A DNA stretch of 64,000 bases. It comes from an uncultured Acidobacteriota bacterium. Its GTDB lineage: Bacteria; Acidobacteriota; Vicinamibacteria; Vicinamibacterales; Fen-181. Below are positions 1-64,000 of this stretch, piece by piece; the stretch's first letter is position 1, and each line of letters opens with the position of its first letter. Both the position numbers and the translations under genes were made by a program. The DNA is taken from positions 42,357-106,356 of the forward strand of contig CAVRWB010000005.1 of NCBI GenBank assembly GCA_963724775.1, read 5' to 3'. The notes under the pieces were generated by a model. That model did not search any database and had not been told where the DNA came from. It worked only from the letters and a program-made list of their open reading frames with translations.

Positions 1-575
1 TTCACCTTCTGCCTGACGACGTCCGGCGTGTCGATGCCGATGGTGAAGGTGGTGTAGGGCGTCTTCGCGGGGTCGTAGCCCCAGATGTTGTACCAGGGCT
101 GTCCCATCAGCCGGCCGACGAGATCGTGCAGCGCGATGTCCACCGAGGCTTTCGCCGCCGCGTTGCCGGGAGCGATCGCGTCGATGTCCGCGAGGATCGT
201 CTCGAGCTCGAACGGGTTCGCGTAGCGCGAGAGGTCCACCTTCGACAGGAAGGCAATGCAGCTCTCCTGGCTCTCGCCAAGATAGGGCGGCATCGACGCC
301 TCGCCGTACCCGACCACGCCGTCGTACTCGATCTCCGTCAACACGTCGGGCGTGGTCGTCCGCGACGATGTGGCGATCGTGAAGACATGGCGCAGCTGGA
401 TGGTGAAGGGCCGGAAGCGCAGCGTCATGCGCGCGCCAGGCACCCGGGGACGCCGCGCGGTTTTGCTTTGCGCGCCCGCCTGCGGGCCAGTCTCGGCGCC
501 GGACGCCGCCGGGGCCAGGAGGGCCGCGCCGGTCAGAGCGGTGTGCTTGATGAAATCGCGTCGGTCGCAAGACAT
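1..575 (-). CDS. Enolase-superfamily dipeptide epimerase (L-Ala-D/L-Glu epimerase-like), N-terminal part with twin-arginine signal; runs off the left edge
   Basis: Own translation of the minus strand from ATG 575..573: MSCDRRDFIKHTALTGAALLAPAASGAE...RFRPFTIQLRHVFTIATSSRTTTPDVLTEIEYDGVVGYGEASMPPYLGESQES...AAKASVDIALHDLVGRLMGQPWYNIWG. This resembles the N-terminal capping domain of MR/MLE-family dipeptide epimerases, and RRDFIK is a Tat motif. It is absent from the ORF track because it has no stop inside the window. Confidence 0.7.
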   Translation of the reverse strand, partial: MSCDRRDFIKHTALTGAALLAPAASGAETGPQAGAQSKTARRPRVPGARMTLRFRPFTIQLRHVFTIATSSRTTTPDVLTEIEYDGVVGYGEASMPPYLGESQESCIAFLSKVDLSRYANPFELETILADIDAIAPGNAAAKASVDIALHDLVGRLMGQPWYNIWGYDPAKTPYTTFTIGIDTPDVVRQKV

Positions 576-584
576 GCGAAGCCT

Positions 585-1001
585 TCAGTGGTTGAGGAAC
601 TCGCCGCCCGTGAGCTGTTCGAGGCGCTGCAGGAGCATGCGGTATCCATCGGGCTTGAGAAACAGGTGGGCGCGATGGCGGCGGATCAACTCCTGCTCCT
701 CGGGCTCGAGCGAGTGCCCGGTGAGCACGAAGACCGGGAGCCGGGAGAACCCGTTGTGCAGCCGGATGAACGCGAGGACCTCGAGACCTGTCCGGCCCCA
801 CCCCATGGGATCGGGCAGCCGCACGTCGAGGACGACCGCGTCCACCGGCGCCTGATCCAGCGCGTTGAGCGCGTTGTCCACGTCCATCGCCTCGGAAACG
901 ATGTACCCCGCCTCTTGAAGATAGCGGCGCAGAAACGTGCGGATGGCCGGCTCGTCGTCCACGATCAGCACCCGGGGCTGATGCGCGGGATCGCGCCGCA
1001 C
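585..1001 (-). CDS. Stand-alone response regulator receiver (CheY-like); start uncertain (GTG 1001 preferred, ATG 1109 possible)
   Basis: ORF 585..1109 minus contains RVLIVDDEPAIRTFLRRYLQEAGYIV...VDAVVLDVRLPDPMGWG...LPVFVLTGH...FLKPDG, which covers the receiver DD, D and K motifs. There is no output domain. The stop lies 10 nt upstream of the epimerase ATG. Confidence 0.8.
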   Translation of the reverse strand: MRRDPAHQPRVLIVDDEPAIRTFLRRYLQEAGYIVSEAMDVDNALNALDQAPVDAVVLDVRLPDPMGWGRTGLEVLAFIRLHNGFSRLPVFVLTGHSLEPEEQELIRRHRAHLFLKPDGYRMLLQRLEQLTGGEFLNH

Positions 1002-1020
1002 GACGGGAGCGGCCCCGGCG

Positions 1021-1305
1021 TCATCGGCAGAGACCGCGGGCGCGACGCCATAGTGCAGGCACGGGCGCCGCGGCGGCCGGCGCCTCGTCGTCCATCGGCA
1101 TCCAGCCACGCGACTCCAGCGTTCCCTTGAACTCCCCGGCGCGCTTCTCCAGGCGAACCGGATCGTGGAACGCCTCCGTCAGGAACAGCTCGTCGCCCCA
1201 GAGGACGCGCAGCTCGAGGCCCGACGAGGTCCGCCGCCGCATGCAGCGCACGTCGCGGCCGTGACCCCGCAGACACCACAGGAGCGTGCCTTCGTCAGCT
1301 GCCAT
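1021..1305 (-). CDS. Hypothetical small protein (94 aa)
   Basis: This is the last 94 codons of the otherwise spurious ORF 1021..2832. They start at ATG 1305..1303 (MAADEGTLLWCLRGHGRDVRCMRRRTSSGLELRVLWGDELFLTEAFHDPVRLEKRAGEFKGTLESRGW...) and show strong G/C third-position bias. I do not recognise a family. Confidence 0.4.
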   Translation of the reverse strand: MAADEGTLLWCLRGHGRDVRCMRRRTSSGLELRVLWGDELFLTEAFHDPVRLEKRAGEFKGTLESRGWMPMDDEAPAAAAPVPALWRRARGLCR

Positions 1306-1372
1306 CGTCTGCCCTCTGGAGGATGTCGGGAACCCCTTCGACCGAAACCCCTGGTAGCCTACACCGAGATGA

Positions 1373-1476
1373 GGAGAACTGAGAACGTAGAACTTAGAAC
1401 GCAGAACTGAGAACGTAGAACTGAGAACCGAGAACGGAGACCCGGAGTACTTCCCGGTTCTCACGTTCTGCGTTCC
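1373..1476. repeat. Intergenic short-tandem-repeat hairpin (GAGAAC-rich arm paired with a GTTCTC arm)
   Basis: The left arm is gagaactgagaacgtagaacttagaacgcagaactgagaacgtagaactgagaaccgagaacgg. After a spacer comes cggttctcacgttctgcgttcc, which is the reverse complement of the last left-arm units. Confidence 0.8.
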
Positions 1477-1496
1477 ACCTTCTCCGCCCGTCCGTC

Positions 1497-2849
1497 CTAT
1501 CGTCCGGGTTCCCGGTAGATCCGGCCGTCCTTCATGACGAAGACGACGTTGCGACAGGCGGTGGCATCCCGCGTCGGATCGCCGGCGACGGCGACGAGGT
1601 CGGCGAGGAGGCCAGTCTTCACCTGGCCGAACTGGTCGGCCTTGCCGAGCAGCCTCGCGTTGACGGAGGTCGCCGCCATGAGCGCCTGCACGGGCGTCAT
1701 CCCGTCGCGCACCATCCACTCGAGCTCGCGGTAGTTGTCGCCGTGCGTGAACACGCCGACGTCGCTTCCCAGACCGATCGTGACGCCGGCCTTGAGCGCC
1801 ACTTTGAAGGCCGCCGCCACGCGCTCCATGTCGGCGGACGGCGGCGTGACGCCCGGCTTGTAGCCGCGGAAATACTCCGAATACGACTCCTCGGTGGCGA
1901 GCGTCGGGAACCACGCCACCTTGCGTTCGGCCATGAGGCGGAAGACTTCCTCGGTGCCCCCGTAGCCGTGCTCGACCGTCTGGACGCCCGCGAGCACCGA
2001 GCGCCGCATCCCCTCCGCGGTCGTCGCATGCGAGGCCACCGGGCGGCCGGCGCTGTGCGATTCCTCGACCAGCGTCTTCAGTTCGTCGAGCGAGAAGGTC
2101 GGCGCGGCGTCGCCGTTGGGGCCGCGTCCGTAGTCGGCGTACACCTTCACCCAGTCGGCGCCGTGGCCCACCTGGTCGCGCACGGCCCTCAGGATCTCCG
2201 CGGTGCCGCTCGCTTCCTGCGCCCCCTTCGGGGGCACGAACTCCGGCGCGAAGCCCTTCGGCCCCGGCCCGTAGCTGCCGGTGGCCACGATCGCGAGCGT
2301 GGCGACGAACAGCCGCGGTCCCGGGATGCGGCCCTCGTTGATCGCGCGCTGCACGGCGACGTCCGCGTAGCCCGCGCCCTCGGTGCCGAGGTCGCGCAGC
2401 GTGGTGAAGCCGGCCATGAGCGTGCGCTGGCAGTGGAGCGTGGCCGCGATGGTGCGGTAGGCCTGCGACTCCTTCAGCACCTGGTCGTTCCATAGCGTCT
2501 CGTTGTACGGGTGCAGGAAGATGTGCGAGTGCGCGTCGATGAGGCCGGGGAGCAATGTCGCGCCGGGCAGGTCGATCGTCCGCGATCCTGCGGGCGGCCG
2601 TACGTCGGCCGCCGGACCCACCGCCGCGATCTTGTTGCCCGTGACGAGCACGACCCACGCTTCGTGTGGCTGCTCGGTGGCCGCGTCGAACACCCGCGCC
2701 GGGCGAAGGAGGACGGTGGCCGCCGCGGAGGCAGGCGACTGCGCCGCCGGGCGCACCTGCGCGCCGAGCATCACCGGCCGCGAGACGGCAATCGAGAGGC
2801 ACGCGGCGGCAAGCGCCGCGAGGGCCAGGCATCGAAGCGAAAAGCGCAT
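1497..2849 (-). CDS. Secreted amidohydrolase-family metallo-hydrolase (imidazolonepropionase / Xaa-Pro dipeptidase-like)
   Basis: The real start is [23 protein letters not shown] (ATG 2849, AAGGAG upstream). Supporting motifs are [13 protein letters not shown] (HxH metal site), [21 protein letters not shown] and GLGSDVG. Confidence 0.85.
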
Positions 2850-2979
2850 GAGGACTCCTTGGGAAACGGTGGCAATGCTAATACAACCGAGACGGACAGA
2901 GGAAGGGTACTGTCGATTGTTGATTGACGATTGACGAATGCCGAATTGGAATCCTCGACATCCGGCTGCCATGGCATCC

Positions 2980-3078
2980 TCGCCAATCGCCAATCGCCAA
3001 TCGCCAATCGCCAATCGCCAATCGCCAATCGCCAATCGCCAATCGCCAGTCGCCAATCGCCAATCGCCAAATCGCCAA
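2980..3078. repeat. Perfect heptamer microsatellite (TCGCCAA)n, about 14 copies
   Basis: Direct reading shows tcgccaa repeated in phase from 2980, with one tcgccag variant and a one-base phase slip near 3071. It decays into aaattcgccaaatcgtaaaatcgctaaatcc up to 3110. A complementary CGATTG-rich stretch lies at 2911..2950. Confidence 0.95.
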
Positions 3079-3115
3079 TGGCTAAATTCGCCAAATCGTA
3101 AAATCGCTAAATCCC

Positions 3116-3844
3116 TCAAATGTCTCCCTCGAGCATCCGCCGCAGTCGTTGAGCGTCTCTCGGCGCGTGGCCGCCGACGTCGTTGTTGAAATAGACGTAG
3201 ATGTTGCGGCCGGCCGCGCGGGGGGCGGCGAGCCAGCCGGCCCATCGGCGGAGCATGTCGTCCGGGTAGCGCCCATCATAGCGTTGCGGCCCGTGGAGGC
3301 GCAGGTAGACGAAAGGTCCAACGAGCACCGGAGGCGTTTCCGAGCCGGTCATGTCGTGCACGCATAGCGCGAAGCGGTGCCGCTGCAGCAGCGCAAGGAC
3401 GTCGTCGCGGTACCAGGAGGGGTCGCGGAACTCGATGGCCTGTGGGTGCCGTTTCGGCGCGGCCTCCAGGAAGGCGCGCAGGCGCTCGATGTCGCAGCCC
3501 CAGCGGGGCGGGAGTTGGTAGAGGACGGGGCCGAACCCGCGGAGGAGGTGCGATGCGCGATCGAAGATCCGCTTCACCGGCTCGACGGGATCCTTCAATC
3601 GCTTGAGATGGGTGAGGTACCGGCTGGCTTTCACCGCGAAGACGAAGCGCGACGGAACGCGCTGGCGCCAGGCGCCAAACGTTCCGGCTTCGGGCAGCCG
3701 GTAGAAGCTGTTGTTCACTTCGACCGTGTCGAAGCGCGTGGCGTAGTGCTCGAGCCAGCGCCAGGCTGGCAGGTCGTCGGGGTAGAAGCTGCCGCGCCAG
3801 TGGCGGTACTGCCACCCCGAACAGCCGATGAGCAACCTCGCCAT
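3116..3844 (-). CDS. DUF72 (YecE-like) family protein
   Basis: The 242-aa ORF reads [22 protein letters not shown]...[15 protein letters not shown]...[13 protein letters not shown]...VYFNND, which is typical DUF72 sequence. Confidence 0.9.
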
Positions 3845-4080
3845 CTGTCGCGTCCCCGGTACCCTCGCTGCGACCGGCGCCTGCCGGTGTCGCCGACAAC
3901 GTCTTCACACCTTCGCACGCTGATTGCCAAAGGTCTTCCGCCCCATCCGCTCCTCAAGATGGTGGGCGCGTTGCTCAACGCCGGGCGGTGCAGCGGCCGG
4001 CGAGGTTGTGGATGAGGCAAGGGCACGCGCGTCGGCGCAACGCGACGTTCTGAGTGGCAGCTGCCGCGCGCGGATTGCCA

Positions 4081-4213
4081 GGCGCTAAGCGCTTCGACTC
4101 GCAATTCCGGCCACGACCGCCTGCCAGCGTGCGTGGCCGGTCCTTCTCGCTCAGCACTTAGTCCTGAGGGCACAAATAGGTTGCCGTATTTGTGCATCGA
4201 AGGGCTAAGCGCC
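4081..4213. repeat. Structured intergenic repeat element, copy A (second copy at 59201..59340)
   Basis: Shares gcttcgactcgcaa...ggccacga...cacttagtcctgagggc-hairpin-gcatcgaagg with copy B. It contains the hairpin GCACAAATA/TATTTGTGC nested inside CTTAGTCCT/AGGGCTAAG. Confidence 0.65.
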
Positions 4214-4421
4214 ACGAGGATTGCACTTTGCAGCTCGCACGCGGCGCCCAGCACAGCGCCCGGCACAAAGGACCCGGCACGGACTCGCTATCGTCCTTCG
4301 TCCCCGGCCCATCCTTTGCTTAGTGTCCGCTTATACACACGAGCCTGCGTCGCCCGATTACACACCTTGGTGCCCCATTGGGTGATCCCACGAGCGTCCA
4401 ACGGGGCAAAGGACCGCGAGG

Positions 4422-10656
<6,235 letters not shown>

Positions 10657-10668
10657 GGGGCGGAGGAC

Positions 10669-12744
10669 ATGGTGAGCGAAACTCTGGAGGGCACGGCGCG
10701 GACCCAGGAGGAACGGGCGCCGGTGCGCATCCTCGTCGTGGACGACCGGCCGGAGAACCTGCTGGCGCTCGCGGCGATTCTCGACGCGCCAGACCGCGCG
10801 CTGGTCCTCGCGCGATCCGGCCGCCAGGCTCTGCGCGAGCTGCTTCGGCAGCCGTTCGCGCTGATCCTGCTCGACGTCAACATGCCGGAGATGGACGGCT
10901 TCGACACGGCGCAGCTGATCCGGACGCGCCCGGCGTCGGCGCACACCCCCATCATCTTCATTACTGCCGACCACGACGAGCGTCTCGCCACGCGGTCGTA
11001 CGCCATGGGCGCCGTGGACTACATCTTCGCGCCGGTGAACCCGGAAGTGCTTCGGGCGAAAGCGGCCGTGTTCGTCGAGCTGTTCCGCAAGACCGAGGAG
11101 AACCGCCTGCAGGCGGAGCAGCTGCGGCTGGCGGAAGAACGGCTGCGCCGCCAGGCCGAGCAGCAGCTGCGCGAAGCCGACGAGCGGCTGCGGCTCACCG
11201 TCGAGAGCGTCAGCGACTACGCCATCTTCTCACTCGACACGCACGGCCGGATCGCCACGTGGAACGCCGGCGCCACGCGGCTCTTCGGCTTCGACGACAG
11301 CGACGCCCTCGGCAGCGAGTGCGCGATGCTGTTTCCGCCCGAAGCGCGCGACGAGGAGCCGCACTGGCGAAAGGCCCTGGCCGAAGGGCGCACCGAGATC
11401 GAGGGGTGGTTCGAGCGGAAGGGGGGCACGCGGTTCTTCGGACGGGGCGTGGTGACCGCCATGCGGGACCCGACCGGCGAGATCCTTGGCTACAGCAAGG
11501 TCGTGCAGGACGTGACGGGGCGGAAGCAGGCCGAGGAAGCGCTCGCCCGCCAGGCCGAGCAGCTGCAGGAAGCCAATCGCCTGAAGGACGAGTTCCTCGC
11601 GGTGCTGTCGCACGAGCTGCGGACGCCGCTCAACGCGATCATCGGGTGGACGCACATGCTGCGGCGCGAGAGCCTGGAGCCGGCCGTCGCCCGGCAGGCG
11701 CTCGATGCCATCGCCCGCAACGGCCAGGCGCAGCTGGGCCTGGTCAACGACATCCTCGACGTCTCGCGGTTCATGGCGGGCAAGCTGCGCCTCAATCTCT
11801 CGACGGTGGATCTGCGAGACGTCGTCCGCGCGGCCGCGGACACCGGCGCCGTCACGGCGGGAGCGAAGGGAGTGGAGTTGCGGCTCCAGGTGGGAGACGA
11901 GCCGCTCCCCGTGAACGGCGACGCGGAACGCTTGCGGCAGGTGGTCTCGAACCTGGTGTCCAACGCCGTGAAGTTCACACCGTCGGGCGGCCATGTGACC
12001 GTCACCGTGGCGCGGCGCCACGACACGGCCTGCGTGTCGGTGTCCGACGACGGGATGGGCATCGCACCGGCGTTTCTGCCGCACGTCTTCGAACGCTTCC
12101 GCCAGGCCGATTCGTCGAGCGTCCGCGCTCACGGCGGCCTGGGCCTCGGCCTCGCGATCGTCCGGCACCTCGTCGAGTTGCACGGCGGCATCGCGCGGGC
12201 GGAAAGCGCCGGGACGGGCCGCGGCTCGCTGTTCGAGATCGTGCTGCCAGCGCTCGCGGACGCCCCACGCTCCTCGCAGCGCCGGGCGTACGCGCCCGTC
12301 CCGCGCGCGCTGGCTGCCGCGGAAGCGGCCGACGCGGCGAAGCCCGTCAACGTCCCCGGCGTCCGCTGCCTGGTCGTGGACGACGACCCGGACGCGAGGG
12401 CGATGCTGAAGGTGGCGCTCGAGCGGCGCGGGATGATCGTGACCGTCGCCGACTCGGCGAGCGCCGCGATGGACCAGGTGCAGTCGGCGCAGCTGCTGCT
12501 GGCGGACATCGGCATGCCGGGCGAGGACGGCTATTCGCTGATCCGCCGCGTCCGCGGTCTGCCTGCCGACCGCGGCGGGCGCGTGCCGGCCGTCGCGCTC
12601 ACCGCTTATGCGAGCGAGCGCGATCGCGACCTCGCGTTGGCCGCCGGCTTCGACCGCCACATCGCCAAGCCGGTGCAGCACGCGGAGCTGCTGCAGGTCA
12701 TCACGGAGTTGATGAAAGAGACGACGACGCCGCCGCCAGGGTAG
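10669..12744 (+). CDS. Hybrid histidine kinase: REC - coiled coil - PAS - HisKA - HATPase - REC
   Basis: The 691-aa ORF has GGAGGA upstream of its ATG. Supporting motifs are [12 protein letters not shown]...[13 protein letters not shown] (REC), a PAS-like [56 protein letters not shown] and a C-terminal REC ([11 protein letters not shown]...[13 protein letters not shown]...HIAKP). Confidence 0.9.
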
Positions 12745-12787
12745 CGGGCAGCGGGCAGCGGGCGGGCATTCTGGAAAGCGCAGGATT

Positions 12788-13490
12788 TCAGCCCTGCTCC
12801 TTCTCGAGCTTCTCCATCTTTCCGGCGTCGAGGACCTGCAGCAGCTCGGACACCAGCACCTGCTCGGGGACGGCGCCTTCCACGTGGATCACCTCGTTGA
12901 TGACGGTGCGCGGCACGCCGTAGACGTGGTACTTGTTGGAAAGGTGGGGAAACTCCGTTGCCTCGACGCAGTCCGCGGTGATCAGGTCGCTGGCGAAGGC
13001 GAGCTTGTGGGCGAGCAGCACGGCTCGCGGGCAGTGCGGTCACGTGGGTGTGACGAACACCTGGATGTGGACCGGCTCCTTCAGCTGTCCGATGGCCGAC
13101 AGGGTCTCCTCGCTCAAGCCGTGCTTGCCGGAGCCCACCATGCGCAGGTCCTCGAGCAGGTTGCTGAACTCGTAGCCCGCCGGGATTCCGAAGAACCGGA
13201 TGCGCGCGGACGCCGGCTCCGCGCCGTCGGCCGCCAGGACGATGGCCGGGATCTTGTCCACACCATACGCCTTCGCGAGCGCCTCGTCGGCCTGGAAGTC
13301 CTTCACCTCGAGCGACACCTTGTCGGACAGCGCGGCCACCTCCTGGGCAAGCTCGCGCGTTTCGCTGCAGGTACTGGCATTCGAGCGCGCCGCCGTCGCC
13401 CTGCGTGAACATCACCATCCGCACCGGCCGCTCGATGGCGGACAGCGCCGCCTGAACCTGCTTGCGCACGCGATCGTCGAGAAGAGGCAT
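12788..13490 (-). CDS. PDO-type (glutaredoxin-like, double thioredoxin fold) protein disulfide oxidoreductase; in-frame TGA at 13042..13040 (Sec candidate) and a 1-nt frameshift near 13370
   Basis: Three ORF-track pieces join into one family-typical protein of about 233 aa. The pieces are [40 protein letters not shown] | [25 protein letters not shown]...HIQVFVTPT | TGA | [48 protein letters not shown]... Confidence 0.7.
13011..13028 (-). other. Candidate bacterial SECIS-like hairpin downstream of the in-frame UGA
   Basis: The mRNA sense reads UGA-ccgcacugccc-GCGAGC-CGUGCU-GCUCGC. This is a perfect 6-bp stem with a 6-nt loop containing GU, starting 11 nt after the UGA. Confidence 0.35.
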
Positions 13491-13513
13491 GGGACCCCCT
13501 GACGGGAGAATCT

Positions 13514-13606
13514 GGCAATTTGTCGATTTGTCGATTTTTCGATTTTACGATTCTGGGTGGAAATCGCCAAATCGCGAAATTGCCACAATCGCCAAATCAC
13601 AAATCC
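13514..13606. repeat. Intergenic AT-rich short-tandem-repeat hairpin (CGATTT arm versus AAATCG arm)
   Basis: ggcaatttgtcgatttgtcgatttttcgattttacgatt - ctgggtgg - aaatcgccaaatcgcgaaattgccacaatcgccaaatcac. The right arm shares the AAATCGCCAA word with the 2980..3110 array. Confidence 0.8.
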
Positions 13607-13791
13607 GTCATCGGCCCTGGGCAGGCGTCCCGCCAGGCATTCCCGCCAGGCGTGGTGCGCAAGGCTTCCGGCTCGCCGATCGCCTCCGCCGCGCCGGTCG
13701 CTTCCGCTCCGCCGATCGCGGCGGCTTGCCTGGCGCGCCGCGCCGCCGTAGACTGCTGTCGGCTCACGTCGCATCTCGATCCTCAACAGTC

Positions 13792-15354
13792 ATGCGCCTG
13801 CCACGCCACGGCGTGCTGCTCGTCCTGGCCTTTGCCGCCCTTCTCGGACGCCCGGCGCCCGCTCGCCCGGCGACTGTCCGGGTGCCAACGCTCTCGGCGC
13901 TCACCTCCCGCGCCGAACGCATCGTGGTCGGGGAAGTGATCGAGGTGCGCTGCGAGCGCGAGACGGTTCGGGGCGAGGATGTGCCCATCACCCTCGTCAC
14001 CGTTCGCGTGGCGCGCACGCTGAAAGGCGCGGCGGCCAGCCAGATGGTGCTCGAGTTCCTCGGCGGCCGCCTGGACGCGCAGAGCCTGGACGTGTTCGAC
14101 CTGCCTCGCTTCGCGGTTGGCGATCGGGACGTGCTCTTCCTCGAGCCGGCATCGCGCAGCGTCAGCCCGCTCGTCGGCCTCATGCACGGCCGCTTCCGGC
14201 TCGTCGCCGCCGAGGAAGCGCCGCGCGAGCGCGTGGCGGCTCACGACGGCCGCCTCCTCACGTATGCCGATCTCGCGGAGGACGAGGCGGGCGCCGCGAC
14301 GCGGCGGTCGGCTTCTGCGCCGATTCGACCGGTGTCTGTCGCAACGTTCGAGACGAAAGTGCTGGAACTGGTGGCGCGCGGTGCGGCCGCCGGAGGGGCA
14401 GGTACCGCGGCGGTTCTTTCCGAAGGCGCGCCGCTCGATCAGCGGGTCGAGCCCGTCGCGCTGTCGTCGCCGGTGCCGCTTGCCATCGACGTGAACCTCG
14501 GCTCGGCGCCCGCGCTCTTCGACGGGTGCCCTGACTGGTCGTGCGCCCTGGCGTCGCGGGAGTCGTTTCGGCGCCTGGCCGGACCCGCCGGCACCTCGCC
14601 GGCGAGCGGCGAGGCAGGCGCGGAACGTGTGTCGATGGAGTGGGGACGAAGCGTGTTCGGGCGGGCGATGAATGCCGACACGCTGGCGCTGACGCTGCGG
14701 AAGACGAACGCCAAGGGCGCCGAGGCGACAATCGTGTTCAACGATCGCCTCGCGTGGAACTCGTACGAGGGCAGCGGCCGGCGGTCGCCGGCGGGGGACT
14801 GGCTCGTGGATCTTCCCAGCATCGCGTCGCGCGAACTCTCGGTCCTCGCTGCGGGTGTCGCCGCGGGCACGGCCTCGAGCGAAACGCCCACGGCCGCGAC
14901 GTCTTCGGCTCGCGGGCAGCGAGGCGCCTCCGGCGTTCGCTCGTCGCGCACGTCGGCCGACACGGGACCGCTCGACGTGTGGGCCTCGGCCTCCGGGTGC
15001 GACCCGGGAGGCGTCTTCGTCGACCCGCGGCTGCTCGTGTTCGACTCGCCCGATCACGCGCTGATGACCGCCTACCAGGTCGGCTTCTTCCTGCCCGACG
15101 CCCCGTCCCCGGCGCAGACGGTGGACGTCCCGCTCACCGCGTTCCTCATCCGCCGTGTCGTCGACCTGCCGTCGTGGGCCTCGCTCGCGATGCAGTCGTC
15201 GCTCGTCGCCGACATCCGCTCGGCCGGCCTCGCGACGCCGCTCGGCGTCGTCTACACCTACCGGGTGCGTGGCGTCTGGGCCGGCGGCACGACGGCCTGG
15301 TCCGACAGCAGCCAGCCATTCGTCCGCTGCGCCGCCGCGGCGGTCGCGCGCTGA
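13792..15354 (+). CDS. Hypothetical secreted protein (520 aa)
   Basis: ATG 13792 gives a signal-peptide-like start (MRLPRHGVLLVLAFAALLGRPAPA). The frame stays open with G/C third-position bias. I do not recognise a family. Confidence 0.55.
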   Translation: MRLPRHGVLLVLAFAALLGRPAPARPATVRVPTLSALTSRAERIVVGEVIEVRCERETVRGEDVPITLVTVRVARTLKGAAASQMVLEFLGGRLDAQSLDVFDLPRFAVGDRDVLFLEPASRSVSPLVGLMHGRFRLVAAEEAPRERVAAHDGRLLTYADLAEDEAGAATRRSASAPIRPVSVATFETKVLELVARGAAAGGAGTAAVLSEGAPLDQRVEPVALSSPVPLAIDVNLGSAPALFDGCPDWSCALASRESFRRLAGPAGTSPASGEAGAERVSMEWGRSVFGRAMNADTLALTLRKTNAKGAEATIVFNDRLAWNSYEGSGRRSPAGDWLVDLPSIASRELSVLAAGVAAGTASSETPTAATSSARGQRGASGVRSSRTSADTGPLDVWASASGCDPGGVFVDPRLLVFDSPDHALMTAYQVGFFLPDAPSPAQTVDVPLTAFLIRRVVDLPSWASLAMQSSLVADIRSAGLATPLGVVYTYRVRGVWAGGTTAWSDSSQPFVRCAAAAVAR

Positions 15355-15368
15355 GAGTAGTGCCCGAA

Positions 15369-15388
15369 GGCAAAGCTGGAGCTTTGCC
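15369..15388. terminator. Post-stop palindromic hairpin of the GGC(A/G)AAGC family
   Basis: ggcaaagc-tgga-gctttgcc lies 15 nt after the stop at 15354. There is no U-tract. Confidence 0.4.
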
Positions 15389-15454
15389 CCACACCTGGTA
15401 CACCGCTGGTTGCTTGCTCCACACGTCAGACACGAGCAGGGAGGCCCGCGACGC

Positions 15455-16180
15455 CTATGCGAGCACCAGCGGCTCGCGCTTGAAGCGCCACAGCGCAATC
15501 GCCAACGCCGCCGCCGAGCCGAGCGCACAGCACGCCGCGATCGCGAGCACGACGCGGCCGGGTGACAGGGCCTCCGGCGTGAGCGGCAGGTTCAGCCGGC
15601 GCGCCAGGTACGGCAGCGCAGATGGCAGGCCGTAGATCAGGATGAACGGCACCAGCATCCGCTGTCCCGCCGCCCGTGCCGTCGGCGCCGTCATGGACAC
15701 GAGGATCGCCACCGTCGTGAGCAGCAGCGGCAGGAGCAGGCCGATCGAGACGATTGCCGCGAGGATGCCCGGCGCGAAGAACAGTAGCCGTCCGTGGCCG
15801 AACGCCAGGCTCACGGCCACCACGGCCACGGCCTGTCCCGCGAGGATCACGCCCCACCCGTAGAGCGTGATCGCGAGGAGCTTGCCCAGGAGGATGGCCG
15901 CGTTCGGCAGACGCGTCGCCAACAGGGTTTCGAGCGTATGGCGCTCGCGCTCGCCGGCGAACGTGTCCGCCGCGTAGTTGAGGAGGAGGATGGCCGGGAA
16001 GCACGCGCTGTAGACCGTGAACCACGATGTCATCCACGTCGCGCCCGTCTGCAGCGGGAAGAGCAGGCCGGCGATGCCGATGAGGACGAGCACGTTGCGG
16101 GCGCCGCCGTGGAAGCGCCCGTCCGGCATGAGGATCTCGAACAGCTCCTTGCGGAGCACCGTCAGCATGTCGTTCAGCAC
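15455..16180 (-). CDS. ABC-2 type transporter permease
   Basis: The 241-aa product is a hydrophobic multi-pass protein. Its start overlaps the stop of the ATPase gene by 7 nt. Confidence 0.75.
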   Translation of the reverse strand: MLNDMLTVLRKELFEILMPDGRFHGGARNVLVLIGIAGLLFPLQTGATWMTSWFTVYSACFPAILLLNYAADTFAGERERHTLETLLATRLPNAAILLGKLLAITLYGWGVILAGQAVAVVAVSLAFGHGRLLFFAPGILAAIVSIGLLLPLLLTTVAILVSMTAPTARAAGQRMLVPFILIYGLPSALPYLARRLNLPLTPEALSPGRVVLAIAACCALGSAAALAIALWRFKREPLVLA

Positions 16181-17157
16181 GGGATGGCCTCCGTCCGTTC
16201 CGTCGTGGTCTCGCGCGCCGGCGCCCGGTCTTCGACGAGATCGAGGAACAGGTCCTCGAGGCTCGCCTTGTGGCGCCGCACTTCTTCAACCGCCGCCCCT
16301 GCCCCGACTGCGGCCGCGACGAGGTCCGCCACGTCCGCCCCATCGCGCAGAGCCACGATGATCTCCGAGCCGCGCGCCTCCACGCCGGAGACCTCGGCCC
16401 GGTCGCGCAGGATGGACGCGACGCGGGCATCGAGGCCGCGCCCGGCAATCGTCACCTGCGGCTGGCCGCTCATTCGCTCTCGCAGGTCGGACGGCGCGCC
16501 CGCCGCCAGCAGCTTGCCATTTCGCACCACGGCCACCTGGTGGCACAACCGCTCCGCCTCCGTCAGGTTGTGCGTCGTGAGGAACACCGTCGTGCCGTCG
16601 TGCCGCGCCAGCGCCGCCAGATCGTCGCGGAGCGCCGCCGCCGCCACCGGGTCGAGCCCGGCCGTCGGCTCGTCGAGGAAGACGAGCGCCGGCCGCGGCA
16701 GCAGCGCCCGCGCGACGGCCAGCTTCTGCTTCATCCCGCGGCTCCACTCGCGGATTGGCTCGCGCCGTCGATCCCACAGCCCGATCTGCGCGAGCACGTC
16801 CTTGATCCGCGCCGCCCGGTCGCCTGCGGGCATCCTCGCGATCCTGGCGTAGTAGTCCAGGTTCGCTTGCGCCGACAGCCGATCGTAGAGCCCGGTGTGT
16901 TCGAGGAGCGCGCCCGCTCGCGCCCGGATCGCGTCGGCGTCCCGGGCGACATCGAACCCGAGCACGGCGGCCCGTCCCTCGCTCGGCGCGAGGAGGCCGA
17001 GGAGCAGGCGGATGGTGGTCGTCTTGCCGGATCCATTCGGGCCGAGGAAGCCGAACACCACGCCTCGGGGAATCTCCAGCGACAGTCCATCAACCGCCCG
17101 GAGTGCGCCGAAGCGCCGCGTCAGCCTGTCGATCTCGATCGCATTCGGTTCGTGCAT
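16174..17157 (-). CDS. ABC transporter ATP-binding protein
   Basis: Walker A is GPNGSGKTT, the signature is SRGMKQKLAVA and Walker B is LVFLDEPTAGLD. Confidence 0.9.
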   Translation of the reverse strand: MHEPNAIEIDRLTRRFGALRAVDGLSLEIPRGVVFGFLGPNGSGKTTTIRLLLGLLAPSEGRAAVLGFDVARDADAIRARAGALLEHTGLYDRLSAQANLDYYARIARMPAGDRAARIKDVLAQIGLWDRRREPIREWSRGMKQKLAVARALLPRPALVFLDEPTAGLDPVAAAALRDDLAALARHDGTTVFLTTHNLTEAERLCHQVAVVRNGKLLAAGAPSDLRERMSGQPQVTIAGRGLDARVASILRDRAEVSGVEARGSEIIVALRDGADVADLVAAAVGAGAAVEEVRRHKASLEDLFLDLVEDRAPARETTTERTEAIPC

Positions 17158-17181
17158 GGTTCCCCTCTGCGACGCCGCGCG

Positions 17182-17499
17182 TCACTTCGTCATGCTGGCG
17201 ACGACCTTCTTCAGGTAGTCGCGATAGCGGCGGAACGAGTTCCTCCCCTCCGCTGTCATGCGGCAGATCGTCAGCGGGACCTTGCCCCGAAACGTCTTTT
17301 CGATCTCGACGTAGCCGCCAGCCTCGAGCTTCGCCAGGTGCGACGAGAGGTTGCCCTTCGACAGGCCGGTTTCGCGCAGCAGGTAGAGGAAGTCGGCGCT
17401 GTCGGCGGCATAGAGGATGGTCATGATGACGCGGCGAGCGGGCTCGTGGAGCAGCCGGTCCGCGCCCTCGTCCTCCTGCTGAACGGTCGCCGGCGTCAT
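17182..17499 (-). CDS. Winged-helix transcriptional regulator (ArsR/MarR-like)
   Basis: The 105-aa product reads ...FLYLLRETGLSKGNLSSHLAKLEAGGYVEIEKTFRGKVPLTICRMTAEGRNSF. Its start overlaps the upstream gene stop (ATGA). Confidence 0.7.
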   Translation of the reverse strand: MTPATVQQEDEGADRLLHEPARRVIMTILYAADSADFLYLLRETGLSKGNLSSHLAKLEAGGYVEIEKTFRGKVPLTICRMTAEGRNSFRRYRDYLKKVVASMTK

Positions 17500-18122
17500 G
17501 CCTGCTCTCCCGGCGGCGCCTGCCGCAGGTAGGCGCGGAACGCGAGGAGGCCGCCAGCCGCCATCGCGCCGCCCGTCCAGAGGAAGAGCAGCCCGGAGGC
17601 CAGGTTCTCGTCCAGGCGCAGGAGCGCGAGGCCGAGGCCGGCGACCAAGCAGAGGAGGGCCTCGACGGGGAAGCGCGGCAAATGCACCTTGCGCCCGAGG
17701 TACAGGAATGCGGCGGCGACGAGGAGGCCCTGCAGCGCGGGCAGCCAGGACAACACCGCGGGGGCGCGGGCGAGCACCACGATGACGAAGGCCATGAGGC
17801 CGCCGACGATGCCGCCCACCCAGCCGGTTCGGCGGTTGCGCCGCTCGAAGGACACGTAGCCCGTTCGCGGATGGACGTAGCGGTCCTTCAGCTTCGACAC
17901 GAGGCGGCGCACGGCGAGGCCGAGGCCGATCACCAGGACCGGAAAGCCGATAGCGAAGAACGCCCGGAAGGGGGGCTGCTTGGGGAGGACGCCCTGGAGA
18001 ACGAGGAAGACGCCGATCAACACGAAGAAGACGCCGACGAGCGTTTCCTGGAGGCCGTCCTCGAGCCAGTAGAGGGCGGCGCGGCGGGTGGCCTTGTCGA
18101 TGTCAGCCTGGAGCGGGTCCAT
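17496..18122 (-). CDS. Hypothetical integral membrane protein, first gene of the regulator/ABC operon
   Basis: The 208-aa product has 4-5 hydrophobic segments, and AAGGAGG precedes the ATG. Confidence 0.65.
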   Translation of the reverse strand: MDPLQADIDKATRRAALYWLEDGLQETLVGVFFVLIGVFLVLQGVLPKQPPFRAFFAIGFPVLVIGLGLAVRRLVSKLKDRYVHPRTGYVSFERRNRRTGWVGGIVGGLMAFVIVVLARAPAVLSWLPALQGLLVAAAFLYLGRKVHLPRFPVEALLCLVAGLGLALLRLDENLASGLLFLWTGGAMAAGGLLAFRAYLRQAPPGEQA

Positions 18123-18182
18123 CGGTGCCTCCTTGCGGTTCGACTGCGCGGACTAGTCTGTACTGCAAACCGGTCTGCCGCA

Positions 18183-18211
18183 AATATAGGGCCCGGGATG
18201 GGAACTGTCAA
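18183..18211 (-). promoter_or_regulatory. Sigma70-like promoter for the 18122..15455 operon
   Basis: The minus strand reads cTTGACA-gttcccatcccgggccc(17 nt)-TATATT. A near-palindrome GCAGACCGGTTTGC (18166..18179) and GACTAGTC (18151..18158) lie between the -10 and the ATG. Confidence 0.5.
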
Positions 18212-18451
18212 GGCCGGATTCACCGACGAGACGCCGAGACGCCGAGACGCGGAGAACGAAGAGCCAAGAGGCGCCTCTGCGTCCTCCGCGGCTCTGCGGT
18301 TAGACGGACCTCCAGATGTTCTGGCAACTGCCGCCCGGTGCAGGTCTTGCTGTCTCAGCCGCCCAGGGCCGCTCTTTTTGCTGTTCAGCTGGCCGACCTG
18401 GATGGTACGCTCACGAAGGCCCGGCTGGGCGGCGGGGACCTTGGAGCACGC

Positions 18452-19126
18452 ATGGAATCGTCTGCCTTTATTCCGGAGATCCCGCGAGTGGCGGGATCGA
18501 CGGCCTCGCACGGGAGCGGGCTGCGCGCCACCGCCAGCGCCGCCACGCGCGATCTCTACACCTGGGCCAACCTGGTCACCGCCGTTCGCGTCGCGGCGGC
18601 CTTTGTCGTCTTCGCCGCCGCCTGGCAGACGGGCTTGCTGCGATGGAGCCTGTACGGTCTCCTGATCTACTGGGTCGGCGATCTGCTCGACGGCTACCTG
18701 GCGCGGACGCTGCGGCAGGAAACGCTGCTCGGCGCGCAGTTGGACATCCTGGCCGACCGCGTCCTCGTGATCATGTTCTACGTGAGCTACATCGTGCACC
18801 GGCCGGGCAAGAGCGCCGCCGCGCTCCTCTTCCTCTTCGAGTTCGCGGTGCTCGACACCTACCTGTCCAATCAGTTCATGCGCTGGCCGATCCTGTCGCC
18901 CAACTACTTCTACATCGTCGACCGCCAGACGTGGACCTGGCTCTGGTCCAAGCCGGCCAAGGCCTTCAACTGCGGCCTCGTCACGCTCCTCCTCATCGGC
19001 CTGCCCTGGCAGTGGCCCGCGCTGGCCGCGACGCTGGCGCTGATCGGGATCCGCCTGTTCTTCTCCTACCGGATGCTGCTGTTGACCAGCCACCTGCCCG
19101 CCCCGCCGCCGGTTCCCGAAGGGTAA
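18452..19126 (+). CDS. CDP-alcohol phosphatidyltransferase family protein
   Basis: MESSAF... contains GDLLDGYLARTLRQETLLGAQLDILADR, which fits D-x2-DG-x2-AR-x8-G-x3-D-x3-D. The protein is multi-pass. Confidence 0.8.
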   Translation: MESSAFIPEIPRVAGSTASHGSGLRATASAATRDLYTWANLVTAVRVAAAFVVFAAAWQTGLLRWSLYGLLIYWVGDLLDGYLARTLRQETLLGAQLDILADRVLVIMFYVSYIVHRPGKSAAALLFLFEFAVLDTYLSNQFMRWPILSPNYFYIVDRQTWTWLWSKPAKAFNCGLVTLLLIGLPWQWPALAATLALIGIRLFFSYRMLLLTSHLPAPPPVPEG

Positions 19127-19134
19127 CGGCGCGG

Positions 19135-19605
19135 ATGCCAACACTTCTCGCGTTCGGGGCCTATGCCTCCGCGTTCGGCCTGGGCTACCTCAGCGCCCTC
19201 GTTCCGTTGGTCAACTCGGAGGTGCTCGTCCTCACCTACGCCGCCCTCGCGGGTCCCGGTCACTTGGGCCCGCTCGTCGTCGCGGCCGTCGTCGCGGCGG
19301 GCCAGATGCTGGGGAAGTGCACGCTCTACATGATGGGCCGCGGCGCGGCAAAGATCCCGTCGGCGCGGCACCAGCGGGCGATCGAGCGCTGGGGCGATCG
19401 GTTCTCGCGGTCGCCCCGCGCGGTGATGCTGTTCGTGTTTTTCAGCGCGGCCAGCGGCTTTCCCCCGTTCTACGCGGTGAGCGTGCTCGCGGGGTCCTTT
19501 CGGGTCAACATCGTGGCATTCTTCCTGGTTGGCCTCGGCGGGCGGTTCATCCGGTTCGGGATCCTGGCGCTGTTCCCCGGCTGGCTGGGCGTCGGCCGTC
19601 ATTAG
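19135..19605 (+). CDS. Small membrane protein, YqaA/DedA-like (VTT domain)
   Basis: The 156-aa hydrophobic product starts MPTLLAFGAYASAFGLGYLSALVPLVNSEVLVLTYAAL... and begins 9 nt after the previous stop. Confidence 0.5.
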   Translation: MPTLLAFGAYASAFGLGYLSALVPLVNSEVLVLTYAALAGPGHLGPLVVAAVVAAGQMLGKCTLYMMGRGAAKIPSARHQRAIERWGDRFSRSPRAVMLFVFFSAASGFPPFYAVSVLAGSFRVNIVAFFLVGLGGRFIRFGILALFPGWLGVGRH

Positions 19606-19689
19606 TTGGGTAGGGGTCCCTGCCTGCCGCGACGGAGCAGGCGGATCCGAACGGCCGCATGCGGCGTCTCAGCGTAAAGGAGGTTCGAC

Positions 19690-20220
19690 GTGCTGTCCTC
19701 GCTCGCGTTCATGCTCTCGCTGGCGGCGATGGAGTCCGCGCCTGTCAAGGCCGTCCCCTCGGTGGACCTGGAACGGTACGTCGGCCGGTGGTACGAGATT
19801 GCCCGCTATCCCAACGTCTTTCAGAAGAGCTGTGCTGGCGATGTGACCGCGACCTACGAGCGGCGGCCCGACGGACGCATCCGCGTCGTCAACCAGTGCC
19901 GGCGCGAGGATGGGACGATCAACCAGGCGGAGGGCGAAGCCAAGGTCGTGGACGGCGCCGGCAATGCCCGGCTGAAGGTCCGCTTCGCGCCGGGCTGGCT
20001 GAGCGTGCTGCCGTTTGTCTGGGCCGACTACTGGGTGATCGGCCTGGCGGATGACTACCGGTGGGCGGTCGTCGGCACGCCGAATCGCAAGTACCTGTGG
20101 GTCCTGGGTCGTTCCGCCGAGATGAACGAACGCGATTGGGCTGCGGCGGCCGCGATGGCCAAGGAGAACGGCTTCGACCTCGCGCGCCTGCAGCGTACGG
20201 CGCACGGGCCGACGCCGTGA
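19690..20220 (+). CDS. blc: Bacterial lipocalin (Blc-like outer membrane lipoprotein)
   Basis: VDLERYVGRWYEIARYPNVFQ...VVNQC...ARLKVRF...ADYWVIGLADDYRWAVVGTPNRKYLWVLGR. It has a GTG start preceded by AAAGGAGG. Confidence 0.85.
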   Translation: MLSSLAFMLSLAAMESAPVKAVPSVDLERYVGRWYEIARYPNVFQKSCAGDVTATYERRPDGRIRVVNQCRREDGTINQAEGEAKVVDGAGNARLKVRFAPGWLSVLPFVWADYWVIGLADDYRWAVVGTPNRKYLWVLGRSAEMNERDWAAAAAMAKENGFDLARLQRTAHGPTP

Positions 20221-20230
20221 GGGAGTGGTC

Positions 20231-20605
20231 ATGGCTCGAGTGAGCTCCGGCCTTGCGGATGCGGCGTACACGCTGCTGCGCGTGGTAAGCGGCCTGCTGT
20301 TCGCCCAGCATGGTGTCCAGAAACTGCTCGGCCTGCTCGGCGGCACGCGGGTGCCGCTCATGTCCCAACTTGGAGCAGCCGGGGTCATCGAGCTCGTGGC
20401 GGGCCTGATGATCGCGCTCGGGGTCTTTCCCCGCTGGGCGGCTTTCATCGCCTCGGGCGAGATGGCCTATGCGTACTTCACGCGCCACGCGCCGCAAGGC
20501 ATGTGGCCGGTGGTGAACCGCGGCGAGCTCGCGGTGCTCTACTGCTTCGTGTTCCTCTATATCGCCGCGCGCGGCGGCGGGCGCTGGGGCATCACCCGCC
20601 AGTAG
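20231..20605 (+). CDS. DoxX family membrane protein
   Basis: MARVSSGLADAAYTLLRVVSGLLFAQHGVQKLLGLLGG...ELVAGLMIALG. An alternative GTG start lies at 20225. Confidence 0.75.
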   Translation: MARVSSGLADAAYTLLRVVSGLLFAQHGVQKLLGLLGGTRVPLMSQLGAAGVIELVAGLMIALGVFPRWAAFIASGEMAYAYFTRHAPQGMWPVVNRGELAVLYCFVFLYIAARGGGRWGITRQ

Positions 20606-20614
20606 GGACTTACC

Positions 20615-21359
20615 GTGACCTCACAGGATTTCCGCGTGGCCTGGCAGGCGGGAGCGCAGGCGGGCGACATATCGGCGCGGCTCTATCAGGCGGCGGGCGG
20701 CCCGCTGGCGTGGCTGATCCTCGCACCCGGCGCGGGCGCGGGCCACGACCACGACTTCATGGTCACCTTCGCGCGCGCCTTCGCCTCGCGCGGCCTGAAT
20801 CTCGTCACGTTCAACTTTCCTTACATCGAGCGCGGACGCCGCGTGCCGGATCCGAACGCCACGCTCGAAGCGTGCTGGCAGGCCGTGATTGCCGCCGTCC
20901 ACGAGAAGGCGGGCACGGGCACGAGCATCTTCGCCGGCGGCAAGTCGATGGGCGGCCGCATCGCATCGCAGGTCGCAGCGCACAAACCACAAAGCTCGAG
21001 CTTTGCGCCACACCTCGTCGCGCCACGCGGGGCTCGCGCCGCACCTTGTCGCCGGCCTCTCGGGCCTCGTGTTCCTCGGCTACCCGCTGCATCCACCCGG
21101 GCGGCCGGACCAGCGGCGCACCGCGCACTGGCCTCACGTCCGGGTGCCCGCGCTGTTCATTCAGGGCTCGCGCGACCCGTTCGCCTCGCCGGAGGAACTT
21201 CGCGAGGAACTCCCGCGCTTCGGCGCCGAAACGCGACTGCTCATCGTGGACGACGGCGATCATTCCTTCAAGGTGCGGCGCCAGGCCGGCCGCGCGCAGG
21301 CGGCCGTTTACGCGCAGGTGCAGGAATGGGTCCTCGAATGGATCAGTGCCAGGTGCTGA
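20615..21359 (+). CDS. Alpha/beta hydrolase (dienelactone hydrolase / KANL3-like family), interrupted by a 1-nt frameshift at the G-run 21029..21032
   Basis: The N-terminal frame reads ...LILAPGAGAGHDHDFM...FAGGKSMGGRIASQVAA. The C-terminal frame reads GLAPHLVAGLSGLVFLGYPLHPPGRPDQ...ALFIQGSRDPFASPEEL...DGDHSF. Removing one G from gggg joins the two frames. Confidence 0.75.
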
Positions 21360-21362
21360 GTG

Positions 21363-21547
21363 CGGGGTACGAAGTGCAAGCACCCCCTGCACCTGGTGCA
21401 CGAGGTGCAAGCGCGGATGCGCTTGGTGCACAAGGTGCAAGGTGCAAGGGGGGCAGCAGGGGAGGTCACTCCGTGCACCAAGTGCGAAGCGGCGTTGCAC
21501 CCCCGTGCACGAAGTGCGAAGCGGGCCTGCACCCGTGCACCCCCCGG
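21363..21547. repeat. Intergenic GTGCA-rich repeat block with inverted arms
   Basis: ggtgcacgaggtgcaagcgc (21398..21417) is complementary to gcgttgcacccccgtgcacg (21491..21510). The block also holds tandem ggtgcaa units and a direct repeat gtgcac-N-aagtgcgaagcgg. Confidence 0.7.
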
Positions 21548-21551
21548 ACGG

Positions 21552-22508
21552 TCAGGCGCTTTCCAGCGGGATCTTCTGCGCGTTGGCGGAGAGCCACTGG
21601 TCGAAGGTCTGCAACCCGGGGTTCAGGCGGCGGCTCTGGTCGAGGCTGCGCGCGCCCACGAAGTCCTTGTTGAAGTCGCGCTTGAACTGAAACATGTTGC
21701 CCATGTCGTCGGCGCCGGGGAAGCCGAAGCTCCGGTAGACCTCCGGCGGGACATCGTTGTACCGCACCTCGCGCCCGAGGGCCCGCGACAGCTTCTCCGC
21801 CATCTGCGCGCCGGTGAGGTGCTCGCCGGCGATGCCGACCGTCTTCCCGATGAACTCCTGGCCGGCCTTGAAGATGCCCAGCGCGCACTTGCCGATGTCC
21901 TCGGCCGCGATGCCCGGCAGCGCCTTGTCGCCCATCGGGAGCGTCAGCGCCAGGACGCCATCCGGCCCCGGCTTCGGCCCTGCGCCGAAGTAGATGAAGT
22001 TGTCCCAGTAGAAGCTGGTGTTGAGCAGCGTCACGGGCAGGCCCGCGTCCACGAAGATCTGGTTCGCCTCGCCCTTGCCGTCGAAGTGCGGCACCTTGTA
22101 CTTCCCGTGCAGCGTGGGCATGCGGTCGTCGCTCAGCGGTATCCACCGGCGCGTGTCTTCCAGCGTCGACCAGATCACGTGCTGCACGCCGGCGGCCTTG
22201 GCCGCGGCCGCCATGTTGCGCGCCTCCGCAATCTCCTTCTCGGCTGAGAAGTGCGCCCAGAAGAACGTCACGCAGAACGCGCCGTAGGCGCCCTGGAACG
22301 CCCGCTTCAGGCTCTCGACGTCGTCCACGTCCGCGGCGACGACCTCGGCACCCAGCGCCGCGAGCTCCTGCGCCTTGGGTGAGTTCACGTCGCGCGTGAT
22401 CGCGCGTGCCGCGAACTGGCCCGACCTGTCGTTCAGGATCGCGCGCAGCAGACCTCCGCCCTGCGCGCCCGTCGCTCCGACCACGGCAATCACCTTCGTT
22501 GGGGGCAT
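21552..22508 (-). CDS. NmrA-family NAD(P)-binding protein
   Basis: Starts MPPTKVIAVVGATGAQGGGLLRAIL (ATG 22508, GAAGGAGGA upstream). NmrA-like sequence runs throughout. Confidence 0.85.
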   Translation of the reverse strand: MPPTKVIAVVGATGAQGGGLLRAILNDRSGQFAARAITRDVNSPKAQELAALGAEVVAADVDDVESLKRAFQGAYGAFCVTFFWAHFSAEKEIAEARNMAAAAKAAGVQHVIWSTLEDTRRWIPLSDDRMPTLHGKYKVPHFDGKGEANQIFVDAGLPVTLLNTSFYWDNFIYFGAGPKPGPDGVLALTLPMGDKALPGIAAEDIGKCALGIFKAGQEFIGKTVGIAGEHLTGAQMAEKLSRALGREVRYNDVPPEVYRSFGFPGADDMGNMFQFKRDFNKDFVGARSLDQSRRLNPGLQTFDQWLSANAQKIPLESA

Positions 22509-22679
22509 TCGTCCTCCTTCCCGGCCACGGGCCGGGAGCGTGCGGCCGCGTGCGGGCCTGCGGATCGAGGTCCGCGGTCCGCGCACGGCTGTGTTTCAGG
22601 TTCAACTTTGATTATGTCCTGGATCGCGCCTCCCGAGGCACGGGAGTACAATGGGCCCACACCGACAGGAAGGGCCCCC

Positions 22680-23813
22680 ATGATTCTTTCCGCACGGGAT
22701 TCCGATCGGCCGCCGGATTCGCCGCCTGCCGGACCGGGCGAGATTCCTCGGCTTCCCTCGTTCCTCTTCGGCGAGCAGCGGGTTCGCGTGGAACGCGAGC
22801 GGCCGCGCGAAGCGCAGGTAGGCGCCGATCTGGTCACTCGCATCCACGGACGGCGTCGCCGTCGCCGGCACACGGTCCTGGCGCTCGCGCTTGGCGCGGG
22901 TCTGATCCTCCTAGCGCTCGTGGCCATCCCCCGGCTCGGCGCGTTCCGCGCAAGGCCCGCCCCGCCCGCGACGGCCGGCACCCTCGTCATCGAGTCGGAG
23001 CCTGCGGGGTGGCACGTGTGGGACGGCGAGATCGACCGCGGCGCGACGCCCCTCACGCTGGTCCTGCCGGCCGGGCAGCGATCGCTCGTCCTGCGTCGCG
23101 GCACCGCGATGCGCGAGCTGCAGGCCGACGTGTCCTCCGGCGGGCGGACCGTCTACCACCTCGACCTGCCCGGTCCGCCGCCCACGGGCGACCTCCACGT
23201 GAGCACGAAACCGCCTGGCGCGATCGTCGTCGTGGATGGAGACGGACGCGGGCTGTCGCCGGTCGACGTGCGCGATCTGAAGGCCGGGCGCCACGCCGTC
23301 ACGATCTTGCACGGCGACCGCGTGCTGACCGAGGCGGTGACCATCGAAGCGGGGCGCGCGGCGTCGCTGATGATCCCGCTCGACGAGGCCGCAGCCCCCG
23401 CGGTTGGCTGGGTGGTGATCCAGTCGGACGTGGAGTTGGAGGTGTACGAGGGAGAGTCGCTCGTGGGCAGCAGCCGCAACGCGCGGCTGCTGTTCATGCC
23501 CGGCCGCCACGTGCTGCGCCTCGCGAATCGCGACCTGAACGTGGATGCCACCCGGATCGTGCAGGTCCAGCCGGGCGCCACGGCGAGCGTGCCGGTCCGC
23601 CTGCCGGCGGGCAGCCTGTCGGTGAACGCCTCGCCGTGGGCCGAGGTGTGGATGGACGGGGCGAAGATCGGGGAGACGCCGATTGCCAACTACGCTGCGC
23701 CACTGGGATCGCACGAGGTCGTGCTGCGCCACCCCAAGTTCGGCGAACGGCGGCGCCTCGTCGTCGTGGCGCAGGGCCAGCCGGTGCGCATCGGCGTAGA
23801 CCTGCGCGAGTGA
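22680..23813 (+). CDS. Single-pass membrane protein with PEGA-like repeats
   Basis: It has a TM segment (VLALALGAGLILLALVAI) followed by repeated beta-rich modules (LVIESEPAGWHVWDGEIDRGATPLTL; LHVSTKPPGAIVVVDGDGRGLSP; LSVNASPWAEVWMDGAKIGETP). The start is uncertain (22608 or 22680). Confidence 0.6.
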   Translation: MILSARDSDRPPDSPPAGPGEIPRLPSFLFGEQRVRVERERPREAQVGADLVTRIHGRRRRRRHTVLALALGAGLILLALVAIPRLGAFRARPAPPATAGTLVIESEPAGWHVWDGEIDRGATPLTLVLPAGQRSLVLRRGTAMRELQADVSSGGRTVYHLDLPGPPPTGDLHVSTKPPGAIVVVDGDGRGLSPVDVRDLKAGRHAVTILHGDRVLTEAVTIEAGRAASLMIPLDEAAAPAVGWVVIQSDVELEVYEGESLVGSSRNARLLFMPGRHVLRLANRDLNVDATRIVQVQPGATASVPVRLPAGSLSVNASPWAEVWMDGAKIGETPIANYAAPLGSHEVVLRHPKFGERRRLVVVAQGQPVRIGVDLRE

Positions 23814-23849
23814 GCGAAGCGAGCGGCTCCCTCGTCGCGGCCGACCTGC

Positions 23850-24452
23850 TCACCGCCGCGCGGCCACCTCGTCCCCATGCGCGTGCGCTGCACCGTGGAT
23901 CGCCTGGACCACGGCTTCCACGTAGTGCACGTAGTCCACGTAAGCCGCGACGTAGCGTCGGCCGGCCTCGGGCGTCTCGTCCGCGCGCGCCTTTGCGTCG
24001 CTGACGCGCGCGAAACGCTGTTTCACGCCCTCCGCCAGATGCCCGGCAAGCAGCTGGCTGAGCGTGTCAGCGGAACCTCGTGCGAGCGCGTCGTCGGCTG
24101 CCGCGATCGGTTTCTCGACGGAACCGGCGGGCTTCAGGCCCGTATACGGCGCGCCCTCTCCCGCGCGGTGCAAGCGAACGAGCGTCTCGAAAAAGTAACG
24201 GTCCGCCAGTTCCCTGGCGTCGCCTCCCGCCGCGCGCACGGTCAGCGTCTTCTGGAAAGCGGCCCGTACCTCGGGCTCCGCCTCTGCCTTGACCCACTTG
24301 AGGACAGGCTGGATGTCCCCGCGCTGCAGCGCCAGCCGGGCGGCGGAGACCACCGGGCCGTCAAGCGTGTCGCAGTGAGCCCAGACCGTGGTTGGGACGG
24401 CAGCGCTGAGCACAAGACCGGTGGCGAGCAGACGGAGCAGGCGCCTGATCAT
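23850..24452 (-). CDS. Secreted DUF6448-like protein
   Basis: A signal peptide is followed by AHCDTLDGPVVSAARLAL, and the C-terminus is His-rich. Confidence 0.55.
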   Translation of the reverse strand: MIRRLLRLLATGLVLSAAVPTTVWAHCDTLDGPVVSAARLALQRGDIQPVLKWVKAEAEPEVRAAFQKTLTVRAAGGDARELADRYFFETLVRLHRAGEGAPYTGLKPAGSVEKPIAAADDALARGSADTLSQLLAGHLAEGVKQRFARVSDAKARADETPEAGRRYVAAYVDYVHYVEAVVQAIHGAAHAHGDEVAARR

Positions 24453-24736
24453 GCTGTTCCTCCTCCATCGAGGATAAGGACATACCTGGACGCAGCCGTA
24501 TGATCCGCGTCATCAGACCGTGGCGTCCGGCCGGTGTCTGCCTTACGCCGCCGGTAAGCCCTTACGGGAGGCGTAGCGGCCGTTGCCGCCTGCGGCCTCC
24601 CCACGCGGAATCGCGCCTGATTTCGAGGAACTCGATGTCGCGCCTCACGAGGCAGCGGTGGCATGCGCGTCGCAGTAGCGCCGGCGTCGCTGGGCAGGCA
24701 TTCAGCCTGCCCTCCACTGGTAGAGGAGGCGTGCGC

Positions 24737-25222
24737 ATGCGTCGATGGAGTCTTGCGATCCTTGTCGTGCTGTTGATGGCGTTGCCGCTGTCGGCAGCCG
24801 ATTGGCTGGTACAGTTCGATGGCGGGATTGGGGTCATCCCCACCTCGCGAACCGATGCGACAACCGGGGCTGGGACCCGGAACGTGGTACGAGGAGTCCA
24901 GCCCGGCGGGCAGCCGTGGGTGATCTCGCGCCTGCAGGCGACGGTGTTCGCCGACGGGCGAGTGCTGGTGGACGGGAGAGGGTTGCTGCTGGCGGGCGGA
25001 GACACCATCGGCTCCAACGGCAACCAGAGCGTGCGCGCGCGGCTGTTCTGCGGAACGGAGTCCTTCATCACGACGGGGGACGCGATCCCCCTCGACGCAG
25101 CAGGGGACTTCCGGATCGACGGCCAGCTCAGCGCGGTTCCCCCGAATCCGTGTGACAGTCCTGTGCTCCTGATCGTGAACGCGGGCGGCGCCTGGTTCGC
25201 GGCGGGGATCCCGAAGCAATAG
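24737..25222 (+). CDS. Hypothetical secreted protein (161 aa)
   Basis: Starts MRRWSLAILVVLLMALPLSAADW, with AGAGGAGG 7 nt upstream of the ATG. Confidence 0.55.
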   Translation: MRRWSLAILVVLLMALPLSAADWLVQFDGGIGVIPTSRTDATTGAGTRNVVRGVQPGGQPWVISRLQATVFADGRVLVDGRGLLLAGGDTIGSNGNQSVRARLFCGTESFITTGDAIPLDAAGDFRIDGQLSAVPPNPCDSPVLLIVNAGGAWFAAGIPKQ

Positions 25223-25240
25223 CACGGCAGTACCCGGTGA

Positions 25241-25264
25241 CCGGCGAAGCTTCTGCTTCGCCGG
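25241..25264. terminator. Post-stop hairpin CCGGCGAAGC-ttct-GCTTCGCCGG
   Basis: A perfect 10-bp stem lies 19 nt after the stop at 25222. There is no U-tract. Confidence 0.45.
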
Positions 25265-25503
25265 TGCCTGTCCAGGCTGCCCGAGCGGGGCGGCCTGGCG
25301 GGGTCGAGCGGTGCCATAAACGCTCCCGCTCCGGACCCATCATTCCGTCCGCCGACGTTCACGCCGCGCTCGATCGCGTCCTGCGGTCGGCTCCTTTTCG
25401 CCCACTCCCCGCAGTTTCAACGGGCGTTTAACGGTTAAACCACCCCGTCCTGCTTGCGCCCCGCCAACGGGCCGCGCACATTGGCTGCGCGAGAGGAGGC
25501 TTC

Positions 25504-25974
25504 ATGCAGCGGTTCACGCCCATTCTCCTGGTCCTGGCGTTGGCAATCATGGTGGCCTGCGGCGGCGGCAGCGGCAGCGGGAGCGGCAGCGGGAGCACGA
25601 CGGGGCCCAGCGGGCAGACGCTCGCCGGCACGTGGAAGGCGACGAAGGCCGAGTTCGTGAACTCGACGAACTCCAGCCAGCGGGTGGAGCTGGTTGCGCT
25701 GGGCACCACGCTGACGCTGACGCTCGACGCGGCGGGCACCTACACCCAGAAGATCGTCGATCCCGGTCAGGCGGGGCAGACGACGACCGGAACGTGGACT
25801 GCGAGCAAGGACACTCTCAGCCTGCGGCCGGCCGGAATGTCGTGGGACATCCAGTTCGACATGACGCTCAGCGGCTCGACGCTCGCGCTCAACGGCGGGC
25901 ACGTGGCCTTCGACGTCAACCTGGACGGCCGGGACGAGGAGACACTGGCGTACCTGACGCTCGCGCGACAGTAA
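25504..25974 (+). CDS. Lipoprotein (lipocalin-like beta-rich domain)
   Basis: Starts MQRFTPILLVLALAIMVAC with a lipobox, followed by a GS linker (GGGSGSGSGSGS). GAGAGGAGG lies upstream. Confidence 0.7.
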   Translation: MQRFTPILLVLALAIMVACGGGSGSGSGSGSTTGPSGQTLAGTWKATKAEFVNSTNSSQRVELVALGTTLTLTLDAAGTYTQKIVDPGQAGQTTTGTWTASKDTLSLRPAGMSWDIQFDMTLSGSTLALNGGHVAFDVNLDGRDEETLAYLTLARQ

Positions 25975-25983
25975 GACAGGCGT

Positions 25984-26005
25984 GGGCGAAGCTCCAGCTT
26001 CGCCC
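25984..26005. terminator. Post-stop hairpin GGGCGAAGC-tcca-GCTTCGCCC
   Basis: A perfect 9-bp stem lies 10 nt after the stop at 25974. It belongs to the same stem family as 15369 and 25241. Confidence 0.45.
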
Positions 26006-26054
26006 TTCACCCTGATGATCGTGCTACGATGCCCGCGCCCTCCGGAGGTCTGCC

Positions 26055-27299
26055 GTGACCGCCTTGCGCGCGCTCCTGGCTCTCGTGCTCTCCGCCGCGT
26101 TCGTCGTGCCCGGGCGCCCCGCCTCACGCGCGCTGCCGCTTCTCGCCGGGGCCGCCCGCGTCGACATCACGCCCGGGATGCCCGTCGCCCTCGAGGGCTA
26201 TCTCAATCCCGAGAACCGCATTTCCGAAGGCGTCCACGATCGGCTCTATGCCCGCGCGGTGGCGCTCGGCGTTGGAGCCAAGCGCGTCGTGCTCGTCTCC
26301 TGCGATCTCGGGTCGTTCTGGTCCGGCCCGTACTTCCTCCGACTGATCGCCGAGAAATGGGGCCTGCAGCCCGACGAAGTCCTTCTCTGCGCCATCCACA
26401 CTCACAGCGGCCCGCAGCAGTCGCTCAACCCGGATTACCCGCACCCGAACAACTTCCGTTACACCAGGACGCTCGAGCGCACCCTCGTCGACGTGACCGG
26501 GAAGGCGCTTCAGGCGATGGCGCCCGCGCGCATCGCGGTCGGGCGGGGCCACGCGGCCGTCGGCGTGAGCAGGCGGACGATTTTTCCGGATGGGCGGGTC
26601 GAGATGCTGCCGAACCCGGGCGGCGCCGCAGACGACGAGGTGCTGGTGCTGCGCCTCTCCCGGCCGACCGGGCCGCCGTTCGCGGTCCTCTTCGATTACG
26701 CCAGCCATTCTCGGTCGCTGCGCCGCGCCAACAAGCAGGTGAGCGGAGACATCCTGGGGATCGCCGAGCAGGTGGTCGAGCGATCCGCCGGCGGAGGGAC
26801 GATCGCGGCCGCGTTCGCCGGCGCGTCCGGAGACGTGGACCCGGCGAGCGTCGTAGACACATTCGATGCGCCGCCCGGAGAAACGCCGCCGACAGTCCGC
26901 CTGGCAACCCTCCTCGGCGACGAGGCGGCGCGCGCCGCTGCGACGGCCGTGGACGTTCAGGGGCCGGCCGGTCTGCGAACGGCCGCTGCGCGGATCAACT
27001 TGCCGCCCAAGATCGCGGGGCAGGCGAAATGGGTGAACCTCATCGTGGTCGCGATCGGCGACGTCGCGATCGTCGGCCTCGACTGCGAAGCGTCGGTGGA
27101 AGTCGGTCTCGCCATCAAGAAGGCGTCACCCTTCGCCGCGACGTTCGTGATCACCAACTGCAACGGCTGGACCGGCTACCTTCCCACGGCAAGACAGCAC
27201 GCGGAGGGCGGGTACGAGGTGGCGCGCAGCGGCTTCGGCCCGGGCGCGGCCGACGTGCTGACTCGGGAGACGCTGGCCATGCTGGCCAGGCTGCGGTAA
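26055..27299 (+). CDS. Secreted hydrolase resembling the neutral/alkaline ceramidase N-terminal domain family
   Basis: A signal peptide is followed by AGAARVDITPGMPVALEGY...RLYARAVAL...VLVSCDL...AIHTHSGP. Confidence 0.5.
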   Translation: MTALRALLALVLSAAFVVPGRPASRALPLLAGAARVDITPGMPVALEGYLNPENRISEGVHDRLYARAVALGVGAKRVVLVSCDLGSFWSGPYFLRLIAEKWGLQPDEVLLCAIHTHSGPQQSLNPDYPHPNNFRYTRTLERTLVDVTGKALQAMAPARIAVGRGHAAVGVSRRTIFPDGRVEMLPNPGGAADDEVLVLRLSRPTGPPFAVLFDYASHSRSLRRANKQVSGDILGIAEQVVERSAGGGTIAAAFAGASGDVDPASVVDTFDAPPGETPPTVRLATLLGDEAARAAATAVDVQGPAGLRTAAARINLPPKIAGQAKWVNLIVVAIGDVAIVGLDCEASVEVGLAIKKASPFAATFVITNCNGWTGYLPTARQHAEGGYEVARSGFGPGAADVLTRETLAMLARLR

Positions 27300-27317
27300 C
27301 TGACGGTCCGATTCAGG

Positions 27318-28301
27318 CTACTTGAACGCGCGCTGCAGCGCCGCCTCCACGCGTTCGCGTCCGAACGCCCGTTCCTCGCACAGGAAGCGCACGATGCCAT
27401 CGACGTCCGGCGTTCCGGTCGTGAGGTCGAAATCGTCCGTGACGTCCGGCGAGAGGTAGATGCGGCGGACCGCGTCGGCGCCGGGGAGGACCGCCTGGCG
27501 GATCTCCGGCGGCATGTCTTCCAGACGGCCATGCTTCCGCACCAACTGAAGCGCCTTCTTCGGGCCGATGCCCTTGATGCCGGCGTTGAAGTCGGTGCCG
27601 ACGAGCAGCGCGAGATCGATCAACTGCTCGCGCGTGATGCCCAGCGCATCCAGCCAGCCGGCAAGGTCGATCAGTTCGGGCGAGATCGGCCTGAAGCTGC
27701 CCTTGCTCGGAAGGAATTCCTTCCCGGAGAACGTGACGAAGCGGACCAGCCGGGGCGTGCCGAACAGCAGGGTGTCGTAGTCCTTGCTCACGGCGGCCCA
27801 GGCCGCGCCGCACGCCGCCATGTGTGCGGCCTGCGCCTCGCCTTCGGACGGCGCCTGGACGGCGGGGATCCCCATCAGCCGCAGCAGTTCCCGGGCCTCG
27901 CCCACCATCTCGCGCGACAGCCTCGAGGTCATCGTCGATTTCGAGTAGGCCCGGGCCGCGTCACCGTCTGCACGGGCGGACGCGGCTTCCTCGTCGTATC
28001 GCTGCTTCACCGCGCGCCGCTTCTCGATCTCGGCCGCCTTCAACGGAGGAGGCGCGCCGTCGAAGACGAACGCAGGCTTGACCGCGTGCTCGGCGAGCAG
28101 CCGGGTCGTGCGGTAGAAGAGCCCCGACAGATGCGAGGTGACGCGGCCGGCCGGGTCGCGAAGCGGGGTGCCGTCGGGCAGCCGGATCAGCGCGAGGAAC
28201 TGGTACAGCTCGCCGTTGCCGTCGATGGCCACGGGCCGGCCGCGCAGATCTTCGAGGCCGATCGGCTGCTTGACGACGATCGGCGTGAGGACGACGCCCA
28301 T
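27318..28301 (-). CDS. XPG/Rad2-family flap endonuclease 1 (archaeal/eukaryotic-type FEN1)
   Basis: MGVVLTPIVVKQPIGLEDLRGRPVAIDGNGELYQFL...TSHLSGLFYRTTRLLAEHAVKPAFVFDGAPPPLK...LMGIPAVQAPSEGEAQAAHM...SKDYDTLLFGTPRLVR...LLVGTDFNAGIKGIGPKKAL. The product is 327 aa. Confidence 0.8.
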   Translation of the reverse strand: MGVVLTPIVVKQPIGLEDLRGRPVAIDGNGELYQFLALIRLPDGTPLRDPAGRVTSHLSGLFYRTTRLLAEHAVKPAFVFDGAPPPLKAAEIEKRRAVKQRYDEEAASARADGDAARAYSKSTMTSRLSREMVGEARELLRLMGIPAVQAPSEGEAQAAHMAACGAAWAAVSKDYDTLLFGTPRLVRFVTFSGKEFLPSKGSFRPISPELIDLAGWLDALGITREQLIDLALLVGTDFNAGIKGIGPKKALQLVRKHGRLEDMPPEIRQAVLPGADAVRRIYLSPDVTDDFDLTTGTPDVDGIVRFLCEERAFGRERVEAALQRAFK

Positions 28302-28399
28302 GAGGACATGACAGCCCAAAGCCACGGCCAGGTCAAATGCGTGCGCATCGTCCCTCTGCCGAGTGCCCAGTTCACCCTTTATGCTGTCCATGCGACGCG

Positions 28400-28645
28400 T
28401 CTTGGATCGGCACAGAGACACAGGGAGCACGGAGGCGAAGCCTTGGGTGGCCTTCGGGCGTTCGGCAGCCGACCGCCGCTGCGGCCGCCGGCGCCGTGCC
28501 GGGCGAGCACGCGCCGCCGACCTCAATCGCGTGTTCGCCCGGTGCGGCGCTCGCGGCCGCGCGCGCATCGCGCGCGCGAAGGCCGGACCGGTCGCTCCCG
28601 GTTGCACTGCCGGGGTCGCTCTGTGCCTCTGTGCCTCTCTTGATC
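28400..28645. mobile_element. MITE-like non-autonomous element: about 20-bp terminal inverted repeats flanked by an 8/9-bp direct repeat
   Basis: The layout is TCTTGGATC | ggcacagagacacagggagc ... gctctgtgcctctgtgcctc | TCTTGATC. The interior is GC-rich and has no credible ORF. Confidence 0.4.
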
Positions 28646-28669
28646 AGACGGTGAACCATAGGTAGCTCT

Positions 28670-28939
28670 TCACGCGCCATACCGTTCCCTGGCCCGCTCG
28701 CGGGCCTTGCGTGCTTCCACCTCACGGTTGCGCGGAGCGGCGCTCGTTTGCAGCGAGTCGACCAGGCGCCGTGCGGCTCTGGTCACCTCCTCCACGGCAT
28801 GGTTGAACGCCTCCTCGTTGGCGCGCGACGGCGCGGCGACGCCGCTCAATTTGCGGACGAACTGCAGCGCCGAGGCGCGGACTTCCTCGTCGGTGGCGGG
28901 GGGATCGAAGTTCGCGAGGGTCTTGATGTTCCTGCACAT
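28670..28939 (-). CDS. DUF2277 family protein
   Basis: MCRNIKTLANFDPPATDEEVRASALQFVRKLSGVAAPSRANEEAFNHAVEEV... starts at ATG 28939. Confidence 0.7.
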   Translation of the reverse strand: MCRNIKTLANFDPPATDEEVRASALQFVRKLSGVAAPSRANEEAFNHAVEEVTRAARRLVDSLQTSAAPRNREVEARKARERARERYGA

Positions 28940-29190
28940 GGGCGCGCTCCCGTCTTCGCAGACATTCAGCTTACGACAACCGGCCTCGGCTCTGTACATG
29001 AGCGGACCGTCACCCTCGCGGCTGCCCGAATCTCGGCGGCTGCCTCAGGCTTTCGTGTAAGCTCGTTAGTGGGCAACCAAACAAGCAACCTGCTCAAACG
29101 GCGTTGAGCCGTCTCGTCGTTCGTGCCGCACAGACTGGCGCGCGAGCGGCGTGCGTCCATCCATGGGTCGGTGTCTCGAGAGGAGACAGC

Positions 29191-29868
29191 ATGCACAGAG
29201 CGTTGATCGTGTCCGCGTTGCTGGGTCTTTCTGCCGCCGCCGTTTCGGCGCAGGACCCGGTGCAAGTCGCCCCCTCGCAATGCAAGGTCGCATTCGAGAA
29301 CGAGTACGTGCGCGTCCTGAGCTGGGCCGAGAACCCTGGCGACAAGGTGCCGATGCACCAGCACCCGGCGATGGTCACCGTGTCGCTCTCCCCGAGCAAG
29401 ACCCGCTTTACCTCGGCCGACGGGAAAACGAGGGAGTCCGACGGCGCCGCGGGCGAGGCGACGTTCAGCGGCCCCGACACGCACTCGAGTGTGAACCTCA
29501 GTGACAAGCCTGGCGAGACCATCCAGGTGGAACTGAAGGGAAAGCCTCCCGCCGCCATCACCGCCGTCCCGGCCGCCGAGGACCCCGTCAAGGTCGATCC
29601 GAAGCACTACCAGTTGGTGCTGGAGAACGATCGGGTCCGCGTGCTGCGCATCCACTACGGGCCAAACGAGAAGTCGGTGATGCATGCGCATCCCGCGGCC
29701 GTCGCCGTCTTCCTGGCGGCCGGCCACACGAAGTTCGGCTTGCCGGACGGCAAGACGCTCGAGTCCGACTTCGTGGCGGGGCAGGTGCAATGGACCGACA
29801 AGGGTCAGCACCTCCCGGAGAACACCACGAGCCAGCCGTTCGATCTGATCCTGGTCGAACTGCGGTAG
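29191..29868 (+). CDS. Secreted protein with two tandem cupin-like repeats
   Basis: A signal peptide (MHRALIVSALLGLSAAAVSAQ) is followed by two similar halves: DPVQVAPSQCKVAFENEYVRVL...MHQHP and DPVKVDPKHYQLVLENDRVRVL...MHAHP. Confidence 0.6.
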   Translation: MHRALIVSALLGLSAAAVSAQDPVQVAPSQCKVAFENEYVRVLSWAENPGDKVPMHQHPAMVTVSLSPSKTRFTSADGKTRESDGAAGEATFSGPDTHSSVNLSDKPGETIQVELKGKPPAAITAVPAAEDPVKVDPKHYQLVLENDRVRVLRIHYGPNEKSVMHAHPAAVAVFLAAGHTKFGLPDGKTLESDFVAGQVQWTDKGQHLPENTTSQPFDLILVELR

Positions 29869-29876
29869 CCGTCTGG

Positions 29877-29904
29877 CGGCGCCCGGCATTGGTGCCGGGC
29901 GCCG
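29877..29904 (+). terminator. Stem-loop terminator candidate
   Basis: cggcgcccggca-ttgg-tgccgggcgccg forms a 12-bp perfect stem starting 9 nt after the stop at 29868. Confidence 0.5.
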
Positions 29905-30190
29905 CACGACTGCACCAGCCCCTCCCGCTCCGCTCCGGCCGTCCCCTTCGATCCCATTTTCGCCACGCCGCCCGTTTACCGGCCGAGTTACCGCTTTCGA
30001 TTCACGAAAGCGGTTGATGCTTCCGGCGCCTCCGAGGAGGGAATGGCCAGGGCGAAGCGCCCGCGCGATCGGCCGGAATCGCGCCTGTTTCCAGAGGATC
30101 GCCATGCCGACTCGGATGTCTCCGCAAAACGGACCAGGTGGTACCTCGGTTGCACTGTCGAGCCGTCGAGAAGATTCCGGAGATCGACCG

Positions 30191-31069
30191 ATGCCAACCC
30201 ACACCTCGCCCGGCGCAGAAATGTCCGTCACTCCCGGCGCCATGCCGCCGCCCCTCTTGCAGACGGAGGCGTCGCACGGTGCTGCGAAGGACGACGGCAA
30301 GGACGCCAGAAAGAAGAGGAAGCACCGGAACGCGAAGGTCAGGGGTGCGTGGATTGCCTTCGTCGGGCGCATCGTGGCGCAGTTTGTCGGATCAGCCGCC
30401 AGCATTGTCCTGGGGCTCGCCTTGATCAACAGCCACCAGGCGCCTGCCGCGGCCTCGCGGCAAGCGACGGTGGCGGTTCGCCCGGCGATGACGCAGCCAG
30501 GCCGCGTCGTGTCGCTGACCGCGAAGCGGAACGGCGTGAGACCCTCGCTCGTCGTGCTCCCGATGGAGAACTTCTCGGCTGAGGCCGGGCAGGAGCCGCT
30601 CGCCAGGCAACTGACCGTGGTGATCACCGCGTCGCTGGCAGAGAAGAGTTCCCTGGCCGTGATCTCCCGCACGTCGGCGATGAGCCTCCTGCAACAGGGA
30701 AAGACGCTGCCCGAGATCGCGAGGGAGCTCGACGTGGACTACGTGCTCGAGGGGTCAGTGACGCGGGACAGTCGTCGCGTTCGCATCGTCGCCCACTTGA
30801 TCGACGGCCGCTCCGACGAACACGTGTGGGCGTCCAGCTATGACCGTCCGCTGAACGACCTGCTTGGCGTTGAGGGCGAGGTGGCGAAGCGGATCGCGGC
30901 CGACGTCGGTGCCGTGCTGGCGGACAGCGCCAGCCTCCGGCAAGAACCAGCCGCCGGCGTTGCGGTGGAACCGGCCAGCCGCCCGGCCGGGCCCTCCCCG
31001 GTGAGCGGTCCTTCCCGGCCCGCTTCGAAACCCGGGGCTGCCACGCGCCCCACCAGCAGCGAAGGGTGA
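30191..31069 (+). CDS. Membrane-anchored protein with a TolB-N/FlgO-like periplasmic domain and a Pro/Ala-rich tail
   Basis: A TM segment (WIAFVGRIVAQFVGSAASIVLGLALI) is followed by LVVLPMENFSAEAGQEPLARQLTVVITASLAEKSSLAVISRTSAM...IARELDVDYVLEGSVTRDSRRVRIVAHLIDGRSDEHVWASSYDR. The start is uncertain. Confidence 0.5.
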   Translation: MPTHTSPGAEMSVTPGAMPPPLLQTEASHGAAKDDGKDARKKRKHRNAKVRGAWIAFVGRIVAQFVGSAASIVLGLALINSHQAPAAASRQATVAVRPAMTQPGRVVSLTAKRNGVRPSLVVLPMENFSAEAGQEPLARQLTVVITASLAEKSSLAVISRTSAMSLLQQGKTLPEIARELDVDYVLEGSVTRDSRRVRIVAHLIDGRSDEHVWASSYDRPLNDLLGVEGEVAKRIAADVGAVLADSASLRQEPAAGVAVEPASRPAGPSPVSGPSRPASKPGAATRPTSSEG

Positions 31070-31138
31070 CCCTGCAGAACCACCTCGCAGAACCAGCTCT
31101 TGCCTGCGCCCTGCTCTTGTCGCAAGATCCTGGTTCTG

Positions 31139-32218
31139 ATGCCTCATTCCCTTCGCGTCCTCGTCGTCGGCTGCGGCCACATGGGCGCAGCGCATGCCCG
31201 CGCCTACCACCGATCGGGCTCGGGGTTCGAGATCGCCGGCCTCGTCTCCCGGGGGGCCACGTCTCGAGCCAGGCTCAACGAGGACTTGGGCGGCGCTTAC
31301 CCGGAGTTTGCCGACTACGAGGTGGCGCTCGCAAAGACACGGCCCGACGTCGTCTGCATCAGCACGTACCCGGAAACGCACGCAGCGTATGCCATCGAGG
31401 CGATGGAGAGGGGCGCGCACGTCTTTCTCGAGAAACCGGTCGCCGACAACCTGGATGATTGCGAGAAGGTGCTCGATGCGGCGCGGCGCCTTCGGCGCAA
31501 GCTGGTCGTCGGCTACATCCTGCACGTGCATCCGGTCTGGAACCGGTTCACCGAGCTGGCCCGCACGCTCGGCACGCCCCTCGTGATGCGCATGAACTTG
31601 AACCAGCAGAGTTCCGGCGCGAACTGGGAGACGCACAAGAACCTGCTCCGCAGCGCGTCGCCGATCGTCGATTGCGGCGTGCACTACGTCGACGTCATGT
31701 GCCGCATGACCGGCTCGCGGCCGGTGAGCGTCACCGGCCTGGGCGCCCGGCTGACGGACGAGATCGCGCCCGGACACGTGAACTACGGCCACCTCCAGGT
31801 GACGTTTGCCGACGGATCGGTGGGTTGGTACGAGGCGGGCTGGGGCCCGATGATGAGCGAGACGGCGTTCTTCGTCAAAGACGTGATCGGGCCGAACGGC
31901 TCGGTCAGCATCGTGGCGAAGGAGGCCGCCAGCGCCGGCCGGTCCGCGGATATCAGCGCGCACACGCAGACCGAGGCGTTGCTCGTGCACCACGCGGCGA
32001 TCGGCCCGGACGGCGAATTCTCACGGCGCGACGAGCTCGTCGAGGTGAACGACGAGCCCGGCCACGACGAGCTGTGCCAGCGGGAACAGGAGTTCTTGCT
32101 CCGCACGATCCGAGAAGACGCCGACCTCACCACCCACTGGCAGGGCGCGTACGACAGCCTCCGGATCGTCCTCGCCGCCGACCAGTCCTCCCGTGAAGGC
32201 CGAACCGTGCAGTTGTGA
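31139..32218 (+). CDS. Gfo/Idh/MocA family oxidoreductase
   Basis: LRVLVVGCGHMGAAHARAY (Rossmann fold) and HVFLEKPVA (the EKP motif). Confidence 0.85.
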   Translation: MPHSLRVLVVGCGHMGAAHARAYHRSGSGFEIAGLVSRGATSRARLNEDLGGAYPEFADYEVALAKTRPDVVCISTYPETHAAYAIEAMERGAHVFLEKPVADNLDDCEKVLDAARRLRRKLVVGYILHVHPVWNRFTELARTLGTPLVMRMNLNQQSSGANWETHKNLLRSASPIVDCGVHYVDVMCRMTGSRPVSVTGLGARLTDEIAPGHVNYGHLQVTFADGSVGWYEAGWGPMMSETAFFVKDVIGPNGSVSIVAKEAASAGRSADISAHTQTEALLVHHAAIGPDGEFSRRDELVEVNDEPGHDELCQREQEFLLRTIREDADLTTHWQGAYDSLRIVLAADQSSREGRTVQL

Positions 32219-32221
32219 CCG

Positions 32222-34822
32222 CTACTCCTCGCGCAGCGCGCGGAGGGGGTTCAGCCGGGACGCGCGCCGCGCGGGCAGGTAGGCCGCGGCCAGGGTGACG
32301 GCGAGCATGACGAGGACGGCTCCCGCGACGGTGGCTCCGTCGAGCGGCGTCATCTCGAACAGCAGGCTCCGCACGTACCGTCCACCGGCCCAGGCCAGCA
32401 GCGCGCCGGCGGCGATGCCGGCGACGGCCACACCGAGCGCTTCGGCGAGCGACGCGCGCAGGACGCGGCCGCCCGCGGCGCCGAGCGCCATGCGGATCCC
32501 GATTTCCCTTGTGCGCCGGCCGAGGGCAAACGACATCGTGCCGTAGAGCCCCACGCACGCCAGCACCAGCGCCACCAGCCCGAAGAGCGTGAACAGCCTG
32601 GCGTACATCGTCTCCGGCCCCAGCGACTCGGCAATCTGTTGCGCCTGCATCTTGACCTGATCGAGAGGCACCCCGGGGACGACCTCGCGCACGATTCGCG
32701 TGATGCCCGCGACGAGTGCCGCCTGGTCGCCGGCCGCGCGGACCTCGAAGAACACGGCCGAGAGCGGGTAGCGATCCTGCGTGTACGGGAGGAACGCGGT
32801 GGGTGGCGCCGGATCGCGCAGGTTTGAGTACCGTGCATCGGCGACGACGCCGACGATCTCGACGCCGTTGCCCTCGCGCGTGCGCCCGAACCAGAAGCGC
32901 CGGCCGATCGGGTTCTGACCCGGGAAGAAGCGCCGCGCGAGCGCCTCGTTCACCACCGCCACCTTCGGGCTGCCCGGCTCATCCCGTTCGTCAACCGCGC
33001 GCCCCAACACCAGCCGCATCCCCATGGTCTGGAAGAAGCCGGGCGCCACCATGTTCCAGTGGATGTTGCGAGCGCGCCGATCGAGGTTCAGCCGCTCGTC
33101 CTCGACCGCGATCGGGCCGTTGCTCACCCAGCCGGTGATCAGCCCGAGGCGCGATGCCGTCACTCCGCGGACGCCAGGCAGCACCGCCACGCGGTCCCGG
33201 ATGTCCCCGTAGGCGGCCAGCAACCGTTCGCCCTTCAGCCCCGCCTTCGTCGCATCCAGCCGGAAGAGCAGCAGGTCTTCAGGGTCGAAGCCGAGCTGTT
33301 GGCGCTCGAGGTTGTGGAGCGTGCGCAGGAACAGGCCGGCGCCGAGGACCAGCGGAAGCGAGAGCGCGACCTGCGCCGCCACCATCGCCTTGCCGCCCAG
33401 CAGGCGGCGGCCCCGGCCCGTGCCGCGCGCCGTCGGGCTGTTCTCCTTCAAATCCGAGCCGAGATCGAGGCGTGTGGCGCTGAGCGCCGGCGCGAGGCCG
33501 AACAGCATCGTGGTGGCGAGCGACACCAGCGCGGTGAAGCCGAGCACCGCGGGGTCCATCCGCACGTCCAGCGCGCTGGCATCGCGCCCCTGCTGGAGCA
33601 GCACGAGCAGCACGCGCCCGCCCCAGAGCGCGAACAGCCCCCCGAGGATGGCGCCCGCGGCCGCGTACACGAAGCTCTCCGCCATCAGTTGCCGCACGAG
33701 CCTGGAACGTGGAGCGCCCAGTGCGAGCCTGACCGCCATCTCGCGACGGCGCGAGGTCGCCCGCGCAAGGAGGAGGGTCGCGACGTTGGCGCACGCGACG
33801 AGCAGCACCAGGCCGACGACGGCCGTCAGGATTGCCAGGGGCGTGGACAACCGCCGGCTCATGGTGTTGAGGCCGCTGGACGCGGAGGTCAGCGCCACCT
33901 GCGGCAGCTTGTCGGCTGGCACGGCGGTTCCCGCTGCCGTCGAGCGAAGGCTCTCGTGGAACAGCCGCTCCAACTCGGTGCGCGCCTGGTCCGCGCTGAC
34001 GCCGGGCTTCAGCCGGACGATGACGGGCAGCCACCAGTAGTCGGCGGCTGCGTACACGACTTCCGGCGCGGCCTTCGACGGGGTGCCCCACGGCGTCAGG
34101 CCGGTCTGCGGCCCCATCTGGATCCAGATGTCGGGCGATCGGCCCACCTCGAGGCCCTCGAATGACGGGGGCGCCACGCCGACGAGGGTCACCGGGACCC
34201 CGTTGAGCACGATGGTGTCGCCGAGCGCGCTCCGGCTGCGAGCGTAGGCGCGATTCCAGAAGCGGTCGCTGATGACGCCCACGCGCGCGGCGTCCGGCCG
34301 CTCGTCTTCATTCACGATTCCGCGCCCGAGGGCCGGCCGCACGCCGAGCAGGGGGAAGCAGCCGGCAGTCACCATGTCGGCGTCCACCAGCATCGGCTCG
34401 CCGCGCACGACCGCCGACGACCGGTCGACCATGCCCAGCGGCACGAAGCCGGCGAGCGTCGAGAGGCGGGCCCGCGACTGCATGTAGGTGAAGGACGGCC
34501 ACGAGACCGACAGGCTGACCGGCCGCCCAGCCGCGTCTCGTCCGGCGCGGCCGCTGTGGCTGTGGTCGAGCGCTGAGGGCCACTGGCCGCCTGGTTCCGC
34601 ATACTGGAACACGAGAAGGTGCGCAGGGTCCTGGACCGGGAGGTCGCGCAGCATGACCGCGTTCACCACGCTGAAGATCGCGGTGTTCGCGCCGATGCCG
34701 ATCGCCAGAGAGAGGATGACGACGGCGGCCAGCGCCGGGTGCCAGCGCACCTGCTGGAGCGCGTAGCGGATGTCCGGCGGAACACGAGAGAGGCCGGGTC
34801 GGCGCCGCATCATCGGTGTCAT
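32222..34822 (-). CDS. ADOP-family (acidobacterial duplicated orphan permease) MacB/FtsX-like permease, paralog 1
   Basis: The 866-aa product starts ...AVVILSLAIGIGANTAIFSVVNAVMLRDLPV, has two FtsX-type 4-TM modules and ends AAYLPARRASRLNPLRALREE. Confidence 0.85.
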   Translation of the reverse strand: MTPMMRRRPGLSRVPPDIRYALQQVRWHPALAAVVILSLAIGIGANTAIFSVVNAVMLRDLPVQDPAHLLVFQYAEPGGQWPSALDHSHSGRAGRDAAGRPVSLSVSWPSFTYMQSRARLSTLAGFVPLGMVDRSSAVVRGEPMLVDADMVTAGCFPLLGVRPALGRGIVNEDERPDAARVGVISDRFWNRAYARSRSALGDTIVLNGVPVTLVGVAPPSFEGLEVGRSPDIWIQMGPQTGLTPWGTPSKAAPEVVYAAADYWWLPVIVRLKPGVSADQARTELERLFHESLRSTAAGTAVPADKLPQVALTSASSGLNTMSRRLSTPLAILTAVVGLVLLVACANVATLLLARATSRRREMAVRLALGAPRSRLVRQLMAESFVYAAAGAILGGLFALWGGRVLLVLLQQGRDASALDVRMDPAVLGFTALVSLATTMLFGLAPALSATRLDLGSDLKENSPTARGTGRGRRLLGGKAMVAAQVALSLPLVLGAGLFLRTLHNLERQQLGFDPEDLLLFRLDATKAGLKGERLLAAYGDIRDRVAVLPGVRGVTASRLGLITGWVSNGPIAVEDERLNLDRRARNIHWNMVAPGFFQTMGMRLVLGRAVDERDEPGSPKVAVVNEALARRFFPGQNPIGRRFWFGRTREGNGVEIVGVVADARYSNLRDPAPPTAFLPYTQDRYPLSAVFFEVRAAGDQAALVAGITRIVREVVPGVPLDQVKMQAQQIAESLGPETMYARLFTLFGLVALVLACVGLYGTMSFALGRRTREIGIRMALGAAGGRVLRASLAEALGVAVAGIAAGALLAWAGGRYVRSLLFEMTPLDGATVAGAVLVMLAVTLAAAYLPARRASRLNPLRALREE

Positions 34823-34948
34823 CCTCCGGGAGAGGTCGAGGTGTTAGACGACGTCCGGGTGAAACGGGTTTGCCGGGCTCGCTTGCCTGCACCGTTCCTC
34901 TTGCCGGAGAATTCTACTCAGGCGCTTCATCTGGTTGAAGGAGTAGTC

Positions 34949-36940
34949 ATGAACGGAATGCGACGTCGGCTGATCGGCCCGCTGATTCTGGCGGCAATCG
35001 CGCTTGCGGCGGGAGCCGTGGCCCAGGATCGGCCCGTTGCGCCGCTGGAGTTCGACGTGCGCGCGCACTACACGAAGTACGAGGCGCGGATCCCGATGCG
35101 TGACGGCAAGCGGCTGTTCACGTCGATCTACGTTCCCAAGGACACGTCGCACTCGTACCCGTTCCTGATGACCCGCACGCCGTACACGGTGGCGCCCTAC
35201 GGCCCCGACAACTACCGACCGCGGCTGGGCCCGTCGGTCACCTTCGACCGCGCCGGCTACATCTTCGTGTTCCAGGATGTGCGCGGCCGGTACATGTCCG
35301 AGGGGGCGTTCGTGGAAATGCGCCCGCACATCGACCATCCGCAGGGAACCCAGGACGTCGACGAGAGCACCGACACGTACGACACGGTCGAGTGGCTGCT
35401 GAAGAACGTGCCGAACAACAACGGCAAGGTCGGCATCTGGGGGATCTCGTACCCGGGGTTCTTCACGTCGGCGAGCATCATCGACTCGCACCCCGCGATC
35501 AAGGCCGCGTCGCCGGAGGCGCCGATGACCGACCTGTTCGTCACCGACGATGGCTACCATGGCGGCGCGTTCCAGGTGGCCGCGAACTTCGGCTTCTACA
35601 CGTCGTTTCGCCCGCGCGACCCGGTGCCGTGCAGCATGCCTCCCTGCAAGAGTTCGGGAGGCGAACCGTTCATGCCGTCGCGGAACGCCTTCACGCCGTT
35701 CGACTACGGGACGACCGACGGGTACCGGTTCTTCCTGGAGCACGCGGTGCCGCTGTCGAAGCTGGAGGCGCTGTTCAAGGAACCGAACTGGCTGTATCTC
35801 GACCAGGCGCACCACTCGACGTACGACGCGTACTGGCAGGCCCGCGACCTGTCGCGTCACATGCACGGCGTGAAGTGCGCGGTGCTCACCGTGGGCGGGT
35901 GGTACGACGCCGAGGACCTCAGCGGGCCGTTCAAGACCTACCGCGCGATCGAGCAGCAGAGCCCCGGCATCTTCAACGCGCTCGTCGTCGGGCCGTGGGT
36001 GCACGGCGGGTGGGCGCGCTGGGAAGGCGCAAGCCTGGGCCGCGTGCAGTTTGGATCGAAGACAGGGGAGTTCTGGCGCGAGCAGATCATCTTCCCGTTC
36101 TTCGAGCAGCACCTGAAGGGCAGCGGCGATGCCAGGCTGCCGGAAGCCTACATGTTCGAGACGGGGACCAACGTGTGGCGCCAATTCGCGGAGTGGCCGC
36201 CCAAGGACGCCCGGCAGAAGGAGCTTTACTTCCACGCGGACGGAAAGCTCTCGTTCGAGCCACCGGCCGAGCCGCAGGGAGCGTTCGATGAGTACGTGAG
36301 CGACCCGGCCCACCCGGTGCCGTTCATCCCGTACACGGACGTGGGCCGGACCGAGCAGGAGTACATGGTGGCCGATCAGCGGTATTACACCCGGCGTCCG
36401 GACGTCCTCGTGTATCAGACCGATCCACTGGAAGAAGACGTGACGGTGGCGGGGCCGATCTCGCCCAGGCTGCACGTCTCGACGACGGGCACCGACTCGG
36501 ATTTCGTGGTGAAGCTGATCGACGTGTACCCGTACGACTACCCGGACCCCGAGGTGGCGGCCAACGCACCGCGCCCGGCGGATGTTCCGCTGCCGGCCGA
36601 GCGGATGGCCGGCTACCAGCAACTGGTGCGGGGCGAGCCGATGCGGGCGAAGTTCCGCAACAGCTGGGAGAAGCCGGAACCGATGACGCCCGGGAAGGTC
36701 GAAGCGGTGAACTTCGACATGCCCGACGTGCTGCACACCTTCCGGCGCGGGCACCGGATCATGGTACAGGTGCACAGCTCGTGGTTCCCGGTCGGGGACC
36801 TCAACCCGCAGACGTTCGTCGATATCCCGAACGCGAAGGCATCGGACTTCAAGAAGGCGACCGAGCGCGTCTACCACGACAAGGCGGATCCATCGGGCGT
36901 CGTGCTGGGGATTCTGCCCAGCCAGGTCGGGAGCCGGTGA
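34949..36940 (+). CDS. CocE/NonD family hydrolase (S15 X-Pro dipeptidyl-peptidase-like), secreted
   Basis: ATG 34949 follows GAAGGAG and is followed by a signal peptide. Supporting motifs are FLMTRTPY, VFQDVRGRYMSEG and GIWGISYPGF (GxSYxG). Confidence 0.85.
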   Translation: MNGMRRRLIGPLILAAIALAAGAVAQDRPVAPLEFDVRAHYTKYEARIPMRDGKRLFTSIYVPKDTSHSYPFLMTRTPYTVAPYGPDNYRPRLGPSVTFDRAGYIFVFQDVRGRYMSEGAFVEMRPHIDHPQGTQDVDESTDTYDTVEWLLKNVPNNNGKVGIWGISYPGFFTSASIIDSHPAIKAASPEAPMTDLFVTDDGYHGGAFQVAANFGFYTSFRPRDPVPCSMPPCKSSGGEPFMPSRNAFTPFDYGTTDGYRFFLEHAVPLSKLEALFKEPNWLYLDQAHHSTYDAYWQARDLSRHMHGVKCAVLTVGGWYDAEDLSGPFKTYRAIEQQSPGIFNALVVGPWVHGGWARWEGASLGRVQFGSKTGEFWREQIIFPFFEQHLKGSGDARLPEAYMFETGTNVWRQFAEWPPKDARQKELYFHADGKLSFEPPAEPQGAFDEYVSDPAHPVPFIPYTDVGRTEQEYMVADQRYYTRRPDVLVYQTDPLEEDVTVAGPISPRLHVSTTGTDSDFVVKLIDVYPYDYPDPEVAANAPRPADVPLPAERMAGYQQLVRGEPMRAKFRNSWEKPEPMTPGKVEAVNFDMPDVLHTFRRGHRIMVQVHSSWFPVGDLNPQTFVDIPNAKASDFKKATERVYHDKADPSGVVLGILPSQVGSR

Positions 36941-36971
36941 AGCGGAAACGGCGAGATGCCGTTCCGCTCCC

Positions 36972-37559
36972 TTGCCGTTCCGAACGGAGCGTCGCGTGAT
37001 TGATGCCGGGTACTTCGCCAAGCGGGTCGTCGTGAGGCCCGAGTGGCTGCCCGCGTCCGGAGTGAGGGAAGTGTGCAGCGTGAGCAACTGCGTGTCGAAA
37101 CCACCCGAGGATTGGATCGGGCACTGGCTTCACAACGAACTCGGCTGGTTCGATCGAATCGCCGATGCGCGAGCCGTCGTTCCGGCAGGCCAAACAGCCG
37201 CTCACCGGCTGTTTGCCTACCGCATTCATCCCGAGTTCTTCCGAAAGGGAACGCCGCAGCCGCTGGTGTTGTCCGACGGCGTGCATCCCGATCCGATTCC
37301 GGCGACGTTCCGTGCGCTGGGCTTCGATTGCGTCAGCAAATCGATCGAATCGTCCCTCGGCTTCGACTGCTCGCCGCTGTCGTGCAACTCCATGGCGGTC
37401 GAGATTCCCGCCAACGAATACTGCCTCTTCGACTCGCTGGACGGCGCGGTGGACGGTGCGCGGCGGTTCTCGATCGAGCAGCCGGAGCCCGGTGACTACT
37501 ATGTCGTGCAGGTGCTCGAGGGGCCGTGGGAGCAGGCCGCTGAAAGGCCGGCCTGCTAG
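36972..37559 (+). CDS. Hypothetical protein
   Basis: The 195-aa ORF has coding-like third-position bias. I do not recognise a family, and an alternative GTG start lies near 36996. Confidence 0.45.
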   Translation: MPFRTERRVIDAGYFAKRVVVRPEWLPASGVREVCSVSNCVSKPPEDWIGHWLHNELGWFDRIADARAVVPAGQTAAHRLFAYRIHPEFFRKGTPQPLVLSDGVHPDPIPATFRALGFDCVSKSIESSLGFDCSPLSCNSMAVEIPANEYCLFDSLDGAVDGARRFSIEQPEPGDYYVVQVLEGPWEQAAERPAC

Positions 37560-39157
37560 TCCGGCCCCTGGCCCGTCAGCTCCCATCGGATGAGCGACAT
37601 CGGGATGAGCCCCGCACCCTCGAGTTCGTCCATGAAGCCACGGAGCGTAAAGGCCACGCCCCGCTGGCCCCGCCGCTCCGCCAGCAAGGCCTCGATCTGC
37701 ATCTTCCCGGCGAGATAGCTCGTTCCGTAGGCGGGCTGCTGCAGGTACAGGTGCTGCTCGCCGCGCACGGTGGCGCCGTCGAGCCGCAGCCAACCGCGCG
37801 GCGTGTGGGCGGACGCGAACTCCGCCGCCTGCTCGAGCGTGACCTGGTTGGCGTGCATGCGCAGGTCGCCGAGCCCCCGGGCGGCACGCTGCGCCAGCAG
37901 CACGTACACCAGCTCCCGAGATCGGGGTCGCGCGTCGAACATCCCCGCCTGCAGCATCATCTCCTCCCAGCCCGTGGCGAGGCCCTCGGTCCGGCTGTCG
38001 AAGATGTTGTAGAGGAGCGGCGTGCGTCGGATCGGGCTGGGGTGAGGAAGGCTTGCCATGCGGGCCAGGTCGAACCAGTGGAAGCCGTGCGTACGCATCA
38101 CGAGCGGCTCGCGGTAGTCCACCTCGGAGAAGAACTCGCGGGGGCCCGGCCGGTAGCGGCCGATGCGGGCCCGCAGGGCAGGATCCATGTAGTCCCGCAA
38201 GGTCAGCAGGTCGTTCTTCGCGATGAACTGCACGTACTCGCTGACGGCCGCGCCGAACCGGCGGTCGTACTCCTCGGCGCTCGCGATGGGCGCCTGCTGC
38301 GGGAGGCTGCGGTTTCGCTGCTCCTCGAGCGCGAGGAAGGTCTGCGCCCGACCGAGCTCGCGCTCCATCAGGAGTACTTCGTCGTGCCACGTGTACGGCA
38401 TCAAGTGCACGTGTTCGAGGTACCAGTCGTAGTTCTCGATGCCGACACCCGACGGTCCTGTCTTCGAGGGGAGGCGCGCGTCGATCCACCGGGCGAAGTC
38501 GTCGGTCGCCTGCTTCGCTCTCAGCGCGGCAGCCTCGAGGGCCGCGTGCTCGCCCACCCGCCCTGCCAGGGACTGGAGGTCCGCCGCCTGCTCGCGGACG
38601 GCCGCCGCGCCCTGCACCCAGAGGTCGCGGCCGTTGCCAACCAGGTTGGCCTTCGCCCGTTCCAGCAGCCCCGGGATGATTCGGAGGCCGGCCGTCACCT
38701 TCTTCGCGTCAGTCGCGGACAGCGGGAACGTGTAGCTCCACAGCTCGATGGCGCCCCAGGACAAGGGGCCCTCGCGTGCCGGCTGGTCGCTCTGCGACGG
38801 GAACACCGTGACGTAGAAGGCGGGGTTGTTGGCCCACGGTTGCAGGATGCGGTGGTCGAAGTCCAGGCCGTTCATCTCGGCGCGGACGAGGTGCCAGTCC
38901 ACTTGCTGCGAGACGGGCCACCCGCGCGTGTCGATGGCTGACAGGCGCTTCTGCCACGCGGGCAGCTCGCGATGCTGCCGCGCCATCGCGGACGCCCCGT
39001 AGTCGGGGATGCCGTCGAGGAGCGGCGGTCGCTGGAACGTCCGCCACTCCTCGAACAGTCGTGTCAGCTCCTCGTACCCGCCGGCCCCCGCCGACAGGCC
39101 AAGGCCTCCACCAACGGCGGCCAGCGCGATCAACGCGAAGAAACCTCGACGCATCAT
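37556..39157 (-). CDS. DUF885 family protein (secreted metallopeptidase-like)
   Basis: MMRRGFFALIALAAVGG... The 533-aa product has AAGGAG 8 nt upstream of the start and sequence typical of DUF885. Its stop overlaps the convergent gene stop by 4 nt. Confidence 0.7.
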   Translation of the reverse strand: MMRRGFFALIALAAVGGGLGLSAGAGGYEELTRLFEEWRTFQRPPLLDGIPDYGASAMARQHRELPAWQKRLSAIDTRGWPVSQQVDWHLVRAEMNGLDFDHRILQPWANNPAFYVTVFPSQSDQPAREGPLSWGAIELWSYTFPLSATDAKKVTAGLRIIPGLLERAKANLVGNGRDLWVQGAAAVREQAADLQSLAGRVGEHAALEAAALRAKQATDDFARWIDARLPSKTGPSGVGIENYDWYLEHVHLMPYTWHDEVLLMERELGRAQTFLALEEQRNRSLPQQAPIASAEEYDRRFGAAVSEYVQFIAKNDLLTLRDYMDPALRARIGRYRPGPREFFSEVDYREPLVMRTHGFHWFDLARMASLPHPSPIRRTPLLYNIFDSRTEGLATGWEEMMLQAGMFDARPRSRELVYVLLAQRAARGLGDLRMHANQVTLEQAAEFASAHTPRGWLRLDGATVRGEQHLYLQQPAYGTSYLAGKMQIEALLAERRGQRGVAFTLRGFMDELEGAGLIPMSLIRWELTGQGPD

Positions 39158-39256
39158 CGTTTCCGCTCCTTCGACGCCGCCGGACGCGGCGATTGGGCTT
39201 TTCGTCGCCGGGGGCGCACGCAGGCTCGACTATACTTCCGCGAACAGGGGGAACCC

Positions 39257-39835
39257 ATGCGGATGTTGCAAGCGGTCGTGATCGCGGCGGCGGTGCTCGC
39301 CTTCCTGCCCGTGAAGGCTCACGCGCAAGGATACGTCAGCTTCTTCGGCGGCTACTCCTACGGGGGCGCCGCCGGCGAGTGCCCGTCGCTCTGGCATGAG
39401 TGCCCCAATCGCCCGACCGGCTACGGCCTGGCGTTCGGCGGCGTGGGGAAGGTGTTCGGGTTCGAGCAGGAGTTCGGCTGGACGTCGGACTTCTTCGGCA
39501 AGGGCGGCGACCTCGAAAGCAGCAAGGTCACCACGCTGATGACCAACATCCTCGTCGGCCTGCCGCTGAAAGCCTTCCACCCCTACGGCTCGGTCGGCAT
39601 CGGGGCGATGAAGGCGAGCATGGAGTTCACCCCCTCCAACCTCTCGAACTTCAGCGACACGTCGTGGGGCTACTCCTACGGCGCGGGCCTGATCGTGATG
39701 CTCCCCGCGCATCTCGGCGTCCGGCTCGACTATCGCTGGTTCCACTCGTCGGCGGAGATCCCGTACGTGGCGCTCGCGCCTCGCAACAACTCCTTCGAGT
39801 TCTCCCGCGTCACCTTCGGTCTCGTGCTCCACTGA
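39257..39835 (+). CDS. Outer-membrane beta-barrel protein (OmpW/porin-like small barrel)
   Basis: A signal peptide (MRMLQAVVIAAAVLAFLPVKAHAQ) is followed by alternating aromatic/Gly strands, and the protein ends in a terminal F-x-L-V-L-H. Confidence 0.65.
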   Translation: MRMLQAVVIAAAVLAFLPVKAHAQGYVSFFGGYSYGGAAGECPSLWHECPNRPTGYGLAFGGVGKVFGFEQEFGWTSDFFGKGGDLESSKVTTLMTNILVGLPLKAFHPYGSVGIGAMKASMEFTPSNLSNFSDTSWGYSYGAGLIVMLPAHLGVRLDYRWFHSSAEIPYVALAPRNNSFEFSRVTFGLVLH

Positions 39836-39858
39836 CGCCCAACCGCAACCCTCTTCAC

Positions 39859-39888
39859 TTGACAGCCCAGTGAACTTCCCCCGATACT
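39859..39888 (+). promoter_or_regulatory. Sigma70-like promoter upstream of the PadR-ADOP pair, embedded in a 75-nt imperfect palindrome
   Basis: TTGACA (39859..39864), an 18-nt spacer, then GATACT (39883..39888). The outer palindrome arms are CCTCTTCACTTGACA (39850..39864) and TGACAAGTGAAGAGG (39910..39924). Confidence 0.4.
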
Positions 39889-39932
39889 GGCAGCAGAGGT
39901 TCACTCGAATGACAAGTGAAGAGGACGGCCGG

Positions 39933-40256
39933 ATGACCGTGCTCCAGGGGACCCTCGATCTCATCGTCCTGCGGACGCTCCAGGCGATGGGGCCGCAGCA
40001 TGCCTACGCCATCGCCACCCGCATCCAGCAGGTCTCCCGCGACCTGCTGCAGCTCAACCAGGGGACCTTGTACCCCGCCCTCGTCCGGCTCGAGCAGCAG
40101 GGGCGGATCAAGGGGACGTGGGGCCGGACCGGGAACAACCGCGAGGCCAAGTTCTACGCGATCACGAAGGCCGGCGCGAAGGCCCTGGCGGAAGAGACGG
40201 CGCGCTGGCGCCGGATGACCGGGCTCGTGGACCGCCTGCTGACGGGGGAGGCGTAA
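39933..40256 (+). CDS. PadR family transcriptional regulator
   Basis: MTVLQGTLDLIVLRTLQAMGPQHAYAIATRIQQVSRDLLQLNQGTLYPALVRLEQQGRIKGTWGRTGNNREAKFYAITKAG. GAAGAGGA lies 7 nt upstream, and alternative starts are at 39909 and 39870. Confidence 0.85.
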   Translation: MTVLQGTLDLIVLRTLQAMGPQHAYAIATRIQQVSRDLLQLNQGTLYPALVRLEQQGRIKGTWGRTGNNREAKFYAITKAGAKALAEETARWRRMTGLVDRLLTGEA

Positions 40257-40259
40257 CGC

Positions 40260-42896
40260 ATGCGCCGGTTCGTCGCCAGGCTGGTGAACCTGCTGCGGCC
40301 GGGCCGCGCCGAACGCGAGATGGCCCGCGAGATGGCCTGTCATCTCGCGCTGCTCCAGGAGGAGCTCGAGCGTCGCGGGCTCGCGCCGGAAGACGCGAGG
40401 CGCGCGGCGTGGCGCGAGTACGGCGGCGTGGACCAGGCGCGCGAACTCCACCGCGACGAGCGCTCGTTCGTGTGGGTGGAGCAGCGCCTCAAGGACTTCC
40501 GGTACGGAGCCCGAAGCCTGGCCCGCACGCCTGCCTTCACCATCGTCGCCATCGTGACGCTGGCGCTCGGGATTGGCGCCACCAGCTCTGTATTCAGCGT
40601 GGTGAATGCCGTTCTGCTCCGCCCGCTGCCGTACGCCGATCCGGACCGGCTCGTCACGCTGCTCCATCGCGGCACGGCGCCGGTCGCGTGCGCCAACTAC
40701 GTTGACTGGAGCGCGTCGAGCCGGTCGTTCGAGGCGATGTCAGCGGCCGAGTACTGGACCCCGAACCTGACGCGCGACGATCCGCCTGAACACCTCGTGG
40801 GCCTCAAGCTCACGGGAAACCTCCTGCCCATGCTCGGCGTCCGGCCGCTGCTCGGGCGGTTCTTCGGCCAGGCGGACGACCGCCAGGGCGCTCCTCGGGA
40901 AGTGGTCCTCAGCCACCGACTCTGGGAGCGTCGCTTCGGCAGCGACCCGCGAATCCTCGGCCGGCGGCTGACGCTCGACGGCGAGCCGTACACGGTCGTG
41001 GGCGTGATGCCGGCCGCGTTCACGTTCGCGCCCTTCTGGGCGACACGCGCCGAGTTGTGGGTGCCCCAGTCGTTCGGAGTCCGCGTTCACGATCGCGGCG
41101 GGAACAGCCTTCGCGTGTTCGCGCGTCTGAAGCCGGGCGTCACGCTGGCCCAGGCCCGCGCCGAGATGCGGGCGATCACGGCGCGGCTCGAGGCCCAGTA
41201 CCCGGGGACCAACCGCGATGTCGTGGTCAGGCCGCTCAGGGAGAACGTGGTTGGCAAGGTGGAGCGGCCGCTGCTGCTGTTGCTGGGCGCCGTCGGGTTC
41301 GTGCTCCTGATCGCATGCGCGAACGTGACGCACATGCTGCTCGCCCGCACCGCCGAACGCCAGAGGGAGATTGCCGTCCGAACGGCGCTCGGCGCCGGCG
41401 GCGCGCGGGTGATCGGGCAGTTCCTGGTCGAGAACCTCCTGCTCGCGTCCATCGGCACCGCCGCGGGCCTGGTGCTCGCCACGTGGGGCACGAGCGCGCT
41501 GGCCGCCCTCGGCCCGGCGTCGCTTCTCGCGACCGGGCGGGTCGCGGTCGATGGCCGAGTCGTCCTGGTCTCGATCGGGGTCACGGCCGTCATGGCCGTC
41601 GTCTTCGGCCTGGTTCCCGCCTTGTACGCGGCCATCGGCAACCTTGGCGCGGCGCTCAAGGAGGGAGGCCGGGGAAGCAGCGAGGGGACGCCGCGGCACC
41701 GGCTGCGGGCCTTCCTCGTCGCGTCGGAGTTCGCGCTCGCGTTCATGCTGTTGGTCGCCGCCGGACTGACCATTCGCAGCTTCACGGCCCTGCGGTCGCT
41801 CGACCCCGGGTTCGACGCACAGCGCGTGCTCTCGGTCGTGGTGTCGATAGCCGGCGCGCCGGAGGCCGGACCGGGACGGCGTCTGCCGTTCTACCGGCAG
41901 CTCCTCGACGGGGTCCGTGCCCTGCCCGGCGTGGAGTCGGTCGGCGCGATCAACCACCTGCCGCTTGCCGGCGATCTCTGGACTCGCTCCGTCGCCATTG
42001 AAGGCCGGCCCCCCGCGCGCCCGGGCGAGGAGTTGGGGGTGGTGTACCGCGTCGTCATGCCGGGCTACTTCCAGGCGATGCGGCTGCCGGTGACGCGCGG
42101 CCGCGCCATCAGCGCCGCGGACGACACGGCCGCGCCGGTGGTGGCGATCATCAACGAGCGCGCGGCGCAGGAGTATTTCCCCAACGAGAACCCGATCGGG
42201 AGGCGGATCGTGGTGGGCGACGACGCCACGTGGCGAACGATCGTCGGCGTGGCGAGGAACGCGAAGCAGTCGGACTGGGCGGCGGAGCCGAGTCCCGAGG
42301 TGTACCTGTCGGCGTTCCAGGAACTTGCTCATCTGCGCGAGTCGCACCCGCGGTGGGACTACATCACGCTCGTCATCCGGACAGCGGGCAATCCCGCGGA
42401 CCTTGCGCCGGCCGTGAAGCGCACGGTGTGGTCGCTCGACAGGAACCTTCCCGTCTCCGAGGTCCTGACGCTGGACGCGGTCGTGTCCACGGCGACGGCG
42501 CAGCCCCGTTTCGAGATGCTGCTGCTGGCGGTCTTCGCCGCGGTGGCGCTGGTCCTCGCGGCCGTCGGGATCTACGGCGTGATGAACTACGCCGTCGCGC
42601 GCCGGACGCACGAAATTGGCATTCGCATGTCACTCGGAGCCACGAGACTCCAGGTGCTTCGGATGGTCGTGCACCAGGGGATGCTGCAGGCGCTGGCGGG
42701 AAGCGCCGCCGGCGCGATCGGCGCCGTCCTGCTCTCCGACCTGATGACGCGGCTGCTGTTTGGTGTCCAGCCGACCGATCCGCTCACCTTCGCGGCGGTG
42801 GCTGTGGTGCTCGGGCTCACCGCCCTCGTCGCGAGCGGCGTCCCCGCAACGAAGGCCACGCGAATCGAGCCGATGTCGGCGCTGCGCAACGAGTAG
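40260..42896 (+). CDS. ADOP-family MacB/FtsX-like permease, paralog 2 (PadR-linked)
   Basis: The 878-aa product starts 4 nt after the PadR stop. It contains ...[36 protein letters not shown] and ends ...[16 protein letters not shown]. Confidence 0.9.
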
Positions 42897-42952
42897 CGGG
42901 GCGGGCGCGCCGAAGCCCTCTCGCTTGTCTGGACGCTCAAGAAGGTGCTGCC

Positions 42953-43927
42953 ATGAAAGCCGCCATCTACACGCGATACGGACCTCCGAATGTCGTTCAG
43001 ATCATGGACGTTGACGAGCCCGTCCCCAGGGACGAGGAAGTCCTGATCAGGATCCGAGCGGCGGCAGTGAACCCGTTGGACTGGCATTTCATGCGGGGCA
43101 CGCCGCGCGTGGGTCGCATCGTCTTCGGGCTCCGCAAGCCGAAGAACCCCCGGCTCGGCGTCGATGTGGCGGGCGAGGTGGAGGCAGTCGGCAAGGGTGT
43201 CACCCGGATCAAGCGGGGCGATGCGGTGTTCGGCGTCTGCAAGGGGGCCTTTGCCGAATACGCGTGCGCGTCCGAATCGAAGCTGGTCAGCAAGCCGGAT
43301 CGCCTGTCGTTCGAGCAGGCGGCCGGCGTCCCGGTCGCTGCGCTCACGGCACTGCAGGGTCTCCGCGACCATGGACGCCTCCTGCCCGGGCAGAAGGTCC
43401 TGATCAATGGCGCCGCGGGAGGTGTGGGCACGTTTGCCGTACAAATCGCCAAGGCATTCGGCGCTGACGTGACAGGCGTTTGCAGCACGAGCCACGTGGA
43501 GCTGGTGCGATCCATCGGCGCGGACCATACCATCGATTACACGCGGGAGGATTTCACTGAACGCCGGCAGGGCTTCGATCTGTTCTTCGATTGCGTCGGG
43601 AACCGCGCGTTGTCTTCGTGCCGGCGCGTCCTGACTCCGAAGGGGACCTACATCGGGATCGGCGGAGGAGAGCCGGATACCAGCTCGGTCAAACTGGTTG
43701 TCGATACCGTCAACCACATGCTGTCGTCGTGGTTCGTGAGCCAGAAGGTGCGAGGATTCATCGCAAAGATGCGCCAAGAGGACCTGGCCGCCCTGCATGA
43801 ACTCCTCACGAACGGAAGCGTCACACCGGTCATCGATCGACGCTTTCCCCTGAGCGACATCTCCGAAGCCATCCGTTACCTGGAAGCCGGGCACGCAGGT
43901 GGAAAGGTGATCATCACGGTTGGATGA
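42953..43927 (+). CDS. Zinc-type/MDR NAD(P)-dependent oxidoreductase (quinone oxidoreductase-like)
   Basis: MKAAIYTRYGPP...EVLIRIRAAAVNPLDW...GDAVFG...VLINGAAGGVGTFAVQIAK. Confidence 0.85.
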   Translation: MKAAIYTRYGPPNVVQIMDVDEPVPRDEEVLIRIRAAAVNPLDWHFMRGTPRVGRIVFGLRKPKNPRLGVDVAGEVEAVGKGVTRIKRGDAVFGVCKGAFAEYACASESKLVSKPDRLSFEQAAGVPVAALTALQGLRDHGRLLPGQKVLINGAAGGVGTFAVQIAKAFGADVTGVCSTSHVELVRSIGADHTIDYTREDFTERRQGFDLFFDCVGNRALSSCRRVLTPKGTYIGIGGGEPDTSSVKLVVDTVNHMLSSWFVSQKVRGFIAKMRQEDLAALHELLTNGSVTPVIDRRFPLSDISEAIRYLEAGHAGGKVIITVG

Positions 43928-44219
43928 GCAGCACTGCGCACCGAATGAGTGGGGGCTCGGTATGACAGGCTTTCCGTCCGAGGCTGTTCCCGGTTCCTTC
44001 CTCGGGATCCACGCCGTCAACGTCTACCCCGAGTCGTTCAATCAACAGGACGAAGAATTCGGCGAGCCGCGATTGATCCAGGCGTTGCGGCGATACCAGG
44101 CACTGAGCCCGGCCGAAACTGTCGCCGGGGTCCTGGACGACGTGCGGCAATTCAGCGTCGATGAGCAGGGCGACGACCGCACACTCATCGTGGCCAGGTG
44201 TCGAGACGACGAGCGTTGA
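43920..44219 (+). pseudogene. 3' remnant of a PP2C/SpoIIE-type phosphatase gene
   Basis: The 99-aa ORF ends ...EEFGEPRLIQALRRYQALSPAETVAGVLDDVRQFSVDEQGDDRTLIVARC, which resembles a SpoIIE-domain C-terminus. No N-terminal part is present, and it overlaps the end of the dehydrogenase gene. Confidence 0.45.
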
Positions 44220-44442
44220 GCCGTGATCGCTTGGTGGGTCGGATGCCCGGTCCCGGAACGCCTCGTCCCGGAAGCGGACGCGGTCCAGCGGTGGGCCATC
44301 GTGCGGTCGCCAGGCCGCGCCAGCGGCAGCAGGGGTTCGGCTGTGTTGGGTGGTTGGCACGTCTTTCGCCTGTCGCTTGGCGACCAGTCCGCCGGTCGCG
44401 GACGTCTGAATGTCGTCGTCGCTCGCGTGAAAGGAGACGGGC

Positions 44443-46947
44443 ATGGCGTGGCTCGAGAACCTCATTCGAGACCTGCGGCTCAGCCTCCGGTCGTTGGCGG
44501 CCTCTCCGGCGTTCACCCTGGTTGCCGTCGTCTCGCTGGGGGTCGGGATTGGCGCCGGAACCTGCGTCTTCTCGCTCGTGAACGCGATCCTCCTTCGCTC
44601 GCTTCCTGTGCCCAATCCCCAGGAACTGCGTGTCCTGCAGTGGTCCGCGAGCAACGTCCGCATCCCGTCGTACGACGGCAATTCCGTTGCTCTCGGAGGC
44701 GGCGCCTGGACCTCGGCGGAAGCGGTGTCGCACCCGGCATTCGTGGCGCTGCGTTCCCAAAGTGCCACGCAGGCTGACGTCTTCGGCTTCTACCCACTGC
44801 ACGATGCGGCCGTCACCGTCGGCGGGCAGCCGCTCGTCGCCGACGGCATGCTGGTCTCCGACAATTTCTTCTCGGGTCTCCAACTGCGTCCGCAGATTGG
44901 CCGCCTGCTCCGGCCTGGCGAGGACTATGGCGGCGGCGCGATGAGCGTCGTGATCGGCTACGGCTGGTGGCAGCGGTATTTCGACCTCGACCCAGGCGTG
45001 ATCGGCCGGGCCGTGGCGGTGAATGGCGTTGCCTTCACCATCGTCGGCGTGCTCGCACCGGCCTTCTCGGGGATCGAGCCTGGCCGCCGATGCGACTTCT
45101 ACCTACCCCTGTCTGCTTCGTCGCCCTTTCTCTACACGGCGATCTCCGCCGATTGGCACTGGTTCGTGCGCGTGATGGCACGGGTCAGGCCCAGTGCCAG
45201 CGATGCCCGGCTCGCGGCGTTGCTCGGCAGCGCGTTCGCCGGTCAGGCCGGGTCGCTGGTGACGGAACCCAGGTTCCGGACCGAGCCTGGAAGCGCGGGC
45301 CTGGGTTACGACCGCGAAACCTACCGGAGGCCGCTCCTCCTGATGCTGGCCGTCGTCGGCCTCGTCCTCCTGGCCGCTTGCGCGAACCTCGCGGGCCTGC
45401 TGCTCGCGCGCGGCACGACACGATGGCACGAGATGGCCGTTCGCGCCGCGCTCGGCGGCGGCACCTGGCGCCTGTTTCAGCAGTCGCTGACCGATAGCCT
45501 GGCGATCTCGCTGCTCGGCGGCGGGCTCGGTGTGCTGCTGGCGACCTGGGGAAGGGCTCCGCTGGCCGACCTGCTGGCGAGGAGGGCCGGCGAGTTGAGG
45601 TACGAGTTCTCGCTGGATCCCTCGGTGCTGGCCTTCAGCCTCGCGATCACCGTCACCGCCGCCGTGCTCGCGGGGCTGATTCCTTCGTGGCGGGCCTGTC
45701 GCGCCAACCCGGTGGACGCGCTCAGGAGCCGCGGCACGATCGGCAACCCGCGGCTGCGAACGGGGCGCCTGCTGGTCGTGGTCCAAGTCAGCCTCTCCGT
45801 CCTCGTCCTCGCGGGCGCGGGGCTTTTCGTGCGCACCCTGGTGAATCTCTCGCGCATCGACGCCGGGTTCAACCTCCAGCGCCTGCTCGTGGCGACCCTG
45901 AACATCCGCGGCGGGGTGGATGCCCACGCCGAACCCGCTCGGTTCTACGACCGCCTCCAGGCGGAAGTGGCCCGGATCCCGGGCGTAGAGGCCGCCACCA
46001 TCATCGAGTTCCCCCTTCTGGGTCCCGGCGGGCACAGCGGCAATTTTTCGCGCTTCGTGGACGGACCGGCGCCGGAGTCGCCGGCCATGATGCAGGTTCG
46101 ACGCCTCCGCGTTGGCGAGACCTTCTTCAAGACGATGGGCATCCCGATCGTCCATGGGCGCGAGTTGCAGGCGACGGATTCGGCCGAAGCGGCCAAGGTC
46201 GTCATCGTGAACGAGAGTTTCGTTCGCAGCTACCTGCGGGACCGGGATGCGGTCGGCCTGGCCTTCAGGATGTGGGACGCGGATTGGCGGATCGTCGGCG
46301 TCTGCCGTGACGCCAAGTACAGCGACATCAAGGAGGCGGTCCCTCCCACCGCGTACTTCCCCTACAGGCAGATGTTCTATTCGCGCTTCCGCGCCACGCA
46401 CCTGCGCGGCGCGTCCATCGCCGCGCGGACGACGCTGCCGCCGCTGGCGCTGTCGGCCGCTGTCCGGCAGGCGGTGGCTCGCGTCGATCCGGGCGTCGCC
46501 GTGACGGCCGTGACGACCCAGGAGGACGTGCGCGACCGCAGTATCGGGCGGGAGCGGCTCGTGGCGGTCCTGTGCAGCGGCCTTGCCGGGGTGGCGTTGA
46601 TGCTCTCCTGGATCGGCCTGTTCGGCCTCATGGCCTACAACGTCGGCCGTCGGACCGGGGAGATCGGCATCCGTATGGCACTTGGCGCCGAGCGGCCGGA
46701 CATCACACGCCCGATCCTGCGCGAGGCTCTGTTGCTCTCAGGGGCCGGCGTCGCTCTCGGGGTGCCGCTGTGTCTCGTGTTCACGCGGCTGGTGCGGAAC
46801 CAGCTGTTCGGCGTGACGCCCGCCGATCCGCTCTCCATCGGCCTCGCGGCAATCGGCCTGCTGGTTACCGCGGCAGTTTCGGCCTGGGTTCCCGCTCGGC
46901 GAGCGCAGCGCGTGGAGCCGAGCGACGCGCTGAGGCACGACGCCTGA
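44443..46947 (+). CDS. ADOP-family MacB/FtsX-like permease, paralog 3
   Basis: The 834-aa product starts MAWLENLIRDLRLSLRSLAASPAFTLVAVVSLGVGIGAGTCVFSLVNAILLRSLPV and ends WVPARRAQRVEPSDALRHDA. AAAGGAGA lies upstream. Confidence 0.9.
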   Translation: MAWLENLIRDLRLSLRSLAASPAFTLVAVVSLGVGIGAGTCVFSLVNAILLRSLPVPNPQELRVLQWSASNVRIPSYDGNSVALGGGAWTSAEAVSHPAFVALRSQSATQADVFGFYPLHDAAVTVGGQPLVADGMLVSDNFFSGLQLRPQIGRLLRPGEDYGGGAMSVVIGYGWWQRYFDLDPGVIGRAVAVNGVAFTIVGVLAPAFSGIEPGRRCDFYLPLSASSPFLYTAISADWHWFVRVMARVRPSASDARLAALLGSAFAGQAGSLVTEPRFRTEPGSAGLGYDRETYRRPLLLMLAVVGLVLLAACANLAGLLLARGTTRWHEMAVRAALGGGTWRLFQQSLTDSLAISLLGGGLGVLLATWGRAPLADLLARRAGELRYEFSLDPSVLAFSLAITVTAAVLAGLIPSWRACRANPVDALRSRGTIGNPRLRTGRLLVVVQVSLSVLVLAGAGLFVRTLVNLSRIDAGFNLQRLLVATLNIRGGVDAHAEPARFYDRLQAEVARIPGVEAATIIEFPLLGPGGHSGNFSRFVDGPAPESPAMMQVRRLRVGETFFKTMGIPIVHGRELQATDSAEAAKVVIVNESFVRSYLRDRDAVGLAFRMWDADWRIVGVCRDAKYSDIKEAVPPTAYFPYRQMFYSRFRATHLRGASIAARTTLPPLALSAAVRQAVARVDPGVAVTAVTTQEDVRDRSIGRERLVAVLCSGLAGVALMLSWIGLFGLMAYNVGRRTGEIGIRMALGAERPDITRPILREALLLSGAGVALGVPLCLVFTRLVRNQLFGVTPADPLSIGLAAIGLLVTAAVSAWVPARRAQRVEPSDALRHDA

Positions 46948-47109
46948 CACCAGCCACAACGTCAGTCCGACGCCGCTGGTCTTCGCGCCAGGTTCGCCCT
47001 TCCGCCAACCGCCTCGGAGATCCGCGGCCACGCGGACGGAGCGCGATCCCGATTTGCCCGAACCTGGCCGTCGAGCGTAGGATGCCCGGAACAGAAAAGG
47101 ACCTCCTCA

Positions 47110-47970
47110 ATGACTGCGCATCCCACTCGACGCGAGATCCTGACACTCGCCGGCACGGTCGCAACCTCGGCGCTGCTCCTTCCGGCGCGTCGCGCGGCGG
47201 CGGCACCCGGATGGAAGCGGCTGCCCATTGGCACGCAGCTGTGGTGCGTCCGCAAGCAGCTGGCCTCGGACATCCCGGGCACGCTCAACGCGGTGGCGGC
47301 CGCGGGGTTCGACGGTGCCGAGCTGGAGAACGCGTTCGGCAGGCCTGGCGCCGAATGGCGCAAGTACCTCGATGCGGCGAAGCTCCGGGCGTGCGGCTTT
47401 CACCATACCCTCGAGGAGTTGCAGGGGCAGAAGCTGTCGGCGACGATCGAGTTCAACCAGGTGATCGGGAACGACAAGCTGATCGTCCGTTCGCTCGCGC
47501 CGGACGTTTACAGGTCGGCCGACCTCCTCAAGAAGACGGCGGACGCTATCAACGAAGTGGCAGAACGCGTGAAGCCGCACCGGATGCGCGTCGGGTACCA
47601 CAACCACACGACCGACTTCAATCGCATCGACGGCGAATACTGGTGGAACACCTTTGCCGACCGGACGACGAAGAACGTCATCCTGCAGCTCGATACCGGC
47701 AACGCCTCGGAGCTCCCGGGCGGCGTCCGCCTCGCGGACCTGATCCGTCGCAACGCCGGACGCACCGTGTCGATGCACGTCAAGCCGTTCTCGACGAAGA
47801 ACTCCAACGCCTACATCGGCTCCGACGAGCTGGACTGGCCCGCCATCATGACCGCCGCCGAATCGGTCGGCGGACTCGAGTGGTACATCGTCGAGTACGA
47901 GCGCGAAGGTGTTCCGCCGCTCGACGCGCTCAAGGCGAACCTCGAGAGCTTCAGGAAACTGAGAGGCTGA
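47110..47970 (+). CDS. Xylose isomerase-like TIM-barrel protein (sugar phosphate isomerase/epimerase) with Tat signal
   Basis: MTAHPTRREILTLAGTVATSALLLPARRAAA is followed by ...FDGAELEN...VGYHNH...LDTGN...WYIVEYE. Confidence 0.8.
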   Translation: MTAHPTRREILTLAGTVATSALLLPARRAAAAPGWKRLPIGTQLWCVRKQLASDIPGTLNAVAAAGFDGAELENAFGRPGAEWRKYLDAAKLRACGFHHTLEELQGQKLSATIEFNQVIGNDKLIVRSLAPDVYRSADLLKKTADAINEVAERVKPHRMRVGYHNHTTDFNRIDGEYWWNTFADRTTKNVILQLDTGNASELPGGVRLADLIRRNAGRTVSMHVKPFSTKNSNAYIGSDELDWPAIMTAAESVGGLEWYIVEYEREGVPPLDALKANLESFRKLRG

Positions 47971-48132
47971 CACCCCAAGAGATCACCGCGGAGCAAGGCC
48001 CGACGCTGACGGCTGAGAGTTGACCGCTGACCGAAGCGTCCGGCGTTAACCCCTTCACCCCTCCATCCGTATTGTCGATGGGGCCGGCAGCGCCGTTGCG
48101 CCAATCCAACACTCCGGGATCTAGGAACGAGC

Positions 48133-50559
48133 ATGGCCTTCGAGCGACAGATCGACGCTCCGCGCGCGGCGTGGCTTGGCGGGCTGGCCTGCGAGGTTCG
48201 CAGCGTCGCCCGCGGGCTCCGGCGGGACGCGTGGTTCAGCCTGGGCGTCATCGCCACCGTGGCTACCGCGCTGGCCGCCAACGCCGCGCTGGCCGCCTTC
48301 CTGAACGGCTACTTCTGGAAGCCTCTCCCGATCGCGCGGGCCGCGGACCACGTCGAGATCGCCGGGCGTGACGGCGCCGGCCGGGTGAACGGCTCGTGGT
48401 CGTCCGGCGAGGCCCGAAGCATCCTCCAAGGCGCTGCGCCGATCCTCGATCGCGCGTACGCGGTTGCCGATCGGCGGGCGGCGGTGGTGCCGCCTGGCGG
48501 CCGCGAACCGCTGCCGGCGGTGGGCGTCGTTGCCACGTCCGAGTACTTCGCCCTGATCCAGCCGCGCCTCGCTGTCGGGCGATTGCCGGCCGCCACGGCG
48601 AGCGGGGGAGAGGACGCCGGGATCGTCTTGAGCGACGCCGGGTGGCATCGTCTCGCGGGGGACCGCCCGGACGTGCTCGGGCAGGCCATCCGCGTGGACA
48701 ATGCGTTCTTCACCGTGACCGGCGTCATGGCGCCGTCAGTCGTCGGCCTGGAACCGATCACGCCGGACTTCTGGGTTCTGATGCCCACGTACGAGTCGAT
48801 GGTCGGCCCGCTCGACCATGGCTATGTCGTCGGCGGCCTCTTGCGCCCCGGGACCCCGACGGCTGCGGCCTCCGCGGCCCTGACCGGTGTCGTCGCGCGC
48901 CTGGCGACCACCGACAGGCCGGCCCGCGGCACGTTGGTCGCCCTGGTCCGGCCACGGACGACGCTCGTGAGGGAACGAGCCGAGCTCGCGCCCCTCGTCC
49001 TCACGCTGCTCGCCACCTTCGCCCTGATGACGCTCGTGGCGTGCGCAAACCTGTCGGGCATCTACCACGCGCGCGTCGCCGGCCGCGTCGCCGACTTCTC
49101 GATCCGCTTCGCGCTCGGCGCATCCCGCGGGCTGATCGTGCGGCAGGTCCTCATGGAGGGCGTCGTGCTCGCCTCGATCGGTGGGGTGCTCGCGTGCGGC
49201 GCCGCGTCGCTGGCGGTCGGCTCCCTGCAGGGTCACGTGTTCTCGATGGTGGGCGAGGCTGGCCTCACAATGGCTGCGGTGGAGGTGGATTGGGCCGTCT
49301 GGGTCTACACGATGCTCCTGGCGCTGGTGGTAGGAGGCGCCTGCGCCCTGACGCCTGCGCTGGCGGCGCTCTGGGCGGAGCCAGGCGCACGCGCCGGGAA
49401 CGGCGTGGTTCGGGGAGGCAGTCGATCGCACGGAACGCTCCAGCGCCTGGTCGTCGCCCAGGCCGGCATCAGCCTCACGCTGCTGTTGGCCGCCGGCATC
49501 GTGGTGACCAACGCCAGGCAGTCCGGGCGGGTGGAGGTCGGCTACGATCTGGCGCCGCTCGTGGACCTGTACTTCGAGCGGATTACCCCACGATACGTGG
49601 AGCAGTTCCTGCGCGATCCGCGCGTTGTCACGGCCACCACCGTGTCGAGCACGCCGCTGGCCGGACAGCTGCCGCGCGTGACGGTCAGGCTGAGCGGCCA
49701 GGTGCGGCGCCTCCGTCACAACGTCGTCGATCACCGGTTCTTCGCAACCCTCGGAATCCCGATCCTCCGCGGGCGAGGGTTCGACCCGGCCGACAGCGCG
49801 GGGGGCGTCCGGCGCGCCGTCGTCAGCGCGTCGGCGGCGACAGTGCTGTGGAGCACGCAGGATCCCGTGGGGCGGCTAGTGGACGTCGACCTGTCCGAGA
49901 CCGACGTGCCGCGGTGGGAGCCGCACGAGGTGGTTGGGGTGTCCGGCGACGCGCTTGGAGGCTTCTTCCTCGAAGGAAGGGACGTCCCGACGATCTACCT
50001 GGCGGCGCCGGTCGCCTCGCCGCGCACACAGGACCTGGTGGCGCGGGTGCCGGCCGGCCGCGCGACGGGCGCGGATCTCCGCGCGCTGTGCCGGGCGTAC
50101 GACCCCGACGCGCTGTGCCGCCCGATGACGCTGCGGGCGCTGCTCGACCGCCAGCAGGTGCCCTTCACGGTGGCCGCGGAGATTGCCTCGAGCCTCGGCG
50201 GCGTGACCCTCGTGCTCGCCTGCATCGGCCTCTACGGGCTGGTCAGCTTCTCGGTCGTACGCCAGACGCGCGACATCGGCATCCAAATGGCGCTGGGCGC
50301 GACGCAGGGGAGCGTCCTGGCAGACGTGCTGCGCGGTGCCGGGCAGCGAATGCTGCTTGGCGCGGCGTTCGGGCTCCCCACGGCGGCGGTACTGCTGGCG
50401 CTGCTCGAGTGGCAGGTGCCGATGATCCGGACGTTCGACCCGACCGTGTTCGTCCTGGTGCCGCTGCTGTTGCTCGCCGCCGGCGTGGCCACGGCCCTGG
50501 TGCCCGCCCGCCGCGCCGCGCGTGTCGACCCGATTGTCGCGCTCCGTCGCGACGGCTGA
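48133..50559 (+). CDS. Divergent ADOP/FtsX-like duplicated permease, paralog 4
   Basis: The 808-aa product has two FtsX-like 4-TM modules and ends LVPARRAARVDPIVALRRDG. Confidence 0.8.
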   Translation: MAFERQIDAPRAAWLGGLACEVRSVARGLRRDAWFSLGVIATVATALAANAALAAFLNGYFWKPLPIARAADHVEIAGRDGAGRVNGSWSSGEARSILQGAAPILDRAYAVADRRAAVVPPGGREPLPAVGVVATSEYFALIQPRLAVGRLPAATASGGEDAGIVLSDAGWHRLAGDRPDVLGQAIRVDNAFFTVTGVMAPSVVGLEPITPDFWVLMPTYESMVGPLDHGYVVGGLLRPGTPTAAASAALTGVVARLATTDRPARGTLVALVRPRTTLVRERAELAPLVLTLLATFALMTLVACANLSGIYHARVAGRVADFSIRFALGASRGLIVRQVLMEGVVLASIGGVLACGAASLAVGSLQGHVFSMVGEAGLTMAAVEVDWAVWVYTMLLALVVGGACALTPALAALWAEPGARAGNGVVRGGSRSHGTLQRLVVAQAGISLTLLLAAGIVVTNARQSGRVEVGYDLAPLVDLYFERITPRYVEQFLRDPRVVTATTVSSTPLAGQLPRVTVRLSGQVRRLRHNVVDHRFFATLGIPILRGRGFDPADSAGGVRRAVVSASAATVLWSTQDPVGRLVDVDLSETDVPRWEPHEVVGVSGDALGGFFLEGRDVPTIYLAAPVASPRTQDLVARVPAGRATGADLRALCRAYDPDALCRPMTLRALLDRQQVPFTVAAEIASSLGGVTLVLACIGLYGLVSFSVVRQTRDIGIQMALGATQGSVLADVLRGAGQRMLLGAAFGLPTAAVLLALLEWQVPMIRTFDPTVFVLVPLLLLAAGVATALVPARRAARVDPIVALRRDG

Positions 50560-50638
50560 CTTTCATCCCGCCTGCCGGCTGCCGACTGCCCGCTGGACGT
50601 CCGCACGGCACCAACGCCGAAAAACGCGAGCCGGCCCG

Positions 50639-51715
50639 CTATGGCAGCCTTCGGTCGCCCTTCACGGTCCAGAGGAAGAGACTGGTGCCGTCCCCCGCAG
50701 GAACGATGACGTCGGGAGGCCAACGACCGATCCCGAACTGGTGCGAGACAATACGCGTTCCCGGGCGCAGCTCCCGCTTCAGTTTTTCTTCGAGCCGGGC
50801 GTTGACGCCGGGCGAGAGGTACAGCGTCACGACGGTGGCGGCGGAGATGTCCGCGGTGAAGAGATCGCCCTCGACGAAGCTCACGCGGCCGGCGACCTCG
50901 CCCTCGAGCGCAACCTGTCTGGCGATCTCCACGAGCGGTGGGTCCAGCTCGATTCCGACGCCGTGTGCACGGTATTTCTGTGCCGCGAGAATGACGATGC
51001 GGCCGTCCCCCGACCCGAGGTCGTAGACAACGTCATCGAGGCCGACCCGCGCCAGCTTCAGCATTTCGTCGGCCACCGCTTGCGGCGTCGGAACGAAGTA
51101 GATGTCCGGCTCCCGGACCGGCCGGCGCGGGACCGTCCAGAGGTAGAGTTCGGTCCCGTCGTCGGCGCGAATGGTCCGTTCGGGAACCCAATCTCCGATC
51201 CCGAACTGATGGGAGACGATGCGCGTGCCAGGACGCAACTCCCGCCGCAGCTTGTCCTCGAGCCGACGATTGGTGCTCGGCGACAAGTACATGGTCACGA
51301 CCGTCGCCTTGGAAAGATCGGCCGTGAACAAGTCCCCCTGGACAAACGATGCCTTCTCCGAGACGCCGTGCGCGGTGGCGGCGCGGCGGGACTCATCCAC
51401 CAGGTAGGGCTCCAACTCGATTCCCACCCCCCGAGCCCCGTATTTCTCCGCGGCGAGGATGACCATGCGCCCATCGCCGGAACCGAGATCGAACAGCACG
51501 TCGTCGGATTGCACGTTCGCCAGGCGCAACATCGCATCGGCCACCGGCGCGGCCGTGGGAGCGAAGTAGATGTCGGGAGCCTGGGCAGAGAGGGCCGGCC
51601 GGGCCGTCTGCTCCTGCGCCGCGCACGGGGAAACCGCGGCAAGCCGTTGAGGGGTGGCTATCAGCAGTTGAGGAACGAGAGCGACGAGAGCCATGAAGCG
51701 TGCCGGCGCGTCCAT
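50639..51715 (-). CDS. Tandem-duplicated class I SAM-dependent methyltransferase with N-terminal signal/anchor
   Basis: Two 156-aa halves (51574..51107 and 51106..50650) each contain DIYF-PT...DLGSGDGR-VILAA-KY-A-GVGIE...GDLFTAD...RIVSHQF. Confidence 0.75.
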   Translation of the reverse strand: MDAPARFMALVALVPQLLIATPQRLAAVSPCAAQEQTARPALSAQAPDIYFAPTAAPVADAMLRLANVQSDDVLFDLGSGDGRMVILAAEKYGARGVGIELEPYLVDESRRAATAHGVSEKASFVQGDLFTADLSKATVVTMYLSPSTNRRLEDKLRRELRPGTRIVSHQFGIGDWVPERTIRADDGTELYLWTVPRRPVREPDIYFVPTPQAVADEMLKLARVGLDDVVYDLGSGDGRIVILAAQKYRAHGVGIELDPPLVEIARQVALEGEVAGRVSFVEGDLFTADISAATVVTLYLSPGVNARLEEKLKRELRPGTRIVSHQFGIGRWPPDVIVPAGDGTSLFLWTVKGDRRLP

Positions 51716-51851
51716 TCACTACCGATCTTACCCTCGTCGGGTCACCGGCGCCGGCTGCTGTCAGACTGGACGGTGGGCGGCGCGGCCACGCGGTTCGCTC
51801 CCGGTGTCGCGCCGTTCCCCGTCCGTGCGAGTCTCACCTCCTGCCCGCCTC

Positions 51852-54800
51852 CTACTTGTTGATGGCCCCGTGGTAGTTCGGGTACGGCGGCCGGGCCACC
51901 TTCTTCGGCGGGTTTTTCGTGAGTTCGGCCATCGCCACCTCCACCGCCTTCTCGAGCTGCGTGTCGCGGCCCTTGCGCCACTGCGCCGGGTCGAGGTCCA
52001 CCTCGATGTCCGGGGCCACGCCGTGGTTCTCCACCTCCCACTGGCTCTCGGGACTGTAGAAAGCGAAGTGCGGCGCGGTGACGGAGCCGCCGTCCACGAG
52101 CGTCGGGTACCCGCCGATGCCGACCAGCCCGCCCCACGTCCGCTTCCCGACGAGCGGCCCGATCTTCATCCGCCGGAACATCCACGGCATCAGGTCGCCG
52201 CCGGAACCCGCGAACTCGTTGGTGATCATCACCTTCGGTCCCTGCAGCACGCCGGCCGGCGTCGTCGCGTCCATGCCTTCGCGCGCCGCCCAGTAGCTCA
52301 GCACCGGCTTCTTCAGCGCGTCCACGATGTAGTCCGCCGCCGACCCGCCGCCGTTGAACCGCTCGTCGATGACCGCGCCGTCCTTGTCGATCTGCGCGAA
52401 GTAGTAGCGGTTGAAGTTCGTGTAGCCGCCGCTCGCGGTGTCGGGCAGGTGCACGTACGCCAGCTTCCCGCCGCTGATCGCGTCCACCTTCCGGCGGTTC
52501 CCCTCGATCCACGCCAGGTACCGGAGGTTCGACTCGCTCGGGACCGGCACGACGGTCACGTCGCGCGTGTTCGAGCCGTCCGCGTTCGGGCCGACCCTGA
52601 GGACCACCGACTTGTCGGCCGTGTCCTCGAAGCGGCTGTACACGTTCTCGGCAGCGGTGAGATCCCGCCCGTTGACGGCGAGCAGGTATTCGCCGGCCTG
52701 GACGTTGACGCCGGGCTGCGTGAGCGGCGCGCGCAGGTTCGGGTTCCAGTTCTCGCCGTTGAAGACGCGGGCGAACCGGTAGCGCCCGTTCTCGATCGAG
52801 AAATCGCAGCCGAGCAGCCCGCCGGGGACGCGCTTCGCCTCGGGCGTGTCGCCCCCGCCGATGTACAGGTGCCCGACGGTCAGCTCGCCGAGCATCTCGC
52901 CGAACAGGTAGTTGAGATCCGAGCGGTGCGCCACGCTCTTCAGGTACGGCTCGTACTTCTTCGCCGTGGCCTTCAGGTCGAGGCCGTGATGCTGGGGGTC
53001 GTAGAAGAAATCGCGCTCGAGCCGCCAGACCTCGCGGTACATCTGGTTCCACTCGGCGACCGGGTCGACGCGGACCTCCATGTCGGCGGTCTTGAGCTTG
53101 CCCTCGCCCGGCTTCACCGGCTGCGTCGTCGAGGCGATGAACCAGTCCTGCTGCTGGCGGTAGAGCATCTTCTCGCCGTTGGCGGACACCTCGAACCCAC
53201 TGACGCCATCCAGCACCTTCTCGAGCTTGCGCTTCTCGAGGTCGTACTTCTGGACGGTGAGCGACGTCGGGCCGGTTGTCGGCATCGCCCTCGTGATGAG
53301 CGGCGCCTCGACGATGAAGAGGATGTTGGCCTTCCCGGCCATGATCCCCGCGATGTTCCGCTCGGAGACCGGCAGCGCCAGGATCCGCTGGCCGATGGCG
53401 TCCATGTCGACGACGGTCCGCGGCGGCTCCTTCTTCGCGGCCGGCTTTTCGCCCTTCTCCTCCGGCTTCTCGCCCGGCTTGGCCTCGGCCGGCTTGTCGC
53501 CCTCGGCGGGCTTGTCGGCCGGCTTGTCGGGCTTCTCGCCGCCGATCTTCTCTTCGTCGCTCTCGGGTGCCAGTGGCGAGGGATCGGTCTTCTTGAGGAC
53601 CGCCAGGTAGACGCTCCGCGTGCTGAGCATCGGGTAGGCCGACATGTCGAGGCCGCTGTTGGTCGGGCCGATGTTGGTGCTGGCCGTGAAGTAGAGGTAC
53701 TTGCCGCTGGCGTCGAAGGCCGGGTTGCGCGCGTCGCTCAGCCCGTCGGTGACCTGGTAGGCCTTCCCGTCGTCCATCGAGTAGACGAAGACCGCGCGCA
53801 TCCACGACCGCAGCATCTTCGCGTAGGCGATCCAGCGGCTGTCGGGCGACCAGGCAGGGGCGAGCGTCGCGGCGCCGCCGCCGAGCGACTCGTCCACCCT
53901 CACGGGTACGCCCTTTTCGATCGGCACGTACCAGAGAATCATCCGCTTGTCGAAGAAGGCGACCTTCTTGCTGTCCGGCGACCACGTCGGGGAGTAGTAG
54001 AAAGACGGCGGGCTGGTGAGCACGATCTTCCTCACCTCGCCGCGCCCCGTCTGGTCGCGGAGGTGCAGCGCGTACTCGCCCGACTCGTCCGAGAAGTACG
54101 CGATCCAGCGGCCGTCCGGCGACCACGCCGGGTCGCGATCCGCCGCGGTGGACGAGTTCGTGAGGTTCCGCACGTCGCCCTTCTCGGCCGGCACGCTCAG
54201 GATCTCGCCGCGCGCCTCGAAGACCGCCCTCGCCCCGGTTGGCGACAGGCCGTAGTTGGCGATGCGCGCGCCGACCTTCTCGTACTTCGCCCGCACGCCG
54301 ACCAGGTCGGCCGCCACGCGGACGTCCACGCGACGGCTCTTCCCGCCCTTGAGGTCGAACAGGTAGAGGCCGCCGAACTGCTCGTACACGATCCCGTCGG
54401 GGCCGGCCGAGGCCGACTTGATGTCGAGGCCGTTGTTCTCGAGGACACGCGCCACCTGCTTGGTGGCGGTGTCGTAGGCGAAGAGGGTGATGGGACCGTC
54501 GCGGTCCGAGAGGAAGTACACGCGGCCGGGGTCGCCGGGCGTCCACATCGGGTTGAAATCGTTCGAGTCGGTGCGCGGCACGCGCTCGACGCTCGAGTCG
54601 GCGAGGCGGGCGATCCAGATCGGCGTCGCCTGGCCGCCGCGGTAGCGCTTCCAGATGTTGAACGCCCGCGGGATCGGCACGTAGGCGATCCGCGCAGCGT
54701 CGGGCGACATCGCCCCCTCGTTGCCCATCGGCAGCGGCAGGGCGTCGGGGAAGACCCCGTCTGCCGCCATCGTGAACAGCCGGCTGAATCGCCCGTTCTC

Positions 54801-55187
54801 GCTGATGCGCGAGGACGCGAAGAGGACCCGCTTGCCGTCCGGCGTCCACCCGAGGACGAAGTCCGCGCCCGGGTGGTAGGTCAGGCGCCGCGGCACGCCG
54901 CCCGTCGCCGGAACGATGTAGACGTCGAGGTTGCCGTCGTACTCGGCGGTGAATGCGAGCGTCGTCCCGTCAGGCGAGAAGCGGGGCCCGGTCTCGGTGC
55001 CCACTCCAGCCGTCAGGCGGACCGCCTCGCCCCCGGCACGCGGCACCGTCCACAAATCGCCGGCGTAGGCGAAGGCGATGTGCGTCCGGCTCAGAGTCGG
55101 GCTCGAGGCGAGCAGCGGCTGGTCCTGAGCCAGCACTGCCGGGGCGAAAAGCGCGGTGAACGCGAGCAACAGGGCAGCCTTCAGCAT
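51852..55187 (-). CDS. Tricorn protease homolog (S41 family peptidase with beta-propeller and PDZ domains), secreted
   Basis: ATG 55187 follows AGGAG. The product starts MLKAALLLAFTALFAPAVLAQ and contains ...IAFAYAGDLWTVPRAGGEAVRLT...SPDG repeats, a Lys/Pro/Glu-rich linker and ...FAGSGGDLMPWMFR. It is 1111 aa. The longer ORF 51852..55928 has an implausible N-terminal extension. Confidence 0.85.
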   Translation of the reverse strand: MLKAALLLAFTALFAPAVLAQDQPLLASSPTLSRTHIAFAYAGDLWTVPRAGGEAVRLTAGVGTETGPRFSPDGTTLAFTAEYDGNLDVYIVPATGGVPRRLTYHPGADFVLGWTPDGKRVLFASSRISENGRFSRLFTMAADGVFPDALPLPMGNEGAMSPDAARIAYVPIPRAFNIWKRYRGGQATPIWIARLADSSVERVPRTDSNDFNPMWTPGDPGRVYFLSDRDGPITLFAYDTATKQVARVLENNGLDIKSASAGPDGIVYEQFGGLYLFDLKGGKSRRVDVRVAADLVGVRAKYEKVGARIANYGLSPTGARAVFEARGEILSVPAEKGDVRNLTNSSTAADRDPAWSPDGRWIAYFSDESGEYALHLRDQTGRGEVRKIVLTSPPSFYYSPTWSPDSKKVAFFDKRMILWYVPIEKGVPVRVDESLGGGAATLAPAWSPDSRWIAYAKMLRSWMRAVFVYSMDDGKAYQVTDGLSDARNPAFDASGKYLYFTASTNIGPTNSGLDMSAYPMLSTRSVYLAVLKKTDPSPLAPESDEEKIGGEKPDKPADKPAEGDKPAEAKPGEKPEEKGEKPAAKKEPPRTVVDMDAIGQRILALPVSERNIAGIMAGKANILFIVEAPLITRAMPTTGPTSLTVQKYDLEKRKLEKVLDGVSGFEVSANGEKMLYRQQQDWFIASTTQPVKPGEGKLKTADMEVRVDPVAEWNQMYREVWRLERDFFYDPQHHGLDLKATAKKYEPYLKSVAHRSDLNYLFGEMLGELTVGHLYIGGGDTPEAKRVPGGLLGCDFSIENGRYRFARVFNGENWNPNLRAPLTQPGVNVQAGEYLLAVNGRDLTAAENVYSRFEDTADKSVVLRVGPNADGSNTRDVTVVPVPSESNLRYLAWIEGNRRKVDAISGGKLAYVHLPDTASGGYTNFNRYYFAQIDKDGAVIDERFNGGGSAADYIVDALKKPVLSYWAAREGMDATTPAGVLQGPKVMITNEFAGSGGDLMPWMFRRMKIGPLVGKRTWGGLVGIGGYPTLVDGGSVTAPHFAFYSPESQWEVENHGVAPDIEVDLDPAQWRKGRDTQLEKAVEVAMAELTKNPPKKVARPPYPNYHGAINK

Positions 55188-55285
55188 CTGTGAACTCCTG
55201 GACGGGCGGATTCTAGCACCGAAGGCGCGACGTTCTTTCATGATGAGAATGGTGAGTGGCGCGGCCGCCTGCCCACGTGGAGTCC

Positions 55286-57710
55286 TTACTCGTACCGCAG
55301 CGCCACGAGCGGGTCGACGCGTGATGCGCGTCGGGCAGGCAAGTAGGCGGCCACCAGCGTCGCCCCGATCAGGATGACCACCATGGCCCCGAAGGTCACC
55401 GGGTCGATCGGGCTGACGTTGAACAGCAGGCTGCGCAGCAGCAGGCTGGCCGATGTCGCCGCCACCAGGCCGATCGCCACGCCGACGGCCGCCATCCGCA
55501 GGCCCTGTCCCATGATCAACTGCAGCACGGCGCGATGGCCGGCGCCAAGCGCCATCCGCACCCCGATCTCCTGCGTTCGCTGCGTGACGGCGTAGCTCAC
55601 CACGCCGTACAGGCCGAGGGCCGCCGTCAGAAGCGCCACGGCGGCGAAGAACGCCAGCAGCTGCATGACGAAGCGACGGGCAGCGAGCGAGTTGGCAACG
55701 AGCGTGTCCATCGAGAGCTGTCGATCCACGGGCAGCGAGGGATCCAGCGCGCGGACCGCCTCGCGGATCGCTCGCGCCGGGTTGGGCGTCCCCGGCCGGG
55801 TGCGGACGACGACCCCGGTCATCCGTTCGGGCTCCTGGAACGTGCAGTAGTAGTACGTGCCCTTGGTGTCGTCGGTCGAGAGATCCCCGTGACTCACGTG
55901 TCCGACGACGCCGACGATCGTGGACCACGGCCGCCGCGACCCGTTGCGCATGTGACGCCCGATCGGGTCCTCGTGCGGCCAGTACTGGCGCGCCAGGTTC
56001 TCGTCGATCACGACGACCGGGGCGCTGCCCGGCCGGTCCGTGGCGTCGAACACGCGGCCGCGCCTGACCGGGATGCGCATGGCGGCGAAGTACCCGGGCG
56101 TCACGAGACGGATGTGGCCATGCGGACCGGGGTCGCCCGGACCGCTCGTCCGGCCCTCGATCAAGAACGAGGCCGACGAGTCGTTCCCGCTGAACGGCAG
56201 CGGAAATCCGAGGGCTGCCGCGGTCACGCCGGGAAGTGTGCCCAGGCGGTCCGTGAGCGCCTGATAGAACGCCGCGGTTTTCTCAGGCTCCTTGTACTGG
56301 GCCTCGGGTAGCGACAGGCTGGTCGTCGCGAGCTCGCGCGGATCGAAGCCGGGATCGACCTCCTGCAGGCGCGCGAAGCTGCGCAGCAGAAGCCCCGCGC
56401 CTACCAGCAGCACCAGGGCCAGCGCGGTCTCGCCAACCACGAGCGTGGCACGCAGCCGGTACCGCACGCGTCCCGAGGCGCCCGAGCGCCCGCCCGCCTT
56501 CAGGTATTCGGCAGGCGCCGTCCGCCATGCCTGCCACGCAGGTGCCAGGCTGAACAGCAGGCCGGCTGCAATCGTCATCGTCGCGGTGAACAGCAGCACG
56601 CGAAGATCGATCCTGGCCGCGAGGCCGACCACCGCCCGCTCGGGCGCGGCGACGAGGAGCAGCTGCATGCCGAGGTAGGCGAGGCCGAGCCCCAGCATCC
56701 CACCGCACGCGGCGAGAACGAGGGCCTCGGCGAAGGTACTCCGAATCAGCTGCCAGCTGCTCGCGCCGAGGGCCGCGCGCACGGCCACCTCGTTGATCCG
56801 GCTGGCGGTGCGGGCGAGCATGAGGCCCGCGATGTTGGCGCAGGCGATGAGGAGCACCAGGCCGACCGCGCCAAGCAGGACCAGCATCGGCGTGCGCGTC
56901 TGGCCCGCGATGAAATTCGTCATCGGCAGCAGGAACATGCCCCACTCGGCGTCCTTGGCATAGGCGCCGTTCTCCGTGCCGCCGTTCCGCAATCGATCCG
57001 ACAAGAGCTTGACGCGCGCCGCCGCCTGTTCGAACGAGACGCCGGGGATCAGTCGGGCCACGCCGGCGAGGTGCTCGTGGAATCGATGGTCCTCGGTGAA
57101 CTCCTCGCGCGGGAGGGCCAGCGGCACCCACGAGATCGGCCTCGCGGGGCCACCGGAAATCGGGTCCCATCACGCCGATGACCTTGTAGGGCTTCTGGTT
57201 CAGCGGGATGGTCCGCCCGAGGATCCCGGGGTCGCCGCCGAACAGCCGCATCCAGGTCCCGTGCGCCAGGATCGCGACCGGCGAACCGTTCGGCTGGTCT
57301 TCCTCGGCGCGGAAGGTGCGGCCGAGCAACGGGCGCGCCCCCAGCACGTCGAACCAGCGCACGGAGACGGCGCCGCCAAGCAGTTTCTCGGGCACCTCCG
57401 CGCCCGTGAAATTGAGGTCGGCCTGCGTGCCGGCCGCGGCGGACTGGAACACGTCGCGGCTCCGCTCGACGTCCAGGACGTCGGGCTGGGACACGGAGAT
57501 GCTGCTCATGTTCAGCTTGAGGTACCGTGCCCGCAGCGCGACGACGCGAGATGGGTCCGAGATGCCGGGCGGGTGGAGCAGGACCTGGTTGACGAGGCCG
57601 AAGATCGCGGTGTTCGCACCGATTCCGAGCGCCAGCACCAGGATCGTGGTCAGTGCAAAGGCCGGGCTCTTGAGGAGCGCGCGGACCGCAAGGCGAAGGT
57701 CGGATGCCAT
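55286..57710 (-). CDS. ADOP-family MacB/FtsX-like permease, paralog 5, with a 1-nt frameshift near 57131
   Basis: The N-terminal frame (from 57710) reads MASDLRLAVRALLKSPAFALTTILVLALGIGANTAIFGLVNQVLL...GVMGPDFRWPREADL. The C-terminal frame (57127..55286) reads (W)VPLALPREEFTEDHRF...AAYLPARRASRVDPLVALRYE. Confidence 0.8.
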
Positions 57711-57951
57711 TTGAACACTCCTTCAAGGTCATGGTCTGGACGGACCGGCAGCCCGCGCCGTCTCATTAGATAGTCTACCGGACCGGTCGGTTGGGTGGAC
57801 CGCGCCCTGGGCCTTGAGCCTTGAGCCCTGAGCCTTCGTGAATGCCGGGAGTCTTGCCAGGTCATGCTTTGTGTGGCAAAGTAGACGGCGTACTGGAACC
57901 TCCCGACGCACCTCTTTACCTGGTGCGCGGTTCCCGCAAAGGCCCCGGGTC

Positions 57952-59148
57952 ATGAGTCGATCGACATCGCGCCGCTCAGAGGCGACGCTCGCGGTCCTGT
58001 TCGCCGGCGCAATCCTCGCCGTGGGCGGGGCGGTGATCTTCTTCGTCTCCACCATGTCCGTGCACACCGATCCCGGCTCCCTGCCGTCGACGGCAGCCGC
58101 CGCGCCAGCCGAGCGTTACTCGGGCGCCGTCGAGGAGGCCAGGCGCCTGGCGCGCTCCCTGGTCGTCGAGGAAAACCTGCCGGGCCTCTCGGTGGCCGTC
58201 GCGCATGAGGGTCGGATCGTCTGGGCCGAGGGCTTCGGCTGGGCCGACGTGAAGCGCCGCGCGACGGTGACGCCGCTCACGCGGTTCCGCATCGGCAGCG
58301 TCTCGATGCCGCTGACGGCGGCGGCCGTCGGCCTGCTTCACGAGCGGGGGCGCATCGACCTCGATGCCCCGGTCCAGCGGTACGTTCCCGAGTTTCCCGC
58401 AAAGCAGTGGCCGTTCAGCACTCGCCAGTTGATGGGCCACGTGGCGGGCATCCAACACGAGGGCATGCCTGATCGCCACTGCTCCGGTTTCGACGACGTC
58501 GTGCCGATCTTCGACAGCGACCCGCTGCGGTTCCGGCCCGGGACGGAGTACCGCTACTCGGTCTACGGCTGGATCCTCGTCAGCGCGGTGGTCGAGGCCG
58601 CGGCGGCGGAGCCGTTTCTCACGTTCATGCACCGGGAGGTGTTCGAGCCGATCGGCATGGACAGGACCATACCCGACGCCGACGGAGTCCCGGACCGGGC
58701 ATCGTTCTACTTCCCGCGAACGGCCATGCGCACCGACCTCGGCCTCCAGGACGCGCCCGTGGCGGACTACTCGTGCTATGGCGGCGCGGGCGCGTTTGTC
58801 TCCACGCCCTCGGACCTGGTGCGGTTTGGGTCGGCGATGCTGAAGCCCGGGCTGCTGAAGGCCGAGACGATTGCCGCCCTCCAGACGCCGCTCCAACTCG
58901 AGTCGGGGGCTTCCACGGGATACGCGCTGGGCTGGAAGGTCGAGAGCATCCAGCTTGGCGGTGCGCCGGCACGGCTGCTGGGTCATGCCGGCAGCTCCAT
59001 GGGTGGCACCACGTCGTTCCAGACGTTCCCGGATCTCGGCCTGGTGATTGCCGTCACCACCAACGTGTCGCACGCCAAGGGCATTGCCCCGCTCGGCCTG
59101 AAGGTTGCGGAGGCGTTCACGAGGACGGCGAGCGGGCGCACTCACTGA
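57952..59148 (+). CDS. Beta-lactamase/transpeptidase-like serine hydrolase family protein with degenerate catalytic motifs
   Basis: An N-terminal TM anchor is followed by LPGLSVAVAHEGRIVWAEGFGWAD...FRIGSVSMPLTAAAVGLL (SxxM instead of SxxK), YRYSVYGW (YSV instead of YxN) and LGHAGSSMGG. Confidence 0.7.
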   Translation: MSRSTSRRSEATLAVLFAGAILAVGGAVIFFVSTMSVHTDPGSLPSTAAAAPAERYSGAVEEARRLARSLVVEENLPGLSVAVAHEGRIVWAEGFGWADVKRRATVTPLTRFRIGSVSMPLTAAAVGLLHERGRIDLDAPVQRYVPEFPAKQWPFSTRQLMGHVAGIQHEGMPDRHCSGFDDVVPIFDSDPLRFRPGTEYRYSVYGWILVSAVVEAAAAEPFLTFMHREVFEPIGMDRTIPDADGVPDRASFYFPRTAMRTDLGLQDAPVADYSCYGGAGAFVSTPSDLVRFGSAMLKPGLLKAETIAALQTPLQLESGASTGYALGWKVESIQLGGAPARLLGHAGSSMGGTTSFQTFPDLGLVIAVTTNVSHAKGIAPLGLKVAEAFTRTASGRTH

Positions 59149-59200
59149 CGTTCCGTCGAGGCCCGAGCGAGCCGGCTCGAGCCAATCGACAATCCCTTCA

Positions 59201-59340
59201 GCGCGACTCAGTGCTTCGACTCGCAAGTACGGCCACGAATCGCTTCGCTTCACGTGGCTCGTGCTCGTGCTAGCAGGGCTCAGCCACTTAGTCCTGAGGG
59301 CGCAGTACGTTGCCGTATTTGCGCATCGAAGGACTCAGCC
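59201..59340. repeat. Structured intergenic repeat element, copy B
   Basis: It aligns with 4081..4213 through gtgcttcgactcgcaag-acggccacga...cacttagtcctgagggcgcagtacgttgccgtatttgcgcatcgaaggactcagcc. Confidence 0.65.
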
Positions 59341-59389
59341 TGACCAAGGGGCCTTCGGCGCGTTCTTGCCGAGCCGGCCGCCCCGTCGG

Positions 59390-60385
59390 CTATTTCTTTG
59401 CGGCCGTTGTCATCAGCAGTGAGAAGCCGTCGAAGCGGTACTCGGCGTAGTCGCCGGTCACGACCGGCATGGCCGTTCCTGCCCTCACGTCCGCCAGCGC
59501 CTTCTGGAGGCGCGACAGGTAGCGGGGTTCCGCGACCGGCACGTTGTGTCCAGGCAGGACGAGATCCAGTTGGGGGACGAGTTGCGCCAGCCGGCTCACG
59601 GACGTCCCATAGGCGTCGGCGTCCGTTTCAGGGACGTAGAGGTAGATGGGTCCAAGGTAGAAGGTGTCGCCCGTGAAGAGGAGACGGTTCGCCCGGTCGA
59701 GCAGGCACGCCGAGTCCGGCGTGTGGCCGGGCGTCAGCAGCACCTCGAGCGTTCGGCCCCCCAGCTCGATGCGCTCCCCATCACCAATCATCCGCGACGC
59801 TTTCCACGGGCGGATGCGGTACGTGTCCCGGGTGACGCCGCGCGGCAGCGGGCCGCACAACCTCTCGGGGGCGAGGGCGTCACGTACGCCGTACGCGTTC
59901 GTGGCTCCGGACGCGTTGGCGCGCGCGTACGCCGAGTCGACGTTGAGAACGTCCGCGAAGTCGGCGTTGCCGCCCACGTGGTCGAAGTGGGTGTGGGAGT
60001 TGAGCACGGTCACCGGAAGCTTCGTCAGCCCTGACACGACGGCGCGCATCCTCCCGATACCAAGGCCCGTGTCGAAGAGGAGCGCTCGCTGTTCGCCGAC
60101 GACCAGGTAGGAGATGACTTCCTCCCACTGACGCGGCTCGTAGATCGCGAAGACTCCCGGGTGCACGCGGTACACCTCGAACCACGGATCGGAGCCTACG
60201 CGCGGCAGCGCCTTGTACTCGGGGCGAGGCAAATCCCTGCACCAGTCGGGGCGCACCGGCTCGTCCGCCTTGTTCTGCGCCGTCGCCATCGAGCCTCCCA
60301 GGACCAGCAGGCCGCACGCCACGAGAATCGTCGCGCCGATGGGTCGTGCTGCCCGCATGACAGCGGGCGTGTGCTCATTGACCAT
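59390..60385 (-). CDS. MBL-fold metallo-hydrolase, secreted
   Basis: LLFDTGLG...LNSHTHFDHVGGN (HxHxDH)...LLTPGHTPDS...TGDTF...LPGHN. Confidence 0.85.
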   Translation of the reverse strand: MVNEHTPAVMRAARPIGATILVACGLLVLGGSMATAQNKADEPVRPDWCRDLPRPEYKALPRVGSDPWFEVYRVHPGVFAIYEPRQWEEVISYLVVGEQRALLFDTGLGIGRMRAVVSGLTKLPVTVLNSHTHFDHVGGNADFADVLNVDSAYARANASGATNAYGVRDALAPERLCGPLPRGVTRDTYRIRPWKASRMIGDGERIELGGRTLEVLLTPGHTPDSACLLDRANRLLFTGDTFYLGPIYLYVPETDADAYGTSVSRLAQLVPQLDLVLPGHNVPVAEPRYLSRLQKALADVRAGTAMPVVTGDYAEYRFDGFSLLMTTAAKK

Positions 60386-60396
60386 GTCGCGGACCG

Positions 60397-62695
60397 CTAC
60401 TTCTTCTCCTCACCCGCCGTGGTTGCCGGCTTGGCCTTGGCGTCTTCCAGCGTGTCGAGCACGGAGCGCCAGGCGAACTTCTTCCCCTGGCCGCGGACGT
60501 AGTAATCCATCCAGGCCATCTCCGCCATGCTCTTCACGAACTGGTTGCGCGCGTCGGGAATGCCGTGGCTCTGCCCCGGGTACATGAACAGTTCCGTCGG
60601 CACGCCGAGGCGCTTGAGCGCCATGTGCAGTTCGACCGACTGCGGGCTCGGCACGCGCGGGTCGCCTTCGACGACGTGGATCATCGTCGGCGTCTTGGCG
60701 TTCTTGATGTACTTGAGCGGCGACTGCACCCAGTAGGCGTCGAAGTCGTCGTACGGCAGCTTGTCGCCCAGGTAGAACTGGCGGTTGCGCTGCACGTCGC
60801 TCTGGGCGTACATCGAGATCCAGTTGGACGTGCCGGCGCCGGAGCTGATCGCCTTGAAGCGGTCGGTGTGCGTCAGGATCCAGTTGGACCAGTGCCCGCC
60901 CGCGCTCCAGCCGAGCGCGCCCATGCGCGCGCCGTCCACCAGGCCCTGCGCGATGAGGGCGTCCACGCCCGTCATGATGTCGTCGAAGCCGGGCGCGAAG
61001 TAGTTGCCGACGATGCCGTTCTTGAAGGCTTCACCGTAGTTGGTGGAGCCGCGGTAGTTCGGTTGCAGGACGACGTAGCCGGCGCCCGCATACACCTGCG
61101 CGCCATAGCCGCCGTTGAAGCGGAGGACGTCAGCGGCAGCGGGGCCGCCGTGGATTGCGACGATCAGCGGGTAGCGCTCGCCGGGCTGGTAACCGACCGG
61201 CTTGACGAGGACGCCGCCGACCGTCTTGCCGTCCTTCGACTTCCAGGTGAACTCCTCCTGCTCGCCGAGCGCGAAGCCCCGCACCTGCGGGGTTCGCGTC
61301 GGTCAGCGCGATCCAGCTCGCGCGGGTCGCCAGCGCCTGCATCGACGGCGCGGTGAACGTGGTCGGCGGGGTCGCCCCGTCGGAATAGTCGATGAGGATC
61401 ACGCCCGTGTCCTCGTCCTGCGTCACGGTCAGCGCGGCCTTCTCGTTGGTCAACTGGCGGACGGCCTCTTTCGGCACGTCGAGCGCGAACAGTTGCGTGG
61501 TCGCCCGGATGCCATCGTTGAAGTAGATCGTGTGGCCGTCCTTCGACCAGAAGTCGGCGGTGACGTCGCCGTCGTAGCCGGCCCCCAGCTTGCGCCACTT
61601 GCCGCCCTTCTCGGCGACCGGGCGCAGGTAGAGGCGCTGGTTCTTCATCGTGTACTTCTCGAGCTCGTCCGGGGCGGATACGGCAACCAGGCGGCTGTCG
61701 GGCGAGAAGGTCGGCGCGCTCTCGCCGACCTCGACGTTGTTCGTCAGGCGCTCGACCTCGCCGGTCGTCGCGTTCAGCAGGAACGGGTCGCTGTTGATGT
61801 TCTGTTCGGTGATGTTGCGCTTGTATCGGTCGGCCGACACGCCACGGAAGCCCACCCACTTGCTGTCGGCGGAGATGGTGACATCGGCAACGGCGATCGT
61901 GGAGTCCTTGGTGAGCTGCGTCACCTTGCGCGGTTGGATGTCGACCGCCCACAGGCTCGCGAGCGGGGTCTCCGCGTTGCGGATATCGACGGTGAACTTC
62001 TTCTCCCGCCGCGCCTTCTCGTCCGGGTCGGGGGTCTCCGGGCCAGTGAAGTAGATCCGCTTGCCGTCGGGCGCCCACTTCCACGCGCCGACGCCCGCGG
62101 CCTGCTTCGTCAGCGCCTCCGGCACGGCGAGGTCGATACCGTCCACCGGCAGGCGGTACAGCTGCTCCTCACCCGCCTTGCCGCTGCGGTAGACGAGCCA
62201 CTTGCCGTCCTTGCTGAGGGCGAACGTCGTCACCCCTTCCTTCGCGTCGGTGATCTTGCGCGCCTCGCCGCCATCGACGCGCATGAGGTATAGCTGGTTC
62301 TGTGTCGCGGCGGAGGACGGCGCCTCGCGGTTCGACGCGAAGATGAAGGACGCGCTGTCCTTCAGCCACCGAGGCTCGGTTTCGTTCTTGTCCTTGGTGA
62401 ACGTCATCTGCCGCGTGGAAGGCACACCCTTCTCGATCGAGACGAGGTAGACGTCGGTCTGCGCCTTCGCTTCCTTCCAGTCCGGCGTGCTGACGGTGTA
62501 GAGCAGCAACTTCCCGTCCGGGCTGGGCGCAGGCGAGCCGGCCTGCCGCATCTTCTGGACGTCGAGAAACGTCATCGGTCGCTTGGCCGCTGCGGGGGCG
62601 GTCTGCGCAAGGACGCCCGGAACGAAGAGCGCCACGAAGAGCACGAGCACGGCGAATGGACACCGGCCGCGGGCCATCACACGGAGACGCGCCAT
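60397..62695 (-). CDS. S9 prolyl oligopeptidase-family serine peptidase (beta-propeller plus alpha/beta hydrolase), with a 1-nt frameshift at the G-run 61289..61292
   Basis: The propeller part (62695..about 61293) ends ...ASWIALTDANP. The catalytic part (61284..60397) reads (Q)VRGFALGEQEEFTWKSKDGKTVGG...IHGGP...GWSAGGHW...VEGDPRVP...GQSHG. Deleting one base from the run restores NPQVRGF. Confidence 0.8.
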
Positions 62696-62892
62696 AAGAA
62701 CCTCGTCTGGACAGTTGGAGTGAGCGAGTTTCGATGAAGATTCATTCCTGCCGGGCGTAGTCTAGCGCGTCTCCGAGCATTCGTGACGCTTGCGTTACTG
62801 GAGGTGCGGCAATGGGGCGGCGGGTGCGCGTCCTGTAACCAATCGCCTTGCCTCGTTGGGTGAGCCGGTTCCAGGGAGCTTCGCAACGCGGC

Positions 62893-62980
62893 TCACTCGA
62901 CCTTCAGAGCCTGGGCCGGGTCGACCCGCGACGCCCGTCGGGCCGGAAGCCAAGCCGCGACCAGAAGGAACCCAGAGGTG
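62893..62980 (-). pseudogene. Short 3' remnant of an ADOP/FtsX permease gene
   Basis: The minus-strand translation ends ...TSGFLLVAAWLPARRASRVDPAQALKVE-stop, the signature C-terminus of the permease paralogs. An in-frame stop lies about 45 codons upstream, and no permease body is present. Confidence 0.5.
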
Positions 62981-63059
62981 CGACTGCGGCGGATGGTCTG
63001 CCGTGTGTCAGTCGAAAAGTGAGCGGGGCCACGAAGGAGTCAACTCTCACCAAGGCGGT

Positions 63060-63431
63060 TTATCGCGTCGGTCGTTGTGCCTGGAAATCCCGAAGCTCGC
63101 GCAAAACTTCCTCGTGTGCTTTTCGTTCGGCACGCCGACGACGGGCGGTAGATACGGCGTGCGCGGCACGGGACATCAGTTCACCGACTGGAAAGAGGAC
63201 GTTGACCATCTGGCCGTTCGTGTCTGGGGGAACGAATGTCAGAATCCCGAGTGGTGTGGCGCCCGGAGCAACCCACGGAGGGACGGCGGGGATCAAGATC
63301 GACGGCTGTTGTGGCTTTTGTAGAGCCACCCGCAACGATTCAACGGATATGCGCGGATCGGACTGCTGCGCTCCCGCAGAAGCCGCCAGAGAAAATGCAA
63401 GGATGAACGAGCCGCCGACAGCTATTCGCAT
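63060..63431 (-). CDS. Hypothetical secreted protein in a lower-GC patch
   Basis: MRIAVGGSFILAFSLAASAGAQQ is a signal peptide. The 123-aa product shows visibly weaker G/C third-position bias than its neighbours. Confidence 0.45.
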   Translation of the reverse strand: MRIAVGGSFILAFSLAASAGAQQSDPRISVESLRVALQKPQQPSILIPAVPPWVAPGATPLGILTFVPPDTNGQMVNVLFPVGELMSRAAHAVSTARRRRAERKAHEEVLRELRDFQAQRPTR

Positions 63432-63717
63432 TCGGTCTCTTCTTCCCTGATTCTACGTAAGACGTCCACGCCCGGGAAAAGGACGGAATGAACCGTCGCT
63501 GTAGCAGCCCCCTGTCTGTTGCTGCACAAGGCTGAAGCCTTGTGCCGACCGCTGATACGCGGCTGGCTACCTCTGAGCCCTGCTCCTATCAGTGACAGTG
63601 TGCCAAGAGTCCTCGGTCGGCGCGAGGCTTTAGCCTTGCTCTACGGGATGCCGGGGGACCGTCGAGCGTTTCAGGAAGAGCAGGCCGGCCACGTGCACCG
63701 ATGGCCCCGCAGCGCCC

Positions 63718-64000
63718 TCAGAACGCCGGCGGCACCCGCTTCTTCGTCGCCTGTTCGAAGGCGAAGGCCAGCTCGATCAGCCTCGGCTCGCTGCAGGCAC
63801 CTGCCGTGAAGCTCACGCCGAACGGCGATGGCTTCGGGCCGAATCCCTCGGGGTAGGCTGATTCGCCCCGGCCGCCCGCCCCCGTCACCGGCGTTGACGC
63901 GCCGCCGCGGCCCGCCGGCCCCGCGCCGGCTTCGACGAACCCGAACGGCACGATCACAGTCGGGTAGCCCGGCTTGGCCGCAATCGAGGCCCCGCTCGCT
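63718..64000 (-). CDS. Amidase-family protein, C-terminal part; 5' end outside the window
   Basis: The minus-strand reading to the window edge gives ...ASGASIAAKPGYPTVIVPFGFVEAG...PFGVSFTAGACSEPRLIELAFAFEQATKKR, an amidase-signature-family C-terminus. Confidence 0.65.
   Translation of the reverse strand, partial: ASGASIAAKPGYPTVIVPFGFVEAGAGPAGRGGASTPVTGAGGRGESAYPEGFGPKPSPFGVSFTAGACSEPRLIELAFAFEQATKKRVPPAF

Follow-up and report, generated by a model that had tools for sequence, protein, structure and literature searches.

PDO-type selenoproteins, a family also known as 'glutaredoxin-like domain protein' and as homolog of the AhpF N-terminal domain, have reportedly been catalogued since 2004, in work that citing reviews attribute to Kryukov and Gladyshev. 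In the biochemistry of PDO and AhpF proteins, reduction is by a thioredoxin-reductase-like flavoprotein, and the targets are protein disulfides or peroxiredoxins. The PDO family has the status 'predicted' in the selenoprotein tables of PMC9312934 and 'predicted with high confidence' in a table of PMC13188914. In PMC1794560 (2006), the family is one of the 25 bacterial selenoprotein families counted, the hosts of the PDO selenoprotein being Carboxydothermus hydrogenoformans and Symbiobacterium thermophilum, and three selenoprotein families are credited to the Acidobacteria. With regard to the decoding of UGA in bacteria, SelB with Sec-tRNA(Sec) is described in PMC9312934 as binding the hairpin, and according to PMC1088965 the consensus of the bacterial SECIS includes an apical-loop guanosine.

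The locus described here lies in a stretch of 64,000 nucleotides (64 kb; the window) from an uncultured Acidobacteriota bacterium. The gene is carried by the minus strand at 13490..12788 and is split in three pieces in the deposited sequence. Its features are as follows.

13490..12788, minus strand: the whole candidate PDO-type selenoprotein gene, from the ATG (13490..13488) to the stop TGA (12790..12788)
13379..13367, minus strand: N-terminal redox motif C-Q-Y-C, TGC CAG TAC [C] TGC, broken by the extra C at 13371/13370
13042..13031, minus strand: C-terminal redox motif U-P-H-C, TGA CCG CAC TGC, with the proposed Sec codon at 13042..13040
13039..12791, minus strand: second thioredoxin fold, 83 codons, translated only with read-through of the UGA
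13028..13011, minus strand: candidate SECIS hairpin GCGAGC-CGUGCU-GCUCGC, 11 nt after the UGA

Frame 1, which starts at the ATG at 13490, becomes nonsense after the extra C. Frame 2 runs to ...HIQVFVTPT, then the TGA at 13042..13040, and continues to ...EKEQG and the second TGA at 12790..12788. An earlier note on this DNA had described two minus-strand ORFs, 13339..13040 and 13021..12788, as the halves of one oxidoreductase; both were found, with lengths of 99 and 77 aa, and the read-through in frame 2 joins them. A database look-up of the 99-aa ORF yielded no record. With the extra C deleted and the UGA taken as Sec, the repaired conceptual product is 233 aa long.

With Cys written for Sec, the repaired translation matched the NCBIfam model TIGR02187.2 ('PDO_seleno_TRX', product name 'protein disulfide oxidoreductase') with 273.5 bits against a curated cutoff of 185, residues 6-218 covering profile positions 2-208 of 209. 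Two thioredoxin-type domains were assigned by Pfam, with Thioredoxin_3 in two stretches. The best solved structure was the P. furiosus PDO 1A8L (E=9.6e-43, residues 3-220), with which both CxxC motifs align (CQYC and CPYC). The TGA column falls on the first Cys of CPYC, in agreement with the reading in frame 2 and with the position, the first Cys of the C-terminal CPxC motif, at which the earlier note had placed it. The N-terminal CxxC is intact only without the extra C, as in the three related contigs described below. Homologues number in the thousands, with 70-73% identity and the sequence TPTCPYCP in the nearest full-length proteins, and the Cys-form homologues are single proteins of 225-240 aa. 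The named relatives of the window PDO are from Vicinamibacterales and Chloroflexota, and together with those of the window's tricorn protease they suggest a host from an uncultured group of Acidobacteriota. An alignment with PDO homologues had been proposed as a check in the earlier note; Cys occupies the column in the closest full-length proteins, and TGA occupies it in at least 120 species genomes.

Likeness over the full length was also seen for the PDOs of archaea and Aquifex as a group (1A8L, P. horikoshii 1J08, A. aeolicus 2AYT and A. pernix 2HLS; E=1e-42 to 4e-22), but these proteins have Cys, not Sec, as the first residue of the C-terminal motif, and their hosts are hyperthermophiles. 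The N-terminal domain of AhpF (1HYU, 1ZYN, 4O5Q; E about 1e-8 to 1e-9) has the same double thioredoxin fold, and its redox-active CxxC is in the second fold, as it is here. In AhpF this domain is part of a fusion with a flavoprotein reductase and supplies AhpC, whereas the window PDO is a stand-alone gene. By analogy, the likeness to AhpF suggests an electron-relay role for the window PDO.

With the catalogued Sec-PDO family the locus shares the HMM family, the two-fold architecture, the position of Sec in UxxC and a hairpin of the type expected of a bacterial SECIS. The examples of 2006 were from Firmicutes and Actinobacteria, whereas the host here is an uncultured Acidobacteriota; the UPHC motif and the 1-nt insertion in the other motif aside, nothing essential sets the locus apart from the catalogued family. 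The earlier note knew of no such selenoprotein for this PDO architecture or for this lineage. The former view is contradicted by the cataloguing of the family as a UxxC selenoprotein and by its NCBIfam name, and the latter by the selenoproteins with which the Acidobacteria were already credited in 2006. The window gene adds one more member to a selenoprotein family that had been described before, and its phylum was likewise known for the use of Sec.

The TGA was compared in closely related sequences. A 149-aa protein (P0093) is 97% identical to the N-terminal half of the product and ends exactly at ...VFVTPT; its contig L001 (GCA_024640805.1), with 98% DNA identity, has the same TGA and the same hairpin. 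The TGA is also kept in L122, a 574-kb ENA contig with 99.25% identity over window positions 3044..23495, and in L123, a 950-bp JGI contig with 99.7% identity, and judged from their sequences these two are other assemblies of the same population as the window. Three Logan contigs, known as called genes only, encode the intact 149-aa N-terminal product, in two of the three cases together with an adjacent 77-aa ORF. Downstream of the TGA, the window and L001 differ by four synonymous and two non-synonymous changes.

A search with the pattern GTN ACN CCN ACN TGA CCN YAY TGY CC was performed against 185,579 species-representative genomes. At least 120 loci, with the TGA in one column, were found in at least 120 species genomes, compared to a handful expected by chance according to our own estimate (about 39 bits, about 1.2e12 positions). 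All 120 matches listed were PDO homologues with TGA in the Sec column, and in nearly all of them 70-85 conserved in-frame codons follow the TGA. The phyla among the matches listed were Chloroflexota, Acidobacteriota (Terriglobia and Vicinamibacterales), Actinomycetes (Gaiella and Thermoleophilia), Bacillota (Alicyclobacillus, Sulfobacillus and Desulfosporosinus), Gemmatimonadota, Armatimonadota, NC10, Zixibacteria and Ignavibacteria. In pairwise comparisons of 116 Sec-form genes, the divergence at the three codon positions was 0.34/0.28/0.60 downstream of the TGA and 0.41/0.28/0.61 upstream of it, and the downstream profile also equalled that of the Cys-forms. This matching, third-position-dominated divergence on both sides of the TGA indicates that the sequence after it is translated and that purifying selection acts on it.

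A private nonsense mutation or a sequencing error at the TGA is untenable, as the TGA is kept in the relatives and in at least 120 species and the sequence downstream is under selection. A reassigned genetic code was ruled out, since TGA is an ordinary stop in the window, where it ends 15 of the 30 called ORFs (this gene included). A search of the 64-kb window for further in-frame TGAs, as a sign of Sec use, gave none: only the TGA at 13042..13040 has a coding-like composition both before and after it. The reading of the gene in the earlier note as a candidate selenoprotein with a UPHC motif is borne out by the TGA in at least 120 species, by the curated status of the family and by the contrast between the hairpins of Sec-forms and Cys-forms presented below. 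We assign a probability of about 0.88 to the reading that the UGA encodes selenocysteine as the first residue of the C-terminal CxxC, in a gene of the PDO type that has a SECIS-like hairpin.

The change of frame in the N-terminal motif is due to a single extra C (TAC-C-TGC at 13371/13370, C to CC), and its deletion restores E-C-Q-Y-C-S-E-T-R-E-L. The contigs L001, L122 and L123 all read TAC-TGC, with no extra C. A second private 1-nt insertion is present in the window at 10517/10518 (GG to GGG relative to L001), where it frameshifts the C-terminal receiver domain of the adjacent HAMP-repeat histidine kinase and results in an artificial 2833-aa ORF (4422..12923). In addition, 14 small indels separate the window from L122 in 20 kb. 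The lack of the extra C in the relatives, the second private insertion and the 14 indels make an assembly error the most likely explanation, and the extra C at 13371/13370 is quite probably an assembly artefact. The 1-nt frameshift about which the earlier note had cautioned does exist, but it is most likely not a sign of decay, since the extra C is absent from the three related contigs. Programmed frameshifting at CQYC was rejected, as the relatives simply lack the extra base.

The hairpin GCGAGC/CGUGCU/GCUCGC at 13028..13011 was found as claimed in the earlier note, 11 nt after the UGA and with G/U in the loop. It dominates the local MFE fold, with -9.1 kcal/mol when folded alone, has a 6-bp stem and a loop starting 17 nt after the UGA, and lies within the codons for P-R-A-V-L-L-A; the Arg codon in the window is CGA, and its A faces the U in the Leu codon CUC. 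The fdhF-type SECIS of E. coli is likewise a hairpin within the ORF that lies 11 nt past the UGA, and its apical loop is small and includes G-U. Compared with it, the window hairpin has a shorter stem (6 bp), no bulged U and no Rfam match, and hairpin register and loop size vary between PDO subfamilies. The window hairpin on its own did not differ from dinucleotide shuffles (z 0.02), nor was there excess stability relative to synonymous-codon resampling (z -0.24, p=0.40). No family for SECIS, nor any other of relevance, was matched in Rfam, either at the gathering threshold on the whole window or at E up to 10 on 12700..13600. The only Rfam matches were miRNA-like, to a palindrome upstream.

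As a control, 120 Cys-form loci were collected from metagenomes with the same pattern, with TGY in place of TGA, and hairpins were counted in 116 Sec-forms and 116 Cys-forms, related sequences being taken as independent in the tests. Hairpins with 5 or more bp and a start at +11..+18 were present in 84% of the Sec-forms versus 45% of the Cys-forms, and those with GU in the loop in 61% versus 15%. After GC matching, these values were 82% versus 42% (Fisher p=3e-5) and, for the GU-loop hairpin, 63% versus 18% (Fisher p=8e-6). In each GC bin, the segment +9..+45 was more stable in the Sec-forms than in the Cys-forms (-12.8 versus -10.0 kcal/mol at 68-75% GC, for instance), and the folds of the Sec-forms were also more stable than those obtained by resampling their synonymous codons (mean z -1.17, n=119). 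The start of the Sec-form hairpin was focused at index 13-14 and the commonest loop was CGUGCU; the window hairpin (start 14, 6 bp, CGUGCU) belongs to this modal class.

Covariation was seen between column 17, the second base of the codon that follows Pro (G for Arg, C for Pro and A for Gln), and column 30, the third position of Leu (CTC/CTG/CTT), giving the stems GCGAGC/GCTCGC, GCCGGC/GCTGGC and GCAAGC/GCTTGC. This covariation was significant in Sec-forms (p=6e-4) and not in Cys-forms (p=0.55), and the two columns formed Watson-Crick pairs in 43 of 86 Sec-forms versus 30.3 +/- 3.8 after permutation. No family-wide helix emerged when the window's helix was imposed in fixed register across the Sec-forms (65.7% of cells paired versus 64.3% in shuffles), or when RNAalifold was applied to the codon-aligned 48-nt segment of 119 Sec-forms. 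The subfamilies shift the register of the stem, with 5- or 6-nt loops and GGCC-type stems. The data support the hairpin as a real SECIS at the level of the family, with the window copy as a typical example, and the significance of the window hairpin comes from the cross-family comparison only.

Several other explanations of the locus were weighed against the selenoprotein reading. A true pseudogene, inactivated twice by a nonsense TGA and a frameshift and now decaying, might be suspected from two lesions that hit both catalytic motifs of a single gene, from the individually non-significant window hairpin and from the lack of Sec machinery in the 64-kb window. Against this, the TGA is conserved across at least 120 species, ahead of a domain under purifying selection, and it is kept in every related assembly; the frameshift is private to the window's assembly, which has other single-base indels, and no further disabling mutations occur downstream. 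This origin is considered very unlikely. The extra C does stand in the deposited sequence, and it could also be a genuine insertion of 1 nt into CQYC that very recently killed a real selenoprotein gene in this strain. However, the base is missing from two contigs more than 99% identical (L122 and L123) and one 98% identical (L001), and the Logan contigs encode an intact 149-aa N-terminal half. The change is one of homopolymer length (C to CC), like the private GG to GGG insertion at 10517/10518, and the 14 indels against L122 in 20 kb are the signature of assembly error, all of which makes a recent inactivation rather improbable.

That the locus encodes two small proteins, a 149-aa thioredoxin-like protein ending at the TGA and a 77-aa protein from the GTG at 13021, is hardly credible, even if gene callers give these two ORFs on L001, L122, L123 and two of the three Logan contigs. 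The 77-aa ORF would start inside helix alpha-1, with neither strand beta-1 nor either of the two redox residues; the ORFs are separated by 18 nt that encode, in frame, a perfectly conserved P-H-C-P-R-A, and the Cys-form homologues are single proteins. With regard to the hairpin, it might be a by-product of the P-R-A-V-L-L-A codons in a GC-rich genome, the UGA being decoded without it or by means of another element. The z of -0.24 for the window copy, the hairpins in the same zone in 45% of the Cys-forms and the lack of family-wide fixed-register covariation are concordant with this idea. It is nevertheless an unlikely one, given the enrichment in Sec-forms, the focus of the start at 13-14 and the GU-loop bias after GC matching, the covariation of columns 17 and 30 in Sec-forms only, and the CGA Arg codon in the window, with its A opposite the U of CUC.

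If the selenoprotein reading is correct, the mRNA would be read from the ATG at 13490, and the hairpin at 13028..13011 would recruit SelB with Sec-tRNA(Sec) to the UGA at 13042..13040. Sec would be inserted as the N-terminal, attacking residue of U-P-H-C in the second thioredoxin fold, where it would be exposed at the N-terminus of helix alpha-1 and could form a selenenylsulfide with Cys153 during turnover. Translation would go on through 83 codons to the UGA stop at 12790..12788, giving a product of two thioredoxin folds, with C-Q-Y-C and then U-P-H-C, which would serve in the cytoplasm as a thiol-disulfide oxidoreductase. If it resembles the archaeal PDOs and the N-terminal domain of AhpF, its reductant would presumably be a thioredoxin-reductase-type flavoprotein, and in its reduced form, by analogy with PDO and AhpF biochemistry, the protein may act on protein disulfides or peroxiredoxin-type partners. 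The Sec insertion, the binding of SelB, the reductant and the substrates are all inferred here.

Neither selA, selB nor selD was found among about 29 window ORFs by Pfam annotation of the 64 kb. With ARAGORN, no tRNA-Sec, and no tRNA at all, was detected in the window, and no linked tRNA-Sec was detected at 60 Sec-PDO loci. No conserved partner gene was seen near Sec-PDO in 107 upstream and 100 downstream neighbours of the matches listed; an ECF sigma factor was located upstream in 11 of 107 loci and an AhpC/TSA-Redoxin gene downstream in 7 of 100. The lack of a conserved neighbour fits a stand-alone general oxidoreductase.

According to the genome search, UxxC PDO is common across soil and subsurface phyla, which is useful to selenoproteome surveys and is not new biology. 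One tentative view, which we hold to be possible but somewhat doubtful, is that Sec-PDO is much commoner in aerobic soil phyla than the older anaerobic examples would imply, maybe with repeated switching between Cys and Sec, and that its SECIS exists in register classes that co-evolve with the sequence of helix alpha-1. The soil phyla in question may be Acidobacteriota, Chloroflexota, Gaiellales/Thermoleophilia and Alicyclobacillus, and an example of such co-evolution may be that the residue after the Pro following UxxC dictates the Leu codon. The hairpins kept in Cys-forms could be 'fossil' SECIS elements.

The value of the window finding is an annotation correction. Sec-PDO genes are split by gene callers, into 149 and 77 aa in the relatives and into 99 and 77 aa plus a frameshifted head in the window, so that the selenoprotein is missed in the window's MAG and in related ones; correct annotation requires a transl_except for Sec. 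The frameshift at this locus also illustrates that indel-prone assemblies can mimic pseudogenisation. Four MacB/FtsX-type permease paralogues are also encoded in the window, together with tricorn, S9 and S15 peptidases, beta-lactamase-fold proteins, an ABC transporter and two-component systems. The named relatives of the window's tricorn protease are from Blastocatellia, Pyrinomonadaceae and Acidobacteriota, with 66-69% identity.

Some Cys-form loci of the PDO gene (those with TGY at the first position of the C-terminal CxxC; L124, L140, L149 and others) retained a similar hairpin downstream of the TGC or TGT codon, and these hairpin-keeping loci encoded the same P-R-A-V-T/L-L-A-H sequence. 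Their hairpins may be fossil SECIS elements left by conversion of Sec to Cys, or a mere by-product of coding.

The region immediately upstream of the PDO start codon was repetitive, and short-period tandem arrays were also present in intergenic positions elsewhere in the window:

13505-13593, AT-richer 5' region with two opposed arrays of 8-nt units, immediately upstream of the PDO start codon
2980-3113, intergenic tandem array of TCGCCAA, 14 copies, 95% matches
1373-1440, intergenic tandem array of GGAGAAC, 9.7 copies

The opposed arrays upstream of the PDO gene (ATTTGTCG and AAATCGCC, approximately four copies each) jointly formed a 33-nt inverted repeat with 82% complementarity and a 23-nt gap. 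An Rfam search returned miRNA-like noise on both strands. This inverted repeat may represent an operator, or else a repeat belonging to the promoter region. A GGCGATT core was common to these upstream repeats and the TCGCCAA array, and TTGGCGATTT, allowing at most one mismatch, occurred 21 times in the window versus 1.7 expected occurrences.

The contig of GCA_024640805.1 (L001), which was 98% identical to the window DNA, contained approximately 5 kb of extra sequence separating the PDO gene from the next gene present in both (L001 1655-6633 versus window 13556-13682), encoding a protein resembling TonB-dependent receptors along with a 498-aa membrane protein. This extra sequence was absent from the window, and apparently also from L122, a 574-kb ENA contig. 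The difference is a structural variant adjoining the PDO gene.

Comparison with L001 also revealed a second single-nucleotide insertion private to the window, in a sensor kinase gene containing a long repeat:

4422..~10656, + strand, giant HAMP-repeat histidine kinase gene
4844-7829, tandem repeat of a 276-nt unit, 10.8 copies, 86% identity, TRF score 3852

At 10517-10518, GG in L001 was GGG in the window, and L122 was likewise one base shorter than the window. The insertion causes a frameshift in the C-terminal receiver domain, because of which the kinase ORF is artificially extended to 12923 (2833 aa), across the next kinase gene. The tandem repeat, which encodes the long HAMP/HAMP_2 domain array, is liable to assembly trouble. 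Frameshift-like breaks were found in two other contigs, both of long-read-style MAGs: in L021, a Sec-form locus from an Actinomycetes MAG, the PDO frame was lost approximately 12 codons downstream of UPHC, and in L122 (10746-15184) a 691-aa kinase was broken into several ORFs. These breaks support indel errors as a general problem of such assemblies.

Other genes in the window were as follows:

27321-28643, - strand, ORF with XPG_N and XPG_I domains (Pfam E=1e-16 and 2e-23), FEN1/XPG-type nuclease
32225-34843, 40257-42893, 44431-46944 and 48031-50556, four paralogous MacB_PCD + FtsX duplicated-permease genes

The XPG_N/XPG_I annotation is uncommon in a bacterial genome. The four permease paralogues (~840-880 aa each), all within 20 kb, resemble the arrangement of duplicated orphan permeases that characterises Acidobacteria.
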